Of a stretch of 64,000 nucleotides of DNA, positions 1 to 64,000 are shown one piece after another. This stretch comes from Candidatus Moraniibacteriota bacterium. Lineage in GTDB: Bacteria; Patescibacteriota; Minisyncoccia; Moranbacterales; UBA9337. Below the pieces are notes generated by a model that was not told the DNA's origin, did no database searches, and saw only the letters and a list, made by a program, of their open reading frames with translations. How positions within the stretch are numbered: position 1 is the first letter of the stretch; every line of letters starts with the position of its first letter. The stretch spans positions 13,718-77,717 of the forward strand of contig JAQVJM010000001.1 of the NCBI GenBank assembly GCA_028695135.1, written 5' to 3'. A program made the position numbers and the translations under genes.

Positions 1-230
1 GGAACTAGGCGTGGGCTGGCGAATATTTAGGGAGTGAGGCTTGAAAGGCTGTCTATATATCTCAAGTTTAAATTAACTTCAATTTTAATATATATCAAAA
101 TATATGTTTCTAGAGATAAATTTGTTGTAGTTGTAGGGACAGGTTTAAAACCTATCCCTACAAAAATATGCACACAAAAAATAATCTCTCCTAAAAGCTA
201 AAACCTATAAGCTGAAAGCTGTAAAAACTA

Positions 231-259
231 TTGACAAACGGATAATCATTATATAATAT
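231..259 (+). promoter_or_regulatory. Putative sigma70 promoter upstream of rpsL (TTGACA at 231-236, TATAAT/TAATAT-like -10 at 252-259)
   Basis: TTGACA hexamer followed 15-17 nt later by TATAAT/TAATAT about 90 bp upstream of the rpsL start; preceded by a small inverted repeat gtagggaca...tatccctac (128-158). Confidence 0.45.
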
Positions 260-348
260 TAGAACTGCGCTAAATTTTTTAGCAGCATTTTAATTTAATA
301 ACAAAAAACTTGGCGAACTTCGCCAAAGGTTTTGAATTTAATCCGGAA

Positions 349-765
349 ATGCCAACAATAAATCAGCTCAAAAGAAAATCGAGAAAATCAGTCAAGAAAA
401 AAACAAAGTCTCCGGCGATGTCTTTTGTTTTTAACACGATAAAAAACAGGCCGACTGAATCGCAGGGTCCTTTTAAAAGAGGAGTCTGCCTGAGCGTAAA
501 AACCACTACTCCTAAGAAACCCAATTCAGCTCTCAGGAAGATTGCCAGAGTTCGTCTTACGAATGGAATGGAAGTGACGGCATATATCCCGGGAATCGGA
601 CACAACCTGCAAGAGCACTCAATCGTGATGATCAGAGGCGGAAGAGTGAAGGACTTACCTGGAGTCAGATATCATGTGGTAAGGGGAATTCTGGATACGG
701 CCGGGGTGGACGGAAGGAAAAGAGGAAGGAGCAAGTATGGAGCCAAGAGACCTAAGGGAGAATAA
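349..765 (+). CDS. rpsL: 30S ribosomal protein S12
   Basis: Translation [10 protein letters not shown]...KRGVC...[10 protein letters not shown]...GHNLQEHS...[14 protein letters not shown] matches S12 signature motifs. Start trimmed from the ORF-track 310 to the ATG at 349 (MPTINQL). Confidence 0.95.
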
Positions 766-879
766 GACTGTCTTTACGAATTACTAATTTATTACGAATA
801 TACGAATGAAATAGTGATTCGAAAGAAATTAATTAAAAATTAGTATATTAGTATAAATTAGTAATTAGTAAAGAAACAC

Positions 880-1347
880 ATGCCAAGAAGAAAGAGAAAA
901 TATCCCAGTCATTGGAAAGCCGATCCAAAATACGGAAATATTTTATTAGGAAGGTTTATAGGTTCTATCATGCTTGACGGAAAAAGAAGCGTAGCCGAAG
1001 AGATAGTATATAAATCCTTCGATATTATCCATGAAAAAACCCAAAAGGGCGGACTGAACGTTTTTGAACAGGCGGTTAAAAACGTATCGCCTCTCTTGAT
1101 AGTTCGATCAAAAAGAGTCGGAGGAACTAATTATCAGGTTCCGGTTCAGGTTTCCGGAACCAAAAGGCAGGCGTTGGCAATGGCATGGATAAAAGAGGCT
1201 TGCAGGAAAAGAAAAGGCAAAAGCATGGCGGAGAAACTGGCAGATGAACTTTTGGAAGCTTCCGAAAAAACCGGGTCAGCCATAAAGAAGAAAGAAGATG
1301 TGCACAAGATGGCTGAATCCAACAAGGCTTTTGCTCACTTCGCGTAG
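880..1347 (+). CDS. rpsG: 30S ribosomal protein S7
   Basis: MPRRK...PKYGN..., 155 aa, canonical S7 N-terminus, located between rpsL and fusA (str operon order). Confidence 0.95.
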   Translation: MPRRKRKYPSHWKADPKYGNILLGRFIGSIMLDGKRSVAEEIVYKSFDIIHEKTQKGGLNVFEQAVKNVSPLLIVRSKRVGGTNYQVPVQVSGTKRQALAMAWIKEACRKRKGKSMAEKLADELLEASEKTGSAIKKKEDVHKMAESNKAFAHFA

Positions 1348-1477
1348 TAATCCGCTAAAATACAAATCTTATACGAATCTACAAATTTATAATTGCCATC
1401 AAATCTATGGGCACGAAGGCTCTAGCCATTTGTATATTGTAGCTAATTTGTAAATTTATAGGTATTAAGTAAAAAAC

Positions 1478-3598
1478 ATGGCCACCGACATAAAAAAATT
1501 AAGAAATATCGGAATTATAGCTCATATAGACGGAGGAAAAACTACTACCACCGAGCGTATTTTATTTTACACCGGAATTACTCACAAGATCGGAGAAGTT
1601 CATGAGGGAGAGGCCACTATGGATTGGATGGAGCAAGAGAGAGAAAGAGGAATCACTATTACCAGCGCGGCTACGACTTGTTTTTGGAAGGATCATCAGG
1701 TAAACATCATAGATACTCCCGGACACGTGGACTTCACGGTGGAAGTAGAGAGATCTCTTCGCGTTTTGGACGGCGCGGTGGTTATTTTTGACGGAAAAGA
1801 GGGAGTGGAGCCCCAGTCAGAGACTGTCTGGAGACAAGCCGATCGATATCATGTTCCTAGGTTTTGCTTCATTAACAAGATTGACAAAGAAGGAGCAGAT
1901 TTTGAAAATGCTTTGAAATCCATCCACAACAGACTTACTCCCAATGCCTTGGCCATACAAATGCCTATTGGGGAAAGGGACCAGTTCAAAGGGGTCATCG
2001 ATCTGGTAAAGATGAGATCCTATACTTTTGAAGGAGATATGGGAGAAAAAGTAATCGAGGGAGAAATCCCTGCAGAACTTTTGGAAGAAGCCAAAAGCAA
2101 AAGGGAAAAAATGGTTGAGAAGATAGCCGAAACGGATGATGCGCTGGTAGAAAAATATCTTGAGGGTCAGGAAATATCCGAAGAAGAGATCAAATCGGGT
2201 CTGCGAAAGGCGGTCATAGAAGTGAAGATCGTTCCGGTCATTATGGGAACAGCCTTGAGAAATAAAGGCGTGCAGCTTCTCTTGGATGCCGTGGTGGATT
2301 ACCTGCCCTCTCCTTTGGATCTGCCTCCGGTAAAAGGAGAAAATGTCAAAACCGGAGAGGAAGTGGAAATCAATCCTTCGGCGGAAGAGCCTTTTGCAGC
2401 GTTGGCCTTTAAAATAGCAGCCGATCCTTTTGTGGGACAGCTTACTTTTTTCAGAATTTATTCAGGATCGGTAAAAGCTGGATCATATATTTTAAATTCG
2501 ACCAAAGGAGAAAAAGAGAGAATCGGCAGGATTTTAAGAATGCATTCAAATCATCGCGAGGAAATAGAGGAACTTGGAGTGGGAGAGATCGGCGCGCTGG
2601 TCGGCCTTAAAAATACTACCACCGGGGACACTCTTTGCGACCAGGATAGGCCGGTGATACTGGAAAAAATGACATTTCCGGAGCCGGTTATCGATATTGC
2701 CATTGAGCCGAAAACAAAAGCTGATCAAGAAAAAATGGGCTTGGCTCTCAAAAAGCTGGCGGAAGAAGATCCGACTTTTAGGGTGAGAAGCGATGAAGAA
2801 ACCGGACAGACCATCATTTCGGGAATGGGGGAATTGCATTTAGATGTTTTGGTGGACAGGATGAAAAGGGAATTCAAGGTAGAAGCTAACGTAGGCAAGC
2901 CCCAGGTAGCTTATAGAGAGACTATCAGATCTTCCAAGGAAGCGGAAGGAAAATATATCAAGCAATCGGGAGGACGAGGACAATACGGACATTGTTGGGT
3001 CAGGATTGAACCTCTGGTCAAAGAAGCCGTTAAGGAAGAAGAAGGAAAGGAAAAAGAGGAAGAAAAAATATTCGAATTCGCAAATGAAATAAAAGGAGGA
3101 GCGATTCCTCAAGAATTTATCCCTCACATCGAAAAAGGAATAAAAGAAGCGATGGGCAACGGAATTTTAGCCGGATTTCCGATGGTTGACGTCAAGGCTA
3201 CTCTTTATGACGGAAGTTATCATGATGTGGACTCGTCTGAGGCGGCTTTTAAGATTGCCGGTTCCATGGCTTTCAAGGCGGCGGCCAGGGAGGCTAACCC
3301 GGTTCTTCTCGAGCCGATAATGAAAGTGGTGGTAACTGTTCCGGAACAATACATGGGAGATGTGGTTGGAGACATAAACTCAAAGAGAGGAATCATAAAA
3401 GAAATAAATGACAGAGGAGAGGGTACCGCTATGGTCAAGGAGATAGAAGCGGAAATTCCCTTAGCTTCCATGTTCGGTTACGCCACTCAACTCAGAAGCA
3501 TGACCCAGGGAAGAGCAAGCTACTATATGGAATTTGAAAAATATTCCGAAGTGCCTAATAATATAGCCCAAGAAATAATATCAGGAGATAAAAAATAA
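1478..3598 (+). CDS. fusA: Elongation factor G
   Basis: N-terminal [16 protein letters not shown]-domain, DTPGHVDF, 706 aa, conserved str operon position; short acidic insertion ([11 protein letters not shown]) before the domain [11 protein letters not shown] motif. Confidence 0.95.
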
Positions 3599-3650
3599 TT
3601 TTTTCAGGCCAAGCCGGCTAAAAAAATTTCATAATTCTGAAATTCAGCCC

Positions 3651-3685
3651 TTGACAGTTGACAAAAAAAGATAGGATGCTACTAT
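3651..3685 (+). promoter_or_regulatory. Putative tuf promoter (tandem TTGACA -35 boxes at 3651/3658, 16-nt spacer, TACTAT -10 at 3680-3685)
   Basis: cccTTGACAgTTGACAaaaaaagataggatgcTACTATgg in the fusA-tuf spacer; followed by two small leader hairpins (tagcacttgtcagtgcta; gcgaaagtggattttctttcgc). Confidence 0.5.
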
Positions 3686-3794
3686 GGCCTAGTAGCACTT
3701 GTCAGTGCTATTGTTTGCAATTTTATTTTACAATAATTAGTAAAAAACATAATAAAAATTTGCGAAAGTGGATTTTCTTTCGCGCGAAAATTTT

Positions 3795-4985
3795 ATGGCA
3801 GAAAAATTTCAAAGAACTAAGCCACATGTAAATGTGGGAACGATCGGCCATGTCGATCATGGCAAGACAACCCTTACGGCTGCGATACTCAAAGTGTTGA
3901 GCTTTAAAGGTTGGGCGTCGGCCAAAGCGGTTTCTGATATCGATAATGCTCCTGAGGAAAAGGAGAGAGGTGTTACCATTGCAACCGCTCACTGCGAATA
4001 TGAATCGGAAAAAAGACATTATGCCCATGTGGATTGCCCGGGGCATGCCGATTATATTAAAAACATGATTACCGGAGCGGCTCAGATGGACGGAGCGATC
4101 CTAGTTGTCAGTGCGACTGACGGACCCATGCCTCAGACAAGAGAGCATATCCTTTTGGCCAAGCAAGTGGGAGTTCCAAATATAGTAGTCTTTATAAATA
4201 AGGTTGATATGGTGGATGATCCGGAACTGATTGATCTGGTTGAGGAAGAAGTGAAAGAGCTTCTTTCCAAATATGAATTCGACGGAGAAAACGCTTCTAT
4301 AATAAGAGGTTCCGCTCTTAAGGCGCTTGAATCATCCAGCGCTGACGATGAAGCAGCTAAACCGATTTTTGATTTGATAAAGGCTTTGGATGAAAAAATT
4401 CCCGAACCTAAAAGAGACACTGAGAAACCTCTACTTATGCCTATTGAAGATATCTTTTCGATTGAAGGAAGAGGAACTGTGGCTACGGGAAGAATTGAAA
4501 GGGGCGTTATAAACTTAAACGATGAAATAGAAATAGTCGGACTTAGAGACACGCAAAAAACGACTGTTACCGGAATTGAAATGTTTAACAAACAACTGGA
4601 CAAAGGAGAAGCTGGAGATAATGCCGGAGTTCTTCTTCGCGGAACTAAAAAAGAGGACATAGAGAGAGGGCAGGTCATTGCAGCTCCCGGATCGATTACC
4701 CCGCATACTGAATTTGAGGGAGAAGTTTACGTTCTCACCAAAGAAGAAGGCGGAAGGCATACTCCTTTTTTCAAGGGATATAAGCCCCAATTCTACATCC
4801 GAACCACTGATGTTACCGGAGAAGTCGAGCTTCCCGAGGGGACAGAGATGGTTATGCCGGGGGACACTGTTAATTTAAAAATAAAACTTTCTTCCCATGT
4901 CGCCATGGAGGATGGAATGAGATTTGCCATTCGCGAGGGAGGAAGAACTGTAGGCGCCGGTATCGTTACTAAAATCATCAAATAA
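3795..4985 (+). CDS. tuf: Elongation factor Tu
   Basis: [31 protein letters not shown]..., [12 protein letters not shown]; start trimmed to the ATG at 3795. Confidence 0.97.
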
Positions 4986-5081
4986 ATTTGAGCGAATATA
5001 ATCCTGCTCTTTTTGAAGGGCAGGACGATTATCCCCTCAAAATCGGGATAAAGTAATTTATTGCCAGATCTTGTTACAAAA

Positions 5082-5405
5082 ATGGTTAAAAAAGAAGAAG
5101 GACAATCAAGGATCAGAATAAAAATCAAGGCTTACGACAATAAAGTCATTGATCAATCTGCCAAGAAAATAATCGACACAGCGATGCGTTCGGGAGCCGA
5201 AGTTTCCGGTCCGATTCCGTTGCCTACGGAAATCCATAAGACAACCGTTAATAAATCAACTTTTGTGCACAAAAACGCTCGCGAGCAATTTGAAATGAGA
5301 GTGCATAAGCGGTTGATAGATATTTTAAATCCGAAACCAAAGACTATAGACGATTTGACCAGCCTTGATCTGCCGGCGGGTGTTGACATCGAAGTTAAGA
5401 TGTAG
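5082..5405 (+). CDS. rpsJ: 30S ribosomal protein S10
   Basis: [24 protein letters not shown]... typical S10; start inferred at MVKKEEG (5082). Confidence 0.9.
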
Positions 5406-5658
5406 TAGATTTAATAAGAAAATACAACTAGTTAAAGTCCCCATCTCTTGAAAAGAGATGCGAGATACTAAGCTAGCCAGGTGGTACCAAAACTATTTTA
5501 GTTTTTTACTGGCTCTTATCGACCAGTTTTTTTATTTGAATCAGTTTTAGAGATTATCCCGCAACCGATTATAAGAAATTATCTGAAAATCCAGATCCTC
5601 ATTTGTAGAATCGCCTGCGGCTTAATCAGAGTAAATATTTAGATTTTAGATGAAATAG

Positions 5659-5707
5659 GTGCGGGATGCTCATTTTGTAGCTGCTCGCTCCACTCGTAGA
5701 CAAAATG
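5659..5707 (+). promoter_or_regulatory. Conserved leader element GTGCGGGATGCTyATTTT...CTCGCTC upstream of rplC, with a hairpin (cattttgt/acaaaatg, 5671-5707) sequestering the rplC start codon
   Basis: Near-identical motif recurs upstream of rplO (15116-15172). The 8-bp stem's 3' arm contains the rplC ATG (5705-5707); no Shine-Dalgarno sequence present. Confidence 0.4.
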
Positions 5708-6277
5708 AGAAAATTTATACTGGGAAAAAAGATAGGAATGACGACTGTTTATGACAAGGACAAGGGAGCTTTGAATGTTACCTTGATTGAATGCGTTCCT
5801 AATAAGGTGTCCCTTATCAGAAGTGAGGATAAGGATGGATATTTCGCCATTCAATTGAGCATGGAAAAATCCAAGAAGGATGAATTCAAAAAAGAGTTCA
5901 GAGTTTCCAAAGAAGAAGTTGGCTCTTTTAAGGAAGGGGGAGAAATCACATTGGATAAATTCGAGTTGGAGGAGAGAGTGCGCGTTTCCGGGGTGGCAAA
6001 ATCCAAGGGATTCCAGGGCGTTATGAAAAGGCATGGATTTCACGGATCTCCATCTAGCCATGGGCACAGACATGATCATAGGGCGCCTGGCTCTATAGGT
6101 CCGGGATATCCGCAACATGTTTTGAAGGGCAGGAAAATGGCGGGAAGAATGGGAGGAAAAAGAGCGACTACTAAAAATTTAAAGATTGCCCTTATCGACA
6201 GAGAAAATAATATTGTAGGTGTTAGAGGTCCTGTTCCGGGAGTAAATGGGAGAATAGTTGAAATATTTTGTAAATAG
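5705..6277 (+). CDS. rplC: 50S ribosomal protein L3
   Basis: 190 aa; KIGMTTVYD..., FQGVMKRHGF typical L3; S10-operon order. Confidence 0.93.
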   Translation: MRKFILGKKIGMTTVYDKDKGALNVTLIECVPNKVSLIRSEDKDGYFAIQLSMEKSKKDEFKKEFRVSKEEVGSFKEGGEITLDKFELEERVRVSGVAKSKGFQGVMKRHGFHGSPSSHGHRHDHRAPGSIGPGYPQHVLKGRKMAGRMGGKRATTKNLKIALIDRENNIVGVRGPVPGVNGRIVEIFCK

Positions 6278-6279
6278 TT

Positions 6280-6906
6280 ATGAAAATAGCAGTTTATAAT
6301 TTGGAAGGAAAAAAACTGAAAGATATGGAATTATCTGAAGATGTTTTTGGTGTTGAAAAAAATGAATTTCTTTTGCACCAGGTTTATGTAGCTAAAAAAG
6401 CCAACCGGAGAAAGCCGATTGCGCATACCAAAAACAGAGGAGAGGTGGCAGGCTCAGGAATAAAGCCCTGGAGACAGAAAGGGACCGGCAGAGCGAGAGT
6501 GGGATCAGTAAGAACTCCGGTTTGGAAAGGCGGAGGAATAGTTTTCGGACCGACCAAAGAAAGAAATTTCAGCAAGAAAGTCAACAATAGGGCCAATCGA
6601 AAAGCCATAAAGATGGCTCTCAGTGAGAAAGCGAAAAAAGGCAATATGATCGTGGTCGACAGTTTCAAGCTAAAGGAGAAAAAGACCAAAGAATTTGCCA
6701 AAGGAATGGATAATCTGAAATTGAAAGGAAAAATTTTACTGAGTCTGGGAGAAAAGGAAAAGGATGCGTATCTGTATTCAAGAAACATAAAAAACATGAA
6801 ATGCATCCCCGCAAAGATTATAAACGTGATGGATTTGCTCGATTATTCAAAATTACTGATCAGCGAGGACTCGATCAAATACCTGGAAAAAAAGTATAAT
6901 AGATAA
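6280..6906 (+). CDS. rplD: 50S ribosomal protein L4
   Basis: 208 aa; ...KPWRQKGTGRARVGSVRTPVWKGGGIVFGP canonical L4 motif. Confidence 0.93.
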   Translation: MKIAVYNLEGKKLKDMELSEDVFGVEKNEFLLHQVYVAKKANRRKPIAHTKNRGEVAGSGIKPWRQKGTGRARVGSVRTPVWKGGGIVFGPTKERNFSKKVNNRANRKAIKMALSEKAKKGNMIVVDSFKLKEKKTKEFAKGMDNLKLKGKILLSLGEKEKDAYLYSRNIKNMKCIPAKIINVMDLLDYSKLLISEDSIKYLEKKYNR

Positions 6907-6911
6907 ATCGT

Positions 6912-7349
6912 ATGAGTTTATTCGGAAAAAAAGGAGACAATAAAAAGGAAGAAAAAGAAGTTTCTGATAAAAAAGCGGAAGGAAGCGAAGTTAAGATTGA
7001 GAAAGGAGAGGATAAAGAGATTTCTGCCCCAAAAAAATCCAAAAAGATTTTGAATAAAGAATTGGATGGAAGTTTGGCATATGAAACTGTGGTAAAGCCA
7101 TGGATAACGGAGAAGACCCACAGTTTAATGTCAGATGGAAAATATGTTTTCAAGATAAGGAAAGGGATAGATAAAATCCGGATTAAAGAGGCGATCGAAA
7201 GCCTGTACGGAGTGGAGATTGAAAAAATCAACATGGTTAACATCCCTCAAAAAAGAAGAAGATTCGGAAGAATTGAGGGAAAGAAGTCAGGTGTTAAAAA
7301 AGCGATCATCACATTGAGAGAAGGAGAAAGCATAGAATTTTTCGAGTAG
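6912..7349 (+). CDS. rplW: 50S ribosomal protein L23 with ~50-aa Lys/Glu-rich N-terminal extension
   Basis: C-terminal 95 aa match L23 (YETVVKPWITEKTHSL...FKI...KIRIKEAIESLYGVEIEKINMVN); N-terminal KKEEKEVSDKKAEG... low-complexity extension. Confidence 0.88.
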   Translation: MSLFGKKGDNKKEEKEVSDKKAEGSEVKIEKGEDKEISAPKKSKKILNKELDGSLAYETVVKPWITEKTHSLMSDGKYVFKIRKGIDKIRIKEAIESLYGVEIEKINMVNIPQKRRRFGRIEGKKSGVKKAIITLREGESIEFFE

Positions 7350-7451
7350 ATCATGCGGATAAGGATATGAATCGAATCCGAATGATATTCCGATGCAATA
7401 AATATGATTCGTATCACATAACTCGCATATAATTAGAATCAAAATTAGCAT

Positions 7452-7778
7452 ATGTCAAGAAGTTTAAAGAAAGGTCCTTATGTAGATGAAAGATTGATGA
7501 AAAAAATCAAGGACAAACAACCTGGTGACAAGAAGCCGATCAGGACATGGTCGAGAGCTTGCACTATTGTGCCGGAGATGGTGGGTTTTGTATTAGAAGT
7601 GCATAATGGAAGAAAATTTGTCGAAGTCAGTGTTATTGAAGAAATGGTCGGCCATAAATTGGGAGAATTTGCCCACACCAGAACATTCTTGAGACACGGA
7701 GGAAAGATCCAGAAGGAATTAGAATTAGCGGCCAAACAGAAAGAAATCGATTCCGCCAAGGCTGCCAAGACAGAATAA
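7452..7778 (+). CDS. rpsS: 30S ribosomal protein S19
   Basis: [19 protein letters not shown]...[19 protein letters not shown]...HNGRKFVEV...[16 protein letters not shown], canonical S19; note it precedes rplV and rplB (non-canonical order). Confidence 0.93.
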
Positions 7779-7806
7779 TCCCTAAGAAATTTCATATAAA
7801 TTAGCA

Positions 7807-7857
7807 GTTCGCCCGCTTGCGATCCATTCGCATAAGCGTCGCGGGCAGATGAGAATA
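7807..7857 (+). repeat. Copy 1 of a ~50-bp direct repeat / leader hairpin element (gcccgc...cgcataagcg...gcgggc) immediately upstream of rplV
   Basis: agttcgcccgcttgcgatccattcgcataagcgtcgcgggcagatgagaata vs copy 2 at 8550-8600 (~85% identity); both end 3 nt before the start codon; forms nested stem gcccgc/gcgggc. Confidence 0.7.
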
Positions 7858-7859
7858 AC

Positions 7860-8411
7860 ATGAAAGTCAAAGTTAAGGCAAAATTGAATAATTTGAGAAT
7901 ATCCCCGAGAAAGGTAAGGATTTCAGCCGATATGGTAAGAAATTGCAACGCAGGCGAGGCAATCTTTAGATTGAAAAATACGATTAAAAAATCCAACGAG
8001 CCTCTGAAAAAATTAATCGAGAGCGCAATCGCCAATGCAAAAGACAGATATGATCTGAAAACGGATGAATTGAAAATAGCAGATATCCAAGTGGGAGAAG
8101 GAATGACCCTGAAGCGCTGGACCCCTAGAGCCTATGGAAGGGCGACCGAGATTTTGAAAAGAAGTTCTCATATTTATCTGACTCTCGAGGCGGAAACGGC
8201 CGAAGAGAAAAAAAAGAAGAGCAAGAAGAAAGAGGTGAAAATTGCGGATGATAAAACAGAGGGAAAAATCGAAACGGTGGAGAAAGTGGATGTCAAAAAA
8301 GACAAGATAACCGGGGATATTAAAAAAGGACATTTTGAAGTAGAAGGCAAGAGGAAAGAAAGCAGGGAAAAAGGCTGGACAAAGAAGATATTTAAGAGAA
8401 AGTCGATGTAA
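7860..8411 (+). CDS. rplV: 50S ribosomal protein L22 with ~70-aa Lys/Glu-rich C-terminal extension
   Basis: N-terminal 110 aa match L22 (AKLNNLRISPRKVR...IESAIANA...LKIADIQVGEGMTLKRWTPRAYGRA); C-terminal EEKKKKSKKKEVK... extension. Confidence 0.9.
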   Translation: MKVKVKAKLNNLRISPRKVRISADMVRNCNAGEAIFRLKNTIKKSNEPLKKLIESAIANAKDRYDLKTDELKIADIQVGEGMTLKRWTPRAYGRATEILKRSSHIYLTLEAETAEEKKKKSKKKEVKIADDKTEGKIETVEKVDVKKDKITGDIKKGHFEVEGKRKESREKGWTKKIFKRKSM

Positions 8412-8549
8412 ATAGCTACTGCGAAGTACGAACTTATACGGATTTACGAACAAGCGCTGGAAGAATTTAAATAATTTATTTTTAATACAAGAATATAATT
8501 TGAATAAGAATTACATTTGTACATAATTTTGCGGTTCTATATGAGTCGT

Positions 8550-8600
8550 AATTCGCCCGCCTGCAATGCATTCGCATAAGCGCCGCGGGCAGGCATAGAA
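8550..8600 (+). repeat. Copy 2 of the ~50-bp direct repeat / leader hairpin element, immediately upstream of rplB
   Basis: aattcgcccgcctgcaatgcattcgcataagcgccgcgggcaggcatagaata; see copy 1. Confidence 0.7.
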
Positions 8601-8604
8601 TAGT

Positions 8605-9432
8605 ATGGCGATCAAAGTTTATAAAAAGAATAATGCGGGACGGAGAAATATGTCCGTAGTCAAGCCCGAAGGGCTTTCGAAAAATAAGCCGGAGAAATCT
8701 CTGCTAGTTGGACGCGGTAAAAAATCCGGACGTTCTGGAGGAAAGATTTCCGTTCGTCATAAAGGAGGCGGTCATAAGAAAAAATACAGGTTGGTGGATT
8801 TCAAGCAGGATAAATTTGGAATTCCCGGAAAAGTCAAATCTATCGAAAAAGATCCTTTCCGTTCAGCGTTGATAGCCCTGGTTGTTTATGCCGACGGAGA
8901 GAAAAGATATGTTCTAGCTACAGAAGGATTAAAGGAAGGAAAAGAAATAATATCAGATAAAAAGACGCCCTTTAAGAAAGGAAATAGGATGCAGATAAAA
9001 AATATTCCTGTCGGCACCATAATTTCCAATGTGGAAATGGCAATGGATGCGGGCGGCCAGCTGGCCAGGAGTGCCGGTTCGAGCGTTGTGCTTATGGGTA
9101 GTGAAGGGAGAATGGCTCAACTTAAGCTTTCTTCGGGAGAGATAAGGCTGGTAAGCAATGAATGTTATGCGACTATAGGACAAGTAAGCAATTTCGAACA
9201 CGGATCTGTCAGAGTGGGAAAAGCCGGAAGAAAAAGGTGGATGGGAATAAGGCCAGCAGTCAGAGGAACAGCTATGAATCCCGTTGACCATCCGCATGGA
9301 GGAGGAGAAGGAGTTCAAGGAATCGGACTGAAATATCCCAAAACTCCGTGGGGAAAGATCGCACTGGGAAAAAAGACCAGAAAGAAGAAAAAGCATAGTA
9401 ATAAATTTATAGTGAAGAGAAAGAAGAAATAA
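8605..9432 (+). CDS. rplB: 50S ribosomal protein L2
   Basis: 275 aa; [10 protein letters not shown]..., GRNNSG-like [24 protein letters not shown], ...HPHGGGEG; located after rplV instead of before rpsS. Confidence 0.95.
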
Positions 9433-9526
9433 CTGTTGAAATTGTGATAATTGTTGAAGATGTTACAGTAAAATAAATTAGGACAAGCAAAGCGATATAA
9501 CAATTTGGACAACTAGAACAATTAAT

Positions 9527-10168
9527 ATGGGACAAAAAGTCAATCCAAAAGGATTCAGAATCGGAATAACAACCACCTGGCGCTCCAGATGGTTCGGGGG
9601 TAAAGATTATAGAAATAATCTCAAGGAAGATGTAAGCATACGCAAGGGGGTTATGGAAAAATGGAAGCAGGCTTCTATAGCCGATGTTGAAATTGAAAGG
9701 TTCAATAACGAAATACAGATTATTATTTTGACTTCTCGTCCCGGAGTGCTTATCGGAAGAGGAGGAACAGGTGTTGAGGATATCCAGAATTTTGTGAAAA
9801 AAAATTATTTTTCCGGAAAGAAAACCGCCATCAAGATAGAGGTTAAGGAAGTTAAAGATTTCGAATCCAACGCTTCCATTGTCGCCCAGCAAGTGGCCGA
9901 ACAGCTGGAAAAAAGGATGCCTTTCAGAAGAGTTTTAAAAACCACGCTGGATCAAGTTATGGGGAATAAGACAGTCAAAGGCGCCAAAGTGGAAGTATCG
10001 GGAAGATTGGGAGGAGCGGAAATGTCTAGGACCGAATGGCTTTCCAGAGGAACTATTCCTCTTCAGACAATGAGAGCGGATATAGATTTCGCCACAGCGA
10101 CTGCTAACACCACCTACGGTTCAATCGGAGTAAAGGCATGGATTTACAAGGGAGAAATATTTGAATAA
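9527..10168 (+). CDS. rpsC: 30S ribosomal protein S3
   Basis: MGQKVNPKGFRIGITTTWRSRWF..., KH and S3-C domains, 213 aa. Confidence 0.95.
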   Translation: MGQKVNPKGFRIGITTTWRSRWFGGKDYRNNLKEDVSIRKGVMEKWKQASIADVEIERFNNEIQIIILTSRPGVLIGRGGTGVEDIQNFVKKNYFSGKKTAIKIEVKEVKDFESNASIVAQQVAEQLEKRMPFRRVLKTTLDQVMGNKTVKGAKVEVSGRLGGAEMSRTEWLSRGTIPLQTMRADIDFATATANTTYGSIGVKAWIYKGEIFE

Positions 10169-10249
10169 TCTCGTAAAGCATAACGTATAGCGCATAACGC
10201 AATAAATAAAAATGATTTGCGTTTCACGCTCCACGTTTTACGAAATAAT

Positions 10250-10663
10250 ATGCTATTGATGCCAAGAAAAGTTAAATATAGGAAAATGCACAGAGGCGGA
10301 GCCATAAGAGGAAAAGTTTCTCGGGGCGGATCCGTAAGTTTTGGCAGTTACGGACTCAAGGCTATGACGGGGGGGTTGATTTCTGCCAGGCAAATTGAGG
10401 CTGCCAGGCGGGCAATGACGAGACATATCCAGAGAGGCGGAAAAATATGGATAAGAATATTTCCCGATAAGCCAATGACCAAAAAAGGAGACGAGACTCC
10501 TATGGGTAAGGGTAAAGGAGCAGTGGATCATTATGTGGCCAAGATTAAGCCTGGGAAAGTTATGTTTGAGATGGATGGCATAGAAAGAGATGTAGCCCAA
10601 AAAGCTATGGAGCTGGCTTCGCATAAATTAAGCGTCAGAACCAAATTTATAGAAAAGAATTAA
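10250..10663 (+). CDS. rplP: 50S ribosomal protein L16
   Basis: [16 protein letters not shown]... canonical L16 N-terminus; start trimmed to the ATG at 10250. Confidence 0.93.
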
Positions 10664-10697
10664 TAAATCAGCTTATAGCTTTTAGGATAATAATTAC

Positions 10698-10886
10698 ATG
10701 AAAGCCAAGGAATTAAGAGAAAAAAATATCAATGAATTGAAGCGCGAGCTCGAAGAGAAAAAAGAAATTGTGAGACAATTGCGGTTTGATATTTCGCTTA
10801 AGCAGGTTAAAGATCACCGAGAGATCAGAAATACAAAAAGAGAGATAGCCAGACTGATGACTATCATAAAGGAAAGAAGCGAATAA
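10698..10886 (+). CDS. rpmC: 50S ribosomal protein L29
   Basis: 62 aa, MKAKELREKNINELKRELEEKKEIVRQLRFD... typical L29. Confidence 0.9.
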   Translation: MKAKELREKNINELKRELEEKKEIVRQLRFDISLKQVKDHREIRNTKREIARLMTIIKERSE

Positions 10887-10910
10887 TTTTTTAAATAATA
10901 ATTTTTAGAT

Positions 10911-11177
10911 ATGGAAAAAGAAGTGAAAAAAGGAGAAAAAATCCATAATGGAGCAGGAAAGAAAAAAATTACCGGAACAGTTATCAGCGATAAGATGGAG
11001 AAGACCATAGTAGTAGCTGTCGATATTTTTAAGACTCATCCTAAATATTTGAAGAAGTATAAATCCACCAAGAACTATAAAGTTCATGATGAGAAGAATA
11101 AATACAAAGTCGGCGATAAAGTTGAATTTACAAACTCCAAGCCGATCAGTAAGGGTAAGAGGTTTATTGTTTTATAA
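10911..11177 (+). CDS. rpsQ: 30S ribosomal protein S17
   Basis: 88 aa; ...KKITGTVISDKMEKTIVVAV...HPKY.K....K...HDE typical S17. Confidence 0.9.
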   Translation: MEKEVKKGEKIHNGAGKKKITGTVISDKMEKTIVVAVDIFKTHPKYLKKYKSTKNYKVHDEKNKYKVGDKVEFTNSKPISKGKRFIVL

Positions 11178-11335
11178 AATCCCTTCCTGTCCGCAACGTT
11201 TATGCGCGTGCGTTGCAGGAGGGCGAAGTACGAATTTTTAAGGATGCACGAATGGGTATAAGGAAATAAGGGGAATCATAATTTATACTAAATTATTCGT
11301 AAATTTGTATAAATTTGTAATCTATAGAGAATAGT

Positions 11336-11701
11336 ATGATACAAGCAGAGACACAATTGAAAGTAGCAGACAATTCTGGAGCAAAAATTATTGAATGCTT
11401 CAAGGTTTTAGGCGGATCTAGAAGGCGGTATGCTTATATAGGCGATATTATTGTCGCTTCGGTCAAAGTTTCCGAGCCGAGAGGCGCAGTCAAAAAAGGC
11501 GACAAGGTCAGAGCGGTTATTGTGAGACAGAAGAAAAATTTTAGGAGAAAGGATGGTTCATATATAAGATTCGATGAGAACGCGGCGGTGATAGTGGACG
11601 GGATGGAGCCCAAAGGCAGCCGAATTTTCGGTCCGATTGCCAGAGAAATAAAGGAGAAAGGATTTAATAAGATCGCATCCCTGGCAGTTGAGGTATTGTA
11701 G
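11336..11701 (+). CDS. rplN: 50S ribosomal protein L14
   Basis: [17 protein letters not shown]... canonical L14, 121 aa. Confidence 0.95.
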
Positions 11702-11753
11702 CTCCTGCATGCCGGTAGGCAGGTATAAATTCGTAATTTGTAGAGAATATAAT

Positions 11754-12065
11754 ATGAGGATTAAAAAGAGCGATAAAGTAAAAATAATTCACGGAAAAGA
11801 TTCAGGAAAAGAAGGCAAGGTGTTGCGTGTTTTTAAAAGTGAAGGGAAAGTGGTTGTAGAAGGAGCAAATATCGCCAAAAAACATACTCGGCCGAAAAAA
11901 GAAGGTCAAAAAGGACAAAGAGTAGAAGTCGCGATGCCGATCGATGTCTCTAATGTCATGCTGGTATGCCCTCACTGCGGTAAAGTGACTCGGATTGGCT
12001 ATAAGGCAACTGATGGAAAGAAAAGCAGGATATGCAAGAAATGCAAAAAAGAAATAATCAGCTAA
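11754..12065 (+). CDS. rplX: 50S ribosomal protein L24
   Basis: MRIKKSDKVKIIHGKDSGKEGKVLRV... (KOW motif); start trimmed to 11754. Confidence 0.92.
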   Translation: MRIKKSDKVKIIHGKDSGKEGKVLRVFKSEGKVVVEGANIAKKHTRPKKEGQKGQRVEVAMPIDVSNVMLVCPHCGKVTRIGYKATDGKKSRICKKCKKEIIS

Positions 12066-12069
12066 AATT

Positions 12070-12642
12070 ATGAAAATTACGAATATTAAAATTAAATATA
12101 AGGAAGAGGCGGTAGCTAAGCTTAAGGATAGATTCGGATACAAGAATATTTTTTCTGTTCCCAGAATAGAAAAGGTAGTGGTTAATTCAGGAATCGGACG
12201 CTTTGAAAAAGAGAATGAAAAGATAAAAGATATAGTGGAAACCTTCAGAATGATTGCCGGGCAGAATCCCATTATGGCTAAAGCTCGAAAATCCATTTCC
12301 GGATTCAAGGTAAGGCAAGGCGCAGATGTTGGAGTGAAAGTTACATTAAGAGGAAAAAGAATGTGGGATTTTATAGATAAGATGGTGAACATTACTTTTC
12401 CGAGAACCAGGGATTTCCAAGGAATCAAATTAAGCAGCATCAGTTCCGAAGGGGATCTTAACCTGGGGATAAAAGAGCAGATAGTTTTTCCCGAGATAAC
12501 TCCGGAAGAAGTGAGGCATATTTTCAGTTTGCAGATAAATGTAAAGACTACCGCCAAGACCGCAGAAGAAGGGGAGGCTTTGTTCAGAGCGCTGGGATTT
12601 CCTCTAGTAGAAAAAAATAGTTTATATAGAATAAAAGATTAA
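12070..12642 (+). CDS. rplE: 50S ribosomal protein L5
   Basis: 190 aa; ...[16 protein letters not shown]..., ...FPEI... typical L5. Confidence 0.93.
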
Positions 12643-12646
12643 TTTT

Positions 12647-12832
12647 ATGGCAAAAACATCAGTGATAGCCAAGGCTAAAAAAACTCCTAAATTTTCCACC
12701 CGAAAAGTGAGACGTTGCTGGAGATGCGGAAGGAAGCGGGGATATATGAGGAAATTCGACATTTGCAGAATTTGTTTCCGCGAATTGGCAAGCAAAGGAG
12801 AAATTCCGGGAGTCAAGAAGAGCAGCTGGTAA
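12647..12832 (+). CDS. rpsZ: 30S ribosomal protein S14 type Z (zinc-binding)
   Basis: 61 aa with [20 protein letters not shown] (two CxxC pairs) typical of S14-Z. Confidence 0.9.
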
Positions 12833-12904
12833 AAAACATGTAACCTATAACGCATAACGTGGATCGTTTCACGCTTCACGATATGCGATTTACGACAACA
12901 AAGT

Positions 12905-13312
12905 ATGTTAGATCCAATTAGCGATATGTTAACAAGAATAAGAAATGCTCAGAAATCGGGTCATGCCGAGGTGTTTTTTCCTGCTTCAAAGTTCAAAGAG
13001 TCCATAATTAAGATACTTATGAAAAAGGGATTTGTAAACGATATGGATAAAATTGAGGGGAAGAGTTTCGACACGCTTAAGCTTTTTTTGAAATATGAAA
13101 GGGAAGAAAATTCCAGCAGATTGAGACCGGCTATCAATGAGATAAAAAGGATCAGCAAAGAAGGTCAAAGGATCTATGTGGACAGTAAGGGCATCAGAAA
13201 AGTTAAAAATGGGCGCGGGGTTTTGATCGTTTCCACTTCTCAGGGAGTAATGAGCGGAGAAGAAGCTAGAAAAAAAGGAGTGGGAGGAGAAATAATCTGC
13301 GAAGTTTGGTAA
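12905..13312 (+). CDS. rpsH: 30S ribosomal protein S8
   Basis: MLDPISDMLTRIRNAQ... canonical S8 start; 135 aa. Confidence 0.93.
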   Translation: MLDPISDMLTRIRNAQKSGHAEVFFPASKFKESIIKILMKKGFVNDMDKIEGKSFDTLKLFLKYEREENSSRLRPAINEIKRISKEGQRIYVDSKGIRKVKNGRGVLIVSTSQGVMSGEEARKKGVGGEIICEVW

Positions 13313-13383
13313 ATTAATCATATAGCGCGTAGCGCACGACCTGGAACGTTCCGGGTTATGCGATATGCGATTCGAGATAAAAT

Positions 13384-13926
13384 ATGTCTAGAATAGGAAA
13401 AAAGCCAATTGAAATACCTTCCGGAGTGCAGATAGAAATAAAGGATAACAGGATAAAAGTTTCCGGTCCCAAGGGTTCTTTGGAGATGATGATTGTTTAT
13501 GAAGTAAAGGTAGAATTGAAGGATAACGCTGTTATTGTAGATCGCAAGCAAAAAAGCAAGAGAGCTTCCGCTATGTGGGGAACGACCAATAGGCTCATAT
13601 CCAATATGATAAAAGGCGTGACTGAAGGTTTTGAAAAGAGGCTTGAGCTTAACGGCGTAGGCTACAGAATGGCGGTTAAGGGAAATCAGCTCGATCTGGC
13701 TCTGGGATTTTCTCATCCTGTTTTGATCGATATTCCGGAAGGAATTACGGCCAAGATAGAGGAAGGAGCCTTATCCATATCGGGAGCGGACAAGCAAGCG
13801 GTCGGACAATTTGCCGCTGAAGTGAGGGGGCTTAAGCCGGTTGAGCCTTACAAGGGAAAAGGATTTAAATATTCCGATGAGATAGTTCGAAGGAAGGAAG
13901 GCAAGAAGGCTGTTGCCGGAGAATAA
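13384..13926 (+). CDS. rplF: 50S ribosomal protein L6
   Basis: MSRIGKKPIEIPSGVQIEIKDNRIKVSGPKGSLE... canonical L6. Confidence 0.93.
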   Translation: MSRIGKKPIEIPSGVQIEIKDNRIKVSGPKGSLEMMIVYEVKVELKDNAVIVDRKQKSKRASAMWGTTNRLISNMIKGVTEGFEKRLELNGVGYRMAVKGNQLDLALGFSHPVLIDIPEGITAKIEEGALSISGADKQAVGQFAAEVRGLKPVEPYKGKGFKYSDEIVRRKEGKKAVAGE

Positions 13927-14013
13927 AATAGTTAAAAGCAGACAGTTTGCAGTTCACATAAGATAATAAGAACCGTGAATCGCTGACTGATAATAACCAA
14001 GAACCAAAATATT

Positions 14014-14352
14014 ATGAGTAGAAATATCAATAGATTGCGCAGACAAAAAAGAATACGCGCCAAGGTTTCCGGCACTGTTCGAAAGCCTCGCCTATCCGTG
14101 TTCAAGAGCCTTACGGAAATGTATATACAGATCATCGATGATGAAAGCGGAAAAACAATCCTGAGCGCCAGCCTGAGCGAAGTCTCCAAGAAGAATAATT
14201 TGGAAGGTGCCAAAAAATTAGGAAAGCTTGTGGCCGAAAAATGCAAAAAAGCCAAGATAGAAGAGATAGTTTTTGATAGAGGGGGATATAAATATCACGG
14301 AAAAGTGAAAGCGGTGGCGGAAGAAGCGAGAAAGAGCGGGTTAAAATTTTAA
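14014..14352 (+). CDS. rplR: 50S ribosomal protein L18
   Basis: 112 aa; ...RLRRQKRIRAK..G...PRLSVFKS...YIQIIDDESGKTILSAS typical L18. Confidence 0.9.
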   Translation: MSRNINRLRRQKRIRAKVSGTVRKPRLSVFKSLTEMYIQIIDDESGKTILSASLSEVSKKNNLEGAKKLGKLVAEKCKKAKIEEIVFDRGGYKYHGKVKAVAEEARKSGLKF

Positions 14353-14470
14353 AAATCCACGAATTTACAAATCTGCTACAAATCTACAAATAAGATAATA
14401 TGTGATATAAAATGTCTAATTTGTATATATGTAAGAGATTTGTATATTTGCGGGGATAATTTCATATTTT

Positions 14471-14986
14471 ATGGATAAAGATAATAATAAATCGAGAAAA
14501 TTTAAATCTAGGAGGCCAAGAAGAGAAAAGCCTGAATTCGAGCAGAAGCTTTTGGATTTGGCCAGAGTTACTCGCGTGGTGAAAGGCGGACGCCGTTTCA
14601 GTTTTCGCGCCACGATGGTTATCGGTGATAGGAAAGGACGAGTGGGAGCAGGAGTGGGCAAAGGAACAGATGTTTCTATCGCGATCGGCAAAGCAGTCAA
14701 CGATGCTAAAAAGAACATGATAAGCATAGATGCGAGCCAAGGAACAATTTTTCATGACGTGAAAGCTAAACTGGGAAGCGCCAGAGTGATGCTTAAGCCG
14801 GCCAGGGAAGGACGCGGAATCGTGGCTGGAGGAGCGGTGAGAGCCGTTATTGATCTGGCGGGATTAAAAGATATCGTTTCCAAATCCCAAGGATCGGCCA
14901 ATAAGCTCAACGTGGCCAGGGCGACGGTCATGGCGCTCAAGGGAATCAAAGAGCCCGGGAAAGTATTAGAGAAAAAAGAGAAATAG
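14471..14986 (+). CDS. rpsE: 30S ribosomal protein S5
   Basis: ...LLDLARVTRVVKGGRRFSFRATMVIGDRKGRVGAGVGK... canonical S5. Confidence 0.93.
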   Translation: MDKDNNKSRKFKSRRPRREKPEFEQKLLDLARVTRVVKGGRRFSFRATMVIGDRKGRVGAGVGKGTDVSIAIGKAVNDAKKNMISIDASQGTIFHDVKAKLGSARVMLKPAREGRGIVAGGAVRAVIDLAGLKDIVSKSQGSANKLNVARATVMALKGIKEPGKVLEKKEK

Positions 14987-15169
14987 TCATTCGAGGCTTA
15001 CTCCATCCCGCAACTGGTTCCGAGAAGATCTGAAGGCAGGCGGAAGATATATCAAAGCGCCTTCACAAAGTTGCGGTTTGGAATTAATTTATATATAAAG
15101 ATCGGTCAGCGGATCAGTGCGGGATGCTTATTTTTATGGTCACTCGCTCTGCTCGCGGAAAAAAATGGC

Positions 15170-15697
15170 ATGCAGATACATGAATTAAAAGTTAAAGGCA
15201 AAAAGTCCCGCAAAAGGATCGGAAGAGGCGGGAAAAGAGGTACGTATTCGGGCAAAGGGATGAAGGGTCAAAAGGCCAGATCCGGAGGAAATGTCGATCC
15301 TCTCTTTGAAGGCGGACGGACAACGCTCATAGATAAGTTAAAGAAAGTTCGCGGATTTAAGGCTATTGTTGCCAAAAAGAGCGTGGTTAATCTGGAAATT
15401 ATCGACAAAAAGTTTAAAAATGGAGATACAGTAAGCTTAAATGCTCTCGTAGAAGCCGGAGCGGTTCAAAAGAGCAAAGCCGGAAGAGGAGTTAAAATTC
15501 TTGGGAATGGAAAATTGAAGAAAAAACTTTATATTGATAAAGAAATATTGTTATCGAAATCTGCCAAAGAAGCTATTGAGAAAGCCGGGGGTAGCATCGG
15601 CAAAAAATTGGCAAGCGGTAAGGAGAAAGGAAAAATGAAAGAGAAGCCGTCAGGCGAGCCGGCTAAAAAGACGGAGAAAAGAACAGCTAAAAAATAA
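15170..15697 (+). CDS. rplO: 50S ribosomal protein L15 with Lys-rich C-terminal tail
   Basis: MQIHELKVKGKKSRKRIGRGGKRGTYSGKGMKGQKARSG... canonical L15; start trimmed to the ATG at 15170. No rpmD (L30) gene between rpsE and rplO. Confidence 0.9.
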   Translation: MQIHELKVKGKKSRKRIGRGGKRGTYSGKGMKGQKARSGGNVDPLFEGGRTTLIDKLKKVRGFKAIVAKKSVVNLEIIDKKFKNGDTVSLNALVEAGAVQKSKAGRGVKILGNGKLKKKLYIDKEILLSKSAKEAIEKAGGSIGKKLASGKEKGKMKEKPSGEPAKKTEKRTAKK

Positions 15698-15703
15698 TTT
15701 CAG

Positions 15704-15734
15704 ACAGCCCTTAAATGGGCTGTTTTCTTGTTTT
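15704..15734 (+). terminator. Rho-independent terminator after rplO
   Basis: acagccc-ttaaat-gggctgt stem-loop followed by tttcttgtttt. Confidence 0.75.
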
Positions 15735-15746
15735 AAATACGAAATT

Positions 15747-15785
15747 AAACGGCCAAATCAATTAATTTAATTGATTTGGCCGTTT
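15747..15785. repeat. 39-bp perfect palindrome (19-bp arms, 1-nt centre): aaacggccaaatcaattaa-t-ttaattgatttggccgttt
   Basis: Exact reverse-complement arms read directly from the sequence; sits between the rplO terminator and the promoter of the next gene. Confidence 0.85.
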
Positions 15786-15803
15786 AATTCCGTCTTTTTC
15801 CGG

Positions 15804-15832
15804 TTGAAAAAGAGTTTTTTTAGTGATATATT
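15804..15832 (+). promoter_or_regulatory. Putative sigma70 promoter (TTGAAA-17-TATATT) for the 15857 gene
   Basis: ttgaaa aagagtttttttagtga tatatt, 25 bp upstream of the ATG at 15857. Confidence 0.5.
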
Positions 15833-15856
15833 AAGATCACAATATGATAAGTCTAG

Positions 15857-16255
15857 ATGAAAAATATGAAAATTAAAAAAGAAAATAGTTATTATATAAA
15901 TCCTGAGAATTTGCATGACCCCAATTTCGATAAAGGGAAAAATGCTTCTATCGCTTATGAAAGGATGGAAAGGCTGCAAAAAATTTTAAAAGAAATAAAT
16001 GAGCATATGGGATTAAAGAAAGCCTTTATCCTGGATCTGGAAAAAAGTTTTTTGAGTTTAAAGGATGATCCTTCACGTGCCGGCGCCATGGAGGAGATGG
16101 AAAAAGTCATAGAGGATGGTAGGAATGAGCTTGAGGATTTGGAGCAAAAGTCGCAGATCCTCGGAAAGATGATAACGAGTTATTTTTTGGCGCATTCGAC
16201 ACAGGAAAGTATCCTGGATAAATCAATTGACGAAAATACGGATACTGAAAATTAA
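15857..16255 (+). CDS. Hypothetical coiled-coil protein (132 aa)
   Basis: ORF with promoter and terminator context; charged, predicted helical; no recognisable family. Confidence 0.4.
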   Translation: MKNMKIKKENSYYINPENLHDPNFDKGKNASIAYERMERLQKILKEINEHMGLKKAFILDLEKSFLSLKDDPSRAGAMEEMEKVIEDGRNELEDLEQKSQILGKMITSYFLAHSTQESILDKSIDENTDTEN

Positions 16256-16355
16256 AATCCGATTCAGCGAATTATTCTTTGGGTTATTTTTCGTTTCTAA
16301 TTTCAAATCGATCTTTTCACAAGCAATCGGGCAAAAATATTTTTGAATAAAAAAT

Positions 16356-16742
16356 ATGAAAATTTTCAAAAGGGTCGCCATTATTTTTGCTATATTTATA
16401 ATCGTTCTCGCCCTAGGATGTTTTTTAGGCATTTTTTTCTATGTAAAAAAGACTTGCGATCGGGCCGAGGATAGGTATGGGGAAGGATGCCAAAATGCGC
16501 TCATAGCGGTTATGGAGGACGATAAGTCTTCAGCCAGAGAGAAAAACGACGCCATCTGGGCGATGGGACAGATGGCCGATCAAGAGTTTCTGGAAACTTT
16601 GGAAAAATTTTATGCCGGATCGGTTCCGGAAGGAAGGGAACCTCTGGATGAAGTCGTGAGCCAATACGAGATTAAAAAAGCCATCCGCTGGATAAACGAG
16701 GGAAACATAACCAGTTGGATGTATGGATGGATAAAGAAATAA
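16356..16742 (+). CDS. Hypothetical membrane-anchored protein with HEAT/PBS-lyase-like repeat
   Basis: N-terminal TM helix (VAIIFAIFIIVLALGCFLGIFFYV), then a DAIWAMGQMADQEFLETLEKF HEAT-like motif. Confidence 0.35.
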   Translation: MKIFKRVAIIFAIFIIVLALGCFLGIFFYVKKTCDRAEDRYGEGCQNALIAVMEDDKSSAREKNDAIWAMGQMADQEFLETLEKFYAGSVPEGREPLDEVVSQYEIKKAIRWINEGNITSWMYGWIKK

Positions 16743-16808
16743 ACATATAAAAAGCACAAGAAATGTGGCGTAAATTGACGGTCGTAGGATTACTGTACAG
16801 CTAAAATT

Positions 16809-17093
16809 ATGAAACATCTCGATATAAAAATTTTTGGGAGAGTGCAAGGAGTGTTTTTCAGGATTTCCGCCCGAAAGAAAGCTGAAAAGTTGGGAATTTC
16901 CGGATACGTCAAGAATATGGAGGACAAGACTGTTAAAATCGAGGCGGAAGGAGAGGAGGAAAATTTAAAAAATTTTTTAGATTGGTGCAGGAAGGGTCCG
17001 TTGATGGCCAAAGTTTCAAGATTGGATCATGAAGAAAGCGAAGACATTAAAGGATATAAAGGATTTGAGATAGAATATAAAACAACGGATTGA
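16809..17093 (+). CDS. acyP: Acylphosphatase
   Basis: 94 aa; ...IFGRVQGVFFR...GISGYVKNMEDKTVKIEAEGEE... canonical acylphosphatase signatures. Confidence 0.85.
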   Translation: MKHLDIKIFGRVQGVFFRISARKKAEKLGISGYVKNMEDKTVKIEAEGEEENLKNFLDWCRKGPLMAKVSRLDHEESEDIKGYKGFEIEYKTTD

Positions 17094-17165
17094 TTCAGAT
17101 GCGGTTGTAATGATTAAATATGAAATGATGTAATAATAAATTATATAATTTTATAGTTAGAAAAT

Positions 17166-18686
17166 ATGCTTCCAAAAACCATCCGATCATTATGGACGGC
17201 GACAACGCCCGAGACGGATTATCCGGAGCTGAGCTCGGAGATCGAAGCGGATGTGGCGATAGTCGGCGGGGGAATGGCCGGCCTCAGCGCCGCTTATTTT
17301 TTGGCGAAAGAAAATTTCAAGGTGGCCGTGATAGAATCTTCCAGGATCGCCACAGGCACTTCCGGAAATACGACAGCCAAGGTGACATCCCAGCATAATC
17401 TGAAATATGCTTTTTTGAAAAAGCATTTCGGATCGAGAAAAGCCCGGATCTATGCTGATTCTAACCAGTGGGCTATTGCGGAAACGGAGAGGATAATCCG
17501 AGAAGAAAAAATAGATTGTGATTTCACGCGCTCTCCAGCCTATGTTTATGCGCTTACGGATGAAGGATTTGAAGATATAAAGAGAGAAAACAGGATCTGC
17601 CAAGAGCTGGGACTACCTTCATCAGTAGTTGAAGAAGTAGAATCGATCCCTTTTCCGATCAGAGGCGCCATAAAATTTGAAAATCAAGCCTATTTCCATC
17701 CCCGCAAGTATCTTCTGGCGCTGGCAGATAAGATAACTGATAAGGGAGGAAAGATTTTTGAAAATACGGAAGCTGTAAGTATCAGATCAGGGAAAAATCC
17801 GGCTGTTATTACCGCAAAAGGGAATATAAGGGCGGATCATATAATAGTAGCGACAAATTATCCGTTTTTTGACAGAGGCTTATTTTCTCTGCGCACGAGC
17901 CAGTCGCGCTCATACGGTTTGGCGGCTAACCCGGGAAATTCCTGTCCAGAAGGGATGTTCATTAATAACGAAGGCGAAGTTTTTTCTTTCCGTCATCATA
18001 AGTCGGGAGAAAAAAACTGGATTATTGTCGGAGGGGAAAACCATATTGCCGGAGAAGAAGAGGGGAAAGACCATTTTTCCAGTTTGGAGAAGTCAGCAGG
18101 CCAAAAGCTTATGGTTGGGAATGTGGAATATATTTGGTCGGCGCAAGACAGTATATCGATCGACGGCGTTCCGTTCATAGGAAAGATGCCGAATGCTGAA
18201 AATGTCTATGTTACGACAGGCTATGGCAAATGGGGGATGACGACCAGCTTAGTTTCAGCTAAGATTCTTGCGGATTCGATTATGGGAAAAAATAGCGAAT
18301 GGATGAATCTGTATAGCCCGCTGAGATTCAATTTTACCGCTTCTTTTTCCGAACTGTTTGATCTCATAAGGCGCGTGAGCAGGAGCTATTTCCGATATAT
18401 CAGGAAAGACAAGTCCGAATTGTCAGAGCCGGATCTTGATGAAGGGAGAATCATCGCATCGAAAGGTAAAAAAATTGCTGTGTATAAAGATAAATCAGGC
18501 AATATCCATTCCTATTCGGCGGTCTGTACTCATCTAGGATGCATAGTTTCTTGGAATAGTTCCGAAAAGACCTGGGACTGTCCGTGTCACGGATCGCGTT
18601 TCGATAAAGATGGAAAAGTTATCCATGGGCCGGCGAGACGTTCATTGCCGGAAATGGATATGGAGGGCGTTGAAAAAGAGTCTTAA
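17166..18686 (+). CDS. FAD-dependent oxidoreductase (DAO family) fused to C-terminal Rieske [2Fe-2S] domain
   Basis: N-terminal VAIVGGGMAGLSAAYFL dinucleotide-binding motif; C-terminal CTHLGC...CPCHGSRF Rieske CxH/CxxH motifs. Confidence 0.75.
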   Translation: MLPKTIRSLWTATTPETDYPELSSEIEADVAIVGGGMAGLSAAYFLAKENFKVAVIESSRIATGTSGNTTAKVTSQHNLKYAFLKKHFGSRKARIYADSNQWAIAETERIIREEKIDCDFTRSPAYVYALTDEGFEDIKRENRICQELGLPSSVVEEVESIPFPIRGAIKFENQAYFHPRKYLLALADKITDKGGKIFENTEAVSIRSGKNPAVITAKGNIRADHIIVATNYPFFDRGLFSLRTSQSRSYGLAANPGNSCPEGMFINNEGEVFSFRHHKSGEKNWIIVGGENHIAGEEEGKDHFSSLEKSAGQKLMVGNVEYIWSAQDSISIDGVPFIGKMPNAENVYVTTGYGKWGMTTSLVSAKILADSIMGKNSEWMNLYSPLRFNFTASFSELFDLIRRVSRSYFRYIRKDKSELSEPDLDEGRIIASKGKKIAVYKDKSGNIHSYSAVCTHLGCIVSWNSSEKTWDCPCHGSRFDKDGKVIHGPARRSLPEMDMEGVEKES

Positions 18687-18707
18687 TAATTTTTTAATTT
18701 TCAAAAT

Positions 18708-19193
18708 ATGGAAGAAGAAAAGATAAAGCCTACGAAAAAAGGAGGAAAAAATATGACTATCATATCCGTAGCTATTGTTGCAATTTTAGCAGTAATATTT
18801 TTCCTGATTAAAAGCGCTAAAGATGAATTCGATTCCATCGATATGGATATGACGAGCGATAACCTCGTCGAGAATGTCGAAAGTCTCGGCCAAGATGAGA
18901 AAGATGCGGAGGAAAACATTGAAGAGTTCGATATTTCCGCCAAGCCTTTTGAATTTTCCATCAAGGAGATCCGAGTCAAAAAGGGTGATAAGGTAAGAAT
19001 AAATCTTTCCATAGAATCCGGAATCCATGATTGGGTAATCGATGATTTTTCTTCCGCCACGAGCCAGCTTTCGGCAGGGCAGTCCGGCTTTGTCGAATTT
19101 ATTGCTGACAAAACAGGCGTTTTCGAGTATTATTGCAGTGTGGGAAACCACCGGCAATTGGGCATGGTTGGAAAATTAATCGTGGAAGAATAA
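18708..19193 (+). CDS. Membrane-anchored cupredoxin (type-1 blue copper) domain protein
   Basis: N-terminal TM helix; C-terminal ...GIHDW...YYCSVGNHRQLGMVGKLIV with His/Cys/His/Met copper ligand spacing. Confidence 0.65.
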   Translation: MEEEKIKPTKKGGKNMTIISVAIVAILAVIFFLIKSAKDEFDSIDMDMTSDNLVENVESLGQDEKDAEENIEEFDISAKPFEFSIKEIRVKKGDKVRINLSIESGIHDWVIDDFSSATSQLSAGQSGFVEFIADKTGVFEYYCSVGNHRQLGMVGKLIVEE

Positions 19194-19197
19194 AAAT

Positions 19198-19416
19198 ATG
19201 CTGGCAAAAATCGCCTACTTCTTAATATTAGGAAAGCCCTTGGTATTTTATTTGGGGATTTTTACGCTTGCTTCGCTTCTATCGACTGCTGCAATAGGTT
19301 TTTTGAATATGAAAGGAATCCACAAAATACCTCTGAAATGGCACTTCAGGATGGCCGGAATAACTGTCGCGTCAGCGCTTCTCCACGGAGTCCTGGCAAT
19401 TTCGGCTTATTTCTAA
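19198..19416 (+). CDS. Small hypothetical membrane protein (72 aa, 2 TM)
   Basis: Hydrophobic ORF immediately downstream of the cupredoxin gene. Confidence 0.3.
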   Translation: MLAKIAYFLILGKPLVFYLGIFTLASLLSTAAIGFLNMKGIHKIPLKWHFRMAGITVASALLHGVLAISAYF

Positions 19417-19439
19417 TTAATTATTACGAAATTTTTTGC

Positions 19440-20489
19440 ATGAAAAATTTTTATATAATGATTGGCGCAATCATTATTTTTCTTCCGGTAATATATTTTT
19501 TGGCATCCTCCAAAAAGTTACATTTTGAAAGAGAAATAGTTTCCGAGTTTCAGGTAGACGAGGGAACCGTTGACGAAAAACAGGATAAAAAAGATTCAAT
19601 AAAAAACGAAAACCATCCCAATTCTATTTTGAGCCTCATTAACAAAAATTTCGAAGGAAGCGATTTCAAAGCGGGAAATGTTCTTGTAAGCGGAAACCTT
19701 TACACGAGGTATTTCATATCTTACAAAAGCGACGGACTTTCCATCTCGGGAATAATGAGCGTGCCGGAAGGGGAAGGTCCTTTTCCGGTTTTAATTCTCA
19801 ATCACGGATATATCGCTCCGGAAATCTATACCAATGGTCGGGGATTGAGAAGGGAGCAGGATTATTTTGCCAAGAACGGATATGCGGTAATCCATCCGGA
19901 TTATCGGGGCTATGCCCTGTCCGATCCCGATCCGGAAACGGGAGATGAGCAAGGGCTGGCTTATTCGGGCTATGTCAGCGATGCCGTCAATCTTGTATTG
20001 GCGCTTCAAGAATCCGGCTTGGATCATCTGAATCTGGGAAAAATCGGAATGCTGGGTCACTCGATGGGCGGAGGAGTGACGATGAACGCCTTGATTTCCC
20101 GGCCGGATCTGTTCGATGCGGCGGTTCTTTTGGCTCCGGTGAGCTCGGACTACCAGAAAAATTTTTTGCGCTGGAGAAAAGATAGTTTGGATGATGAGGA
20201 ATTGGAGATTCTTGAAAGAGAGATAGGCGATACGGATGACGAGAATAATTTCTCTGCTTTTTCTTCGGCGTTTTATTTTGACAGGATAAACGCTCCTATT
20301 ATGATCCATCAGGGAACAGCAGACAAAGATGTTCCCGTTGAGTGGTCGAGAGAGACGCGGGATAGGTTGGAAGAATCCGGCAAGGAGGTTATCTATTTCG
20401 AGTATCCCGGTGAGCCCCATGAATTCGCTTCCGCCTGGCCGACAGTTATGGAAAGAACTTTGTATTTTTTTGATAAAAACTTGAAATAA
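19440..20489 (+). CDS. Alpha/beta hydrolase, S9 prolyl-oligopeptidase/dienelactone-hydrolase-like, N-terminal membrane anchor
   Basis: GHSMGG nucleophile elbow, ...LLAPVS..., HQGTADKDVP catalytic region; start set at MKNFYIM (19440) to avoid overlap. Confidence 0.65.
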   Translation: MKNFYIMIGAIIIFLPVIYFLASSKKLHFEREIVSEFQVDEGTVDEKQDKKDSIKNENHPNSILSLINKNFEGSDFKAGNVLVSGNLYTRYFISYKSDGLSISGIMSVPEGEGPFPVLILNHGYIAPEIYTNGRGLRREQDYFAKNGYAVIHPDYRGYALSDPDPETGDEQGLAYSGYVSDAVNLVLALQESGLDHLNLGKIGMLGHSMGGGVTMNALISRPDLFDAAVLLAPVSSDYQKNFLRWRKDSLDDEELEILEREIGDTDDENNFSAFSSAFYFDRINAPIMIHQGTADKDVPVEWSRETRDRLEESGKEVIYFEYPGEPHEFASAWPTVMERTLYFFDKNLK

Positions 20490-20506
20490 CAATTAAAACT
20501 AAAAAT

Positions 20507-20971
20507 ATGAAAATAATCGCGTTGATATTTTCTGTGGCAATCGCCCAGCTGGCCGGAATTATCGGATCTTTTTTCACTTCTTCGAGCGTCAGGACATGGT
20601 ACGTCGATATCATCAAGCCGCAGTGGAATCCGCCCGCCTGGTTATTCGGACCGGTTTGGATAACCCTTTATACCCTGATGGGCGTTGCGGCTTATCTGAT
20701 CTGGCAACAAAAAGATCAGCCCGGCGCAAAAATTGCCTTAGTTGTATACGGAATTCATCTGGCTCTTAATGCTCTGTGGTCGATTATTTTTTTCGGACTT
20801 AAAAATCCCGGATTGGCTTTCGGAGAAATAATTATCCTACTAGCCTCGATATTGGTCGTGGCCTTTCTTTTTTGGAGGATAAATCCTTATGCCGGCATGC
20901 TTTTTATCCCTTATGTTCTTTGGGTATCGTTCGCTTCATTTCTTAACTACAATATCTGGAAACTGAATTGA
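20507..20971 (+). CDS. tspO: TspO/MBR family tryptophan-rich sensory protein
   Basis: ...WY..IIKPQWNPPAWLFGPVWITLYTLMGVAAYLIW... canonical TspO motifs, 5 TM, 154 aa. Confidence 0.8.
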   Translation: MKIIALIFSVAIAQLAGIIGSFFTSSSVRTWYVDIIKPQWNPPAWLFGPVWITLYTLMGVAAYLIWQQKDQPGAKIALVVYGIHLALNALWSIIFFGLKNPGLAFGEIIILLASILVVAFLFWRINPYAGMLFIPYVLWVSFASFLNYNIWKLN

Positions 20972-20972
20972 T

Positions 20973-21308
20973 ATGAGGATCTGGGATATTCCTGTCAAAC
21001 ATTTATGCAGAAAACACCTGCTCGGTGAGCACCGGGAGCTTCATGGACTTTGGAATATTCTTACTAAGCACAAAGGCAAGGGAGGTTATTCAAGGCATCC
21101 TGAAACAAAAAGATGGGTCGGGAAACTCAAGGCTCTTTATTCGAGGCACGAAAATCTTGCGCGCGAGATGGAAAAAAGGGGATACCGTCATATTTCTCTT
21201 CTAGATGAAAGATTGGCGGGAGGAAAGGAAAAACAAGATGTTTTCATAAATACTGTTTCCGAGCAGAAAGAGATTCTTAGGAGAAAGAATTGCGGATGTT
21301 TCTCTTAA
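20973..21308 (+). CDS. Pyrimidine dimer DNA glycosylase-like protein (Pyr_excise/DenV family)
   Basis: MRIWDIPVKHLCRKHLLGEHRELHGLWNIL resembles the T4 endonuclease V family N-terminus (LxxxxLxxExREL). Confidence 0.45.
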   Translation: MRIWDIPVKHLCRKHLLGEHRELHGLWNILTKHKGKGGYSRHPETKRWVGKLKALYSRHENLAREMEKRGYRHISLLDERLAGGKEKQDVFINTVSEQKEILRRKNCGCFS

Positions 21309-21362
21309 AAATTTTGACTTTCCAAAAAACGTTTTTTCGATTTTTTCATATCAGAATTTTGA

Positions 21363-21412
21363 AAATCGCGCAAAAAGCGCGATTTGATATTTATTTGAAA
21401 AAATGCGATAAT
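21363..21412 (+). promoter_or_regulatory. Putative promoter (TTGATA-17-GATAAT) overlapped by a 9-bp-arm palindrome aaatcgcgc-aaaaa-gcgcgattt (possible operator)
   Basis: Palindrome 21363-21385 overlaps the -35 box 21384-21389; -10 at 21407-21412; upstream of the M23 peptidase gene. Confidence 0.4.
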
Positions 21413-21467
21413 GAAATTTAGCGGTAATCAGGAGCGTATCAATAATTAGGAGCGATTGCCAAAGTTT

Positions 21468-22742
21468 ATGTATAAAGTGCCTTTAGATAAATATACCAAA
21501 CAAAATATAATAAATCCCGAGAAAAGCAGAAAAAAGTTCTGGATAGCAGCGGGAGCTGTTTTTATTTTTTTTGCCTGCTTTGCTCTGATCCGTGCTTTTC
21601 CGAGATCGGAAGGGATCACGACGGAGCAGGAAAGTGAAATTCTATCTGAGGAAGCAATCTTAGAAGAGAAAAAAGAAATTTTGGTCAATTACGAAGTTTC
21701 TGAGGGGGACATTCCAGCGGAAATTTTTAGCAAATACGGAAAGTTCGACGCTAATGACACGGAAGCTCTTTTATATGCTTCAAGCGATGTTTATGATTTT
21801 TCCAGCCTAAAGATAGGAAGGCCTCTGCGATTCTATTTTAACGGAGAAGAAAAAGCCATGCGGATGGAATACGATCGGGATACAGAAAGAGTGGTGATTG
21901 TCGAAAGAGTCGGGCAAGAATTCAGCGTGCGTGAAGAAGAGATAAAATACGATGTGAGCGAAGAGACGGTTCGAGGAAAAATAGAAAACTTTTTTTATGC
22001 CGATGCGCTTGATTTGGGAGTTTCCGAAGCGACGGTTCTGGAGATGGGAGACATTTTTTCTTTCAGTGTCGACTTTACGACCGAGATAAAGCAAGGCGAT
22101 GAATTTATAATCATTTATGAAAAAAGATTTCGCGATGGCCAAAAAGGTCCGGATGGAAATATTTTAGCTGCTAAATTTATAAATGAAGGGACGGCTTATT
22201 ATGCTTATCACTTTGATAACGACGGAAATGGAGGATATTATGATGAGGAGGGGCGGGTCTTGGAAAGGCAATTCCTAAAGGCACCCCTCAGTTATCGTCG
22301 GATCACATCCGGATTTACCGGCGCGCGTCTTCACCCGATAACCCGCACGGTGAGCGCCCATTACCAGATCGATTACGCGGCGCCCGTCGGCACGCCAGTA
22401 GTTTCTACGGCCAGAGGCACCATTATGAGCGCCGGATGGGAAGGAGGATGGGGTAATATGGTAAGGATCCGCCATGATAACGGATATACGACCCATTATG
22501 GCCATTTGAGCGCCTTTGCCAAAGGCATCGCCGGAGGAACAAAAGTCAGCCAGGGGGAAGTTGTCGGATATGTGGGATCTACCGGTTGGTCCACGGGACC
22601 GCATCTTGATTACGGGATGAAGCTTAATGGTGTTCCTGTAAATCCTCTCAAGTTAGATCTTCCCAAGGGAGAGCCTCTCGGAGAAGAAAAAATGAGGGAA
22701 TTTGAAAAAATTAAGAAAAAGTATGAGAGAGATATAAATTGA
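21468..22742 (+). CDS. M23 family (LytM-like) metallopeptidase with N-terminal TM anchor
   Basis: C-terminal HYQIDYAAPVGTPV...GYTTHYGHLS...GSTGWSTGPHLDYG M23 motifs (HxxxD, HxH). The ORF track starts at a TTG (21456); the ATG at 21468 is preferred. Confidence 0.8.
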   Translation: MYKVPLDKYTKQNIINPEKSRKKFWIAAGAVFIFFACFALIRAFPRSEGITTEQESEILSEEAILEEKKEILVNYEVSEGDIPAEIFSKYGKFDANDTEALLYASSDVYDFSSLKIGRPLRFYFNGEEKAMRMEYDRDTERVVIVERVGQEFSVREEEIKYDVSEETVRGKIENFFYADALDLGVSEATVLEMGDIFSFSVDFTTEIKQGDEFIIIYEKRFRDGQKGPDGNILAAKFINEGTAYYAYHFDNDGNGGYYDEEGRVLERQFLKAPLSYRRITSGFTGARLHPITRTVSAHYQIDYAAPVGTPVVSTARGTIMSAGWEGGWGNMVRIRHDNGYTTHYGHLSAFAKGIAGGTKVSQGEVVGYVGSTGWSTGPHLDYGMKLNGVPVNPLKLDLPKGEPLGEEKMREFEKIKKKYERDIN

Positions 22743-22849
22743 TTTTTACGGAGCAATTTTTAGCTTGAAAATTATTTTTTCTATTGCAATAAAAAACTCA
22801 AGATTGTATACTTCTAGTAGCCGAAGTTAAAAATTAATTTTTTAAAAAT

Positions 22850-23164
22850 ATGGAGACGGAAATCAAAGAAGAACAAAATAAAGAAGAAAGCTCCTCGAGC
22901 CATTGGAAAAATTTCGCCCAGTTATTTCTTACAAATTTGGCTTCCCGGATAAGCGGAAGCATTTCCGATAAGATAAGCGAGTGGGTGGACAAAATAAAAA
23001 AGAGGGCGATTTCTATGTTTTTGATGGCGGTCGGGACGATATTTTTTTTGGTCGGAGCGGCGATTTATACGAATACCATTATTGATAATTCTTCCCAGTG
23101 GGCCGGATATGCCATAGTAGGAGGCGCGGTTCTTATTATCGGCTATTTGTTAAGCCGGGATTAA
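22850..23164 (+). CDS. Small hypothetical membrane protein (104 aa)
   Basis: Two predicted TM helices; no family recognised. Confidence 0.3.
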   Translation: METEIKEEQNKEESSSSHWKNFAQLFLTNLASRISGSISDKISEWVDKIKKRAISMFLMAVGTIFFLVGAAIYTNTIIDNSSQWAGYAIVGGAVLIIGYLLSRD

Positions 23165-23189
23165 CGCTAATAAATTTAATTATAAATAA

Positions 23190-23444
23190 ATGGATACTAA
23201 AAAAGCAAAAAAGGCCATATCGCAGAACATAAAGAAAGCGCAGAAGAAAGGCGCAGAGCTTGAAGGGGCTGCGATGAAAGAATTTAAAAAAGTCCAAAAG
23301 GAAATGGAAAAAACCACGAAAAAAGTGGGAGACTACATGAAAAAAAATCCTGAGAAAGCCGCTCTTATATCTGCCGGAATAGGAGCCGCTCTAGGAGCTG
23401 CCGCCGCTTTCCTTATTTCTTCGAAGAAAAAAAATAAGAAATAA
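23190..23444 (+). CDS. Small charged protein with C-terminal TM helix (YqjD/ElaB DUF883-like)
   Basis: Lys-rich helical N-terminus and C-terminal ALISAGIGAALGAAAAFLI anchor, followed by a strong terminator. Confidence 0.4.
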   Translation: MDTKKAKKAISQNIKKAQKKGAELEGAAMKEFKKVQKEMEKTTKKVGDYMKKNPEKAALISAGIGAALGAAAAFLISSKKKNKK

Positions 23445-23465
23445 AACCTGAATGCGATATGAAGA

Positions 23466-23491
23466 AGTTTCGAGAAATCGAAACTTTTTTA
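23466..23491 (+). terminator. Rho-independent terminator (agtttcga-gaaa-tcgaaact + TTTTTT)
   Basis: 8-bp perfect stem with GAAA tetraloop, then T-run. Confidence 0.85.
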
Positions 23492-23583
23492 TTTGAGAGA
23501 GTCGCATCTGATTTTTTAGGAAAATTAAATTTTTTCCCATTGTATGCTAAGATTGATATGTAATTTTATGAATTTTTTTAAGT

Positions 23584-24186
23584 ATGGAATTTACAAGGCA
23601 TGAAAAGATGATAGTCGGAGTTAATCTGCTGATTGTTTTATTTTTTTCAACATTCTTTTTGCTTGATAAGAATTATGAATTTATAATATATATTTTCGTA
23701 CTTTTGGCGCTGATGACCTTGATAATAATTTCTCATAAAAAATTCCGATATTCAGCGGCAGTTTTATGGGCACTGACTGTTTGGTCGTTTCTCCATCTTG
23801 TCGGTGGAGGTCTGACTTATGTCGAGGGAGAAGTTTTTTATAAATTGATCATAGTTCCAATTATAGGAGAGCCATACAATATCTTAAAATACGATCAAGT
23901 CCTACACTTTTACGGATTTTGGGCAGCTACATTGGTGGTTTATTATGTTTTAAAGCCTTCTTTAAGAGATAATTTGGAAGGCAAAAGCGCCATACTTTTC
24001 ATAGTTGCCATGGCCAGTCTGGGGCTGGGAGGCTTGAATGAGATAGTTGAATTTGCGGCTACAGTGAGCGTTCCCGATACCAATGTCGGAGGTTACGAGA
24101 ACACGGCTATCGATTTGGTGGCTGATTTTCTCGGAGCATTGGGCGCTGTAATCTATATCGGATGTTTCAAATTAAAAAGGTCTTAA
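23584..24186 (+). CDS. Hypothetical integral membrane protein (200 aa, ~6 TM)
   Basis: Hydrophobicity pattern only. Confidence 0.35.
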   Translation: MEFTRHEKMIVGVNLLIVLFFSTFFLLDKNYEFIIYIFVLLALMTLIIISHKKFRYSAAVLWALTVWSFLHLVGGGLTYVEGEVFYKLIIVPIIGEPYNILKYDQVLHFYGFWAATLVVYYVLKPSLRDNLEGKSAILFIVAMASLGLGGLNEIVEFAATVSVPDTNVGGYENTAIDLVADFLGALGAVIYIGCFKLKRS

Positions 24187-24233
24187 TTTTTGCCTTTTGA
24201 ATTAAATTGTAGTTCCCAAGAAATCAATAAAAA

Positions 24234-25778
24234 ATGGAAAATAAAATTTGTCTCATAACTTATCCCGACAGTCTGGGAAAAAATTTAAAAGAACTGGACA
24301 CGATATTGGAAAAATATTTTAAAGGCGCATTCGGAGGAATTCATATATTACCCTTTTATCCCTCATCAAGTGATCGCGGTTTTTCTCCGCTCACTCACTT
24401 GAAAGTGGATGAGTCTTTCGGCAGTTGGGAGGATATAAAAAGTATATCCGGAAGATACTTCTTGATTGTCGATATCATGGTAAATCACATATCGGTCGAA
24501 TCCGATATCTTTCGGGACTATATCCTGAGGGGAGAAGATTCCAAGTATAGCGATTTTTTCATAACGAATGATAAGTTTTCTAGAAGGATTATTCCGCGCC
24601 GCAAATCCACTCCTGTCATTCTGGGTCTATTGGAAAAGACTGCCAACAAAATCAGGGATCTTGATGCGTTTTTCCATTGTTCGGGGGTCAATAGATTTTC
24701 TCTGAAAAAAATATATCGCCCTAGGACAGAGAATCCGTTGGTTCCTTTTAAAATTAATAATGGAAGAGTCGAGCACCTTTGGTGCACTTTTTCGAGAGAT
24801 CAGGTCGATTTGGACATATATAATGAGGAAGTGATGGATCTTTTGAAAAAGTACGTGAAAAAACTGGCGGAAAACGGCGTGAATATGGTAAGGCTGGACG
24901 CAGTCGGATATTTGGTAAAAAAAAGAGATACTAACAGCTTTATGCTTCCGGAAGTTTATGATTTTATAAATCGGATAGGGAAAACAATTCACGAGGAAGG
25001 GATGCTGGTCTTGCCGGAAGTCCACCATCATTATTTCTATCAGATAAAGCTTCATAATACGAAAGAGGTCGATTATATCTATGATTTTCAGATGCCTATG
25101 CTCATGCTTAATGCGATTTATGAAAAAAATTTTTCAGGTATAAAAAAATGGCTGAAGATCAGGCCGGAAAAGGCCATCAGTATACTGGACAGCCATGACG
25201 GAATTCCGGTTGTTGACGTCGAGGATTTATTGGATGAAAAAGATATTTCCAAAACAGTTGAAAAGGTAATTCTTAACGGAGGAAATGAAGCCAGAAGAGC
25301 TTCCGGGGAGAATGGAGCTATAAATGCGGATATTTATCAGATAAATTGCACCTATTATTCGGCGCTGGGCGAAGACGACGACGCCTATATTATTGCCAGA
25401 GCCGTCCAGTTTTTCGTTCCGGGAATCCCTCAGGTTTATTATGTCGGGCTTTTGGCCGGAAAAAATGATGTCGAAAAGCTGAGAGAGACAAACGTCGGCA
25501 GGGATATAAACCGGCATGACTATTCGGAAGAAGAGATAAAAAAAGAGATGAAAAGAGGCGTCGTCAAAAGGCTTATGAAACTCATGGAATTCAGGAACAA
25601 TTATCCAGTTTTTGACGGAAAATTTTCCTTGGGGAACTCTTATGATAACAACGAGCTCGTCTTGAGATGGCGCAGAGGAAGGCTTTTTTTGGAAGTAGAG
25701 ATAAGCTTAAAAAGCAACAAGGTTCACGCGATTTATTTTGATGAAAAAAACGAAAAAGAGATGAGGAAAAAATTCTGA
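24234..25778 (+). CDS. Sucrose phosphorylase-like glycoside hydrolase (GH13 subfamily 18)
   Basis: N-terminal ITYPDSLGKNL...FGGIHILPFYPSSSDRGFSP...VDESFGSW..., DIMVNH, RLDAVGY motifs characteristic of sucrose/glucosylglycerate phosphorylases. Confidence 0.65.
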   Translation: MENKICLITYPDSLGKNLKELDTILEKYFKGAFGGIHILPFYPSSSDRGFSPLTHLKVDESFGSWEDIKSISGRYFLIVDIMVNHISVESDIFRDYILRGEDSKYSDFFITNDKFSRRIIPRRKSTPVILGLLEKTANKIRDLDAFFHCSGVNRFSLKKIYRPRTENPLVPFKINNGRVEHLWCTFSRDQVDLDIYNEEVMDLLKKYVKKLAENGVNMVRLDAVGYLVKKRDTNSFMLPEVYDFINRIGKTIHEEGMLVLPEVHHHYFYQIKLHNTKEVDYIYDFQMPMLMLNAIYEKNFSGIKKWLKIRPEKAISILDSHDGIPVVDVEDLLDEKDISKTVEKVILNGGNEARRASGENGAINADIYQINCTYYSALGEDDDAYIIARAVQFFVPGIPQVYYVGLLAGKNDVEKLRETNVGRDINRHDYSEEEIKKEMKRGVVKRLMKLMEFRNNYPVFDGKFSLGNSYDNNELVLRWRRGRLFLEVEISLKSNKVHAIYFDEKNEKEMRKKF

Positions 25779-25913
25779 TTTTGCTTTATTTTTTTTTTAT
25801 GTTATCATACTTTATATAGTCTGATTTCTTCAATAGACAAAATAGAAATAAAAATTTATCAAAAGCTGTATTTTGCCGGCGGAATAAGCAGGATTAATAT
25901 TTTTTAGTTTGAA

Positions 25914-28900
25914 ATGAGGATTAACATAAAAATAAAATTATTATTAATAAGCTTTTTTTTCATTGCTTCAGGCGATGTTAAGGCTGATTTTTTCGATCCT
26001 TCTACGATCTATTCTCTTCCGCCTGCCTGGGGGACGGGAAGCCTGTTCACTATCGATCAGGACACTTGGACGGAAACCGATGAGGTGCCGATATATTTCG
26101 CAGATGATCCGGCCGAAGGAGTGACTGGAGGACTCGGCTTAGCTGTTAATCCTTTGACCGGAGAATATTATGCCATCATAAAATCGGCGGATGATTTGCA
26201 AGAAGATCCTGGATATTTAGTAATTCTTGATCCGACTACAGGGGAAGCACAAAGAATAGGGCAATTTTCTACAAGAATAAACAGTTTGGCTTTTGACTCG
26301 AGGGGAAACCTCTACGGAACAGCCGGATTGGGAGATGTGGCGACGGAAGGCCTTTTTTCCATAGATATTTCCGATGCTTCTATTACCAAGATAATGTCTT
26401 TGAGTGAAAGCGATTCAGGAAGAGCTTTGGCATATAACAAGGACGACGGGTATCTGTATTATGCATATGGCGTAGATATCCCCGACTCATGGTATGACAA
26501 GTTCATCGACAAGATAGACATTTCTGATCCGGATAATCCGGCCCTAATGAGTACCTTGGAAGCAGAGCCGAATGTTAATGAACGTCCGATTTCAGCGATG
26601 GTTTACATCGGTGGCGGAGAATTTTTGGCAGGAGATACTTGGTGCTATTTGTATAAGATAGATGTTGCTACAGGTGCTCTCACATACTTGAATGAGACCG
26701 ATGAATGTTCAAAAGGCCTTGCCGTACCTTGGGAAGTGGCATTGAGCGTTTCAAGCCTGAGTCCCGCCGATAACGCGGAAAATGTTTCAACTGGCTCAGA
26801 TTTGGAAATCGTTTTTGGCGATAACGCTTATCAAGGAACAGGCAATATAGTCGTGAAGAAGAGGGGTGATGATTCCGTCGTAGAGACGATAGATGTCTCA
26901 TCGTCCGATGTCACGGGCTGGGGAAGCGCAACTTTGTCGATTGATTTGCAGGACAATCTTCCTGCCAGCACCCACCTTTATGTGAATATCGATTCGGGAG
27001 CGATAAAGAATGCGGATGACGATGATTTTTCGGGAATATCGGACACGACAACTTGGAATTTCACTACCGATAATATAATTATTGAGACAGTTCCTGACGG
27101 AGAATGCTATGAGGTCGGGTCGGCCGAAGCTAGCCAGCCGGCTGACACCGTTCTAGAATATTCAAATGATGATCAGTCGTCCTGGACATATGCTCCGGTA
27201 GATCAAGGAGATGGAGGAGATTGCAATGTGACGGATATCCGTCTCACGTTGGACAGCCAATCTGACTCCGTGGGGGAAGATCTGGAGGCTGAATTTGTGG
27301 GAACTGTCTCGGACACAGAAGTTATCAGCAGTGGTGATGGCGGTGTAGATCTTTTGGAAAATAATCATGGAGCTTATGCTATCGTTACTGAGGAATCTTG
27401 GACTTATAATGTCGGCTATGACATTGAGATCGGAAGCACGGGAGATATTTATACAACTGGAGATTTTGAGGGCGTTACAGATTTTGATCCGACAGATGGT
27501 GAAGATATCCGCACGCCTTATTCAGGTACAGACGTATTTATCACAAAATTCAACGCGGATGGGACTTATGGGTGGACAAGAAACTTCCCGGGGGCTACAG
27601 GAGATCTAAAGCATGGCATGGCACTGGATAGTTCCGATAATGTTTATGTCGGAGGAGGATTTCAAGGAACGGTTGATTTTGACGATGCTGGAGGAACAGA
27701 TGAACACATTTCAGTCGGCTCTAGCGATACTTTTCTTACGAAATATAATTCGGACGGTTCATACGGCTGGACGATCACTTTTGGCGCAACTCAAATAGGA
27801 GGTGTTGCTGTGGATGATTCAGATAATATCTATATCACAGGGGAGTTCAGCCTGACTGCGAATTTTGACGGTACCGGTACTGGTCCGGATGAGCATACCT
27901 CTGTCGGAGACGAAGATATATTCATAACAAAATATAACTCGGACGGTTCATACGGCTGGACAAGAACTTTCGGCGGAACAAACGATGATAGAGGTTATGG
28001 AATTTCCATAGATAGTTCAGGAAGCGTTTTTGCAACCGGTTTTTTTCTGAACACGGTAGATTTTGATGGCACTGACGGAGTGGACAACCACACTTCTTCT
28101 GGCAGTCTTGATACTTTCATAACTAAATATAATCCTGATGGATCATACGTCTGGACCAGAACATTCGGTCCGGATATCGGTTATCAGATCGCTAATGACA
28201 GTTACGGAAATATTTTTGTAGTCGGAAGTTTTTTCGGTTCCCCGGATTTTGATGCCTCCGAACTGACGGAAGATATTCACACATCTGAGGGTTATGAGAA
28301 CGGCTTTATCACTAAATATAACAATGACGGATCATACGGCTGGACGAGGACATTTGGTGAATATGATGAAGATTTTGGATACGGAGTCGCAACGGATGAT
28401 TCCGGCAATGTCTTCATAACAGGAAGCTTTTTTGATACGGTCAATTTTGACGATACCGGCGGAACAGATGAGCATACCTCTGCCGATGATAGTGATATAT
28501 TCATCACCAAATATGATGCTGATGGATCATACGGTTGGACGAGGACTTTCAGCGGTGCGACAGGATATGACGAAGGCTATGACATCGCTACGGATGGTGA
28601 TAATGTTTTTGCAACCGGATATTTCTTAGGCGCGGTCGACTTTGATGATACGGGCGGAGAGGATATCGTTACAACTCCTTCAAATACTATAACCGGCGGT
28701 TTTATAGTCAAATATGCTAATGATGGATCATATGGAACGATATACTCAAAATATTCATTAAGCGGGACTTATGAAACTTCGATAGCCCCCTCATCTTTAT
28801 TGGCCTGGGATAGTTTGGAAATATCCCAAACGACTCCGGCCGGCACGGAAATCGAATATACAATCCTTGACAACACATGCAATAGCATATTGGTCGGACC

Positions 28901-31484
28901 GACGACCGAAACTTCCATAGATATATCTTCTATCGGAATCAGTGAGGATGAATTGTGTCTGAGGGCATCTTTTTCCACTACTGATTCTACGATAACAGGC
29001 GAACTGGAGAGTTGGACCGTCGATTATGAGACAGAGAGAAGCCTTGCGAGCTTCGATTATTCCACCGTAAGCGAAGATGAGCCTGCAGGCAACAGCGCTC
29101 CGACAGACATCTCTCTTTCAATCGATGCGGTTGATGAAGGAGTGGATATCGGCACCGTTGTCGGAACCCTTTCCACCACTGACGCGGACGGGGGGGATAC
29201 GCATACCTATTCATTCGCTTGTGCTACTCCTGGGGCGGATGATGCCAGCTTCCAGATCTCAGGATCGGATCTTTTGACTGATGAAGTTTTTGATTATGAA
29301 ACTAAGACCAGTTATGCTATTTGCATAAGGGCAGATGATGGCAATGGAGGAATCTATGACAAAAATTTCACGATAAATATTACGGATGTGGATGAAAATG
29401 GCAACGATGACACTGACGACACCGACGGAGAAGACGAAGATGAAGATGAAGATGACGACGAATACATAAACCTAAAAAGTTCCAAAGGCGGAAAACTGAC
29501 TTTTGACGTAAAAATTCCGAAAGACACAAAGGTCAAATCGGATTCCATCAAAGAATCCAAGGATGAATCGACAGAAATAAGGAATGTCGGCATCAAGACC
29601 AAAAAAGACAAAAAAGTCAAAGGGGAGCTCACCATAAAAGATAAGAAGGAAAAACCGGAGGATGTCGTCTTTCCGGAAGAGGTGGACCAGTGCACCCCCT
29701 ATCAGATCTTGGACATAGACGCGGAATTTTCCGATAAGGACATCAAGAAAGCGGAACTGACTTTCCGCGTCCCCAAGGGCTGGCTCAAGAAATACGACAG
29801 GGAAACCATGACTTTCGTCATAGGCAAGAAAGCGGCCAACGAGAAGATGCTTGAAAAGAACAAATGGGCCATCGTCCTTTCAAGCAGCTTGGTAAAGACC
29901 AAGGATGGCTATGATATCTATGAGGTTGAATCAGAATCGCTAGACGGCTATTGGGGAGTCTATGGATGCGGAGGAGGAGCAGGAGAGGATCGAGAGAATA
30001 GCGATAATAATAACAATAATGATAACAACATTGATGACAAGTCGCAGAAGAAAAAAGATATCGATAGAGACGGGAATGATGAGATAGCTATCGATCAAAA
30101 CGGAGATATTTCGGACGGAAACACTGACGGATATGAAGAATTCAGCGATCCAGACGGCTCATCTGACGACATCTACAAAATAGATGGGGATCAGGACGGC
30201 CAAACCGATTTCCTCATAGATACCGATGGAGACGGAAGTGCGGATGCCTATTGGGATCCAGATGACGGGATAGCGACCGATACCGGCATCGAAGAGGTGG
30301 ATGGCAAGACCGTGATTGCGATAGATACTGACGGAGACGGAGAATTTGACAGCTACTATTATCCGATAAGAGATGAGATAAGGGAAATAATAGATGTCCA
30401 ATCGAGCGAGAAAGATGATATAATTTCTTCAAATACGGTTAGAACAAGCGATGATAAGATGAATGGAATTATTAAAAATGAAGAGACGATCAGCGCTGTC
30501 TCAATAATAGGTCTCATAACGGGAGCTGGTGCGGTTATGGCTTCAGCCGGAGGAGCGATTCCTCTGGTTCCTTTTGTGCCTAATAATTTAAACTCGTCTT
30601 TTTTTTACAGGATGCTCTCGGCTTTTAAAAGGAGAAGATTTTTCAGTATTTTTCAGCTTATTCCTTTCTCGACGGCAACCTCTAGAGAAAAAATTGCTTT
30701 TCCTTTTGATAGAAAAGGAGAAGATCCTGCGTGGGGAATTGTTTTTGATTCATATACGAAACTGCCTGTTCCCGACGCGCTTGTCCAGCTGGTCGATAAA
30801 GACAGAGGCAAGATGGTTGAGCAAGTGATAACTGACAAAGAGGGAAGATATGGATTCTTAATAAAAAAAGGAGGAGAATATGTCTTAAAGATAAAGAAAG
30901 GAGAATATGAGATTAAGTCTGATGCTGGAAAAGACAGTCTTTATGGAAAAATTTACAGCGATCCGATATCTTTGAAAGAAGGAGAGGTGGCTAAAATAAA
31001 TGTTGCCCTGGAAGCAAAAGGTTTCAATTGGGATGCTTTTTCTGAAAATATGCTTAAGAGATACCATTCCTTTTTCTTGAGGTCGTTCAGCTATTTTTTG
31101 GATACGGTTTACATTTTAGGATTTCTTTTTTCAATATATGCTGTCATGAACTATCCGAATCTCATAAATTATATAATTTTAATATTATATATCGGATTGC
31201 TTGCCTATAAGCTTGTAAAATACTATTCGGCTAAAAAATTCGGTACAATCATAGGCAAAGAAAGCGGGAGGCCTCTTCCTTTCGCTGTCATAGAATTATA
31301 TGACAAGATTACCAAGCAAAGACTGAATTTTACGGTTTCGGATCTCTTGGGAAGATACTACCTTTTGGCTGATAATGGCGAATATATCATCAGAATTAAA
31401 TACTCAAGTAATTCGGAAGATTTTGAGGGAGAAGATAAAATAATCATAAAAGACGGAATTTTTAAGAAGGACTTAGTTGTTTAG
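25914..31484 (+). CDS. Giant secreted surface protein 1 (1856 aa)
   Basis: Signal peptide; SBBP beta-propeller repeats; Ig-like (Big_5-like) domain; cadherin-like repeat; poly-Asp/Glu tract; Ca-binding DxDxDG-type repeats; C-terminal TM/carboxypeptidase-regulatory-like module shared with protein 2. All read from the translation. Repeats are TKYNSDGSYGWTRTFGG..., Ig-like region is SLSPADNAENV...LYVNIDSGAI, cadherin-like stretch is DIGTVVGTLSTTDADGGDTHTYSF, Ca-binding repeats are DTDGDGSADAYWDPDDG. The C-terminal module has a ~330-aa counterpart in the downstream gene. Confidence 0.75.
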   Translation: MRINIKIKLLLISFFFIASGDVKADFFDPSTIYSLPPAWGTGSLFTIDQDTWTETDEVPIYFADDPAEGVTGGLGLAVNPLTGEYYAIIKSADDLQEDPGYLVILDPTTGEAQRIGQFSTRINSLAFDSRGNLYGTAGLGDVATEGLFSIDISDASITKIMSLSESDSGRALAYNKDDGYLYYAYGVDIPDSWYDKFIDKIDISDPDNPALMSTLEAEPNVNERPISAMVYIGGGEFLAGDTWCYLYKIDVATGALTYLNETDECSKGLAVPWEVALSVSSLSPADNAENVSTGSDLEIVFGDNAYQGTGNIVVKKRGDDSVVETIDVSSSDVTGWGSATLSIDLQDNLPASTHLYVNIDSGAIKNADDDDFSGISDTTTWNFTTDNIIIETVPDGECYEVGSAEASQPADTVLEYSNDDQSSWTYAPVDQGDGGDCNVTDIRLTLDSQSDSVGEDLEAEFVGTVSDTEVISSGDGGVDLLENNHGAYAIVTEESWTYNVGYDIEIGSTGDIYTTGDFEGVTDFDPTDGEDIRTPYSGTDVFITKFNADGTYGWTRNFPGATGDLKHGMALDSSDNVYVGGGFQGTVDFDDAGGTDEHISVGSSDTFLTKYNSDGSYGWTITFGATQIGGVAVDDSDNIYITGEFSLTANFDGTGTGPDEHTSVGDEDIFITKYNSDGSYGWTRTFGGTNDDRGYGISIDSSGSVFATGFFLNTVDFDGTDGVDNHTSSGSLDTFITKYNPDGSYVWTRTFGPDIGYQIANDSYGNIFVVGSFFGSPDFDASELTEDIHTSEGYENGFITKYNNDGSYGWTRTFGEYDEDFGYGVATDDSGNVFITGSFFDTVNFDDTGGTDEHTSADDSDIFITKYDADGSYGWTRTFSGATGYDEGYDIATDGDNVFATGYFLGAVDFDDTGGEDIVTTPSNTITGGFIVKYANDGSYGTIYSKYSLSGTYETSIAPSSLLAWDSLEISQTTPAGTEIEYTILDNTCNSILVGPTTETSIDISSIGISEDELCLRASFSTTDSTITGELESWTVDYETERSLASFDYSTVSEDEPAGNSAPTDISLSIDAVDEGVDIGTVVGTLSTTDADGGDTHTYSFACATPGADDASFQISGSDLLTDEVFDYETKTSYAICIRADDGNGGIYDKNFTINITDVDENGNDDTDDTDGEDEDEDEDDDEYINLKSSKGGKLTFDVKIPKDTKVKSDSIKESKDESTEIRNVGIKTKKDKKVKGELTIKDKKEKPEDVVFPEEVDQCTPYQILDIDAEFSDKDIKKAELTFRVPKGWLKKYDRETMTFVIGKKAANEKMLEKNKWAIVLSSSLVKTKDGYDIYEVESESLDGYWGVYGCGGGAGEDRENSDNNNNNDNNIDDKSQKKKDIDRDGNDEIAIDQNGDISDGNTDGYEEFSDPDGSSDDIYKIDGDQDGQTDFLIDTDGDGSADAYWDPDDGIATDTGIEEVDGKTVIAIDTDGDGEFDSYYYPIRDEIREIIDVQSSEKDDIISSNTVRTSDDKMNGIIKNEETISAVSIIGLITGAGAVMASAGGAIPLVPFVPNNLNSSFFYRMLSAFKRRRFFSIFQLIPFSTATSREKIAFPFDRKGEDPAWGIVFDSYTKLPVPDALVQLVDKDRGKMVEQVITDKEGRYGFLIKKGGEYVLKIKKGEYEIKSDAGKDSLYGKIYSDPISLKEGEVAKINVALEAKGFNWDAFSENMLKRYHSFFLRSFSYFLDTVYILGFLFSIYAVMNYPNLINYIILILYIGLLAYKLVKYYSAKKFGTIIGKESGRPLPFAVIELYDKITKQRLNFTVSDLLGRYYLLADNGEYIIRIKYSSNSEDFEGEDKIIIKDGIFKKDLVV
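27414..28794 (+). repeat. Tandem coding repeats (~60 aa units) encoding SBBP beta-propeller blades within giant protein 1
   Basis: Recurring (F)ITKYNSDGSYGWTRTFGG...DxxGNxxxTG units, at least 8 copies. Confidence 0.6.
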
Positions 31485-31635
31485 TTTCACTTTTAATCTT
31501 TTGTGGCATGATTATTTTACATATAGAGGGAATGATTTTTTGATTTGCGCTTGATTTTATTTTACTAATTCTCTCTCTTTCTGTCTGGATATACATTCCT
31601 TTTAAAATATTTTTAATCCTAACGAATAATTTAAG

Positions 31636-34600
31636 ATGGCCGATTTTAGCGGTGAAAAAATAAATAGGAGAATCCATATCTTCTTTTTTTTGCTTTTTAC
31701 TCTATTTTTATTTGGTAATAGAGCTAATGCATCCCCAGAAGACGATTTCGTGACGACCTGGAAGACAGATAATCCAGGAACTTCAAACAACACTTCAATA
31801 ACTATTCGAACGTCAGGAGGCGGATACAACTACGATGTCGATTGGAACAATGATGGCGTGTTTGATGAATTCGGCATTACGGGAAATGTTACCCATGATT
31901 TTGGCGTTGCCGGGACATATACTATCAGAATAACCGGTGCATTTCCAATGATTCGCTTTGGGGGACTTGGGGATTCAAAAAAAATCTTATCTGTCGATCA
32001 ATGGGGCACGAACCCTTGGGTCTCTATGTCGAATGCTTTTTACGGCTGCAGCAACTTGGAAATAAATGCTATCGACACGCCGGATTTGTCAGGAGTTACC
32101 AATATGGAATATATGTTCAGAGGCGCTTCATCTCTCGATCAAGATATTGGCTCTTGGGATGTTTCGACTATCGAAAATATGTACGGGATGTTCTATGAGG
32201 CCACGTCTTTCAATCAGGATATTGGCTCGTGGGATACCTCAAGTGTTACTGATATGACATGGATGTTTTACGGAGCCACATCTTTCAATCAGGATATCAG
32301 CTCTTGGAATGTATCTAACGTTGTCACGATGTATGAAATGTTCAAAAACGCTATTTCCTTCAATCAGGATATCGGATCGTGGAATGTTTCCACTGTTTCA
32401 AATATGTTTGGCATGTTTCAAAGCGCCACTTCTTTTGACGGTGATATAAGTGCATGGAATACTTCTAGCGTCACAGACATGAGAAGCATATTTAGATTTG
32501 CCACTTCTTTCAACCAGAATATCGGGTTGTGGGACGTTTCGAATATAACATCTACCACAGATATGTTCGGGGGCGCCACTTCCTTTAATCAGGATATTGG
32601 CTCATGGAACTTATCTAACGTCACTGACATGAGAAGAACGTTTGCGGGAGCCTCATCTTTCAACAAAGATATCGGACTCTGGAATGTTTCCAATGTTTTA
32701 TATATGGAAGGTATGTTCGGGGGTGCCACTTCCTTTAATCAGGATATCGGGTCGTGGGATGTTTCCAGTGTCACCGAGATGATCGGAATGTTCAGTTTTG
32801 CTACATCCTTCGATCAAAATATAGGCTTATGGGATACGTCCAGTGTTACCAATATGAACAATATGTTTTATGGCGCTTCATCTTTTAATCAAGACATAGG
32901 AGCTTGGAACGTTTCCAATGTTACCGATATGTATAGAATGTTTTTTGAGGCAGCATCTTTTAATGGAGATATAAGTTCTTGGAATACATCAAGTGTTGTC
33001 AGTATGCGAGATATGTTCAAAAACGCTATTTCCTTCAATCAGGATATCGGATCGTGGAATGTTTCCAATGTATTGTATATGGATGACATATTTGACGGAG
33101 TCTCTTTGTCTGTCGAAAATTACGATGGTATTCTTATTGGATGGAGCTCTTTGCTTTTGCAGAATAATGTAGTCTTTGACGCAGGAGACAGCCAATATTG
33201 TGACGGAGCCGATAATCGGGCTTATATTATTACCACATATAATTGGACAATTTTGGATGACGGACAATATTGTGGTCCGGCAGAATGTGGGGGGGCGGCA
33301 AAAAATTATAAATTCGACGAAACTGACTTCGAGGGAACTTTCTGTTCGGTTGGAACGGAGGATATAGTACCGTCTTTCCCGTCCTATGGAGGAATCATAA
33401 GTTGGACATGCAACTATTATACTGCCAGCATTAGTTGTAGTGCCAGCAGAGATGCGGTCTGTGGTGCGGCTGCTCAAAAATATGATTATAGGGACACTGA
33501 TTTCAACGGATCATTCTGCGCGACCGGGTCTGTTTTGGAGATCCCAACGTTTCCCGAACTGGGTCAGACGGCATTTTGGAGCTGCATATTTGATTCAGGG
33601 GAAGAAATGTGTAGTGCCAACAGACTGGGGTTTTCCAATTTTTACTCCATAGATGATGAATATCTAAGAATGATCGACGAAGATGATTTTGCGGGATTAA
33701 CCTCGGACGAGATTGCTGTTGATACTGCGGAGAATATTTTTTCTGCTCACGGAGCGACGGTTGATCCGACCAATAACGATGTTTATGCCGTTCTTTGGCT
33801 TTCATCTAACGGGCGCAGTTTAGTTAAAATAGACATGGATAATTATGAGGCTGAATTTATTGGAACAATGAGTGATAATTTTTCAAACATCGCTTTTAGC
33901 GATAGCGGAACACTTTATGGCATAACCGGAGACGGCGCAAATATACCATCTTCTCTTTTTGAGATAAATAAAACAGATGCGTCAGTAGTGCTTCTGGCAA
34001 CGTATGAAAGAAATTGGGACGGAGAGGCCATAGCTTTTAATTTTGATGATAGGCGGATGTACAGGGCTAGCGGTAATGATATTTATGCCATTGATCTTTC
34101 TGATGCCGAAAACCTTATAGATATCTCCGTCAATAACGGGGAATTACCATGGTCATCTAATGGTCTGCTGCACAGAGGAAGAGATGACTTTTATGTCGGA
34201 GGAAGTTGGGGTGAAGTATATTCTTTTAATTCATCTACAGAAACAGTTGAATATCTGGGAGACATTAATGATTCAAAGAGTATGTTTTTTTGGCCGCTCG
34301 ATATTCGCATCAGCATAGAATCTCTGTCGCCGCATAACAGAGCGACAGATGTCGCTGTCGATACCGATCTTCGAATAGTTTTTGATAAAGAAGTTTATAA
34401 AGGCGCCGGGAGTATATCGGTTAAAAAATCAAATGGCGGCACAATCGTTGAAAACATTGACATAAACAGAGAAAACATAACCGGTTGGGGAAGTGATACT
34501 CTCCATATAAATTTAGTCAATAGTTTAGAATATGAAACATCTTATTACGTAGACATAGACAGTACGGCTATAATGGATGTGCATGGTAATCCCTTTGCTG

Positions 34601-36159
34601 GAATTTTTGGCAATTCAATCTGGTCTTTTACTACCTCACAGTATTTTGAAGATTCTGTGGAAGATGATGTGGAGAAGGAAGGTGGACCACTTTTCATTAA
34701 AATAGAAAAAATAAAGGATATAATTTCTAACTCCTTATCTATCTTAGTCAAGGTAGAAAATTATGACAAGAGAAATCTTAATTTCAAAGTGAGGATAAAA
34801 AACGTGGAAACAGGCGATACGGAAACCGTAAAAATTACGAAGAAAGTCAACAATGACGGAGAAACGACTTTAAAAATAGAAAATCTTCTTCCGGGAACGG
34901 AATATTCCTTCAGGGCGAAGGTTTCTGAGGAAGGCAAAGATGATTATTCGGATTATTCAAACAGCAGAAGAGCCACGACAGATGAAGAAAAATCGTCGAG
35001 AACATTATTTCTCGATTTAACTGATAGCTTTTCGGATTTTGCAGATAATGGTCCTGAAATTGGAGAAGAAATCTCATCTAATCCTATGATAACGCCGACA
35101 TTTCCTGGATCTTCTCCCCAAAGCGCTTTATCTAGAGAGGACAATTCCGATGTAATTTTTCATAAGAATGCCATGAGAGATTTTGTAGATGAAAATCCGG
35201 CTTTAGCAGGCGCCACAGTCGCTACGGGCTTGATAGCCGGAGCATCGGCGGCCGGAGCGGCTAGCGCAGCGTCTCTTCCCTTTTTCCCTCTTTTCCCCAA
35301 TACTTTGAGCAGAAGACTTTCTGACTTGTTTAAAATTCTTCCGATATTGGCTTCTTCCAAAAAAAGATTCGCTTTGCCCCTGAGGAGGAAAAAGAAGGAG
35401 AGATATTGGGGAGTTGTTTTTGATTCATTCACTAAACATCCCATAAAAAACGTAGGTGTTTTTCTTTTGGACAGAGAAAGGGAAAGGATTGTCGATCAGA
35501 CTGTTACTGACGATCAAGGTAGATATGGATTTCTCATATCCAAAGATGGTGAATATGAATTGATGATAAAGAAGAGCGGTTATAAAATTGAAATGAAGAA
35601 AAAAAAAGACAGACTCTACGGAAATCTTTATACCGGACCCCAATTTTTTGAAAGTAAGAATATCATAAAATTGAACATTTCTTTGAATTGCGAGGGCTTT
35701 GATTGGTCAAGATTTGCTGTCAAGGTGATCAATCAATATAATTCTTTTTCGGCAAAATTAGTCAAATATACATTGGATGTTTTTTTCGTGACTGGTTTTT
35801 CTTTCTCCACATACGCCGCCTTTATTTATCCAAGTACTATAAATATCATCATCTTGGCAGCCTATATCTTTTTTCTTGTTTATAGGATTATAAAGCGCAA
35901 TAAGAATCAGTTCGGGACTGTAACGAGCAAGGATACCGGCAAACCGCTCCCTTTCACCGTACTGGAAGTTTATGATCCTATGGCAAACCAGAGGATTGCC
36001 TTTACTGTCTCTGATATTCTGGGAAGATATTATTTGCTGATAAATAATGGAAGTTATATCCTTAAGGTGAAAGCGGTCAATACGGAAGGAGAAACTTTTG
36101 AGGGGCAGGATAAAATAAGCGTAGAAAACGGAGTATTGAAAGAAAGCATCTCAATTTGA
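31636..36159 (+). CDS. Giant secreted surface protein 2 (1507 aa)
   Basis: Signal peptide; ~13 DUF285-type 26-aa repeats; Cys-rich region; beta-propeller-like region; Ig-like (Big_5-like) domain; FN3-like domain; C-terminal TM/carboxypeptidase-regulatory-like module shared with protein 1. DUF285 repeat unit is [25 protein letters not shown]; Ig-like region [12 protein letters not shown]...[10 protein letters not shown] is homologous to protein 1; the C-terminal module aligns along its length with the protein 1 C-terminus. Confidence 0.75.
32086..33091 (+). repeat. ~13 tandem 78-bp coding repeats (DUF285-like [20 protein letters not shown] units)
   Basis: Near-identical 78-bp units (e.g. tcctttaatcaggatat(t/c)gg(c/g)tc(a/g)tgg(a/g)a...) visible directly in the nucleotide sequence. 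Confidence 0.8.
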
Positions 36160-36238
36160 AAGCGTCTTGATGAAATTAGGATGGCGGATTAATTTTTCGC
36201 CTTTTTAAATTATTCTTTTTTATGTTAAAATTCAAGGT

Positions 36239-36943
36239 ATGGACGAGAAAAATTCAAAATTAAATAAAACCCACACTCTTATCGTTTCTGATTTTCATAT
36301 GGGGAGCCGGGTGAGCCGGAGCCGAGATTTTCATGAGATGATCAAAAATTTCAATTTTAAAAAGCTTATTCTTTTGGGAGATATCTTTGAAAGTCTTAAT
36401 TTTCAAAAATTGAAAGAATCGGACTGGGAACTTATTTCGGATATAAGCAATCTGGCTAAAGAAAAGAAAGTTATCTGGGTAGAAGGAAATCATGACAGAA
36501 AATTGACAAGTTTTTTTTCCAGCCTTACCGATATAAAGGTCTGTAAGATTTATAAGTGGAAATATAACAATAAGAAATATGTGGCGATCCACGGTCATCA
36601 ATTTGATAATTTTCTTGTAAACAATGCGGTTCTGAGCGTTGTGGCCAACCAGATATATAATTTTATCCAGCTTATGGATTTTAAGGATCGAAAGGTTAGC
36701 CGTCTTATAAAAAGAAAGAGCAAAGGCTGGCTCAGGCTTTCGAAGAAAGTTGCCGAAAGGGCGATAATGTACGCAAAATTTACACAGGCGGATTATATTT
36801 TTTGCGGACATACCCATAAGGCGATGAAGAAAGAAAAAGGGGGAATCAAATACTATAATTGCGGATGTTGGACAGATATTCCTTGCACTTATGTTATTCT
36901 TGATAAGGATAATATAGAAATAAAAGAATATAGCTCCGGTTAA
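36239..36943 (+). CDS. Calcineurin-like metallophosphoesterase
   Basis: LIVSDFHMGS, LLGDIFE, EGNHDR, IHGHQFD, CGHTHK metal-binding motif series. Confidence 0.7.
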   Translation: MDEKNSKLNKTHTLIVSDFHMGSRVSRSRDFHEMIKNFNFKKLILLGDIFESLNFQKLKESDWELISDISNLAKEKKVIWVEGNHDRKLTSFFSSLTDIKVCKIYKWKYNNKKYVAIHGHQFDNFLVNNAVLSVVANQIYNFIQLMDFKDRKVSRLIKRKSKGWLRLSKKVAERAIMYAKFTQADYIFCGHTHKAMKKEKGGIKYYNCGCWTDIPCTYVILDKDNIEIKEYSSG

Positions 36944-36945
36944 CT

Positions 36946-37581
36946 TTGAAACTTATGAAAAAATGCATCCCGGCAATTATAATAATCATGGTATTTTTGC
37001 TTTCTTCTTTTGTTTCTCAGGAATATTCCGATTTTCTGGGAAATTTTATTCTTGGTCACAAAATATTGGGAATTGTTGCCTATATAATAGCAGTTATACT
37101 GGCTATAGTCGTTGCCCCTCTTACAAGCATCCCTTTTATTCCTTTGGTGGTAGGCTATTACGGAGTCTTTTGGACGGTAGTGCTTAGCGTGATAAGTTGG
37201 ACAATAGGTTCTTTGGCGGCTTTCTGGATAGCCAGAAGATTCGGTGTTCCGGTAGTTGAAAAACTGGTTCCGATAAATGAGAAAAGAAAAATTTTTTATA
37301 AAAACATTCCAGAAAAAAGGTTGTTCTGGTATCTCATATTTCTCAGGATAATAATCCCGGTCGATATTCTCAGCTATATGCTCGGACTTTTTACAAATAT
37401 AAGTTGGAAAATTTTTGCCGTAACCACTTTTTTGGGAGTAATTCCCGCTATTGCTTTCTTATCTTTATTTGGCAATGTTCCCGTCGAATATCAATTCATT
37501 TTATTTTTAGCCGGTTCGGTCTTATTTATTTTGTTCTTATTTGCAAGAAGATTGTTGAAAAATAGAAAAAAATATGATTAA
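36946..37581 (+). CDS. DedA/TVP38 (SNARE-associated)-like membrane protein
   Basis: 211 aa, multi-TM, ...GVPVVEKLVP...FLRIIIPVDILSYMLGLF resembles the DedA family. Confidence 0.45.
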   Translation: MKLMKKCIPAIIIIMVFLLSSFVSQEYSDFLGNFILGHKILGIVAYIIAVILAIVVAPLTSIPFIPLVVGYYGVFWTVVLSVISWTIGSLAAFWIARRFGVPVVEKLVPINEKRKIFYKNIPEKRLFWYLIFLRIIIPVDILSYMLGLFTNISWKIFAVTTFLGVIPAIAFLSLFGNVPVEYQFILFLAGSVLFILFLFARRLLKNRKKYD

Positions 37582-37966
37582 AAAGATAAAAAAAACCGAA
37601 AAAGAATGGAAAAAAATCCTGACTTCCGAACAATATCGCATAATGCGCGAAAAAGGGACAGAGCCGGCTTTTTCTTGTGCTTGGAAAAAAATCGGTTCCG
37701 GTTCCTATTATTGTGCAGCTTGCGGTCTGCCCCTTTTTGAGTCGGAAAAAAAGTTTGAATCAGACACTGGTTGGCCGAGTTATTTCGAACCGATAAATCC
37801 GGGGCATATTGAAGAGCGCCAGGATAATTCTTTCGGAATAACTCGCACGGAAGTTATCTGCGCCAGATGCGATTCCCATTTGGGGCATGTCTTTAATGAT
37901 GGGCCTCCACCGACAGGAAAAAGGTATTGCATAAATTCCGTGGCTTTGAAATTTAGAAAGAAGTAA
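37574..37966 (+). CDS. msrB: Peptide-methionine (R)-S-oxide reductase MsrB
   Basis: YYCAACGLPLFES...GWPSYF...CARCDSHLGHVFNDGP...RYCINS; two CxxC zinc motifs and the catalytic site. Confidence 0.9.
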   Translation: MIKKIKKTEKEWKKILTSEQYRIMREKGTEPAFSCAWKKIGSGSYYCAACGLPLFESEKKFESDTGWPSYFEPINPGHIEERQDNSFGITRTEVICARCDSHLGHVFNDGPPPTGKRYCINSVALKFRKK

Positions 37967-38073
37967 GCCGGCGGGAAAGTAGAGCTGTGATGCTAGTGGC
38001 AGAAAGCCGTTAACTCTATCTGTAAAAGAGTAAAATTTCAAAATATATTTTCTTAAATGCTAATTTTAAATGT

Positions 38074-38625
38074 ATGGGAAAGGAAATAAAGGAAGCTTAT
38101 TTTGGCGGAGGGTGCTTTTGGTGTACAGAAGCGCTGTTTTTCAGGCTCAAGGGAGTGATAGATGTTATTTCCGGATATGCCGGAGGAACAATCGAAAGTC
38201 CTACCTATGAAAAAGTTTGTACGGGGAAAACAGGCCACGCCGAAGTTGTCAAGATAAAATATGATCCTGATATCATAGGTTATGAAACTTTGGTCAGCAT
38301 ATTTTTCTCAACCCATGACCCGACCACTCTTGACAGGCAGGGCAATGATACTGGAACCCAATATCGTTCGATAATTTTATATGGAAACGATGAGGAAAAG
38401 GAAATAGCGCAAAAAGTAATAGATGATTTAGAAAGTGAAGGAGTTTATGGCGATCCGATTGTTACCGAAATTGTACCCTTTGATAAATTTTATCCGGCTG
38501 AAGATTATCATCAGAAATATTATGAAAATAATCCTGAGCAGGCCTACTGTCAGGCGATAATCGCTCCAAAGCTAATAAAATTCAGGGAAAAATTTAAGAA
38601 ATATTATAAGGAAAGTAATAAGTAG
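38074..38625 (+). CDS. msrA: Peptide-methionine (S)-S-oxide reductase MsrA
   Basis: FGGGCFWCTEALF...GYAGG...PTYEKVCTGKTGHAEVVKIKYDP... canonical MsrA. Confidence 0.92.
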   Translation: MGKEIKEAYFGGGCFWCTEALFFRLKGVIDVISGYAGGTIESPTYEKVCTGKTGHAEVVKIKYDPDIIGYETLVSIFFSTHDPTTLDRQGNDTGTQYRSIILYGNDEEKEIAQKVIDDLESEGVYGDPIVTEIVPFDKFYPAEDYHQKYYENNPEQAYCQAIIAPKLIKFREKFKKYYKESNK

Positions 38626-38775
38626 ATAAAATGGTAGGATATTTTTTTAATTCAAATAAGACTGAAAAATATACCATTTAGATGCGCATCTTCCGATATC
38701 AATAGATATCGTCGATACATCGCCTGTCTAACCGTTCTGTCACACCACTCACAAGGCATTATTGCTTTTCTGCCA

Positions 38776-40962
38776 TCATAGCCTTTTTCTTTTTAAAAGA
38801 AGAGAATTGGTCACTACTGAAACACTGCTCATTGCCATTGCCAAGCCGGCGAATTCCGCTTGCAATAAGCCGAAAGCGGCTATAGGGATTCCGATACTGT
38901 TATAAAAGAGTGCCCAGAAAAGATTTTGCTTAATTTTTTGCATAGTTTCCTTGCTGAGTTTTATTGACTTGGCGACATCTCTGGCATCATTTTTAACCAA
39001 CACGATATTTCCGGATTCGATTGCAATATCGGCTCCTTTGCCCATAGCAATTCCTACATCAGCTTGGGCCAGAGCGGGTGCGTCGTTTATGCCGTCTCCG
39101 ACCATGGCTACTATGGAAGTTTTTTGAATTTCCTTTATTTTTGATACTTTCTCTTCCGGAAGCACTTCGGAAATTACTCTTTTAATTTCCAGTTTCCTTC
39201 CGATAGCTTCAGCGGTGCGCCTGTTATCTCCGGTAAGCATCACGGATTCTATTCCCATGGCAGACAGTATTTTAATTGCGCTCTTGCTGCTTTCCTTGAT
39301 CTGATCACTTATCGCTATTATGCCGATGATATTGCCATTTTCGGCGCACAGCACTGCCGTCTTCCCTTCTTCTTCAAGGGATAATTTTTTCCCTTTGATA
39401 TTTTCAGATATGTCAATTGAATTATCCCGCATGAAATTTTCCGTTCCGATCAGTATTTTATTGTCGTTCAAAAATCCCTCTATGCCATGTCCCGGAGATG
39501 TTCTAAATCCCTGGGCATTTTCTAAGGATAATTTTTTTTCTTTGGCTTTATTTATAATAGCCTCTGCAAGCGGATGCTCGGATCTATTTTCTATAGAAGC
39601 TGATTTTCTGAGAATATTTTCTTCAGAATAACCTTCGAAAGATATGATATCAACTACCTCAGGGAAGCCTTTGGTCAGGGTACCGGTTTTATCGAAAACA
39701 ACGGTTTTGATTTTATTGGATATTTCAAGAGTTGCGCCATCGCGGATCAAAATTCCATTTTCAGCTCCTTTGCCAGTTCCGACAATGATGGCAGTGGGGG
39801 TGGCTAGTCCGAGAGCGCAAGGACATGCGATTACAAGAACTGCTGTAAAGGTGAGAAGGGCGGTTACAAAACTTGATCCTATAAAGAAGTACCAGACGAT
39901 AAAAGTTATAATCGCGATTACAATAACCGCCGGCACGAAATAGCCGGATATCTTATCTGCATATTTTTGGATAGGGGCTTTGGATCCTTGAGCTTCCTCG
40001 ACAAACTTGATAATTTGAGAAAGAATCGTATCTTTTCCAACCTTGGTGACCTCAAATTTAAAAGACCCGGTCTTATTTATCGTAGCGCCTATGACCGAAT
40101 CTCCGGCTTTTTTTTCCACAGGAATACTTTCTCCGGAGATCATAGATTCATCAATGCTTGAATGGCCTTCGATTATTTTTCCGTCCGCAGGTATTTTTTC
40201 TCCTGGGCGGACTATTACCATATCTCCCGGAGCGACCTCATCTAGCGGAATATCTATTTCTTCCCCATCTTTTTCTACCCGGGCGGTTTTGGCCTGAAGT
40301 CCCATTAGCTTTTTGATAGCGTCTCCCGCTTTTCCTTTGGCGCGAGCTTCAAGCCACTTCCCCAAAACTACGAAAGTAATAAGCAGAGCCGATGTCTCAT
40401 AGAAAACCTCTCCTTCGATCAAATAAGTCGTAGCTAAACTATAAAAGTAGGCGGCGCTTGTTCCGACAGCGATAAGGGTATCCATATTGGCGGTCTTATT
40501 CCTTAGTCCTATCCAGGTTCCTTTGTAAAATCGAAGGCCGATATAGAATTGGACTATCCCGGCAAGGACTGATTGCAAAACCTTGCTTTCAAATGACATA
40601 TTGTGAAAAATCATAGTCAAAAGAAGAATGGGAAATGATAAAAACAGACTGATTATGAACGTCAGCCTTTCTTTTTTTATTTCCGTTTCTGAACTTTTTG
40701 CGTGATGTGCATGGTTATGATCGCTTTCGGGATAAGCTTCATATCCTGCTTTCTTGACAGCCGATAAGACGGCTTTTGAATCTCTCTCGTTATTATATTC
40801 AACTGAAAGTTTTTCCGAAGCAAGATTCACATCGGCTTTCTTTATTTGAGGAAGCTTTTTCAGCTTATCTTCTATGGTAAAAACGCAGGAAGCGCAATGC
40901 ATTCCTTTTATAGAAAAAACTTCTTTGTCCTTCTTGTTTTTCATGATGATGTCTTTTGTCAT
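38776..40962 (-). CDS. copA: Copper-translocating P1B-type ATPase
   Basis: N-terminal HMA (GMHCASCV), CPC motif ([11 protein letters not shown]), DKTGTLT phosphorylation site, GDGINDAP; 728 aa. Confidence 0.93.
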
Positions 40963-41065
40963 AAGCGGGCAATTCTTATCGGAAGAATTATTATTGGAAA
41001 ATAATCCTGTTTTATTTATGTTTAGTTATACAATTACGCGGTTGCGGGATTATGCAACTATTAAA

Positions 41066-41106
41066 CCTTTGCCTACAACGGTGTTGGGTGCCCGTTGCAG
41101 GCAAAG
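41066..41106 (-). repeat. Hairpin 1 of three tandem covarying hairpins (conserved core caacggtgttgggtgcccgttgc)
   Basis: cctttgcctacaacgg-tgttgggtg-cccgttgcaggcaaag; the A.C mismatch on + becomes a G.U wobble on the minus-strand transcript. Confidence 0.7.
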
Positions 41107-41121
41107 ATTTAATATTATTCC

Positions 41122-41165
41122 GTCCCTATCTGCAACGGTGTTGGGTGCCCGTTGCAGATAGGGAC
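41122..41165 (-). repeat. Hairpin 2 of three tandem covarying hairpins (perfect 17-bp stem)
   Basis: gtccctatctgcaacgg-tgttgggtgc-ccgttgcagatagggac; the outer stem sequence differs from hairpins 1 and 3 but is fully compensated. Confidence 0.75.
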
Positions 41166-41238
41166 GTCTGATTTCAATAAGTCATTTTATATAACCAGAC
41201 GTCTTTTGTCTCCGAATAAAATGCTTATTATCAGATCC

Positions 41239-41274
41239 TTGCCTACAACGGTGTTGGGTGCCCGTTGCAGGCAG
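41239..41274 (-). repeat. Hairpin 3 of three tandem covarying hairpins
   Basis: ttgcctacaacgg-tgttgggtgc-ccgttgcaggcag; begins ~16 nt after the stop codon of the upstream (minus-strand) gene. Confidence 0.7.
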
Positions 41275-41289
41275 AAATCCGATAATTTT

Positions 41290-42687
41290 TTATTCGACGA
41301 CCTCTATGGTTCCCGAGACCATTCCCATCCAACAGCTGAATTTGAACTTTCCCGCCTGGGTTGGCAAGAACTCTTTTATGCTGGTTTCTCCCGGAGTCAG
41401 ATTTATCTGTCCGTTGAACAAATTTCTGGATATTATTGCGTTTGTGCATCCGCTGGTTCCCCTGTCTTCAATCCGCCATTCAACCGGTATGTTTTTCCTG
41501 ACTTTTATATAATTGGGAGAATATCCGGAAGATGTGGCTGTTGTTTTGACTATCTGCTTCCCGTTTTCTATCAAAGGGAGTCCATCTATATCTCTCAGGG
41601 CGCTCTTGCCTGATTTCTGGCTTAATCCCGGCTCTTCCTTTTGATTTTTTGCCAGATCGCTTGCGCTTGTAAATCCTAAAGCATTCAATTGGGAATTTAT
41701 ATTGAATAAAGCGAAAAAAACTATCAGAATTCCGGCGGTTTTTGAAAAAATCAAAGCGGTATTGTGGCTGCTTATAAATTTTACGCTGGTCAGTCCTATG
41801 AGGAGAAGGGAAGGGAGCGTGCCGATGGCGAACATGAGCATGATAAGGCCTCCTGATATGAAACTTCCCGATAGCAGAGCGAATCCTTGAGCGGTTATGG
41901 TGAATCCGCAAGGCAGAAAAAAAGTCAGCGCGCCTATGAGAAAGGGGGATCTATTTTTTTTGTTCTGCGGAGCGCCGAAAATTTTATCTGTTGCGGATTT
42001 GGGCAGAGCGATCCTTATTTTTTTAAGCTGTTTGATCCCGATCATTTGAAATCCGATGATTAACATTGCCGCTGAAACGATGAAGACCAGTATTGACGAA
42101 AAAGCGGGCGAAAGGGTGAATTTTTCTCCTATCGATCCAAGCATTCCTCCCAATAAAGCATAAGAAAACAATCTTCCGGAGTTGAATAATATTTGGGGCC
42201 TGATCCTTCTGAAATATTTTTTTTCATCTGAATAATCCTCGTCCCATTTCTTCGACAAGGAAAGGACTAGTCCTCCTACCAGAGCCGCGCAGCTGGATAT
42301 GCCGGCAACCAGCCCGAGAAACAGAAAGGCTGTCAAAGGAGATGCGGGGGACGCTTGCGCGATATTTGTGATTTCCGATTTATCCAGCAGGAAAAAAGCT
42401 GTTATCAATAAGGCGGAAATCAAAAAACTGATCGCAGTGCCTGAGGATTTTCCTTCTGTGCCAGGCTTATTTTCCGATAATCTGTAGTTGTTATTCCTCA
42501 AGGCCTTGTTAATTTCCGGAATGTTTATTTTATTTTTATATTGAATGGTGACTGAATTTTTTTTCTGTGAAACATCGGCAGAGCAAATATTGGGGATCTT
42601 TTCAAGCTCGTTCTTTATGATCAGTTCGCAGGAAGAACAACGCATCCCATCAATATATAATATTTTAGTTTTCATCGTTTGCCGCAA
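41290..42687 (-). CDS. HMA-domain / DsbD-like transmembrane / C-terminal cupredoxin-like fusion protein (putative copper handling)
   Basis: N-terminal MRCSSCE HMA motif; membrane core with GISSCAAL and FFLPCGFT Cys-containing helices; C-terminal beta-rich domain ending FKFSCWMGMVSGTIEV. Confidence 0.5.
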   Translation of the reverse strand: MRQTMKTKILYIDGMRCSSCELIIKNELEKIPNICSADVSQKKNSVTIQYKNKINIPEINKALRNNNYRLSENKPGTEGKSSGTAISFLISALLITAFFLLDKSEITNIAQASPASPLTAFLFLGLVAGISSCAALVGGLVLSLSKKWDEDYSDEKKYFRRIRPQILFNSGRLFSYALLGGMLGSIGEKFTLSPAFSSILVFIVSAAMLIIGFQMIGIKQLKKIRIALPKSATDKIFGAPQNKKNRSPFLIGALTFFLPCGFTITAQGFALLSGSFISGGLIMLMFAIGTLPSLLLIGLTSVKFISSHNTALIFSKTAGILIVFFALFNINSQLNALGFTSASDLAKNQKEEPGLSQKSGKSALRDIDGLPLIENGKQIVKTTATSSGYSPNYIKVRKNIPVEWRIEDRGTSGCTNAIISRNLFNGQINLTPGETSIKEFLPTQAGKFKFSCWMGMVSGTIEVVE

Positions 42688-42950
42688 ATCCTTATTACTT
42701 TTAAAAGTTCCTTTATTTTTTCTTTCTTGACTCTTTTGCCGGGTTTATCGATAGCTTCCAAGAAACAACCGTTAAGATGACCTTCCATGATCATCCGGTG
42801 AGCCGATTTTAACAGTCCGATTACGGCCAAGTTCTGAGTCATTATGTCGACGCAGTATCTATCTTCTTCTATCATCTTGATTATATTGTTTATCTGCCCG
42901 CGCGCTTTTTTAAAGCTGACAAGGGACTGTTTCTTTTTTGCGTTAGCCAT
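42672..42950 (-). CDS. csoR: CsoR/RcnR-family metal-sensing transcriptional repressor
   Basis: 92 aa; ...ARGQINNIIKMIEEDRYCVDIMTQ...H...EGHLNGC matches DUF156/CsoR architecture (Cys/His ligands); overlaps the downstream gene by 16 nt. Confidence 0.65.
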   Translation of the reverse strand: MANAKKKQSLVSFKKARGQINNIIKMIEEDRYCVDIMTQNLAVIGLLKSAHRMIMEGHLNGCFLEAIDKPGKRVKKEKIKELLKVIRICGKR

Positions 42951-42974
42951 TTGTTTGCTTATTTAATTGTTTAC

Positions 42975-43032
42975 CCAACATCCCCCCCTGGGGGTTGTGT
43001 GATGATAATATCATAATAAAAATTTTTGTCAA
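42975..43032 (-). promoter_or_regulatory. csoR promoter (minus strand TTGACA-16-TATTAT) with GC-rich pseudo-palindromic operator aacccccagggggggatgtt
   Basis: RC of 43027-43032 = TTGACA; RC of 43005-43010 = TATTAT; palindrome 42975-42998 lies between the -10 box and the start codon. Confidence 0.55.
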
Positions 43033-43132
43033 ATTCATCAATTTTTCATGATTTAAACGCTGGCCAATTCAAGATTTTTGTAATAGAATATGGTAAGACA
43101 GTCTGGCCTAATATTTAAACAAGCCCAAAAAT

Positions 43133-43525
43133 ATGGATGAAAAAAATAAGAAAATAATAATTGTTGCCGAAGATCAGCCTGAAGAGCTAAGCGCTCTTTC
43201 TGACAAATTGACTAACAGCGGTTTTGAAGTTGTGGGAACTTCCGATGGTGAAAAGTGTCTGGAGGCCGTTAAAAAAAACAGTCCGGATCTGATATTGCTG
43301 GATCTAGTAATGCCGAGAATGGGCGGCTTGGCGGTTCTCGAAGAATTAAAAAAAGATGAAAATCATAGATTTATTCCCGTTATCGTGCTTACCAATCTTG
43401 ACAGTCTGGGCGATATCCAAAAAGTCGCCGAAAGAGGAGTTCGCGACTATCTGATAAAAAGCGATTGGGATCTTGACGGGATAGTAGGGAAAATAAATGA
43501 TATATTAGGAACAAAGGAAAAATAA
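43133..43525 (+). CDS. Stand-alone response regulator receiver (REC) domain protein
   Basis: 130 aa, ...DLILLDLVMPRMGG...VIVLT...K CheY-like; no output domain and no adjacent kinase. Confidence 0.7.
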   Translation: MDEKNKKIIIVAEDQPEELSALSDKLTNSGFEVVGTSDGEKCLEAVKKNSPDLILLDLVMPRMGGLAVLEELKKDENHRFIPVIVLTNLDSLGDIQKVAERGVRDYLIKSDWDLDGIVGKINDILGTKEK

Positions 43526-43578
43526 ATATTATTTTTTCCTTTGTATTAATTAACGGGTAAATTCAATATTTTAAAATT

Positions 43579-44631
43579 ATGGAAAAAATCCTTCTGATGA
43601 TCCTCTTGGCGGCCATAGGGATCGTAATTTTTCTCCTGACGAAAAAGAAAGATTCGGGAGACAGCGATAAAATCGCGGCCATGATGGAAAGACTCTCGAC
43701 TCTTTCCGAAGAGAACAAGGATTTGCGCAATCTTGTGGATTGCAAGTTGTCTGAAACCCATAAGGCCAGCGCCCAAACTATCAAGGATATACACAGCCAG
43801 TCTGTCAGGCAGATCGAAAGCATAACCGAAAAATTGGCGAAATTAGAAAACACCAATAAGCAGGTAGTCGGCTTTTCCGAGCAGTTGAAAAATCTTCAGG
43901 ACATATTGCAGAATTCCAAGCAAAGAGGCGCGCTGGGCGAATATTTTTTGGAAACCACGATAAAGAATGTTTTGCCTCCGGAAAGCTACGAGTTCCAGTA
44001 TCCTTTTAAGGATGGATCGATCGTGGATGCTGTTATAAAATTGCCGGACGGGATAGTCCCAGTTGATTCTAAGTTCTCATTGGAAAATTACAACAAGATA
44101 TTGTCAGAGAAAGAGCCTCAACAGAAGAAAGAGTTAGAAAGGAAATTTAAGGAAGATCTTAAAAACAGAATAATGGAAACCAGCAAATACATAAAACCGA
44201 AAGAGGGAACCATGGATTTTGCCTTCATGTTTATCCCCTCAGAAGGAATATACTATGATCTGCTCATCTCAAAAATAGGAGTAGTCGACTCTAAAAATTT
44301 TTTGGAATACGCTTTTCGAGATAAAAAAGTCATAATTGTTTCTCCGACTACCCTACATGCCTATTTGCAGACCGTTATGCAAGGATTAAAATCTCTCAAG
44401 ATTGAGAAACAGGCGATGGAAATAGGAAAAAGAGTTGAAAATTTGCAAAGACATATAATAAAATATTCAACTTATCACCAAAAACTGGGAAATTCGATAT
44501 CTACCGTGGTCAATCATTACAACGAAACCAGCAAATCATTAAAGCAAGTGTCCAATGACACTATTAAAATTACCGAAGCGGGAGACGTTATCGAGGTGGA
44601 AGCCCTAGAGCGTCCGAAAATGGAAGATTAG
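43579..44631 (+). CDS. rmuC: DNA recombination protein RmuC homolog
   Basis: N-terminal TM, coiled coil, then ...GALGEYFLETTIKNVLP...YEFQY...DAVIKLPDG..VPVDSKF resembling the RmuC core. Confidence 0.6.
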   Translation: MEKILLMILLAAIGIVIFLLTKKKDSGDSDKIAAMMERLSTLSEENKDLRNLVDCKLSETHKASAQTIKDIHSQSVRQIESITEKLAKLENTNKQVVGFSEQLKNLQDILQNSKQRGALGEYFLETTIKNVLPPESYEFQYPFKDGSIVDAVIKLPDGIVPVDSKFSLENYNKILSEKEPQQKKELERKFKEDLKNRIMETSKYIKPKEGTMDFAFMFIPSEGIYYDLLISKIGVVDSKNFLEYAFRDKKVIIVSPTTLHAYLQTVMQGLKSLKIEKQAMEIGKRVENLQRHIIKYSTYHQKLGNSISTVVNHYNETSKSLKQVSNDTIKITEAGDVIEVEALERPKMED

Positions 44632-44697
44632 ATATATTATTGAAATATTTAATCTTCTTTGTTATTCTTAAAATCGTTAAGATTAAGGTTTAAGATA

Positions 44698-45570
44698 ATG
44701 AAAGTTACTTTGAGTAAATATGCCGGATTTTGCGACGGAGTGGAGAGAGCATACGAAATAGTCAAAGAAATTGCCAAAAAGCCGGATATAAAGAGGCCGA
44801 TTTTCATCTTGGGCTCATTGGTGCATAATGAGGATGTTGTTGAAAGTATCGAAAAGATGGGAATTGGTAAGATTGATTTTGACGGAAAAGTGGAAGAAAT
44901 CACCAAAAAAATTGATAAAAAAATAGGCACTTTAGTAATTACCGCTCATGGCATAGGTCCTAAGATATTTGAAATAGCCAGGAAAAAAGGAGTGGATATA
45001 GTGGATACGACCTGCCCGAAAGTGATAAAAGTTCAAAGATTAGCGCAAGCTTTTTTTGGGAGAAATCATCAGGTAATAATTATAGGGGAGGAAAAGCATA
45101 AAGAGGTCCAAGGGATACACCGTTGGGCGAGAAGGAAATCTTTTATCGTATCGAGCAAAGAAGATATAATGGGTTTAGAACTGGATATCTCAAGGCCGAT
45201 AACGGTCATTTCCCAAACTACCCAGAATAGAGACTGGGTCGAAGAAATGGCCGAGGCGATAAGCAAGAAATATCCCCAAGCGGAAATAATCGATACGGTA
45301 TGCTCGACGACTCGCGATAGGCAATCGGAGGCCAAAGAGCTTGCTCGTAGCAACGATCTGGTTCTGGTCATAGGTTCGCCTGCAAGTTCCAATTCAAACA
45401 GGCTTTGGGAAATTTCCAAGGATATAAACAGAAAGACTTATTTCATAGAAAGACTGGAAGACATAAAGGAAGAGTGGCTTGGCAATTGTGAAAAAATCGG
45501 AATTACGGCCGGGGCGTCTTCTCCAAGATGGGTTATAAGAGAAGTTGTCGAATATTTAAAAAAAGTCTAA
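44698..45570 (+). CDS. ispH: 4-hydroxy-3-methylbut-2-enyl diphosphate reductase
   Basis: ...GFCDGVERA..., ...LGSLVHNEDVV..., ITAHG..., TTCPKV, TVCSTTRDRQ; three conserved Cys for the Fe-S cluster; start trimmed to 44698. Confidence 0.85.
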   Translation: MKVTLSKYAGFCDGVERAYEIVKEIAKKPDIKRPIFILGSLVHNEDVVESIEKMGIGKIDFDGKVEEITKKIDKKIGTLVITAHGIGPKIFEIARKKGVDIVDTTCPKVIKVQRLAQAFFGRNHQVIIIGEEKHKEVQGIHRWARRKSFIVSSKEDIMGLELDISRPITVISQTTQNRDWVEEMAEAISKKYPQAEIIDTVCSTTRDRQSEAKELARSNDLVLVIGSPASSNSNRLWEISKDINRKTYFIERLEDIKEEWLGNCEKIGITAGASSPRWVIREVVEYLKKV

Positions 45571-45626
45571 ACTATCTTAGCGTCCTTAAATTTTTTGTAA
45601 ATAAAGGATTTACGGAACAAAAAAAT

Positions 45627-46946
45627 ATGGAAAGAACATTAATAGGCAAGACGCCGGATTTTATCGGAAAGAAAGTGAAAATTTCCGGGTGGGTTAGCAC
45701 TCGCCGTGATCATGGAAAGCTTGTTTTTATGGATATCCGAGACAGGAGCGGGCAGATTCAGACCATTGTCATTCCGGATAAGGAAAAGGCCCATAGTCTT
45801 GCCAAGGAAATCCGGAACGAATATATAGTGGAGATAGAAGGCCTGGTCAAAGAGAGGCCGGGAGGGTCGAGCAATGAAAAAGTGGATACGGGAGGGTTGG
45901 AGATAGAGGTTGAGAACATAAGCATAATTTCCAAGCCCAAAAAAGATCTTCCGGTGGATGTTTCCGAGGACAGGATGGATTTGAATATTGAGACTCTTCT
46001 CAATCATCGGGCTTTGGTTTTGCGAAACAGAAGGATAAGAGCCATTTTCAAAGTTTATGCGGAAATCCTAAAATCATATTCGGAGGCCATGAGAAAATTC
46101 GGATTTTTGGAAATAAAGTCTCCCAAAATACTCAATGCGGCTACTGAAGGCGGAGCAAATTTCTTTAAAATAAAATATTTCGAAAGAGACGCTTTCTTGG
46201 CGCAGAGTCCTCAATTTTATAAGCAATCCGGAGTAGGCGCTTTTGAGAGGGTTTTTGAGGTGGGATCGGTCTTTAGGGCCGAACCTCACTATACGACCAG
46301 GCATATAAACGAATATGTCGGCATGGATGCCGAAATGGGATTCATAGAAAGCTTTGAAGATATAATGGGCCAATTGGAAAAAGTGTTGATCGCCATGCTC
46401 AAGGACGTAAAAAATAATTGCAAAGAAGAATTGAAACTTTATGAAGCGGAAATTCCGGAAATAAAAACCATTCCCCGGATAAAATTGACAGAAGCTCTGA
46501 ATGTTTTGGAAAAGGAATTTGGGAAAAAAATGGACAAAGTGGATATCGATCCGGAAGGAGAAAGGCTTATCTGCCAATGGGCCAAGGAGAAATATGACAG
46601 CGATTTCATATTTTTGACGCATTATCCTTCGAGTATACGCCCCTTTTATACTATGCCGAGCAAGGATCCTCAATATACGGAGAGTTTCGACCTTCTTTTC
46701 AGAGGAGTCGAGATTGCTACGGGGGGGCAGCGCATCCATGATTATGACAAGCTTGTGGAAAGCATCAAAAAGCACAATCTCGATCCGAAAGACTTTAAGC
46801 ATTATTTGGATAATTTCCTTTTTGGAATGCCGCCTCATGGAGGATGGGGGATGGGAAGCGAAAGAATCGTGCAAAAAATTCTGGATTTAGACAATATAAA
46901 GGAGGCCGTTTTGTTTCCCAGAGACGTAAAGAGGCTCACTCCTTGA
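45627..46946 (+). CDS. aspS: Aspartate--tRNA ligase, archaeal/eukaryal type (AspRS2; possibly non-discriminating)
   Basis: N-terminal OB anticodon-binding fold (VKISGWVSTRRDHGKLVFMDIRD), class II motifs (FRAEPHYTTRHINEYVGMDAEMGF; GGWGMGSERIV), C-terminal FPRDVKRLTP typical of archaeal-type AspRS. Confidence 0.65.
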   Translation: MERTLIGKTPDFIGKKVKISGWVSTRRDHGKLVFMDIRDRSGQIQTIVIPDKEKAHSLAKEIRNEYIVEIEGLVKERPGGSSNEKVDTGGLEIEVENISIISKPKKDLPVDVSEDRMDLNIETLLNHRALVLRNRRIRAIFKVYAEILKSYSEAMRKFGFLEIKSPKILNAATEGGANFFKIKYFERDAFLAQSPQFYKQSGVGAFERVFEVGSVFRAEPHYTTRHINEYVGMDAEMGFIESFEDIMGQLEKVLIAMLKDVKNNCKEELKLYEAEIPEIKTIPRIKLTEALNVLEKEFGKKMDKVDIDPEGERLICQWAKEKYDSDFIFLTHYPSSIRPFYTMPSKDPQYTESFDLLFRGVEIATGGQRIHDYDKLVESIKKHNLDPKDFKHYLDNFLFGMPPHGGWGMGSERIVQKILDLDNIKEAVLFPRDVKRLTP

Positions 46947-46974
46947 TGCGGGGATAATTTTTTTAAACACAAAA

Positions 46975-48183
46975 ATGAAAATAAATCGATTCAAACATAA
47001 AGAAAAGGTAAATTATAAAAAACTCAACATAATAAACGCCCTGGCTTTTTTGATGGGTTTTTCGGGAGCGCTCTTGGCCTATGTCATATCCAGTTATCTT
47101 AAGGAAATTTTGGGAACGGATAATGTCGGATTCATATATTTCATAGCTTATTTCATAGTTTTGATACTGCTCTTAAATCTCCATAGGATAGTCAGAGTCT
47201 TTGGCAAATCTTTTACTCTGCAGCTTTCTATTATTTTAAAAATAATATCGATAACGGGAATATTATTTTCCGGATTTTCATTCTGGGGAATATTTTTTCT
47301 TATAATTTATACTATTGCGGGCACTTTGTCGTGGACGGCGATGGATACGATTGTCGAATCTTTTTCCAAAGACATAGAATCGGGAAGGATAAGGGGTATC
47401 CACTTGACTATTGCCAATGCGGGCTTCTTGATGGGCCCGCTTTTATCTTCGCAAGTTTTGGAGAGATATGATTTTTACGGAGTTTTTCTGATGTCCCTTA
47501 TAACTTATTCGGTAATTCTTATTATTTCCATAATAAGCCTGAGACGAACCAATCATAAATTTAGAGAAAAGATAGGGGCGATCAAGTTGCTCAAGAAAGT
47601 TTTAGAAAGGAAAAATATAATGAGAATCTATTATGTTTCTTTCGTCCTAGAGCTTTTTTACGCGCTGATGCTCATATATGCCCCGCTTTATCTTTTAAGC
47701 AAGGGTTTTTCTTGGGATCAGCTAGGAATCGCTTTCACCATAATGCTTGTTCCTTTTGTTCTCATACAATATCCTATGGGAATATTGGCGGACAAGAAAA
47801 CCGGAGAAAAAGAATTTTTGCTCTTATCTTTTCTTATTCTGGGGATATCCACGTTGATCTTTTATTTTTCCGACAGTGCGGATATAATGGTTTGGGCGAC
47901 GATTCTTCTTTTGGGGAGGATAGGCGCGGCATTAGTGGAAATATTGAGGGAGTCCTATTTTTATAAAAGAGTAGACGGTGATAATGTCGATATAATAAAT
48001 TTTTTCAAGACGGCTCGTCCCGTAGCTTATATCATAGCGACATTTTTTTCCAGCATCCTTTTGTACTTTTTTGACTTGAAATCAATATTTCTTTTCATAA
48101 CCGTCGCTTGTTTCTCGGCAATTTATCCGACTTTCAGGCTTATGGACAACAAATCGGAAAAAGAGATTTTAAAGATGAATTGA
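46975..48183 (+). CDS. MFS-type transporter
   Basis: 402 aa, ~12 TM, two 6-TM halves separated by a charged loop. Confidence 0.5.
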   Translation: MKINRFKHKEKVNYKKLNIINALAFLMGFSGALLAYVISSYLKEILGTDNVGFIYFIAYFIVLILLLNLHRIVRVFGKSFTLQLSIILKIISITGILFSGFSFWGIFFLIIYTIAGTLSWTAMDTIVESFSKDIESGRIRGIHLTIANAGFLMGPLLSSQVLERYDFYGVFLMSLITYSVILIISIISLRRTNHKFREKIGAIKLLKKVLERKNIMRIYYVSFVLELFYALMLIYAPLYLLSKGFSWDQLGIAFTIMLVPFVLIQYPMGILADKKTGEKEFLLLSFLILGISTLIFYFSDSADIMVWATILLLGRIGAALVEILRESYFYKRVDGDNVDIINFFKTARPVAYIIATFFSSILLYFFDLKSIFLFITVACFSAIYPTFRLMDNKSEKEILKMN

Positions 48184-48215
48184 ATTTTTTAATTTGTAAA
48201 AAATATTTGAAAAAT

Positions 48216-48794
48216 ATGGCAATTCCCAAAAAAGTTATAAATTATTTGGAAAAAGAAGGATTTAATTACGAGGCCATATCTCATAAGACCGCTTATACCG
48301 CTTGGGACATATCTCAAACCAAGAGAATAAGTCCCAAGGAAATTGTCAAAGCGCTCGTTCTAAGGATCGACAGAGATTATGTTTTAGCCCTGCTTCCGGC
48401 TGACAGGAATTTGGATAGAAAAAAATTTTTAAAGACTGTAAATGCAGGAAGGAAAAAGATGGGAGGAAAGATTGCCAAAAGGATCGATTTTGCCAAAGAA
48501 GCGTGGATGAAAAAAAATGTATTTGGAAAGCCGGGAGCGGTTCCGCCGTTCGGAGGACTGCTCAATATGAAGATTTATGCCGATAATTCAATATTAAAAA
48601 ATAAAAAGTTATATCTGGGATCCGGTGATTATGAGACATCAATAAGCGTAAAATTGTCAGACTATGTCAAAAGAGAGGAGATTGAAAAAGGAAATTTCAG
48701 CATGGCTAAAAAAATAAAAAAATCTTTTGCAAAAAAGGATAGATCGAAAAAAACAAAAAAGAGGAGGTCGGGATGCGGCTGCTGCCGCGGTTGA
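48216..48794 (+). CDS. YbaK/ProX-type aminoacyl-tRNA editing deacylase-like protein with Lys-rich C-terminal tail
   Basis: ...EAISHKTAYTAWDISQTKRISPKEIVKALVLRIDRDYVLALLPADRNLD... resembles YbaK domain; start trimmed to 48216. Confidence 0.5.
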   Translation: MAIPKKVINYLEKEGFNYEAISHKTAYTAWDISQTKRISPKEIVKALVLRIDRDYVLALLPADRNLDRKKFLKTVNAGRKKMGGKIAKRIDFAKEAWMKKNVFGKPGAVPPFGGLLNMKIYADNSILKNKKLYLGSGDYETSISVKLSDYVKREEIEKGNFSMAKKIKKSFAKKDRSKKTKKRRSGCGCCRG

Positions 48795-48804
48795 TCGAAA
48801 TGAT

Positions 48805-48834
48805 AAAAACTGCCTTTTTCTAGGGCAGTTTTTT
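48805..48834. terminator. Bidirectional Rho-independent terminator between convergent genes
   Basis: aaaactgcc-tttttcta-ggcagtttt flanked by A-run and T-run. Confidence 0.75.
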
Positions 48835-48851
48835 ATTGCAGGGCGCTTTTT

Positions 48852-49295
48852 TTAATAGCTTTTTATCTCCTCGATCAGGATGGCCAAATGTTTTTCGGTT
48901 TCATCATTCATTTTTTTAAATACTTTTTCTATGGCAGTGTTAGAAGGGGAAAATATTTCGAAACATTTTTTTTCCAATATCGAACGTTCTATGCGGAGAG
49001 CCGAACGCAAAGCGTCATCGTGAGATATCCTTTTTTTCTCGGCGCGGTCTATCTCTTTTTGCACGAAATCCATTACATACCTTACAATTCCTCGCGAAAA
49101 CTTGTTTTCTTTTATCAAGGCGTTTCCGTCCGCGCCTATATTTTTATTTATATAGGCGGCATGGGCTATTTCTTCGTCAGCCAATTTTTTCCAAAAATCT
49201 TTTTTTTCGGGTATCTTTTCCGCGTATAAGGAATACAGCTTACTGATGTTGATTTCATTTTCTTTAAATAAGATTATTATCGGTTTTTCTTCCAT
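48852..49295 (-). CDS. Ferritin-like/rubrerythrin-like domain protein (hypothetical)
   Basis: 147 aa helical; EEIAHA and E...H pairs suggest a ferritin-like diiron fold; weak. Confidence 0.3.
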   Translation of the reverse strand: MEEKPIIILFKENEINISKLYSLYAEKIPEKKDFWKKLADEEIAHAAYINKNIGADGNALIKENKFSRGIVRYVMDFVQKEIDRAEKKRISHDDALRSALRIERSILEKKCFEIFSPSNTAIEKVFKKMNDETEKHLAILIEEIKSY

Positions 49296-49431
49296 AAAGT
49301 ATTTGATTGATGGAATTTCTCATAAATATGTTGCGAGATATCCCATCCTAATTATTATGATCATATTTTCCATGGCCGGATTAAGCATAATTTAATTCGG
49401 GTCAGGATCGGTTGCCTTTTCGCTTAAGGCA

Positions 49432-50025
49432 TTACCCGATTAAATTTTCCAATTTATTCGCCAAATCTTTTATTTTTTCAAGCTCTTCTTCTGAAAATTC
49501 TTGCAAAATGAATTTGTTTCCGGGGACTTGACGCGATTGCCTGCCTCCTTTTTTCTCCACGCCGATGCGGATCCTTTTGAATTCTTGGGTTCCGAGTCTA
49601 TCGATAATATTTTGTATGCCATTGTGTCCGGCGGATCCGGAATTTTCTGAAATTTTAAAATTTCCTACCTTTATATCCAAATCATCGTGGATGACGGTTA
49701 TATTTTTAGGAGGTATCTTATAAAAATCCATTATCTTTTTTATTGCTTCTCCCGATTTATTCATAAAAGACAAGGGTTTCATAAGAAGCGTTTTGCTGGC
49801 ATCTTCCCTTTGGAATAATTTTTTTAAAAATCCTCCACGGATATTCCCAATTTCAATCTTTTCCGCCATCTCGACGTTAAATTTTTTTTCAAATCTAAAA
49901 TCGGAAAAGTTAAGCCTTTTCTGCAATTCGTCCAGTATTATAAATCCGGCATTATGCCTGGTTCTTGAATATCTTTCACCCGGATTTCCAAGTCCTATTA
50001 TCAATCTGTGATTTTTATCGCTCAT
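49432..50025 (-). CDS. pth: Peptidyl-tRNA hydrolase
   Basis: LIIGLGNPGERYSRTRHNAGF...; 197 aa canonical Pth. Confidence 0.9.
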   Translation of the reverse strand: MSDKNHRLIIGLGNPGERYSRTRHNAGFIILDELQKRLNFSDFRFEKKFNVEMAEKIEIGNIRGGFLKKLFQREDASKTLLMKPLSFMNKSGEAIKKIMDFYKIPPKNITVIHDDLDIKVGNFKISENSGSAGHNGIQNIIDRLGTQEFKRIRIGVEKKGGRQSRQVPGNKFILQEFSEEELEKIKDLANKLENLIG

Positions 50026-50044
50026 ATATTATATTTTAAAGCAA

Positions 50045-51643
50045 TTATCGATTATTTGGAACTAATAATTCCTTATTGTCAAAATCATTCCGATCATCTT
50101 CCATTTCTTTCATGGAATTCTCTTCAAATGAGTAGGGGCCTATCAAGTCGGTTCCCAACAAAATAACCAAATCGAATCCCTCTGTTTCGTTTTCAGATAA
50201 TGAATATTTTTCATTTAATGTTGCTGGAAGTTTTTTGATCAATTCATCCAGAGTGAATGGGACTTGTCCATTTGTCATATCGATAATCTGTGTCGAGCTT
50301 ACCAATTTGGTCCTATCTCCCTGTAGGATGCCTATGTTTTTGATTTTCAATTTATCCTTGATAAGGCTGTTTATTTTTTCCAATAATTCCGGACTTCCGC
50401 TTTGGTTTATGATCGCAATATTGACTTCTTCCTTTTCAATCTCTTCCCTTCTTCTTTCCACTTCGTTGAGGTTAAAAATATTTTGGGCAAGTTCTTGGAT
50501 TTCGCTGTAATTTCCTACTCGAGGCACAAGGATGAAAGCGCGCATATTTTCATGATATATGTGCGAAACTTTTAGCAAGCTGTCCTTTTTCCATGCATCG
50601 ACGACCACATTATTGATATTTTGAGTATCCAGCTCTCTGGATAATTTCAGAAAACTTTCCATTTCCTCCAAGGAAATGTCGGTTTTTATATTTTCTCCCA
50701 GAGTATTGAGAATATCGTTTATCGCGAAAGGATTGAGGAGAACCTTTGTCGAAAATATCCTGTTTTTTATCGCCTGCATGACCTGCTGCTGTCTCTTGGC
50801 TCTTCCAAAATCCCCCTCGGGATCATTATGGCGTTCGCGGGCGTATTTAAGAGCCGTAGACCCGTCAAGCAGATGAGTTCCTTTTTCGAGAGCGAATAGC
50901 TCATAGCTGTAGTTGGGTCCCGGATAGTTGGGATCGTAAATATCTCTCTCATTATTTACGATTATCCCATCAATATCATCGATAAACTTTTCAAAGCCCG
51001 CGAAACTGGCTACGAAATAATAATTTATTTCAAGTCCGGTAATTTTTTCAACAGTTTTTTTAAGCGGATTTACACCTTTATTGTCGGCTAGTCCGTATTT
51101 GTAAATAGAGTTTATTTTTGCGTTGTATCCGGATTCGGGAATTTCCACGTAAAGATCTCTGGGAAGAGACAATAGGGCCGTTTTTTTATTTTTCGTATCA
51201 ATACTGGCTATCATTATCGTATCGGTCAAGCTTCCCCCGGCGCGTCCTTCTCCGGCGATTCCCAAAAGAAGAATGTTTATTCTTCCCTGATTTTCACCCC
51301 TAAGTTCAGCTCTGTCTTTCGCCGCCATTTTTGAAATGACGCTAAAAGCAGAAGGATTTTCTCCATTGCTTATTATTATTTTTGAACTTACTGAGCCTAT
51401 TTTCCAAAAAAAATATATCCCAGTGGCAGAAATTGACAAAAATAAAGCAGAAATTACAAAAACAAGTGTTTTTTTAAAAAAGGCGCCCTTTTTCTTTTCG
51501 GTTTTATCGGGGATAGGGTTGTTTTCAAATAACCGGGAGCCGTCAAAATCTTTCCGGATGTCCGGGTTTTTGCTGTAATTCGGACCATAACCATAAGCGG
51601 GAACGGTCTTTCTAATTTTGGGTCTTCTTATTATCCCGTCCAT
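50045..51643 (-). CDS. LytR-CpsA-Psr (LCP) family cell-envelope phosphotransferase
   Basis: N-terminal TM; ...INILLLGIAGEGRAGGSLTDTIMIASIDTKNKKTALLSLPRDLYV... LCP core. Confidence 0.75.
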   Translation of the reverse strand: MDGIIRRPKIRKTVPAYGYGPNYSKNPDIRKDFDGSRLFENNPIPDKTEKKKGAFFKKTLVFVISALFLSISATGIYFFWKIGSVSSKIIISNGENPSAFSVISKMAAKDRAELRGENQGRINILLLGIAGEGRAGGSLTDTIMIASIDTKNKKTALLSLPRDLYVEIPESGYNAKINSIYKYGLADNKGVNPLKKTVEKITGLEINYYFVASFAGFEKFIDDIDGIIVNNERDIYDPNYPGPNYSYELFALEKGTHLLDGSTALKYARERHNDPEGDFGRAKRQQQVMQAIKNRIFSTKVLLNPFAINDILNTLGENIKTDISLEEMESFLKLSRELDTQNINNVVVDAWKKDSLLKVSHIYHENMRAFILVPRVGNYSEIQELAQNIFNLNEVERRREEIEKEEVNIAIINQSGSPELLEKINSLIKDKLKIKNIGILQGDRTKLVSSTQIIDMTNGQVPFTLDELIKKLPATLNEKYSLSENETEGFDLVILLGTDLIGPYSFEENSMKEMEDDRNDFDNKELLVPNNR

Positions 51644-51794
51644 TTTATCAGATGCTTATTTCTTTATAATTTTACCATAAGGCTTGATTATAACAAAAGG
51701 ATCAATCTATTTTTGAGCGGATTTTTGGTAGATAGGGTGTATTTTAGCTCCAAATATGTTAAAATATAATTGAAAATTAAAAACAAAATTATCA

Positions 51795-52739
51795 ATGGAT
51801 TGGCTATATTTATCTTTAGCGGGCTATTTTTTGCTTGCAGTTTCATTTGTTCTCGATAAGCTATTGCTTAAAAAACGCATTCCCGAACCGTCGGTTTACG
51901 CTTTTTATGTTGCTGTTTTGAGTTTGTTCACAATCGTACTTTTTCCTTTTGGCGTAGAATGGATAGACTTCAAGTTTTTCTTTATTTCCATTTTTTCCGG
52001 AGCTATTTTTATCTGGGGATTGCTTTACTACTACAAAGCCGTTAAGGAAAATGAGATATCAAAAGTCGCTCCGTTAGTGGGGACAATCTCTCAGATCACG
52101 GCGATTTCTTTGTCAGTGTTTTTCTTGGGCAACGTTTTTTATAGGAGCGACTTTTTGGGAATCTTATTTTTGATAACGGGAGGATTTCTGGTCTCTTTTG
52201 ATATTCCTTTTAATTATGGAAAGATCTTTAAAGGCGTTAAGTATTCTTTGATAGGAGGGGTAATGATGGCGGTGGCTTTCGGATTTTTTGAATATCTTTA
52301 TAGCGATCTTAGGGAAAACGGGATTGAAAAAGTTTTTCTGAACGGTTTTTTGTGGACCAGAATGGGCCTGTTCGCAGGAGGGATAAGCCTTCTTGCAAAT
52401 AAAAGATATAGGACAAGCATAAAAAAATCATTGTTTAAAAAGAGCCGGAAATATAAAAAAAGAAGAAATATAAAAACCATTGCGATATTTATGCTCAATA
52501 AAATTTCCGGGGGGAGCTCTTCCATCCTCATAAATCTGGCAGTAGCTTACGGAGGGGTAGCCATGGTTTATGCCATAGGCAGCGCCCAGTTCGTATTCGT
52601 TCTGATTTTGGCGCTTTTTGCCTCCGTGAAATATCCTGACATTTTTGAGGAGAAGCTTTATTTCTGGGATTGGGCGCAAAAAGTAGGAGCAATAATAATG
52701 ATAGCCGTGGGAACTTTTTTGGTTTATAGCGTTTTTTAA
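51795..52739 (+). CDS. Hypothetical polytopic membrane protein (314 aa, ~9-10 TM)
   Basis: Hydrophobicity only. Confidence 0.35.
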   Translation: MDWLYLSLAGYFLLAVSFVLDKLLLKKRIPEPSVYAFYVAVLSLFTIVLFPFGVEWIDFKFFFISIFSGAIFIWGLLYYYKAVKENEISKVAPLVGTISQITAISLSVFFLGNVFYRSDFLGILFLITGGFLVSFDIPFNYGKIFKGVKYSLIGGVMMAVAFGFFEYLYSDLRENGIEKVFLNGFLWTRMGLFAGGISLLANKRYRTSIKKSLFKKSRKYKKRRNIKTIAIFMLNKISGGSSSILINLAVAYGGVAMVYAIGSAQFVFVLILALFASVKYPDIFEEKLYFWDWAQKVGAIIMIAVGTFLVYSVF

Positions 52740-52783
52740 TTTTTTTTATAAAAATTATCTTTGATATATTATAAATTAAAAAA

Positions 52784-53824
52784 ATGTTGAAAATTTTTTT
52801 AAAATCAATTGCGGTAGCCGTTTCAGCGATAACCGTTGCAACAATTATTTTTTTTATATATTTCAATCTCCCGACAGAAAACATTATTGAGAAGGCCGAT
52901 ATCGGAGTCACATTTTCGTTGAGGTATTCTCAGGATATAGGATTGGATTGGAAAGAAAATTATCTGGCGATGCTTGATGATTTGAAGATCAAAAAAATAA
53001 GAATTCCCGTTTATTGGGATCTCGTAGAAAAAGAGAAAGACCAATATGATTTTTCCGATATTGACTGGCAGTTGGAAGAAGCGCAAAAGAGAGGGGCGGA
53101 AATAATTTTAGTTGTAGGGCAGAAAGTTCCCAGATGGCCGGAATGCCACATTCCCAGATGGATAGGGGAAAATTCAAGCGAGGTCAGAGAAAATGAGAAG
53201 CTCAAAGATGAAGAAATATTGGAATTTGTAGGAGATGTCGTTAAGAGGTACAAAAATCATGAAGCAATCAAATATTGGCAGGTGGAGAATGAGCCTTTCT
53301 TGGCATTCGGAGATTGCTCCAGGCCGACAATCGGGGCAGAAATGCTGGACAAAGAGATTGCCGTGGTCAAGTCGACTGATTCAAGCAGGCAGGTAATCGT
53401 GACTGATAGCGGAGAATTAAGCACTTGGATTCCGGCAGCCAAAAGAGCCGACGTTTTTGGTACTACGATGTATCGCAATGTTTATAAGGAAGGATGGGGA
53501 TATTATGTCTATCCGATCGGTCCCAGATTTTTCCTCACAAAGAGATGGTTCATAGAAAAATTTGCCGGTCAGGAAGATGCGATAGTCATAGAGCTTCAAG
53601 GAGAACCGTGGGTGGCGGGCTGGACTACCAATCAGCCCCTGGAAGAGCAGTTTAAATCAATGAATGCCGAAAAGCTTTCCGAAAATATTTTATACGCGCA
53701 AAAGTCCGGTTTTGATACCATCTATATTTGGGGAGTGGAGTGGTGGTATTGGCTTAAGACGGAGAAAGATCTTCCTGAAATATGGAATATGATGAAAGGA
53801 ATTATAAATAAAAATCAAAAATGA
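52784..53824 (+). CDS. Putative TIM-barrel glycoside hydrolase (GH5/GH42-like), membrane-anchored
   Basis: N-terminal TM; ...KIRIPVYWDLVEKEKDQYDF...; NEP-type catalytic acid (VENEPFLAF); second E (IELQGEPW). Confidence 0.4.
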   Translation: MLKIFLKSIAVAVSAITVATIIFFIYFNLPTENIIEKADIGVTFSLRYSQDIGLDWKENYLAMLDDLKIKKIRIPVYWDLVEKEKDQYDFSDIDWQLEEAQKRGAEIILVVGQKVPRWPECHIPRWIGENSSEVRENEKLKDEEILEFVGDVVKRYKNHEAIKYWQVENEPFLAFGDCSRPTIGAEMLDKEIAVVKSTDSSRQVIVTDSGELSTWIPAAKRADVFGTTMYRNVYKEGWGYYVYPIGPRFFLTKRWFIEKFAGQEDAIVIELQGEPWVAGWTTNQPLEEQFKSMNAEKLSENILYAQKSGFDTIYIWGVEWWYWLKTEKDLPEIWNMMKGIINKNQK

Positions 53825-54960
53825 AATCCGAGAAAAACAAAAAATTATTCAGTGCCGTTCTGGTGATAATTTCTTTCGCGCTGGCCTTTTGCGGGCTTGC
53901 TTACGTTTTTGGTAATTATGCCGGAGCGTTCCAGACAAAAATATGGCTGGAAAAAAATGGGGAGGTTGATTTTGACGAGACGGTTATCATGAGATTTTCC
54001 GACAGCATGATGACTAATAATTTTCAAGAATTCATAGAAATTATCCCGGCGCAAAGAGCTGATTACAGATGGGAAGATTCCAATAAAACTTTGAAGATAA
54101 CTCCGCAAAAAAATTGGGAGTTGGGAAAAAGATATACGGTAAAAATTAATGGCCTGAAGAACATATTTTTTGTAAGCAATAATAAGGAATTTTCCTTCAG
54201 TACTGTCAGTTATCCTGAAATAAAGGATTTTTATCCGGAAAACGGCGCCAAAGAAATAATAATAGACATTGAAAGTCCGGGAAAAATATATTTTGATAAA
54301 ACTCTAAAGGATTTTAATTTAAAGATAAAAGTTTTTCCGGAAAAAAAGCTGGCCTACAATATCAATGAAGCAAAAAACTCGATCTTCTTTACTTTTAGGG
54401 ATGGATATGAGAGAGGCCAGGAATATAAAATAGATATTTTCATAAAGCACAAGAAAGAAGATAAAAATGATTATAGGGACATATATTCCTCGTCTTTTCA
54501 AACGGAATCGCCCCCTCCGGAGGAGTGGGGAGATGATTTTGCCTCAAGGATAGAAAAAGCCAAGAAATTCACCAAGGCTAGGATGGAGCAGGGGAAATAT
54601 ATAGACATAAATTTAAACATACAGGTCTTGACCATATTTGAAAATGGAAGCATATTGGATTCTTTTCTCATTTCTTCCGGGAAAAGAGGAATGGAAACCC
54701 CTAAGGGGGAATTTAAGATAAGCAACAAACATCCTCGTCCCTGGTCTAGACAATACGGTCTTTTTATGCCATACTGGATGGCGATAGTTCCTTCTGGTAA
54801 ATTTGGAATTCACGAACTTCCGGAATGGCCGGGAGGCTATAAGGAAGGCCAGAATCATTTAGGCATTCCGGTTTCTCACGGATGCGTAAGATTAGGAGTG
54901 GGCGCAGCCAAAAAAGTCTATGATTGGGCGGAAATAGGAACACCTGTTGTAATTTATTGA
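53821..54960 (+). CDS. L,D-transpeptidase (YkuD family) with N-terminal TM and Ig-like domains
   Basis: C-terminal ...FGIHELPEW...PVSHGCVRLGV... catalytic His/Cys motif. Confidence 0.75.
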   Translation: MKSEKNKKLFSAVLVIISFALAFCGLAYVFGNYAGAFQTKIWLEKNGEVDFDETVIMRFSDSMMTNNFQEFIEIIPAQRADYRWEDSNKTLKITPQKNWELGKRYTVKINGLKNIFFVSNNKEFSFSTVSYPEIKDFYPENGAKEIIIDIESPGKIYFDKTLKDFNLKIKVFPEKKLAYNINEAKNSIFFTFRDGYERGQEYKIDIFIKHKKEDKNDYRDIYSSSFQTESPPPEEWGDDFASRIEKAKKFTKARMEQGKYIDINLNIQVLTIFENGSILDSFLISSGKRGMETPKGEFKISNKHPRPWSRQYGLFMPYWMAIVPSGKFGIHELPEWPGGYKEGQNHLGIPVSHGCVRLGVGAAKKVYDWAEIGTPVVIY

Positions 54961-55131
54961 GATAACAAGTGGCTAGACGACGAGGCTCTTAACAGTAAGA
55001 ACAGCCATAGGTTCATGGGTGATAAATTTTCATTCTTAGGACTAAAGACCGGCAATCATTTTTACAGCCGATGGCTTATGTTGCCAAGAACTATTCGTAT
55101 AAATCCAGCTGTAGCTTAATTTTTAAAATTA

Positions 55132-55941
55132 ATGAAAAATAGAATAATCATCTTTATCATAATAGCAGTGTCAATTGGGGCTGCTTTTTTGTTATTTCCG
55201 AAAAAGGAAACCAAAGACGACGCGGATATCTTGTCGGAAGAGAAAAACAATAATGTCTTGGTTAAAGACGGCAAAGATATCAGAAGAGACGGAATAAATG
55301 ATAATGAGAAAAAGAAACCTATCTCGGCGGAAAAAGAGGATAACTTTCAAAGGAGTGCCGTTTTGCCGGATAAAATAAAAATAGAAGTTCCTTTTACTTC
55401 GCAAGCACCATATGGAGTCTGGGACGAGAGGCATGACGATGCTTGTGAAGAAGCTTCTTTGTTGATGGTAGTCAAATACTTGGACAACGATAAATTGACT
55501 CCGGAAATTGCGGAAAAAGAGCTCCAGTCAGTCATTGATTATCAGATAGAAAAATATGGTGATTATAAGGACAGCGATATGGAGGAACTGGTTCAAATAG
55601 CTGAAGGTTTTTATTCCGTAAGCAATTTGGAAGTTATTTATGATTTTAAAAAAGAGAGAATAAAAGAGGAGCTGGCAAAGGGAAATCCAATCATTGTTCC
55701 AACAGCAGGAAGACTTCTTGGAAATCCATACTATACTCCTCCGGGACCGCTTTATCACAACTTAGTTTTAGTAGGATATGAAGGAGATAATGTTATAACT
55801 AATGATCCCGGAACCAAAAGAGGCGAGGGATACATCTATGATATAGACGTTTTATATAACGCGATTCACGACTTTCCTGGCAAAAAAGAGGATATAGAGG
55901 ATGGGAGAAAAGCTATGATAATCATAGAGCATGGAGCATAA
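55132..55941 (+). CDS. Peptidase C39-like domain protein (BtrH-like), N-terminal TM
   Basis: ...FTSQAPYGVWDERHDDACEEASLLMV... catalytic Gln/Cys; ...HNLVLVGYEGD... catalytic His. Confidence 0.5.
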   Translation: MKNRIIIFIIIAVSIGAAFLLFPKKETKDDADILSEEKNNNVLVKDGKDIRRDGINDNEKKKPISAEKEDNFQRSAVLPDKIKIEVPFTSQAPYGVWDERHDDACEEASLLMVVKYLDNDKLTPEIAEKELQSVIDYQIEKYGDYKDSDMEELVQIAEGFYSVSNLEVIYDFKKERIKEELAKGNPIIVPTAGRLLGNPYYTPPGPLYHNLVLVGYEGDNVITNDPGTKRGEGYIYDIDVLYNAIHDFPGKKEDIEDGRKAMIIIEHGA

Positions 55942-56045
55942 AAATGTTGGTAAATAGTTTAAGAGTGTATTATAATAAAAAGTGTCCGTAGTCTTTGTTT
56001 GAATTTTTTATAAAACAAAAATTAAAAGAAAGGGGGTGTTGGGTT

Positions 56046-56258
56046 ATGATAACAAAATGCGGAGATTGTAGAAAAGGAGCTGGTTTTTTGATGGTTCTTT
56101 CCATAATTGCCCTAGCTCTATCAGCTTTAGTTTCTCTGTTTCAGATGGATCTCTGGTTGGCTGGAACCCAGTGGATTCTTATCGCCATACTCTTAGCCTT
56201 ATATTCGCTTATATTTTCTGTCGGATGTTTCGGGGGCAAAAATGAATCCGAAAAATAA
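56046..56258 (+). CDS. Small membrane protein (70 aa) with N-terminal CGDC motif
   Basis: Strong RBS (aaagggggtg) 5 nt upstream of the ATG at 56046; two TM helices; followed by a terminator (~56311-56345). Confidence 0.4.
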   Translation: MITKCGDCRKGAGFLMVLSIIALALSALVSLFQMDLWLAGTQWILIAILLALYSLIFSVGCFGGKNESEK

Positions 56259-56479
56259 CAAAATTTTAGAATCCGGTTTTGTATAAGTTAAATCGTTTTT
56301 AAATCACCATAAAACAGCTTTTGAAAATGGCTGTTTTTATGTTTTCTGGAGCGGCCTGAAAGTCTTCCAAAATTATTAATAGTATGCTATTATTATATAG
56401 TAATATATTAGCGTGAAAAACCCCAAAAGCCTTGTAGAACAAAGCTAAACAGGTTTTTCGGGAATAAATATTTCATTAA

Positions 56480-58522
<2,043 letters not shown>

Positions 58523-58556
58523 TCTTATTCAGTTTTCTTAAAGCGTAAATTTTAGG

Positions 58557-58593
58557 CAGGCCCTAGCGATATTCGGGGCCTGTTTTATTTTTT
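58557..58593 (+). terminator. Rho-independent terminator after gyrB
   Basis: caggccc-tagcgatattc-ggggcctg followed by ttttatttttt. Confidence 0.75.
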
Positions 58594-58643
58594 CCAAGAA
58601 AGTATCTGGATTAAAGACAGCGCCTCATATCTTTTGCCATATA

Positions 58644-58672
58644 TTGACAAACTGTTTTAAATTTGCTACAAT
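58644..58672 (+). promoter_or_regulatory. Consensus-like sigma70 promoter TTGACA-17-TACAAT with no downstream ORF
   Basis: ttgaca aactgttttaaatttgc tacaat; the nearest ORF on either strand starts >350 bp downstream (59026). Confidence 0.6.
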
Positions 58673-58678
58673 AGCTCG

Positions 58679-58840
58679 TCATAAATAAAAACCTCGTTCT
58701 GTAGCAGTTTTTAAAATTTTGCTTGCAGTTTGAAATCAGGCAATCCTCCTTAAATTCCTGAGAGTAAATTAAGCGTATCTAAACTTTATTATTAAAGAGA
58801 AGATGCCACTGCGGGCAAAATTTTGAAAACTGCTTTTTTA
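58679..58840 (+). ncRNA. Candidate ~160-nt small RNA or structured 5' leader (unclassified)
   Basis: ORF-free; 19-nt segment 58704-58722 (gcagtttttaaaattttgc) is the reverse complement (18/19) of 58815-58833, immediately followed by TTTTTT (58834-58839); internal hairpin tcagg...CCUCC...cctga. Confidence 0.4.
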
Positions 58841-59025
58841 GTCTGTAATAATTGAGAATTTTATCCGCCCGAATCGCTACATAAAACGTTGCGGACGGAC
58901 GAAACTGCGAATCGGTTTATAATTTATACTGACCGAATCTATGAAATAAAATGAAAATATGGTAGTATTTTATCAAGTAATAGAGTAGCAGTCAGTAATT
59001 TTGTAAGAATTATTCGTAAAAATAT

Positions 59026-60084
59026 ATGCAAATAAAGAATCTTAATATCTATTTTTTTATGCTAGTCCTCATCGGTATAACTATCCTGGTTTTTTTATTG
59101 TTTAAACCTTTCTTATCGGCGATTTTTACAGCAGCTATTCTGGCGGCGACTTTCCGTTCCCCTTATAAACTTCTGCTGAAAAATATAAAAAATAAAATGG
59201 CCAGTTCTCTCTTGACTTGTTTTTTAGTTCTTTTTGTCATCGTAATCCCTATGCTTATAGTTTTGGGATTAGTGGTTAACGAATTGGGAGGGGCTTATCA
59301 AAAATTTGTTACAAATAATGAATTTTACCACGACAGGATTTCAGAAATTATTCACTTGGTCAAGAGCTCGCCCCTGGTTCAATCTTTCAGCATGGAAAGA
59401 TTTCTTGAACAAGAGCAGATAGGAGAATCTCTAAAGACTATCAGCGGCAATATCCTGATGATTTTTCAAAAAACTTATCAGAATGTAATTGCTTCAGTTT
59501 TGTGGATATTTGTTATGTTTTTTGCCCTGTATTATTTTCTGATAGATGGAAAAAAATTTATAGACAAGATAATGTATCTGAGTCCCCTCAAAGATAAATA
59601 TGAAGGAGAACTTTCTTTTAAATTCACTTCTATGACTAGAGCTACTCTGAAGGGAACCATCATAGTCGGCTTGGTCCAGGGAATTTTAGGAGGATTGATG
59701 TTTTGGATCGCGGGGATCCCTTCTTATGTTATTTGGGGAGTAATTATGACAATTTTGTCCATAATTCCAGCTGTCGGCGCCGGATTGGTTTGGGGACCGG
59801 CGGGGATAATACTTCTTTTTATAGGAAATATCTGGCAGGGCGTTTTTGTCTTGTCTTTCGGAATACTGGTGATTTCTTTTATCGACAACATATTGAGACC
59901 CAAGCTTGTCGGAAATGACACGGAGATGCATCCGCTTTTGGTATTTTTTGCCACTTTGGGAGGATTGATAACTTTCGGAATAATAGGTTTCGTTATCGGT
60001 CCAGTTATAATGGCACTTTTTTTGTCTCTCTGGGACATTTATGGGAAAGAATTTAAGAGTCAACTGAATAAATTTAACGCGTAA
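59026..60084 (+). CDS. AI-2E family transporter (PerM/UPF0118)
   Basis: 352 aa, 8 TM, ...IWGVIMTILSIIPAVGAGLVWGPAGIILLF... typical of the AI-2E family. Confidence 0.7.
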   Translation: MQIKNLNIYFFMLVLIGITILVFLLFKPFLSAIFTAAILAATFRSPYKLLLKNIKNKMASSLLTCFLVLFVIVIPMLIVLGLVVNELGGAYQKFVTNNEFYHDRISEIIHLVKSSPLVQSFSMERFLEQEQIGESLKTISGNILMIFQKTYQNVIASVLWIFVMFFALYYFLIDGKKFIDKIMYLSPLKDKYEGELSFKFTSMTRATLKGTIIVGLVQGILGGLMFWIAGIPSYVIWGVIMTILSIIPAVGAGLVWGPAGIILLFIGNIWQGVFVLSFGILVISFIDNILRPKLVGNDTEMHPLLVFFATLGGLITFGIIGFVIGPVIMALFLSLWDIYGKEFKSQLNKFNA

Positions 60085-60180
60085 AACCATTAAGCATGGA
60101 GCATAAAACACATAACATATAGCATAAAATAAATAACACATAACATTGCTATAAACCTTACTCTTCGTGATCGTTGCCTT

Positions 60181-61005
60181 ATGCTATCATATGAATATCA
60201 AAATTTGCCTCAAATCATAGATCCTATCGCTTTTTCGGTCGGGTCTTTTTCTATACGATGGTATTCGCTGATGTATCTGGCAGGATTTTTAGTCATCCTG
60301 TCTCTTTTAAAGTTGAGGAAAAATAGGAAAGAAACCGAGTTGAGATGGGAAGATATTTTAGACTTCCTGATGTATGCGTTTTTAGGATCTCTTATCGGAG
60401 GCAGGATCGGATATGTGCTTTTTTACAATTTATCTTATTATCTTGACAATCCTATCGAGATAATTCTGCCGATCCGAATCACGGATTATGGATTGCGATT
60501 TGCGGGATTTTACGGAATGAGTTATTTCGGAGCGGTGCTGGGAATATTTTTTGTCGCTTGGATTTTTTCCAAAAAAAGGAGGGTGGATATTTTTAACATT
60601 TCTGATTTTGTTTTGCCGGCCGTCCCTCTCGGATATTTTTTCGGACGGATCGGAAATTTTTTGAATGGGGAGCTTTACGGAAGGGCTACTGAAGGACGGT
60701 GGGGGATGTATTTTAGCGACGGACAGCTGAGGCATCCCTCCCAGTTTTATGAAGCTTTTTTTGAAGGAATCGTTTTGTTTTTCATCCTTTGGTCATTAAG
60801 GAACAAGCTTTCGGACAAAAAGGGCGCGCTTACCGGGATTTATTTGGCAGGATACGGGCTTTTTAGATTTTTTATCGAATTTTTTCGGGAACCGGACAAG
60901 CAGTTGGGATTTATTTTAGGATTTCTGACACTGGGACAAATCTTTGCAATCTTTTTATTTTTTATCGGCGCTTTTATAGTGCGAAAGTCTGGGGCTTTTC
61001 GATAA
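60181..61005 (+). CDS. lgt: Prolipoprotein diacylglyceryl transferase
   Basis: ...SFSIRWYSL.Y..G...., ...YGL.FAG..G...., FGRIGNFLNGELYGR signature. Confidence 0.85.
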   Translation: MLSYEYQNLPQIIDPIAFSVGSFSIRWYSLMYLAGFLVILSLLKLRKNRKETELRWEDILDFLMYAFLGSLIGGRIGYVLFYNLSYYLDNPIEIILPIRITDYGLRFAGFYGMSYFGAVLGIFFVAWIFSKKRRVDIFNISDFVLPAVPLGYFFGRIGNFLNGELYGRATEGRWGMYFSDGQLRHPSQFYEAFFEGIVLFFILWSLRNKLSDKKGALTGIYLAGYGLFRFFIEFFREPDKQLGFILGFLTLGQIFAIFLFFIGAFIVRKSGAFR

Positions 61006-61024
61006 GATATTCTTGTAATATAAA

Positions 61025-61060
61025 CGTAGCATAATAATGCGGTCGCATTATTATGCTACG
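61025..61060. terminator. 16-bp perfect-stem hairpin between convergent lgt and comF (putative bidirectional terminator)
   Basis: cgtagcataataatgc-ggtc-gcattattatgctacg. Confidence 0.45.
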
Positions 61061-61195
61061 AATTAAAATGCTGGTAGCTGATGGGAATAAAAAAGAATCC
61101 GCTCTTTCGCAATCTTTGCTTCAAGCCAGCAGTTTTAATTTTGTTTCTTTTTTATTTCCATATCCCATTTCATATTCTCTGCTTCTTGCCTAATC

Positions 61196-61942
61196 CTATT
61201 CTCTCGCCAAAACAATCCCGTAAACCTTCTTGGCGCCTTTTTTCTTCAAGACTTTGGCGCACTCGAAAAGCGTGGATCCGGTGGTGGCTATATCGTCGAC
61301 CAAAAGTATATTTTTTCCTTTTATTCCGCTTATGAATTTTCTTTCCATTAAAAAAACGCCTTTCAAGTTCCTTTCCCGTTGGCGGCGATTTTTTATCTTC
61401 ATCTGGGGAATAGTATATTTTTTTCTTATCAACGCATTCTTTAAAACAGAAATTTCCAAACCCGGGGCGATACGGGAGGCCAAATAATAGCAGAGCATCT
61501 CCGATTGATTAAATCCCCGCCAGCGCAACCGGCGAGAATGGAGCGGAACCGGAACGATGGCATCGGGGAGGGGAAGCGATGAATTAAGGAGCGATTTTTT
61601 TAGTATTTCTCCCAAGTAAATGTTTAATTCCGAAATGAATCGATATTTATAATAATGGACTATTTTAGCGAGAAGCGTTTTTTCTCCATTTGATTTATAG
61701 GCGGAAGAAACCAGCACCCCGTCAATGATATATTTTTTTCTGCATTCAAAACAAGTTTTTCCATCCGGAGTGACGGATCTCTTGCAAATCGGGCAAAATT
61801 GCGGGATATCGACGGGTATTTTTTCTAAACAATCTCTGCAGACCCAGTCCCCGTATTTTTTGCATGATATGCAATGGATGGGAAAAAGAGTATCAAGTAT
61901 CTCTTTGCGAATTGCGATAAGCTTTCTACGAATTACGAACAT
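61196..61942 (-). CDS. comF: ComF family protein (phosphoribosyltransferase-like competence protein ComFC)
   Basis: N-terminal double CxxC zinc ribbon (CISCKKYGDWVCRDC...CPICKR...CFEC) and C-terminal PRTase motif ILLVDDIATTGSTL. Confidence 0.75.
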   Translation of the reverse strand: MFVIRRKLIAIRKEILDTLFPIHCISCKKYGDWVCRDCLEKIPVDIPQFCPICKRSVTPDGKTCFECRKKYIIDGVLVSSAYKSNGEKTLLAKIVHYYKYRFISELNIYLGEILKKSLLNSSLPLPDAIVPVPLHSRRLRWRGFNQSEMLCYYLASRIAPGLEISVLKNALIRKKYTIPQMKIKNRRQRERNLKGVFLMERKFISGIKGKNILLVDDIATTGSTLFECAKVLKKKGAKKVYGIVLARE

Positions 61943-62034
61943 ACGCGGAATTGCGAATGATATTTATTTTTTTATCGGATTTATCCGGGAGCGATTAAAA
62001 TAGCAAATCCGCTTCAGATTGTCAGGCTCGTTAT

Positions 62035-64000
62035 TTAAATGGCGATTATCTTGCCTCCTTTTATTTCCAAAGAAATTTTGTTGTTTTTTATCTTGCTTTC
62101 TGAAATTTTTTGAGCGATCGGATTTTCTATCAGATCGCGGATGTTTTTTTTGACTCCGCGGGCGCCCTTATCAGATCGGGAACTTTTTTTTGCCAGACAT
62201 CCTATAACGCCCTTTGAATATTTCATTGAAATCCCCCGTTCCCTCAATCGATCCTCCAGATTTTTCATCTCTAATCCGACTATTCTTAGGATATCTTTGG
62301 AAGAAAGAGGATTAAAGACTATGGAATAGTCTAGGCGGTTTAAAATTTCCGGTTTGATTTTTGCGTCAAGCTCCTTAATGACCTTTTCTTTTATGAATTT
62401 AAATTTTTCTCTCGAGCTGTTTTTTTTATCCAGAGACTTGTCTCCAAAGCCCAAATCGGCAGCTTTGGTAAATTCGCCGGTTCCTATATTGGAAGTCAGG
62501 ATTATTATCGCATTTTTAAAATCAACGGTTCTTCCTTCCGCGTCATTGAGTGTCCCTTCCTCCAATATTTGAAGAAGAATATTGTAAACGTCCGGATGGG
62601 CTTTTTCTATCTCGTCAAAAAGCACTAAACTGTAAGGCTGGCGGCGCAATTTTTCGGTGAGTTTCCCGCCTTCTCCATAACCGACATATCCGGCTGGCGC
62701 TCCCAAAAGCTGGGAGACATTATGTCTTTCCATAAACTCGCTCATATTTATTCTTATCAGAGCGGAAGCATCGCCAAAAAACTCCTCGGCCAAAACTCTT
62801 GCCGTAAGAGTTTTTCCCACCCCGCTGGGACCGAGAAACAGGAATGATCCGATGGGCCTCTCCTTGTCGGCGATCCCGCTTTGCGATCTCAGGATGGCAT
62901 AGGATATTTTTTGAATGGCCTCTTTCTGTCCTATTATTTTAGAATCAAGGCGCCGCTTTATGTTTTTGGAATAAGTCGAGTTTTTAGAAAGGAGCTTTTC
63001 CAGAGGAATTCCGGTTGAAATTGATACGGTCCGGGCGATATCTTCGGCATCTATTACTATCGGATTTTCCTTCTCGAATTTTTCTTGTTTTTTCTTAAAA
63101 GAAGAAATTTTCTTTATTATCTTTTCTTCTTTTTGACGCAGGGCTATGGCTTCGTCATAAAGTTCCTTGCTGACAAGAGAATGCTTTGAGGCGATTGTTT
63201 TTTCCAGTTCTTTCTCTAGCCGGGATATCTTTTTAAAAAAATCTGAAACTCCTTTCTTACTTCTGATCCAGGAGGAAGTTTCGTCGATCAGATCAATTGA
63301 CTTGTCGGGCTGAAATCGGTCTCGAATATAGCGCGAACTGAGAGAAACGGCCTGGCTGATCGCATCTTCGGTTATCTCTACATTATGGAAGTTCTCATAA
63401 CTATTTTTTATCCCTGTAATAATTTTTTCCGTTTCCTTGGCACCCGGCTCCCTGATGATTATCGGCTGGAAGCGCCTTTCCAGTGCCGGATCCTTCTCGA
63501 TGTATTTTTTGTATTCATCCAGAGTGGAAGCTCCGATGAATTGTATCTCTCCCTGAGTCAGTATTGGCTTTAAAATATTGGCTGCGTCCAATCCGCCGCT
63601 TACGTTTCCGGCGCCGATGATGCTGTGGATCTCATCGATAAAAAGGATGACATTTTTATTTTTTCCGGCTTCGTCCAATATATCCTTGAGCCTTTGTTCG
63701 AATTCTCCGCGGAAACTTGTTCCGGCTACCACCAGAGCTATATCCAGAGCCAGGATTTTTTTTCTCAAAAGGTGCTGAGGAACCTGTTCCAGATTTATTT
63801 TTTTTGCCAAACCTTCCACTATAGCGGTTTTTCCGACTCCCGGATCTCCGACTAAGAGAGGATTGTTTTTGTTCTTTCTTCCCAATGTGCCGGAGATTCT
63901 TTCAATTTCTTTTTCTCTTCCGATTATGAGAGTGTCGTTTCTCTTTACTTTTTCGTTTAGGTTTACGCAAAAATGATCCAGATTGGGAGTACCTCCGGGG
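62035..64000 (-). CDS. clpC: ATP-dependent Clp protease ATP-binding subunit ClpC (AAA+; N-terminal part lies beyond the window end)
   Basis: Two AAA+ modules: [15 protein letters not shown] (D1), [19 protein letters not shown] (D2), short M-domain; the frame stays open to the window edge. Confidence 0.8.

Follow-up and report, generated by a model that had tools for sequence, protein, structure and literature searches.

The 64,000-nt stretch of DNA analysed here (the window) carries on its minus strand a copper operon of three genes: csoR (42672-42950), the first gene of the operon, encoding a metal-sensitive repressor (PF02583); a gene for a 461-aa HMA-DsbD_2-cupredoxin fusion (41290-42675), the upstream cistron; and copA (38776-40962), the downstream cistron, encoding a Cu(I) P-type ATPase with HMA, E1-E2_ATPase and Hydrolase domains. 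These gene identities and their strand are as originally proposed, and a protein identical to CopA bears the NCBI name heavy metal translocating P-type ATPase, from Candidatus Moranbacteria. The ATG of the fusion gene overlaps the csoR stop codon (ATGA), and a non-coding spacer of 327 nt (40963-41289, minus strand) separates the fusion gene from copA; it contains three hairpins, the subject of this analysis. No credible leader peptide or small sense-strand ORF was found in the spacer.

A promoter and a CsoR-type box lie upstream of csoR on the same strand (42982-43032). The promoter is TTGACA-16-TATTAT with TG (43032-43005; 11 of 12 positions matching), and the box 3' of it reads AACCCCCAGGGGGGGAT on the sense strand, with a C/G-run palindrome at 42982-42994; CsoR operators are G/C-run pseudo-palindromes of about CCCCC-N1-3-GGGGG with A/T flanks. 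The same arrangement is found in L005, the only close relative found (CopA 74% and fusion 63% identical), where the box is at position 6795. Since this is the sole strong promoter and the sole CsoR box at both the window locus and L005, and neither fusion-copA spacer contains such a box, copA is probably transcribed from the csoR promoter, through the hairpins.

All three hairpins share a 23-nt core, CAACGGTGTTGGGTGCCCGTTGC, with exact plus-strand occurrences at 41076, 41133 and 41246; no further copy with up to three mismatches is present in the 64 kb. As shuffles give an expectation of zero, three exact cores are not a chance result, and the original prediction of three hairpins around an invariant core is borne out. 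The inverted repeats are also real, and extend well beyond what had been listed, reaching 12-17 bp past the core in differing sequences. Hairpin 1 (41059-41114, minus strand) is nearest to copA and has 23 pairs, 21 Watson-Crick and two G.U, closed by a 10-nt sense-strand loop, GCACCCAACA. Hairpin 2 (41121-41166, minus strand) has 18 pairs, all Watson-Crick, with the core and loop of the others and a different lower stem, in which four positions are changed on both sides of the pair relative to hairpins 1 and 3. Transcription reaches hairpin 3 (41227-41286, minus strand) first, 4 nt past the stop codon of the fusion gene; this hairpin has 24 pairs (four of them G.U) and one C.A mismatch. The loop is 10 nt long in each of the three in the sense-strand fold. 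Spacing is irregular (57 and 113 nt), a pattern of local triplication. Z-scores range from -8.5 to -11.2 for the hairpins and reach -13.4 for the fold of the whole spacer. Four independent assemblies of the organism agree on three copies. Short-read assemblies break at the hairpin repeat.

Two layers can be recognised in the fold: a conserved apex of 29-30 nt, consisting of a 9-bp upper stem and a C/A-rich loop of 10-11 nt (ACCCAACA), and a lower stem in which the sequence is free and the pairing is kept. The three hairpins had been described as covarying, with outer stems that differ and stay complementary. The second part of that description holds; the first needs correction, because hairpins 1 and 3 have the proximal outer stem in common (ttgcct/aggcaa), are 82% identical across 61 nt and are thus paralogues, leaving only two independent stem types within the window.

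Further evidence comes from L005, which has a single orthologous hairpin (24 pairs, one mismatch) in the syntenic fusion-copA spacer, aligning best with hairpin 3; the remainder of the L005 spacer cannot be aligned. A 14-nt stretch spanning the 3' half of the loop and the 3' arm, ACCCAACACCGTTG, is identical in all four hairpins of the two lineages. In the L005 upper stem two C-to-U changes produce U.G pairs, and in the lower stem the changes are compensatory. Eleven of the 23 pairs are altered on both sides, a value reached by none of 500 shuffles, although related sequences are known to exceed this control even without structure. The conservation sample amounts to four or five sequences from two lineages, for which covariation statistics are weak. 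A strain variant (L097) adds a C-to-T change at 41106 in hairpin 1, converting C-G to U.G. Protein searches yielded one lineage only over the range of CopA identity from 100% to about 67%. By regular expression and CM, no homologous hairpin was found at five loci with CopA 65-67% identical, or at 80 loci with fusion homologues at 49% identity or less; in some relatives the fusion-copA gap is about 0-60 nt, with no hairpin.

The two strands are not equivalent. The A.C mismatch of the plus strand that becomes G.U on the minus strand, previously noted beside the core of hairpins 1 and 3, is present as described, and more wobbles behave likewise. Of the sense-strand cells, 94.8% are paired, with 12 G.U, vs 85.2% and a single G.U on the antisense strand; the author's count of independent wobble events is about nine sense to one antisense (one-sided binomial p about 0.01), to be read with the caution that wobble and pair counts are not independent, hairpins 1 and 3 being paralogues and L097 a strain variant. 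Predicted folding energies are -34.8 kcal/mol sense and -27.2 antisense for hairpin 1, -36.6 and -37.2 for hairpin 2, and -35.5 and -25.6 for hairpin 3, so that the sense strand is the more stable in three of four hairpins, by 7.6 (hairpin 1), 9.9 (hairpin 3) and 11.3 kcal/mol (L005). CM scores range overall from 59 to 87 bits on the sense strand vs 31 to 45 on the antisense strand (hairpin 1, 86.7 on the minus vs 44.9 on the plus strand; hairpin 2, 58.9; hairpin 3, 81.3). Composition does not explain the wobble bias, because the sense strand is A-rich rather than G/U-rich. G.T pairs stabilise hairpins in single-stranded DNA too, and on sequence alone such DNA hairpins are a possible alternative. 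As far as these comparisons go, selection appears to have acted on the hairpins as RNA of the transcribed-sense strand. The original suggestion of a functional RNA element is thereby supported as regards a sense-strand structure, whose fold the L005 orthologue keeps by compensatory and wobble changes; the part concerning its role is taken up below as a matter of graded possibilities.

The suggestion that the core might instead be a palindromic DNA operator fares poorly. Such a site would read CAACGG-N10-CCGTTG, present three times, for CsoR or another dimeric regulator, and the core does consist of two inverted 6-bp half-sites, is exactly repeated and lies in front of copA. As a CsoR operator it is unlikely: it is without C/G runs, and the canonical C-run/G-run box, which does not resemble the core, is found upstream of csoR in both genomes. 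A dimeric DNA binder is hard to accommodate, as L005 has TAATGG for its left half-site and a gap of 11 nt rather than 10 between the half-sites, shifts that an RNA could tolerate and a dimer could not. Palindromes continuing for 12-17 bp past the core in varied sequence are unneeded by an operator, and the mismatches are biased by strand. Double-stranded DNA recognition is therefore very improbable here. LexA-box, cop-box (TACAnnTGTA) and MerR-type operators were ruled out on reading the sequence.

Transcription termination is another possibility, though a rather doubtful one. The hairpins could act as terminators or attenuators without a U-tract, ending the csoR-fusion transcript, with a separate spacer promoter driving copA, e.g. 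GAGACA-17-TAAAAT (41212-41184); hairpins 2 and 1 would then lie in the copA 5' UTR. Hairpin 3 begins 4 nt past a stop codon, this weak promoter-like site falls between hairpins 3 and 2, and long hairpins, often with no clear U-tract, are found at other gene ends in the window (15739-15793, 61025-61060, 43511-43544, 44623-44657). An intrinsic (Rho-independent) terminator was rejected, since the stems are present and the U-tract is not: the tails are GGUUUAAUAG, GGAAUAAUAU and GGAUCUGAUA, and AAAAAAUUCU in L005, and the scanner finds no terminator-like site on the operon (minus) strand. The promoter-like site, the only one in the window spacer, matches at 9 of 12 positions and is at background level (eight weak sites in the region scanned, 6.2 expected from shuffles), and the L005 spacer has none. 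As the spacer is without a CsoR box, copA would under this arrangement escape copper control, and termination needs neither a conserved loop nor three copies.

A generic REP or MITE element would be expected to recur elsewhere. No further copy was found in the window (CM, filters off), in the flanking contig sequence (about 17 kb), or across 740 kb from 86 related loci. The exact 22-nt core has no match in GTDB species-representative genomes, and a degenerate structured pattern has none in IMG/VR. The 11 pattern matches in JGI metagenomes are GC-rich, have no outer stems and resemble chance hits to unrelated sequence; negatives from these collections are weak, because the scan missed L099, a JGI contig in which the hairpins are known to be present. 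Nothing in the whole window matches Rfam 15 at gathering thresholds, and permissive searching gives only generic miRNA and snoRNA hairpins (11-31 bits, with thresholds of 35-119). Integron attC sites, which have R''/R' core sites (RYYYAAC ... GTTRRRY) at the stem base, a centre that varies, and an integrase and gene cassettes close by, were also rejected on reading the sequence: it is the apex that is conserved and not the base, CTACAAC/GTTGCAG is unlike RYYYAAC/GTTRRRY, and the flanks are a fixed cop operon.

REP and BIME elements are marked by many dispersed copies, GTAG/CTAC beside the palindrome, and a RAYT (Y1) transposase. The hairpins resemble them in being imperfect palindromes of some tens of nt, clustered in transcribed intergenic sequence, with GTAG on the sense strand in two of four copies (hairpins 1 and 3; hairpin 2 and L005 have GCAG). 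They differ in that there are three copies at one locus, all in one orientation unlike BIME clusters, with the orthologous site kept in a second genome, and the available sequence shows no RAYT gene. A dispersed REP/BIME family was rejected, all three copies being within one spacer with none else in the roughly 81 kb covered of this genome or in about 740 kb from related loci; within that scope the element is not the generic repeat originally named as the refuting case. One may still ask whether these are selfish or neutral palindromes, low-copy and REP/MITE-like or born of local duplication or template switching, that entered the spacer and were copied there, with no role in cop expression. 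Lineage restriction, with a fusion-copA gap of about 0-60 nt and no hairpin in some relatives, is in keeping with such a history, as are local triplication at uneven spacing (57 and 113 nt), the GTAG of hairpins 1 and 3, and assemblies that break at the repeat. Confinement to a single spacer in the sequence covered is harder to reconcile with it, as are the shared orientation of all copies, the missing GTAG of hairpin 2 and L005, the strand-specific wobble bias and synteny in L005 at 63-74% protein identity while the rest of the spacer is randomised. A selfish or neutral origin is considered unlikely. Palindromes, perfect or near-perfect, can arise and persist without function.

The explanation favoured here, tentatively and at a probability of about 45%, is that the hairpins are cis-acting RNA stem-loops of the csoR/fusion/copA mRNA, acting as intercistronic processing or stability determinants. 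The common ancestor of the window genome and L005 would already have had one hairpin in the fusion-copA spacer, triplicated later in the lineage of the window genome. The CsoR-controlled promoter would drive copA through the hairpins, and helices of 18-24 bp, each of about -35 kcal/mol, would serve as processing or stability determinants, possibly as RNase III-type cleavage sites, exonuclease barriers, or both, uncoupling the amount and lifetime of the copA segment from those of the csoR-fusion segment. RNase III-type double-stranded substrates span some two turns of near-perfect helix (roughly 20 bp or more); the helices here have 23, 18 and 24 (one mismatch) pairs, and that of L005 has 24 (one mismatch), lengths that fit such substrates. 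Co-transcription is a prediction, as are cleavage and stabilisation. Stability alone does not account for the invariant apex, since neither RNase III nor exonuclease barriers require the loop to be conserved; the apex suggests a sequence-specific partner that may also read the loop.

Hairpins that stabilise or process mRNA between cistrons include the E. coli malE-malF REP hairpins and the Rhodobacter puf stem-loops. Like these, the Moranbacteria hairpins are long and stable, occupy a non-coding spacer that separates co-oriented cistrons, lack a U-tract, come in tandem copies, and have a structure favoured on the mRNA-sense strand; unlike them, they are confined to a single locus rather than dispersed, their apex is invariant in paralogues and orthologue, and they are described from sequence only. 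A parallel in context is the R. capsulatus cutF-cutO intergenic stem-loop, likewise inside a copper-homeostasis operon, for which an effect on mRNA stability and on the post-transcriptional copper response is reported (as summarised in PMC8456105, citing Rademacher et al. 2012). Phylum, sequence and genes differ (cutFOG there; csoR-fusion-copA here), and the spacer as summarised there is of 40 bp with one stem-loop, compared with 327 nt and three hairpins of 18-24 bp; homology at the sequence level is not expected. The literature yields only this R. capsulatus analogue, and no equivalent element in CPR or in cop operons.

A sequence-specific partner is the central feature of another reading, in which a trans-acting protein or RNA would use the hairpins as its RNA operator, the invariant apex with its ACCCAACA loop being the recognition site, the lower stem merely presenting it, and the three copies letting a signal, e.g. 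copper, control copA translation or mRNA lifetime cooperatively or in a graded way. An invariant 29-30-nt apex on a covarying lower stem is typical of protein-binding hairpins, 14 nt are identical in all four hairpins of two lineages, the context is metal homeostasis, and a Cu response by an unknown mechanism is described for the cutF-cutO element of R. capsulatus. The analogy is with the IRE, also a hairpin of roughly 30 nt with an invariant apical loop and a lower stem free in sequence yet paired, found singly or in tandem in metal-homeostasis mRNA; IREs are eukaryotic, IRP-bound and marked by a CAGUGN loop together with a C bulge, and the likeness goes no further than analogy. Against an operator, no candidate binding protein was found, the adjacent stand-alone receiver protein has no RNA-binding domain, and the sample is too small to call the apex conservation above two-lineage chance. 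Pairing partners also fail: the loop has an 8-nt complement in the csoR 5' UTR (UGUUGGGU, 42973-42980) that is missing in L005, and the copA start region shows no significant pairing with the spacer (duplex -19.7, shuffles -17.3 +/- 2.6, 39 of 200 at least as good; 90 of 200 in L005), which speaks against sequestration of the RBS. An RNA operator of this kind is possible but unlikely; that it would be a new bacterial metal-homeostasis operator, its apex read in trans and the translation or lifetime of copA mRNA tuned by copper, is less likely still.

To our knowledge, post-transcriptional control within copper-efflux operons is poorly documented, and almost nothing is known of RNA-level regulation in Patescibacteria (CPR). 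If the hairpins are an RNA operator, they would superimpose an IRE-like layer on transcriptional control by CsoR in a CPR genome of reduced size. Should their role be mere stabilisation, or should they be neutral palindromes, they would be an ordinary feature, whose main practical effect would be to break short-read assemblies at the locus. They offer a small, clean test object for how reduced genomes may set the ratio of a copper membrane protein to an efflux pump.

A stem-loop that is conserved, biased to one strand and invariant at its apex lies between two co-oriented genes of the cop operon, and its three predicted copies are real hairpins. The flanking genes are all on the minus strand, as originally predicted: csoR (42672-42950), an HMA-DsbD_2-cupredoxin fusion gene whose ATG overlaps the csoR stop codon (41290-42675), and copA (38776-40962; an identical CopA at NCBI assigns the organism by name to Candidatus Moranbacteria). 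The fusion gene and copA are separated by a 327-nt spacer, which the hairpins occupy: hairpin 3 starts 4 nt past the fusion-gene stop codon, and from the end of hairpin 1 it is about 96 nt to the copA ATG. The 64-kb window contains three exact copies of the plus-strand core CAACGGTGTTGGGTGCCCGTTGC (at 41076, 41133 and 41246), with no further matches at up to three mismatches there or in shuffles, and in all copies it forms the apex of a far longer inverted repeat. Folded as minus-strand RNA around a common 10-nt loop, GCACCCAACA, hairpin 1 (41059-41114) has 23 pairs, hairpin 2 (41121-41166) 18, all perfect, and hairpin 3 (41227-41286) 24 with one C.A mismatch. Between hairpins 1 and 3 identity is 82% across 61 nt, and the proximal lower stem is common to both, whereas hairpin 2 has only the 27-nt apex in common with them and differs at four lower-stem positions changed on both sides of the pair; the three covarying hairpins first proposed thus stand as hairpins, but represent two independent stem types within the window. 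Five other long near-perfect palindromic hairpins (131-163, 15739-15793, 43511-43544, 44623-44657 and 61025-61060; stems of 12-25 bp) are each one-off in sequence; at least four lie at the ends of genes, most of them lacking a clear U-tract, and such hairpins may serve this genome as its usual terminators or 3'-end structures.

Four independent assemblies (ENA, two NCBI MAGs, JGI) concur on three hairpins. The Logan contigs L003, L004 and L098 all start (position 1-25) within the hairpin 1 core, indicating that the repeat breaks de Bruijn/k-mer assemblies; copy number elsewhere could be unreliable in short-read MAGs. Strain variant L097 differs from the window genome by 11 SNPs in 10 kb; one of these falls in the spacer, at 41106, where a hairpin 1 pair changes from C-G to U.G.

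The only lineage near enough to be informative is L005 (Logan SRR22388168; fusion protein 63% and CopA 74% identical). Its gene order is identical, and its 236-nt spacer holds one sense-strand hairpin, ccgccuGUAAUGG-ACAACCCAACA-CCGUUGCaggcgg, extending to 24 pairs with one mismatch. Relative to the window hairpins 14 nt (ACCCAACACCGUUG) are unchanged, the two upper-stem differences are both C-to-U and pair as U.G, and the lower-stem differences are compensatory; outside the hairpin the spacers are not alignable. In a further related locus (L100, GCA_030599825.1; CopA 67% identical), the cupredoxin-copA spacer has long-range pairings of its own and, at about 941-952, TGTAATGGACAA, identical to the 5' arm and loop start of the L005 hairpin without a matching 3' arm: either a decayed relic or chance.

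In an alignment of five hairpin sequences (23-pair helix, 500 shuffles), the sense strand is 94.8% paired, G.U occupying 12 cells and both sides having changed at 11 pairs; the antisense mirror helix is 85.2% paired, with one G.U cell. No shuffle equalled the observed pairing or covariation score, and slid registers were 35-47% paired. Allowing for shared ancestry, the count of independent wobble events is about nine for the sense strand versus one for the antisense (one-sided binomial p about 0.01). Predicted stabilities (sense/antisense, kcal/mol) are -34.8/-27.2, -36.6/-37.2 and -35.5/-25.6 for hairpins 1 to 3 and -37.3/-26.0 for L005. The operon sense strand is A-rich with G about equal to C, so G/U drift does not explain the wobble bias. 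G.T pairs stabilise DNA hairpins too, and a single-stranded DNA hairpin may therefore also be compatible with the bias; GC skew across the window suggests that the plus strand is the lagging-strand template, in which case exposure as a single strand during replication would favour the opposite strand, the one that pairs less well, an argument of little weight. The strand-biased pairing, together with the compensatory and wobble changes in L005, supports the predicted structure on the transcribed strand; a function at the RNA level is probable.

A covariance model built from the same five sequences matched, in the window (filters off), the three hairpins and nothing else; in about 17 kb of extra flanking contig it matched nothing, and across 86 related loci (740 kb in total) only the L005 hairpin. 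This is not the generic REP/MITE at many sites against which the RNA element had been set; a dispersed REP was rejected within the sequence available (three window copies, one spacer). A neutral palindromic repeat, to which the repetition itself might point, is an improbable reading beside the sense-strand bias. Exact and structured patterns gave no genuine match in species-representative genomes, JGI metagenome contigs or IMG/VR, weak negatives because known carrier contigs are missing there: JGI contig L099 (Ga0172377_10010799), which carries all three hairpins, was not among the metagenome-contig matches, so that collection lacks some JGI contigs.

The fusion-to-copA gene order is widespread (64 of 80 representative loci), with a gap of variable size, roughly 0-60 nt in about 22 loci; a few loci have a non-coding spacer with unrelated hairpins. 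Gaps of 170-300 nt in the Patescibacteria loci L007, L027, L042, L044, L048, L080 and L081 contain an apparent small CopZ-like ORF with a GMHCxxC motif. The spacer with this hairpin is thus specific to this lineage. One such unrelated hairpin (5363-5514 of L085, Ca. Paceibacteria MAG JBGPNL010000025.1), 9 nt past the fusion-gene stop codon, has a 3' arm 14/14 complementary to a segment with the copA start codon (duplex -36.8 versus -16.3 +/- 3.5 in shuffles; 0/200), and is a candidate for a translational-coupling or sequestration switch.

The hairpins match no Rfam family. An attC-like site was rejected (conservation is at the apex rather than the base), as were a leader-peptide attenuator (no credible ORF in the spacer) and, by a test of pairing with the copA start region, an RBS-sequestering switch. 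The csoR 5' UTR (42973-42980, minus) contains UGUUGGGU, a perfect 8-nt complement of the loop ACCCAACA overlapping the CsoR-box flank; it is missing from L005, so this pairing, too, was rejected, as probably a coincidence.

A sigma-70-type operon promoter (11/12, extended -10; TTGACA-16-TATTAT with TG; 43032-43005, minus) lies upstream of csoR, directly followed by a CsoR-type box, AACCCCCAGGGGGGGAT, a typical C-run/G-run palindrome (promoter and box 42982-43032, minus). In L005 promoter and box are arranged likewise at 6756-6807 (box CCCCCATAGGGGG), upstream of csoR only. No such box was found in either spacer, which disposes of the earlier alternative of a DNA operator as far as CsoR is concerned; the invariant core is palindromic, but an operator of any kind is very improbable. 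A second C-run/G-run palindrome, CCCCTAAGGGGG, is at 54698-54709, within an ORF (53821-54960). Both hairpin-bearing genomes also have, divergent beside csoR, a stand-alone response-regulator receiver gene without output domain (window 43133-43525, plus; L005 6306-6674, minus); a link to the hairpins could be meaningless, synteny here being generally conserved.

An intrinsic terminator was rejected for want of a U-tract. A U-tract-less terminator combined with an internal copA promoter would also suit stable hairpins between genes, but seems unlikely, and no promoter above background was found in the window spacer. With the sole strong promoter and sole CsoR box upstream of csoR, and no U-tract, transcription of copA would start at the CsoR-controlled promoter and run through the hairpins. 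The nearest documented functional precedent is the Cu-responsive stem-loop of the R. capsulatus cutF-cutO spacer (PMC8456105). The chief rival, which is also the more novel reading, is that a specific partner binds the invariant loop, as is hinted by a loop that would be superfluous for processing or stability. On the favoured reading, helices of 18-24 bp and about -35 kcal/mol would act as intercistronic processing or stability elements and so free copA expression from that of the genes upstream. The hairpins, probably functional at the RNA level, are a fresh example, in two lineages only, of an already-known type of element.

Follow-up and report, generated by a model that had tools for sequence, protein, structure and literature searches.

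Among the Gram-positive small RNAs (sRNAs), the Rsa RNAs of Staphylococcus aureus that carry a UCCC motif and RsaE/RoxS have C-rich seed loops, and the cyanobacterial sRNA Yfr1, which is approximately 55-65 nt long and made up of two simple stem-loops, carries an ultraconserved ACUCCUCACAC motif. To our knowledge, RNA-based regulation is almost entirely unexplored in the Candidate Phyla Radiation (CPR), whose bacteria have very small genomes, unusual ribosomes and few regulators. The locus described here lies in a 64,000 nt stretch of DNA (the window) from a metagenome-assembled genome of Candidatus Moranbacteria (CPR/Patescibacteria), where an earlier sequence-only reading had noticed an orphan promoter followed by a discrete, structured transcript free of open reading frames, and had put forward a candidate sRNA. 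That proposal is borne out in that the promoter, the closing helix, the hairpin presenting CCUCC and the 3' end are kept, and the helices covary, in a set of sequences from 17 species.

The gyrB gene has its stop codon at 58522 and is followed on the + strand by an intrinsic terminator (58557-58592) that was read from the sequence as a GC hairpin, CAGGCCC...GGGCCUG (58557-58582), and a U-run; this predicted hairpin is where the transcription unit upstream would end. Beyond it, at 58644-58672, is the best promoter-like site of the region, in which 11 of 12 consensus positions are matched. It comprises a -35 hexamer, TTGACA (58644-58649, + strand), and, after a 17-nt spacer, the -10 hexamer TACAAT (58667-58672), as the sequence-only reading had it, and in addition the TG (58664-58665) of an extended -10 element, TGcTACAAT (58664-58672, + strand). 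As predicted from these motifs, the sRNA promoter is a near-consensus extended sigma-70-type promoter, and its geometry would place the start of transcription at about 58679, 7 nt past the -10 element. At the other end, the expected run of six U residues is found (58834-58839, + strand), directly 3' of the helix P1 described below, and together with the base of P1 it is predicted to form an intrinsic terminator and the 3' end of an RNA of approximately 161 nt. The stretch after the gyrB terminator is indeed free of open reading frames, with none of at least 30 aa on either strand between 58523 and 58938. A small reading frame inside the RNA (AUG at 58803, seven codons) was discarded as it shows no conservation.

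The predicted fold of a 164-nt transcript has a free energy of -49.6 kcal/mol compared to -27.5 +/- 3.7 kcal/mol for shuffled sequences (z = -6.0), and none of 200 shuffles was equally stable. The 19-nt inverted repeat noticed earlier is present, 58704-58722 matching the reverse complement of 58815-58833 at all positions but one, where the RNA has a G-U pair (0.13 such matches are expected by chance in the window), and the pairing is longer than had been claimed because the repeat extends to 27-nt arms in which every position pairs if G-U is allowed. Folding and covariation both identify these arms (58703-58729 and 58808-58834, + strand) as the closing helix, P1, which measures 26-27 bp in the window and 19-27 bp in all members of the family. 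A perfect helix of 27 bp is unusual for a base-pairing sRNA and would be a substrate for RNase III. P1 is preceded by a 5' leader (58679-58702, + strand) that is predicted to be single-stranded and differs in sequence and length among species, and it encloses two hairpins. P2 (58736-58761, + strand; fold and covariation) has the stem UCAGG/CCUGA and a 16-nt loop, and is the hairpin in which CCUCC had been seen; the full motif, CCUCCU, occupies 58745-58750 (+ strand). P3 (58775-58806, + strand) is bipartite, with the stem GUAUCU/AGAUGC, a 3x3 purine-rich internal loop and the apical hairpin CUUUA-UUAU-UAAAG. The usual fold is therefore predicted to be a three-way junction whose 3' side consists of 1-2 nt.

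Homologues were found in 16 further species, making at least 17 that have the RNA. The 17 distinct sequences (25-60% GC, window included) all come from metagenome assemblies of uncultured Moranbacteria, so that RNA expression, ends and abundance are read from promoter and terminator signals. They form two classes: class A, the sub-group of the window, includes eight species in which the RNA adjoins a gene for an AI-2E family transporter, and class B includes nine species in which it is set between rplY and pth. When blastn and nhmmer were used to compare the intergenic region with 67 gyrB loci (GTDB species), no significant primary-sequence match was obtained, and the homologues among these loci were recovered later, using a covariance model and a promoter-plus-CCTCC pattern. 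In relatives reached via the neighbouring AI-2E protein, only the RNA element is kept (67-75% identity), and the remainder of the intergenic region cannot be aligned. A scan of metagenomes for the pattern AATCCTCCTTAA-N(20-45)-TTATTATTAA gave 42 matches, of which three were genuine and already in the family set; the others were the reverse complement of a Shine-Dalgarno (SD) sequence and start codon in unrelated genes. Ungapped scans of AT-rich DNA for long helices returned mainly noise. The element scores 163 bits on the + strand and 39 bits on the - strand, and in the approximately 83 kb examined of the window's genome (the window and about 19 kb of further flank) the RNA gene is single-copy. 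An Rfam scan, as the sequence-only reading had proposed, matched no family, 6S included: nothing reached the gathering score in the whole window or in six homologous loci, and at E<=10 the intergenic region and a GC-rich homologue gave only chance-level matches. Our literature searches on sRNAs of CPR bacteria and Moranbacteria found no description of an RNA of this kind. It is well supported that the CCUCCU-loop RNA represents a previously uncatalogued structured RNA family that is specific to one CPR lineage.

Family members are 160-190 nt long. A TTGAC(A/G)-16..18-TAnnnT promoter is found in 16 of the 17, with TTGAC(A/G) at the equivalent place in each of these 16 homologues and a perfect TTGACA-17-TATAAT in five; only L136 has no recognisable promoter. 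The TGn of the extended -10 element is kept in the class A relatives with a recognisable promoter (i.e. not in L136) and also in L066 and L067. Class A relatives retain the U-run, which is interrupted in L139, and class B members have a separate GC hairpin terminator with a U-run 3' of P1. P3 is missing from two distant homologues, L067 and L021, and these minimal members are plain hairpins in which an internal loop of 7-8 nt per side is capped by a 6-bp apical stem. Across the 13 species that were aligned, the junctions differ in length and sequence and CCUCCU provides the only invariant unpaired columns (13/13); with four more species, the motif is invariant in 17 of 17 members. The nucleotides that flank it in the P2 loop vary (AAU, AAC, AUC or CACC).

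The helices were examined for covariation in several alignments. RNAalifold applied to four sequences found compensatory changes in 10 of 43 pairs. In a MAFFT alignment of eight species that was not fitted to the structure, 96.7% of cells were paired (87% in shuffles) and double changes occurred in 25 of 42 pairs (11 +/- 2.2 in shuffles), and controls in which the alignment was slid had 44-51% of cells paired and 2-6 pairs with double changes. The signal in this alignment came from every helix, with compensatory double changes at 12 of 26 pairs in P1 (97.6% of cells paired), at all five pairs of the P2 stem and at 8 of 11 pairs in P3 (helices 3 and 4). P1 was also recovered in a separate MAFFT and RNAalifold run on ten sequences from both clades. 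In a hand alignment of 13 species, pairing was 95.3% canonical and 37 of 43 pairs were compensatory, though these counts are inflated since that alignment was fitted to the structure; they were made in Python, as MAFFT moved one clade of the N-padded hand alignment by a column. The comparative evidence that the RNA structure is conserved is strong.

The same data bear on two other interpretations of the long repeat. An inverted repeat of 27 nt with a T-run behind it could be a DNA-level feature with no RNA function of its own, such as a repeated MITE or REP element, the remnant of a mobile element, a protein-binding palindrome or an oversized terminator for gyrB. However, the repeat is single-copy in the window and its flank of about 19 kb, gyrB already has its own terminator, a conserved promoter lies upstream, the internal hairpins P2 and P3 covary too, and pairing is kept in a strand-specific manner via G-U (61 G-U cells compared to 10 A-C cells in the 13-species alignment). 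Covariation has already largely refuted this interpretation, and we find it scarcely credible. Alternatively, the P1 duplex could itself be functional, the RNA being either a dsRNA effector or a precursor that is processed by RNase III to free a core of about 80-100 nt or small duplexes. A perfect duplex of 26-27 bp is long enough for RNase III, P1 is of that size and perfect in the window, and its length is maintained among species. However, the GC-rich members have conserved mismatches and a bulge in P1, and such processing is compatible with, rather than exclusive of, an sRNA that acts via its loop. We consider it improbable that this is what the RNA is for.

A terminal closing helix of the type seen in 6S RNA had also been suggested. 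Like 6S RNA (RF00013 and related families), the Moranbacteria RNA has a strong housekeeping-type consensus promoter, is single-copy, is of similar size (160-190 nt) and has its 5' and 3' regions in a long helix that closes the ends, and it could be imagined to mimic an open promoter and sequester RNA polymerase. Against this, no covariance-model match to 6S was found even at E<=10, in either the intergenic region or the GC-rich homologue, and instead of a rod interrupted by a large two-sided bubble at its centre, the fold shows a three-way junction whose 3' side has 1-2 nt. The two minimal members are plain hairpins with just the 6-bp apical stem past an internal loop of 7-8 nt per side. The suggestion did not hold up, and a 6S-like role seems very improbable. 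Two further candidates were rejected. A 5S-rRNA-like or bL25-binding RNA was considered because of the rplY neighbour and the three-way junction, but P1 exceeds helix I in length by a factor of 2-3, two species have no P3, no match to the 5S model was found and class A has no rplY nearby. A retron msr-msd RNA was considered, and there is no reverse transcriptase among the neighbours (gyrB, AI-2E, lgt, rplY and pth).

The genomic neighbourhood differs between the two classes. In all eight class A members, the RNA lies 43-400 nt upstream of the AI-2E gene and on the same strand, while the upstream neighbours are of four kinds, namely gyrB, rplL, a divergent LytR-family gene (PF03816) and an acetyltransferase gene. 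In the window, the AI-2E gene is at 59026-60084 (+ strand; Pfam PF01594, E = 1.4e-47). In the nine class B members, the RNA is flanked by rplY and a convergent pth, has one or two terminators of its own, and has no same-strand gene downstream. A long regulated leader of the AI-2E gene was among the earlier suggestions, and in its fullest form the RNA would be a cis-acting leader or attenuator of an AI-2E-lgt operon, with transcripts from the strong promoter that either end at P1 and the U-run or continue into the transporter gene. The constant same-strand adjacency in class A, despite the four kinds of upstream neighbour, is in its favour, and the RNA resembles riboswitches and attenuating leaders in being promoter-proximal, structured and ended by a helix and U-run, with a transporter gene downstream in eight species. 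However, the nine class B members are upstream of no gene and face the convergent pth, so that the RNA is not consistently in the 5' UTR of one class of same-strand gene (8/17 are upstream of AI-2E and 9/17 are not).

A second conserved block of the intergenic region, which is outside the RNA, also counts against a leader. This block, TGgTAGTAT (58960-58968, + strand), is likely to be the extended -10 element of the AI-2E gene itself, and the motif recurs in L074, L135, L136 and L137 (TGnTAnTAT in four species, TACTAT in L137), with TATACT found 7 nt ahead of the AI-2E ATG in L079. The AI-2E gene appears to have its own promoter, between the U-run and its start codon, in most class A species. 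A riboswitch, or a terminator/antiterminator pairing, had been proposed as well and finds no support in the structure. P1, at 19-27 bp, appears constitutive and far too long to switch. An alternative pairing of the 3' arm in the window (58811-58827 with 58852-58868) was rejected as an antiterminator as it has no counterpart in L074, the single relative checked. The junction nucleotides are not conserved, and there is hence no evident ligand pocket. What survives of the leader proposal is the AI-2E adjacency in class A, where a cis or local role may stand as a local link; as a general explanation it is not supported, and we give the leader or attenuator little credence.

The invariant motif is the anti-SD hexamer, and its setting is unusual. 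In the window, a 4-nt SD core at positions -18 to -4 precedes 1 of 57 ORFs, compared to 10-11 of 57 in coding controls, and the GC-rich relatives likewise show SD-less starts. Of the Parcubacteria, only 48% were found to have CCTCCT at the 3' end of 16S rRNA (Tsurumaki et al. 2022, PMC9297842), and SD/anti-SD biology appears to be altered in this group for that reason. The loop region of the window reads AAUCCUCCUUAA, and that of L067 and L021 reads GAUCACCCCUCCUAC, in which GAU still belongs to the P2 stem, at its 3' end, and resembles the 16S tail. A fragment of the 3' minor domain of 16S rRNA was nevertheless rejected, as the universal 1492-1506 region is absent and the topology, with P1 enclosing P2 and P3, is unlike that of helix 44, helix 45 and the tail. 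The sequence AAGTCGTAACAAGGTA, with up to two substitutions allowed, occurs in neither the window nor any of the loci, and 10 kb of flanking contig to either side of the window contain only protein genes and no 16S rRNA.

The main rival to a function in mRNA pairing is that the CCUCCU loop mimics the 16S tail and binds or titrates a partner that usually recognises this tail, for example the 30S platform, a ribosomal protein or a factor in rRNA maturation. The exact anti-SD motif, the tail-like loop region of L067 and L021, the altered SD/anti-SD biology of Parcubacteria (PMC9297842), host genes that have no SD sites for the loop to compete for, and the frequency of translation genes (rplY, pth and rplL) as neighbours would all suit such a decoy. 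Set against these are the variable flanks of CCUCCU within the loop and the lack of a candidate binding protein conserved beside the RNA gene, and the idea of a decoy for Era is weakened as Era, the best-known reader of GAUCACCUCC, is lost in most CPR phyla (PMC10582724). We regard a decoy as unlikely, albeit less so than the other alternatives. A bolder idea is that in this lineage the ribosome has ceded the anti-SD function, with a separate abundant sRNA carrying CCUCCU and either docking in trans on the 30S platform or gating a few GGAGG-bearing RNAs. If so, the old SD/anti-SD pairing code has been reused for something new, but we see this as a long shot.

The interpretation that we prefer, at about even odds, is that the locus encodes a stand-alone sRNA of approximately 160 nt, of a new Moranbacteria family, that acts in trans via its CCUCCU loop, for which GGAGG-type purine tracts of other RNAs are the most likely pairing partners. 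P1 would hold both ends together as a scaffold and protective stem and form the intrinsic terminator with the U-run, and P2 would present the functional site. Ordinary genes in these genomes do not have SD sites, and GGAGG tracts ahead of start codons are consequently rare; they could therefore act as specific addresses, rather than as general ribosome-binding sites. An sRNA is consistent with the RNA having its own promoter (16/17), its own terminator signals and varying neighbours, and with a conserved, single-stranded seed, CCUCCU being found in the predicted P2 loop of 17/17 members on a stem that covaries. In the 7-83 kb searched per genome, no conserved site complementary to the loop was found. 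Two individual sites were rejected as targets: a near-perfect complement in the AI-2E gene (59685-59696, 11 of 12 matching) is a run of L-G-G codons with synonymous drift in relatives, and an AGGAGG upstream of gyrB is 28 nt from the ATG and not conserved.

A structured RNA whose sole invariant motif is the anti-SD hexamer, in genomes that have abandoned SD-led initiation, offers a handle on the fate of the SD/anti-SD code after ribosomes stop using it and on how CPR bacteria regulate genes post-transcriptionally. Even if it were no more than an ordinary orphan sRNA, it could be proposed to Rfam as it stands.

Among described RNAs, the 3' tail of 16S rRNA has the identical CCUCCU, and in two species GAUCACC...CCUCCUA resembles GAUCACCUCCUUA. 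However, in Moranbacteria the motif sits in the hairpin loop of a separate small RNA, which is not a fragment of rRNA because it lacks helix 45 and the universal AAGUCGUAACAAGGUA region. The Rsa RNAs and RsaE/RoxS of S. aureus are likewise encoded by independent genes that have a promoter and terminator of their own, have one conserved, unpaired, pyrimidine-rich loop complementary to SD-type purine tracts, and have no obvious requirement for a chaperone. They share no sequence or structure homology with the Moranbacteria RNA, whose body is wholly enclosed by a helix of 19-27 bp and whose single seed loop is the exact anti-SD hexamer, and, unlike S. aureus, the Moranbacteria hosts make no use of SD sites, which means that ordinary ribosome-binding sites cannot be the targets. 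Yfr1 has no long closing helix and no common ancestry with the Moranbacteria RNA, but in both, strict sequence conservation is limited to a short, single-stranded, CU-rich motif, which is flanked by structured elements throughout a whole phylum-level group.

Each element that the sequence-only reading had noticed 3' of gyrB was present when positions 58200-59400 were read, namely an orphan promoter, an ORF-free stretch, a long inverted repeat, a U-run and a hairpin carrying CCUCC. The gyrB gene, assigned by Pfam, stops at 58522 and has its own terminator, a GC hairpin with a U-run (58557-58592). The promoter that follows, TTGACA (58644-58649) and TACAAT (58667-58672) separated by 17 nt with TG two bases 5' of the -10, matches 11 of 12 consensus positions and ranked first in a promoter scan of the region. 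Positions 58523-58938 contain no ORF of ≥30 aa on either strand. The 19-mer at 58704-58722 is the reverse complement of 58815-58833 with one mismatch (chance expectation 0.13), and the arms of the closing helix P1 (58703-58729 and 58808-58834, 27 nt each) pair at all 27 positions if G-U is counted, with a T6 run on the 3' side (58834-58839). For the predicted transcript a folding energy of -49.6 kcal/mol (z = -6.0) was calculated, and its structure is a three-way junction in which P1 encloses two predicted hairpins, P2 (58736-58761), with CCUCCU in its loop, and the bipartite P3 (58775-58806). Neither tRNAs nor Rfam families at gathering score were found in the window.

A GyrB protein search of GTDB species genomes yielded 67 loci (best identity 78-80 %), nearly all from Candidatus Moranbacteria/Moraniibacteriota or other Patescibacteria, which assigns the window to a CPR bacterium. 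Primary-sequence searches against these loci revealed no homologue of the RNA. Close relatives were found for the AI-2E transporter protein of the window, and their contigs include 450-900 nt of ORF-free sequence upstream of the gene, in which conservation is limited to a stretch matching window positions 58642-58862 (67-75 % identity). Common to the first AI-2E-linked sequences that were aligned are a TTGACA-17-TGnTAnnnT promoter, a covarying P1, a conserved P3 and a U-run, and AAUCCUCCUUAA is invariant in them within a covarying P2. A covariance model built from the first four (R1) found distant GC-rich members in three GTDB loci, a pattern search (TTGAC[AT]-16..18-TAnnnT, then CCTCC) found four further members and a second covariance model (R2) two more; the RNA is also present in each of four extra AI-2E-linked contigs. 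A pattern scan of a metagenome collection added zero members. The family thus totals 17 distinct sequences with a GC content of 25 % to 60 %, and there is one copy in ~83 kb of the window's genome. The candidate is conserved in relatives, where its helices covary.

RNAalifold applied to the first four sequences gave 43 pairs, 10 with compensatory double changes. In an unfitted MAFFT alignment of eight AI-2E-linked species, 96.7 % of cells are paired, compared to 87.0 +/- 1.0 % in shuffles, and both sides have changed in 25 of 42 pairs, compared to 11.0 +/- 2.2 (none of 500 shuffles reached 25); sliding the partners by 1-3 columns left 44-51 % pairing and 2-6 double-change pairs. All four helices are supported, with every pair compensatory in P2 and inner P3. 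Across both clades, unfitted MAFFT with RNAalifold recovered P1 (9 of 19 pairs compensatory). A structural alignment of 13 species has canonical pairing in 95.3 % of cells and compensatory changes at 37 of 43 pairs, though it was made by hand and fitted to the structure and its pair counts are biased accordingly. Its pairing cells include 61 G-U but 10 A-C, and the R1 score is 163 bits for the + strand versus 39 bits for the - strand; therefore, the + strand RNA is the selected molecule. The only invariant unpaired columns in the 13 species are the C-C-U-C-C-U of the P2 loop, and this hexamer is present too in the four sequences found later. Two members (L067 and L021) are without P3 and have a P1 of 25-26 bp, an internal loop of 7-8 nt per side and the P2 loop CACCCCUCCUAC; hence P1 and the CCUCCU hairpin form the family core. 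RNAs located between rplY and a convergent pth (class B) also have, ahead of P1, a small, apparently covarying 5' hairpin (CUCAA/UUGAG, UCCA/UGGA and AUCA/UGAU; L025 7269-7292, L026 4416-4432 and L024 4375-4390), which was left out of the models.

TTGAC(A/G) and TAnnnT, 16-18 nt apart, precede the RNA in 16 of 17 members, five having a perfect TTGACA-17-TATAAT; no recognisable promoter was seen in L136. In members upstream of the AI-2E gene (class A) a U-run immediately follows P1, interrupted in L139 (UUUUUUGGUU), while class B has a separate GC-rich hairpin and U-run after P1, and L025 has both types of terminator.

The RNA is independent of any one neighbouring gene. In the nine class B species, rplY (bL25/TL5) is followed by the RNA and then by pth on the opposite strand, such that the RNA heads toward a convergent gene; in L025 and L035, a LytR-family gene oriented like pth was identified beyond it. 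In the window, pth and the LytR-family gene are at 49432-51643 and rplY is missing, indicating that the locus was rearranged and the RNA gene survived. In the eight class A species, including the window, the RNA, AI-2E and lgt lie in that order on the same strand, the upstream neighbour being gyrB, rplL, an acetyltransferase or a LytR-family gene (PF03816) that is divergently oriented. Here a local cis role on AI-2E may exist. Most class A species have an extended -10 between the RNA and AI-2E (TGnTAnTAT in four, including TGgTAGTAT at 58960-68 in the window, and TACTAT in L137), and in L079 TATACT lies 7 nt ahead of the AI-2E ATG. As a general account, the leader of the AI-2E gene proposed earlier is unsupported, as class B members face the convergent pth. 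The riboswitch or attenuator reading is unsupported as well, P1 being too long, the junctions unconserved and half of the members upstream of no gene, and no alternative pairing was seen in relatives, with the window's own pairing checked in L074 only. The 6S RNA reading is likewise unsupported, the architecture being wrong and no Rfam 6S model matching. A DNA repeat was rejected because the gene is single-copy and the G-U pattern of pairing strand-specific, an rRNA fragment because universal 16S 3' sequences are absent, and a coding sequence because the lone AUG-led mini-ORF is not conserved. The small RNA first proposed is supported by the conserved promoter, covarying fold, CCUCCU, terminator and lack of a tie to one neighbour.

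In the window's spacer from the RNA to the AI-2E promoter (58852-58940), CGAATC occurs three times, embedded in imperfect direct repeats (58852-58875/58916-58939 and 58870-58884/58908-58922), and a segment there is able to pair with the P1 3' arm; neither was seen in L074, the sole relative compared over the spacer. In relatives with a 400 nt spacer (L075, L081 and L084), a direct repeat of ~33 nt, aattttaattttgccctaaaaaataaaccctg, was found (L075 2612-2644 and 2762-2795). Elsewhere in the window, the gene order of the S10 ribosomal-protein cluster (7400-9450; L129 16033-19289) appears unusual, with calls of L23, S19, L22, L2, S3 rather than the usual L23, L2, S19, L22, S3. Two adjacent very long ORFs (1856 and 1507 aa; 25914-36159) may represent rpoB and rpoC, in which case their products would far exceed the E. 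coli proteins in length and would suggest lineage-specific insertions.

A Shine-Dalgarno (SD) core (4 nt, -18 to -4) precedes only 1 of 57 window ORFs, compared to 10-11 of 57 coding controls, and 42 % of the upstream nucleotides are A, similar to the A-rich 'Kozak-like' starts seen in Bacteroidetes (e.g. starts at 880, 3768, 20507, 53821 and 59026). In GC-rich Moranbacteria relatives, SD sites are likewise missing from the starts of gyrB, rplY, pth and genes next to them. Tsurumaki et al. 2022 (PMC9297842) detected the CCTCCT anti-SD motif in the 16S 3' end of only 48 % of Parcubacteria. The one invariant sequence of the RNA is an anti-SD hexamer, though ordinary genes of the host genomes use no SD sites. 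Only one canonical ribosome-binding site in the window is clear (18736-18755), AAGGAGG, 7 nt before the ATG at 18753 of a cupredoxin/plastocyanin-like gene (PF00127). This gene may have been acquired horizontally or may be a target for the CCUCCU loop. A further tract, TTTAGGAGGAAT (56483-56494), adjoins the -10-like element TATATAAT but, lying 28 nt upstream of the gyrB ATG (56520), is too distant to serve as an SD; in the relatives there is just a G-rich patch here.

P1 would join the ends of the RNA, stabilise it and, together with the U-run, terminate transcription, while P2 would display CCUCCU, to be recognised in trans, most simply by a GGAGG-type purine tract of another RNA. As such tracts are nearly absent upstream of start codons, they could single out a small number of specific targets; the limited DNA searched yielded no conserved one. 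The main rival is that the RNA is a decoy, presenting a protein or the 30S subunit with an imitation of the 16S 3' tail. The loop region GAUCACCCCUCCUAC of L067 and L021, the GAU of which closes the P2 stem, speaks for this, but the obvious candidate partner, Era, is lost in most CPR (PMC10582724). No Rfam family matches the RNA, and no description of it was found in the literature searched on CPR or Moranbacteria sRNAs. The family is new but of a known kind, small structured bacterial RNAs whose recognition loop is pyrimidine-rich, and its biological setting is unusual. Gram-positive sRNAs, through their C-rich loops, and cyanobacterial Yfr1, through its CU-rich motif, act by pairing with purine tracts, and the action proposed here for CCUCCU would be akin to theirs.
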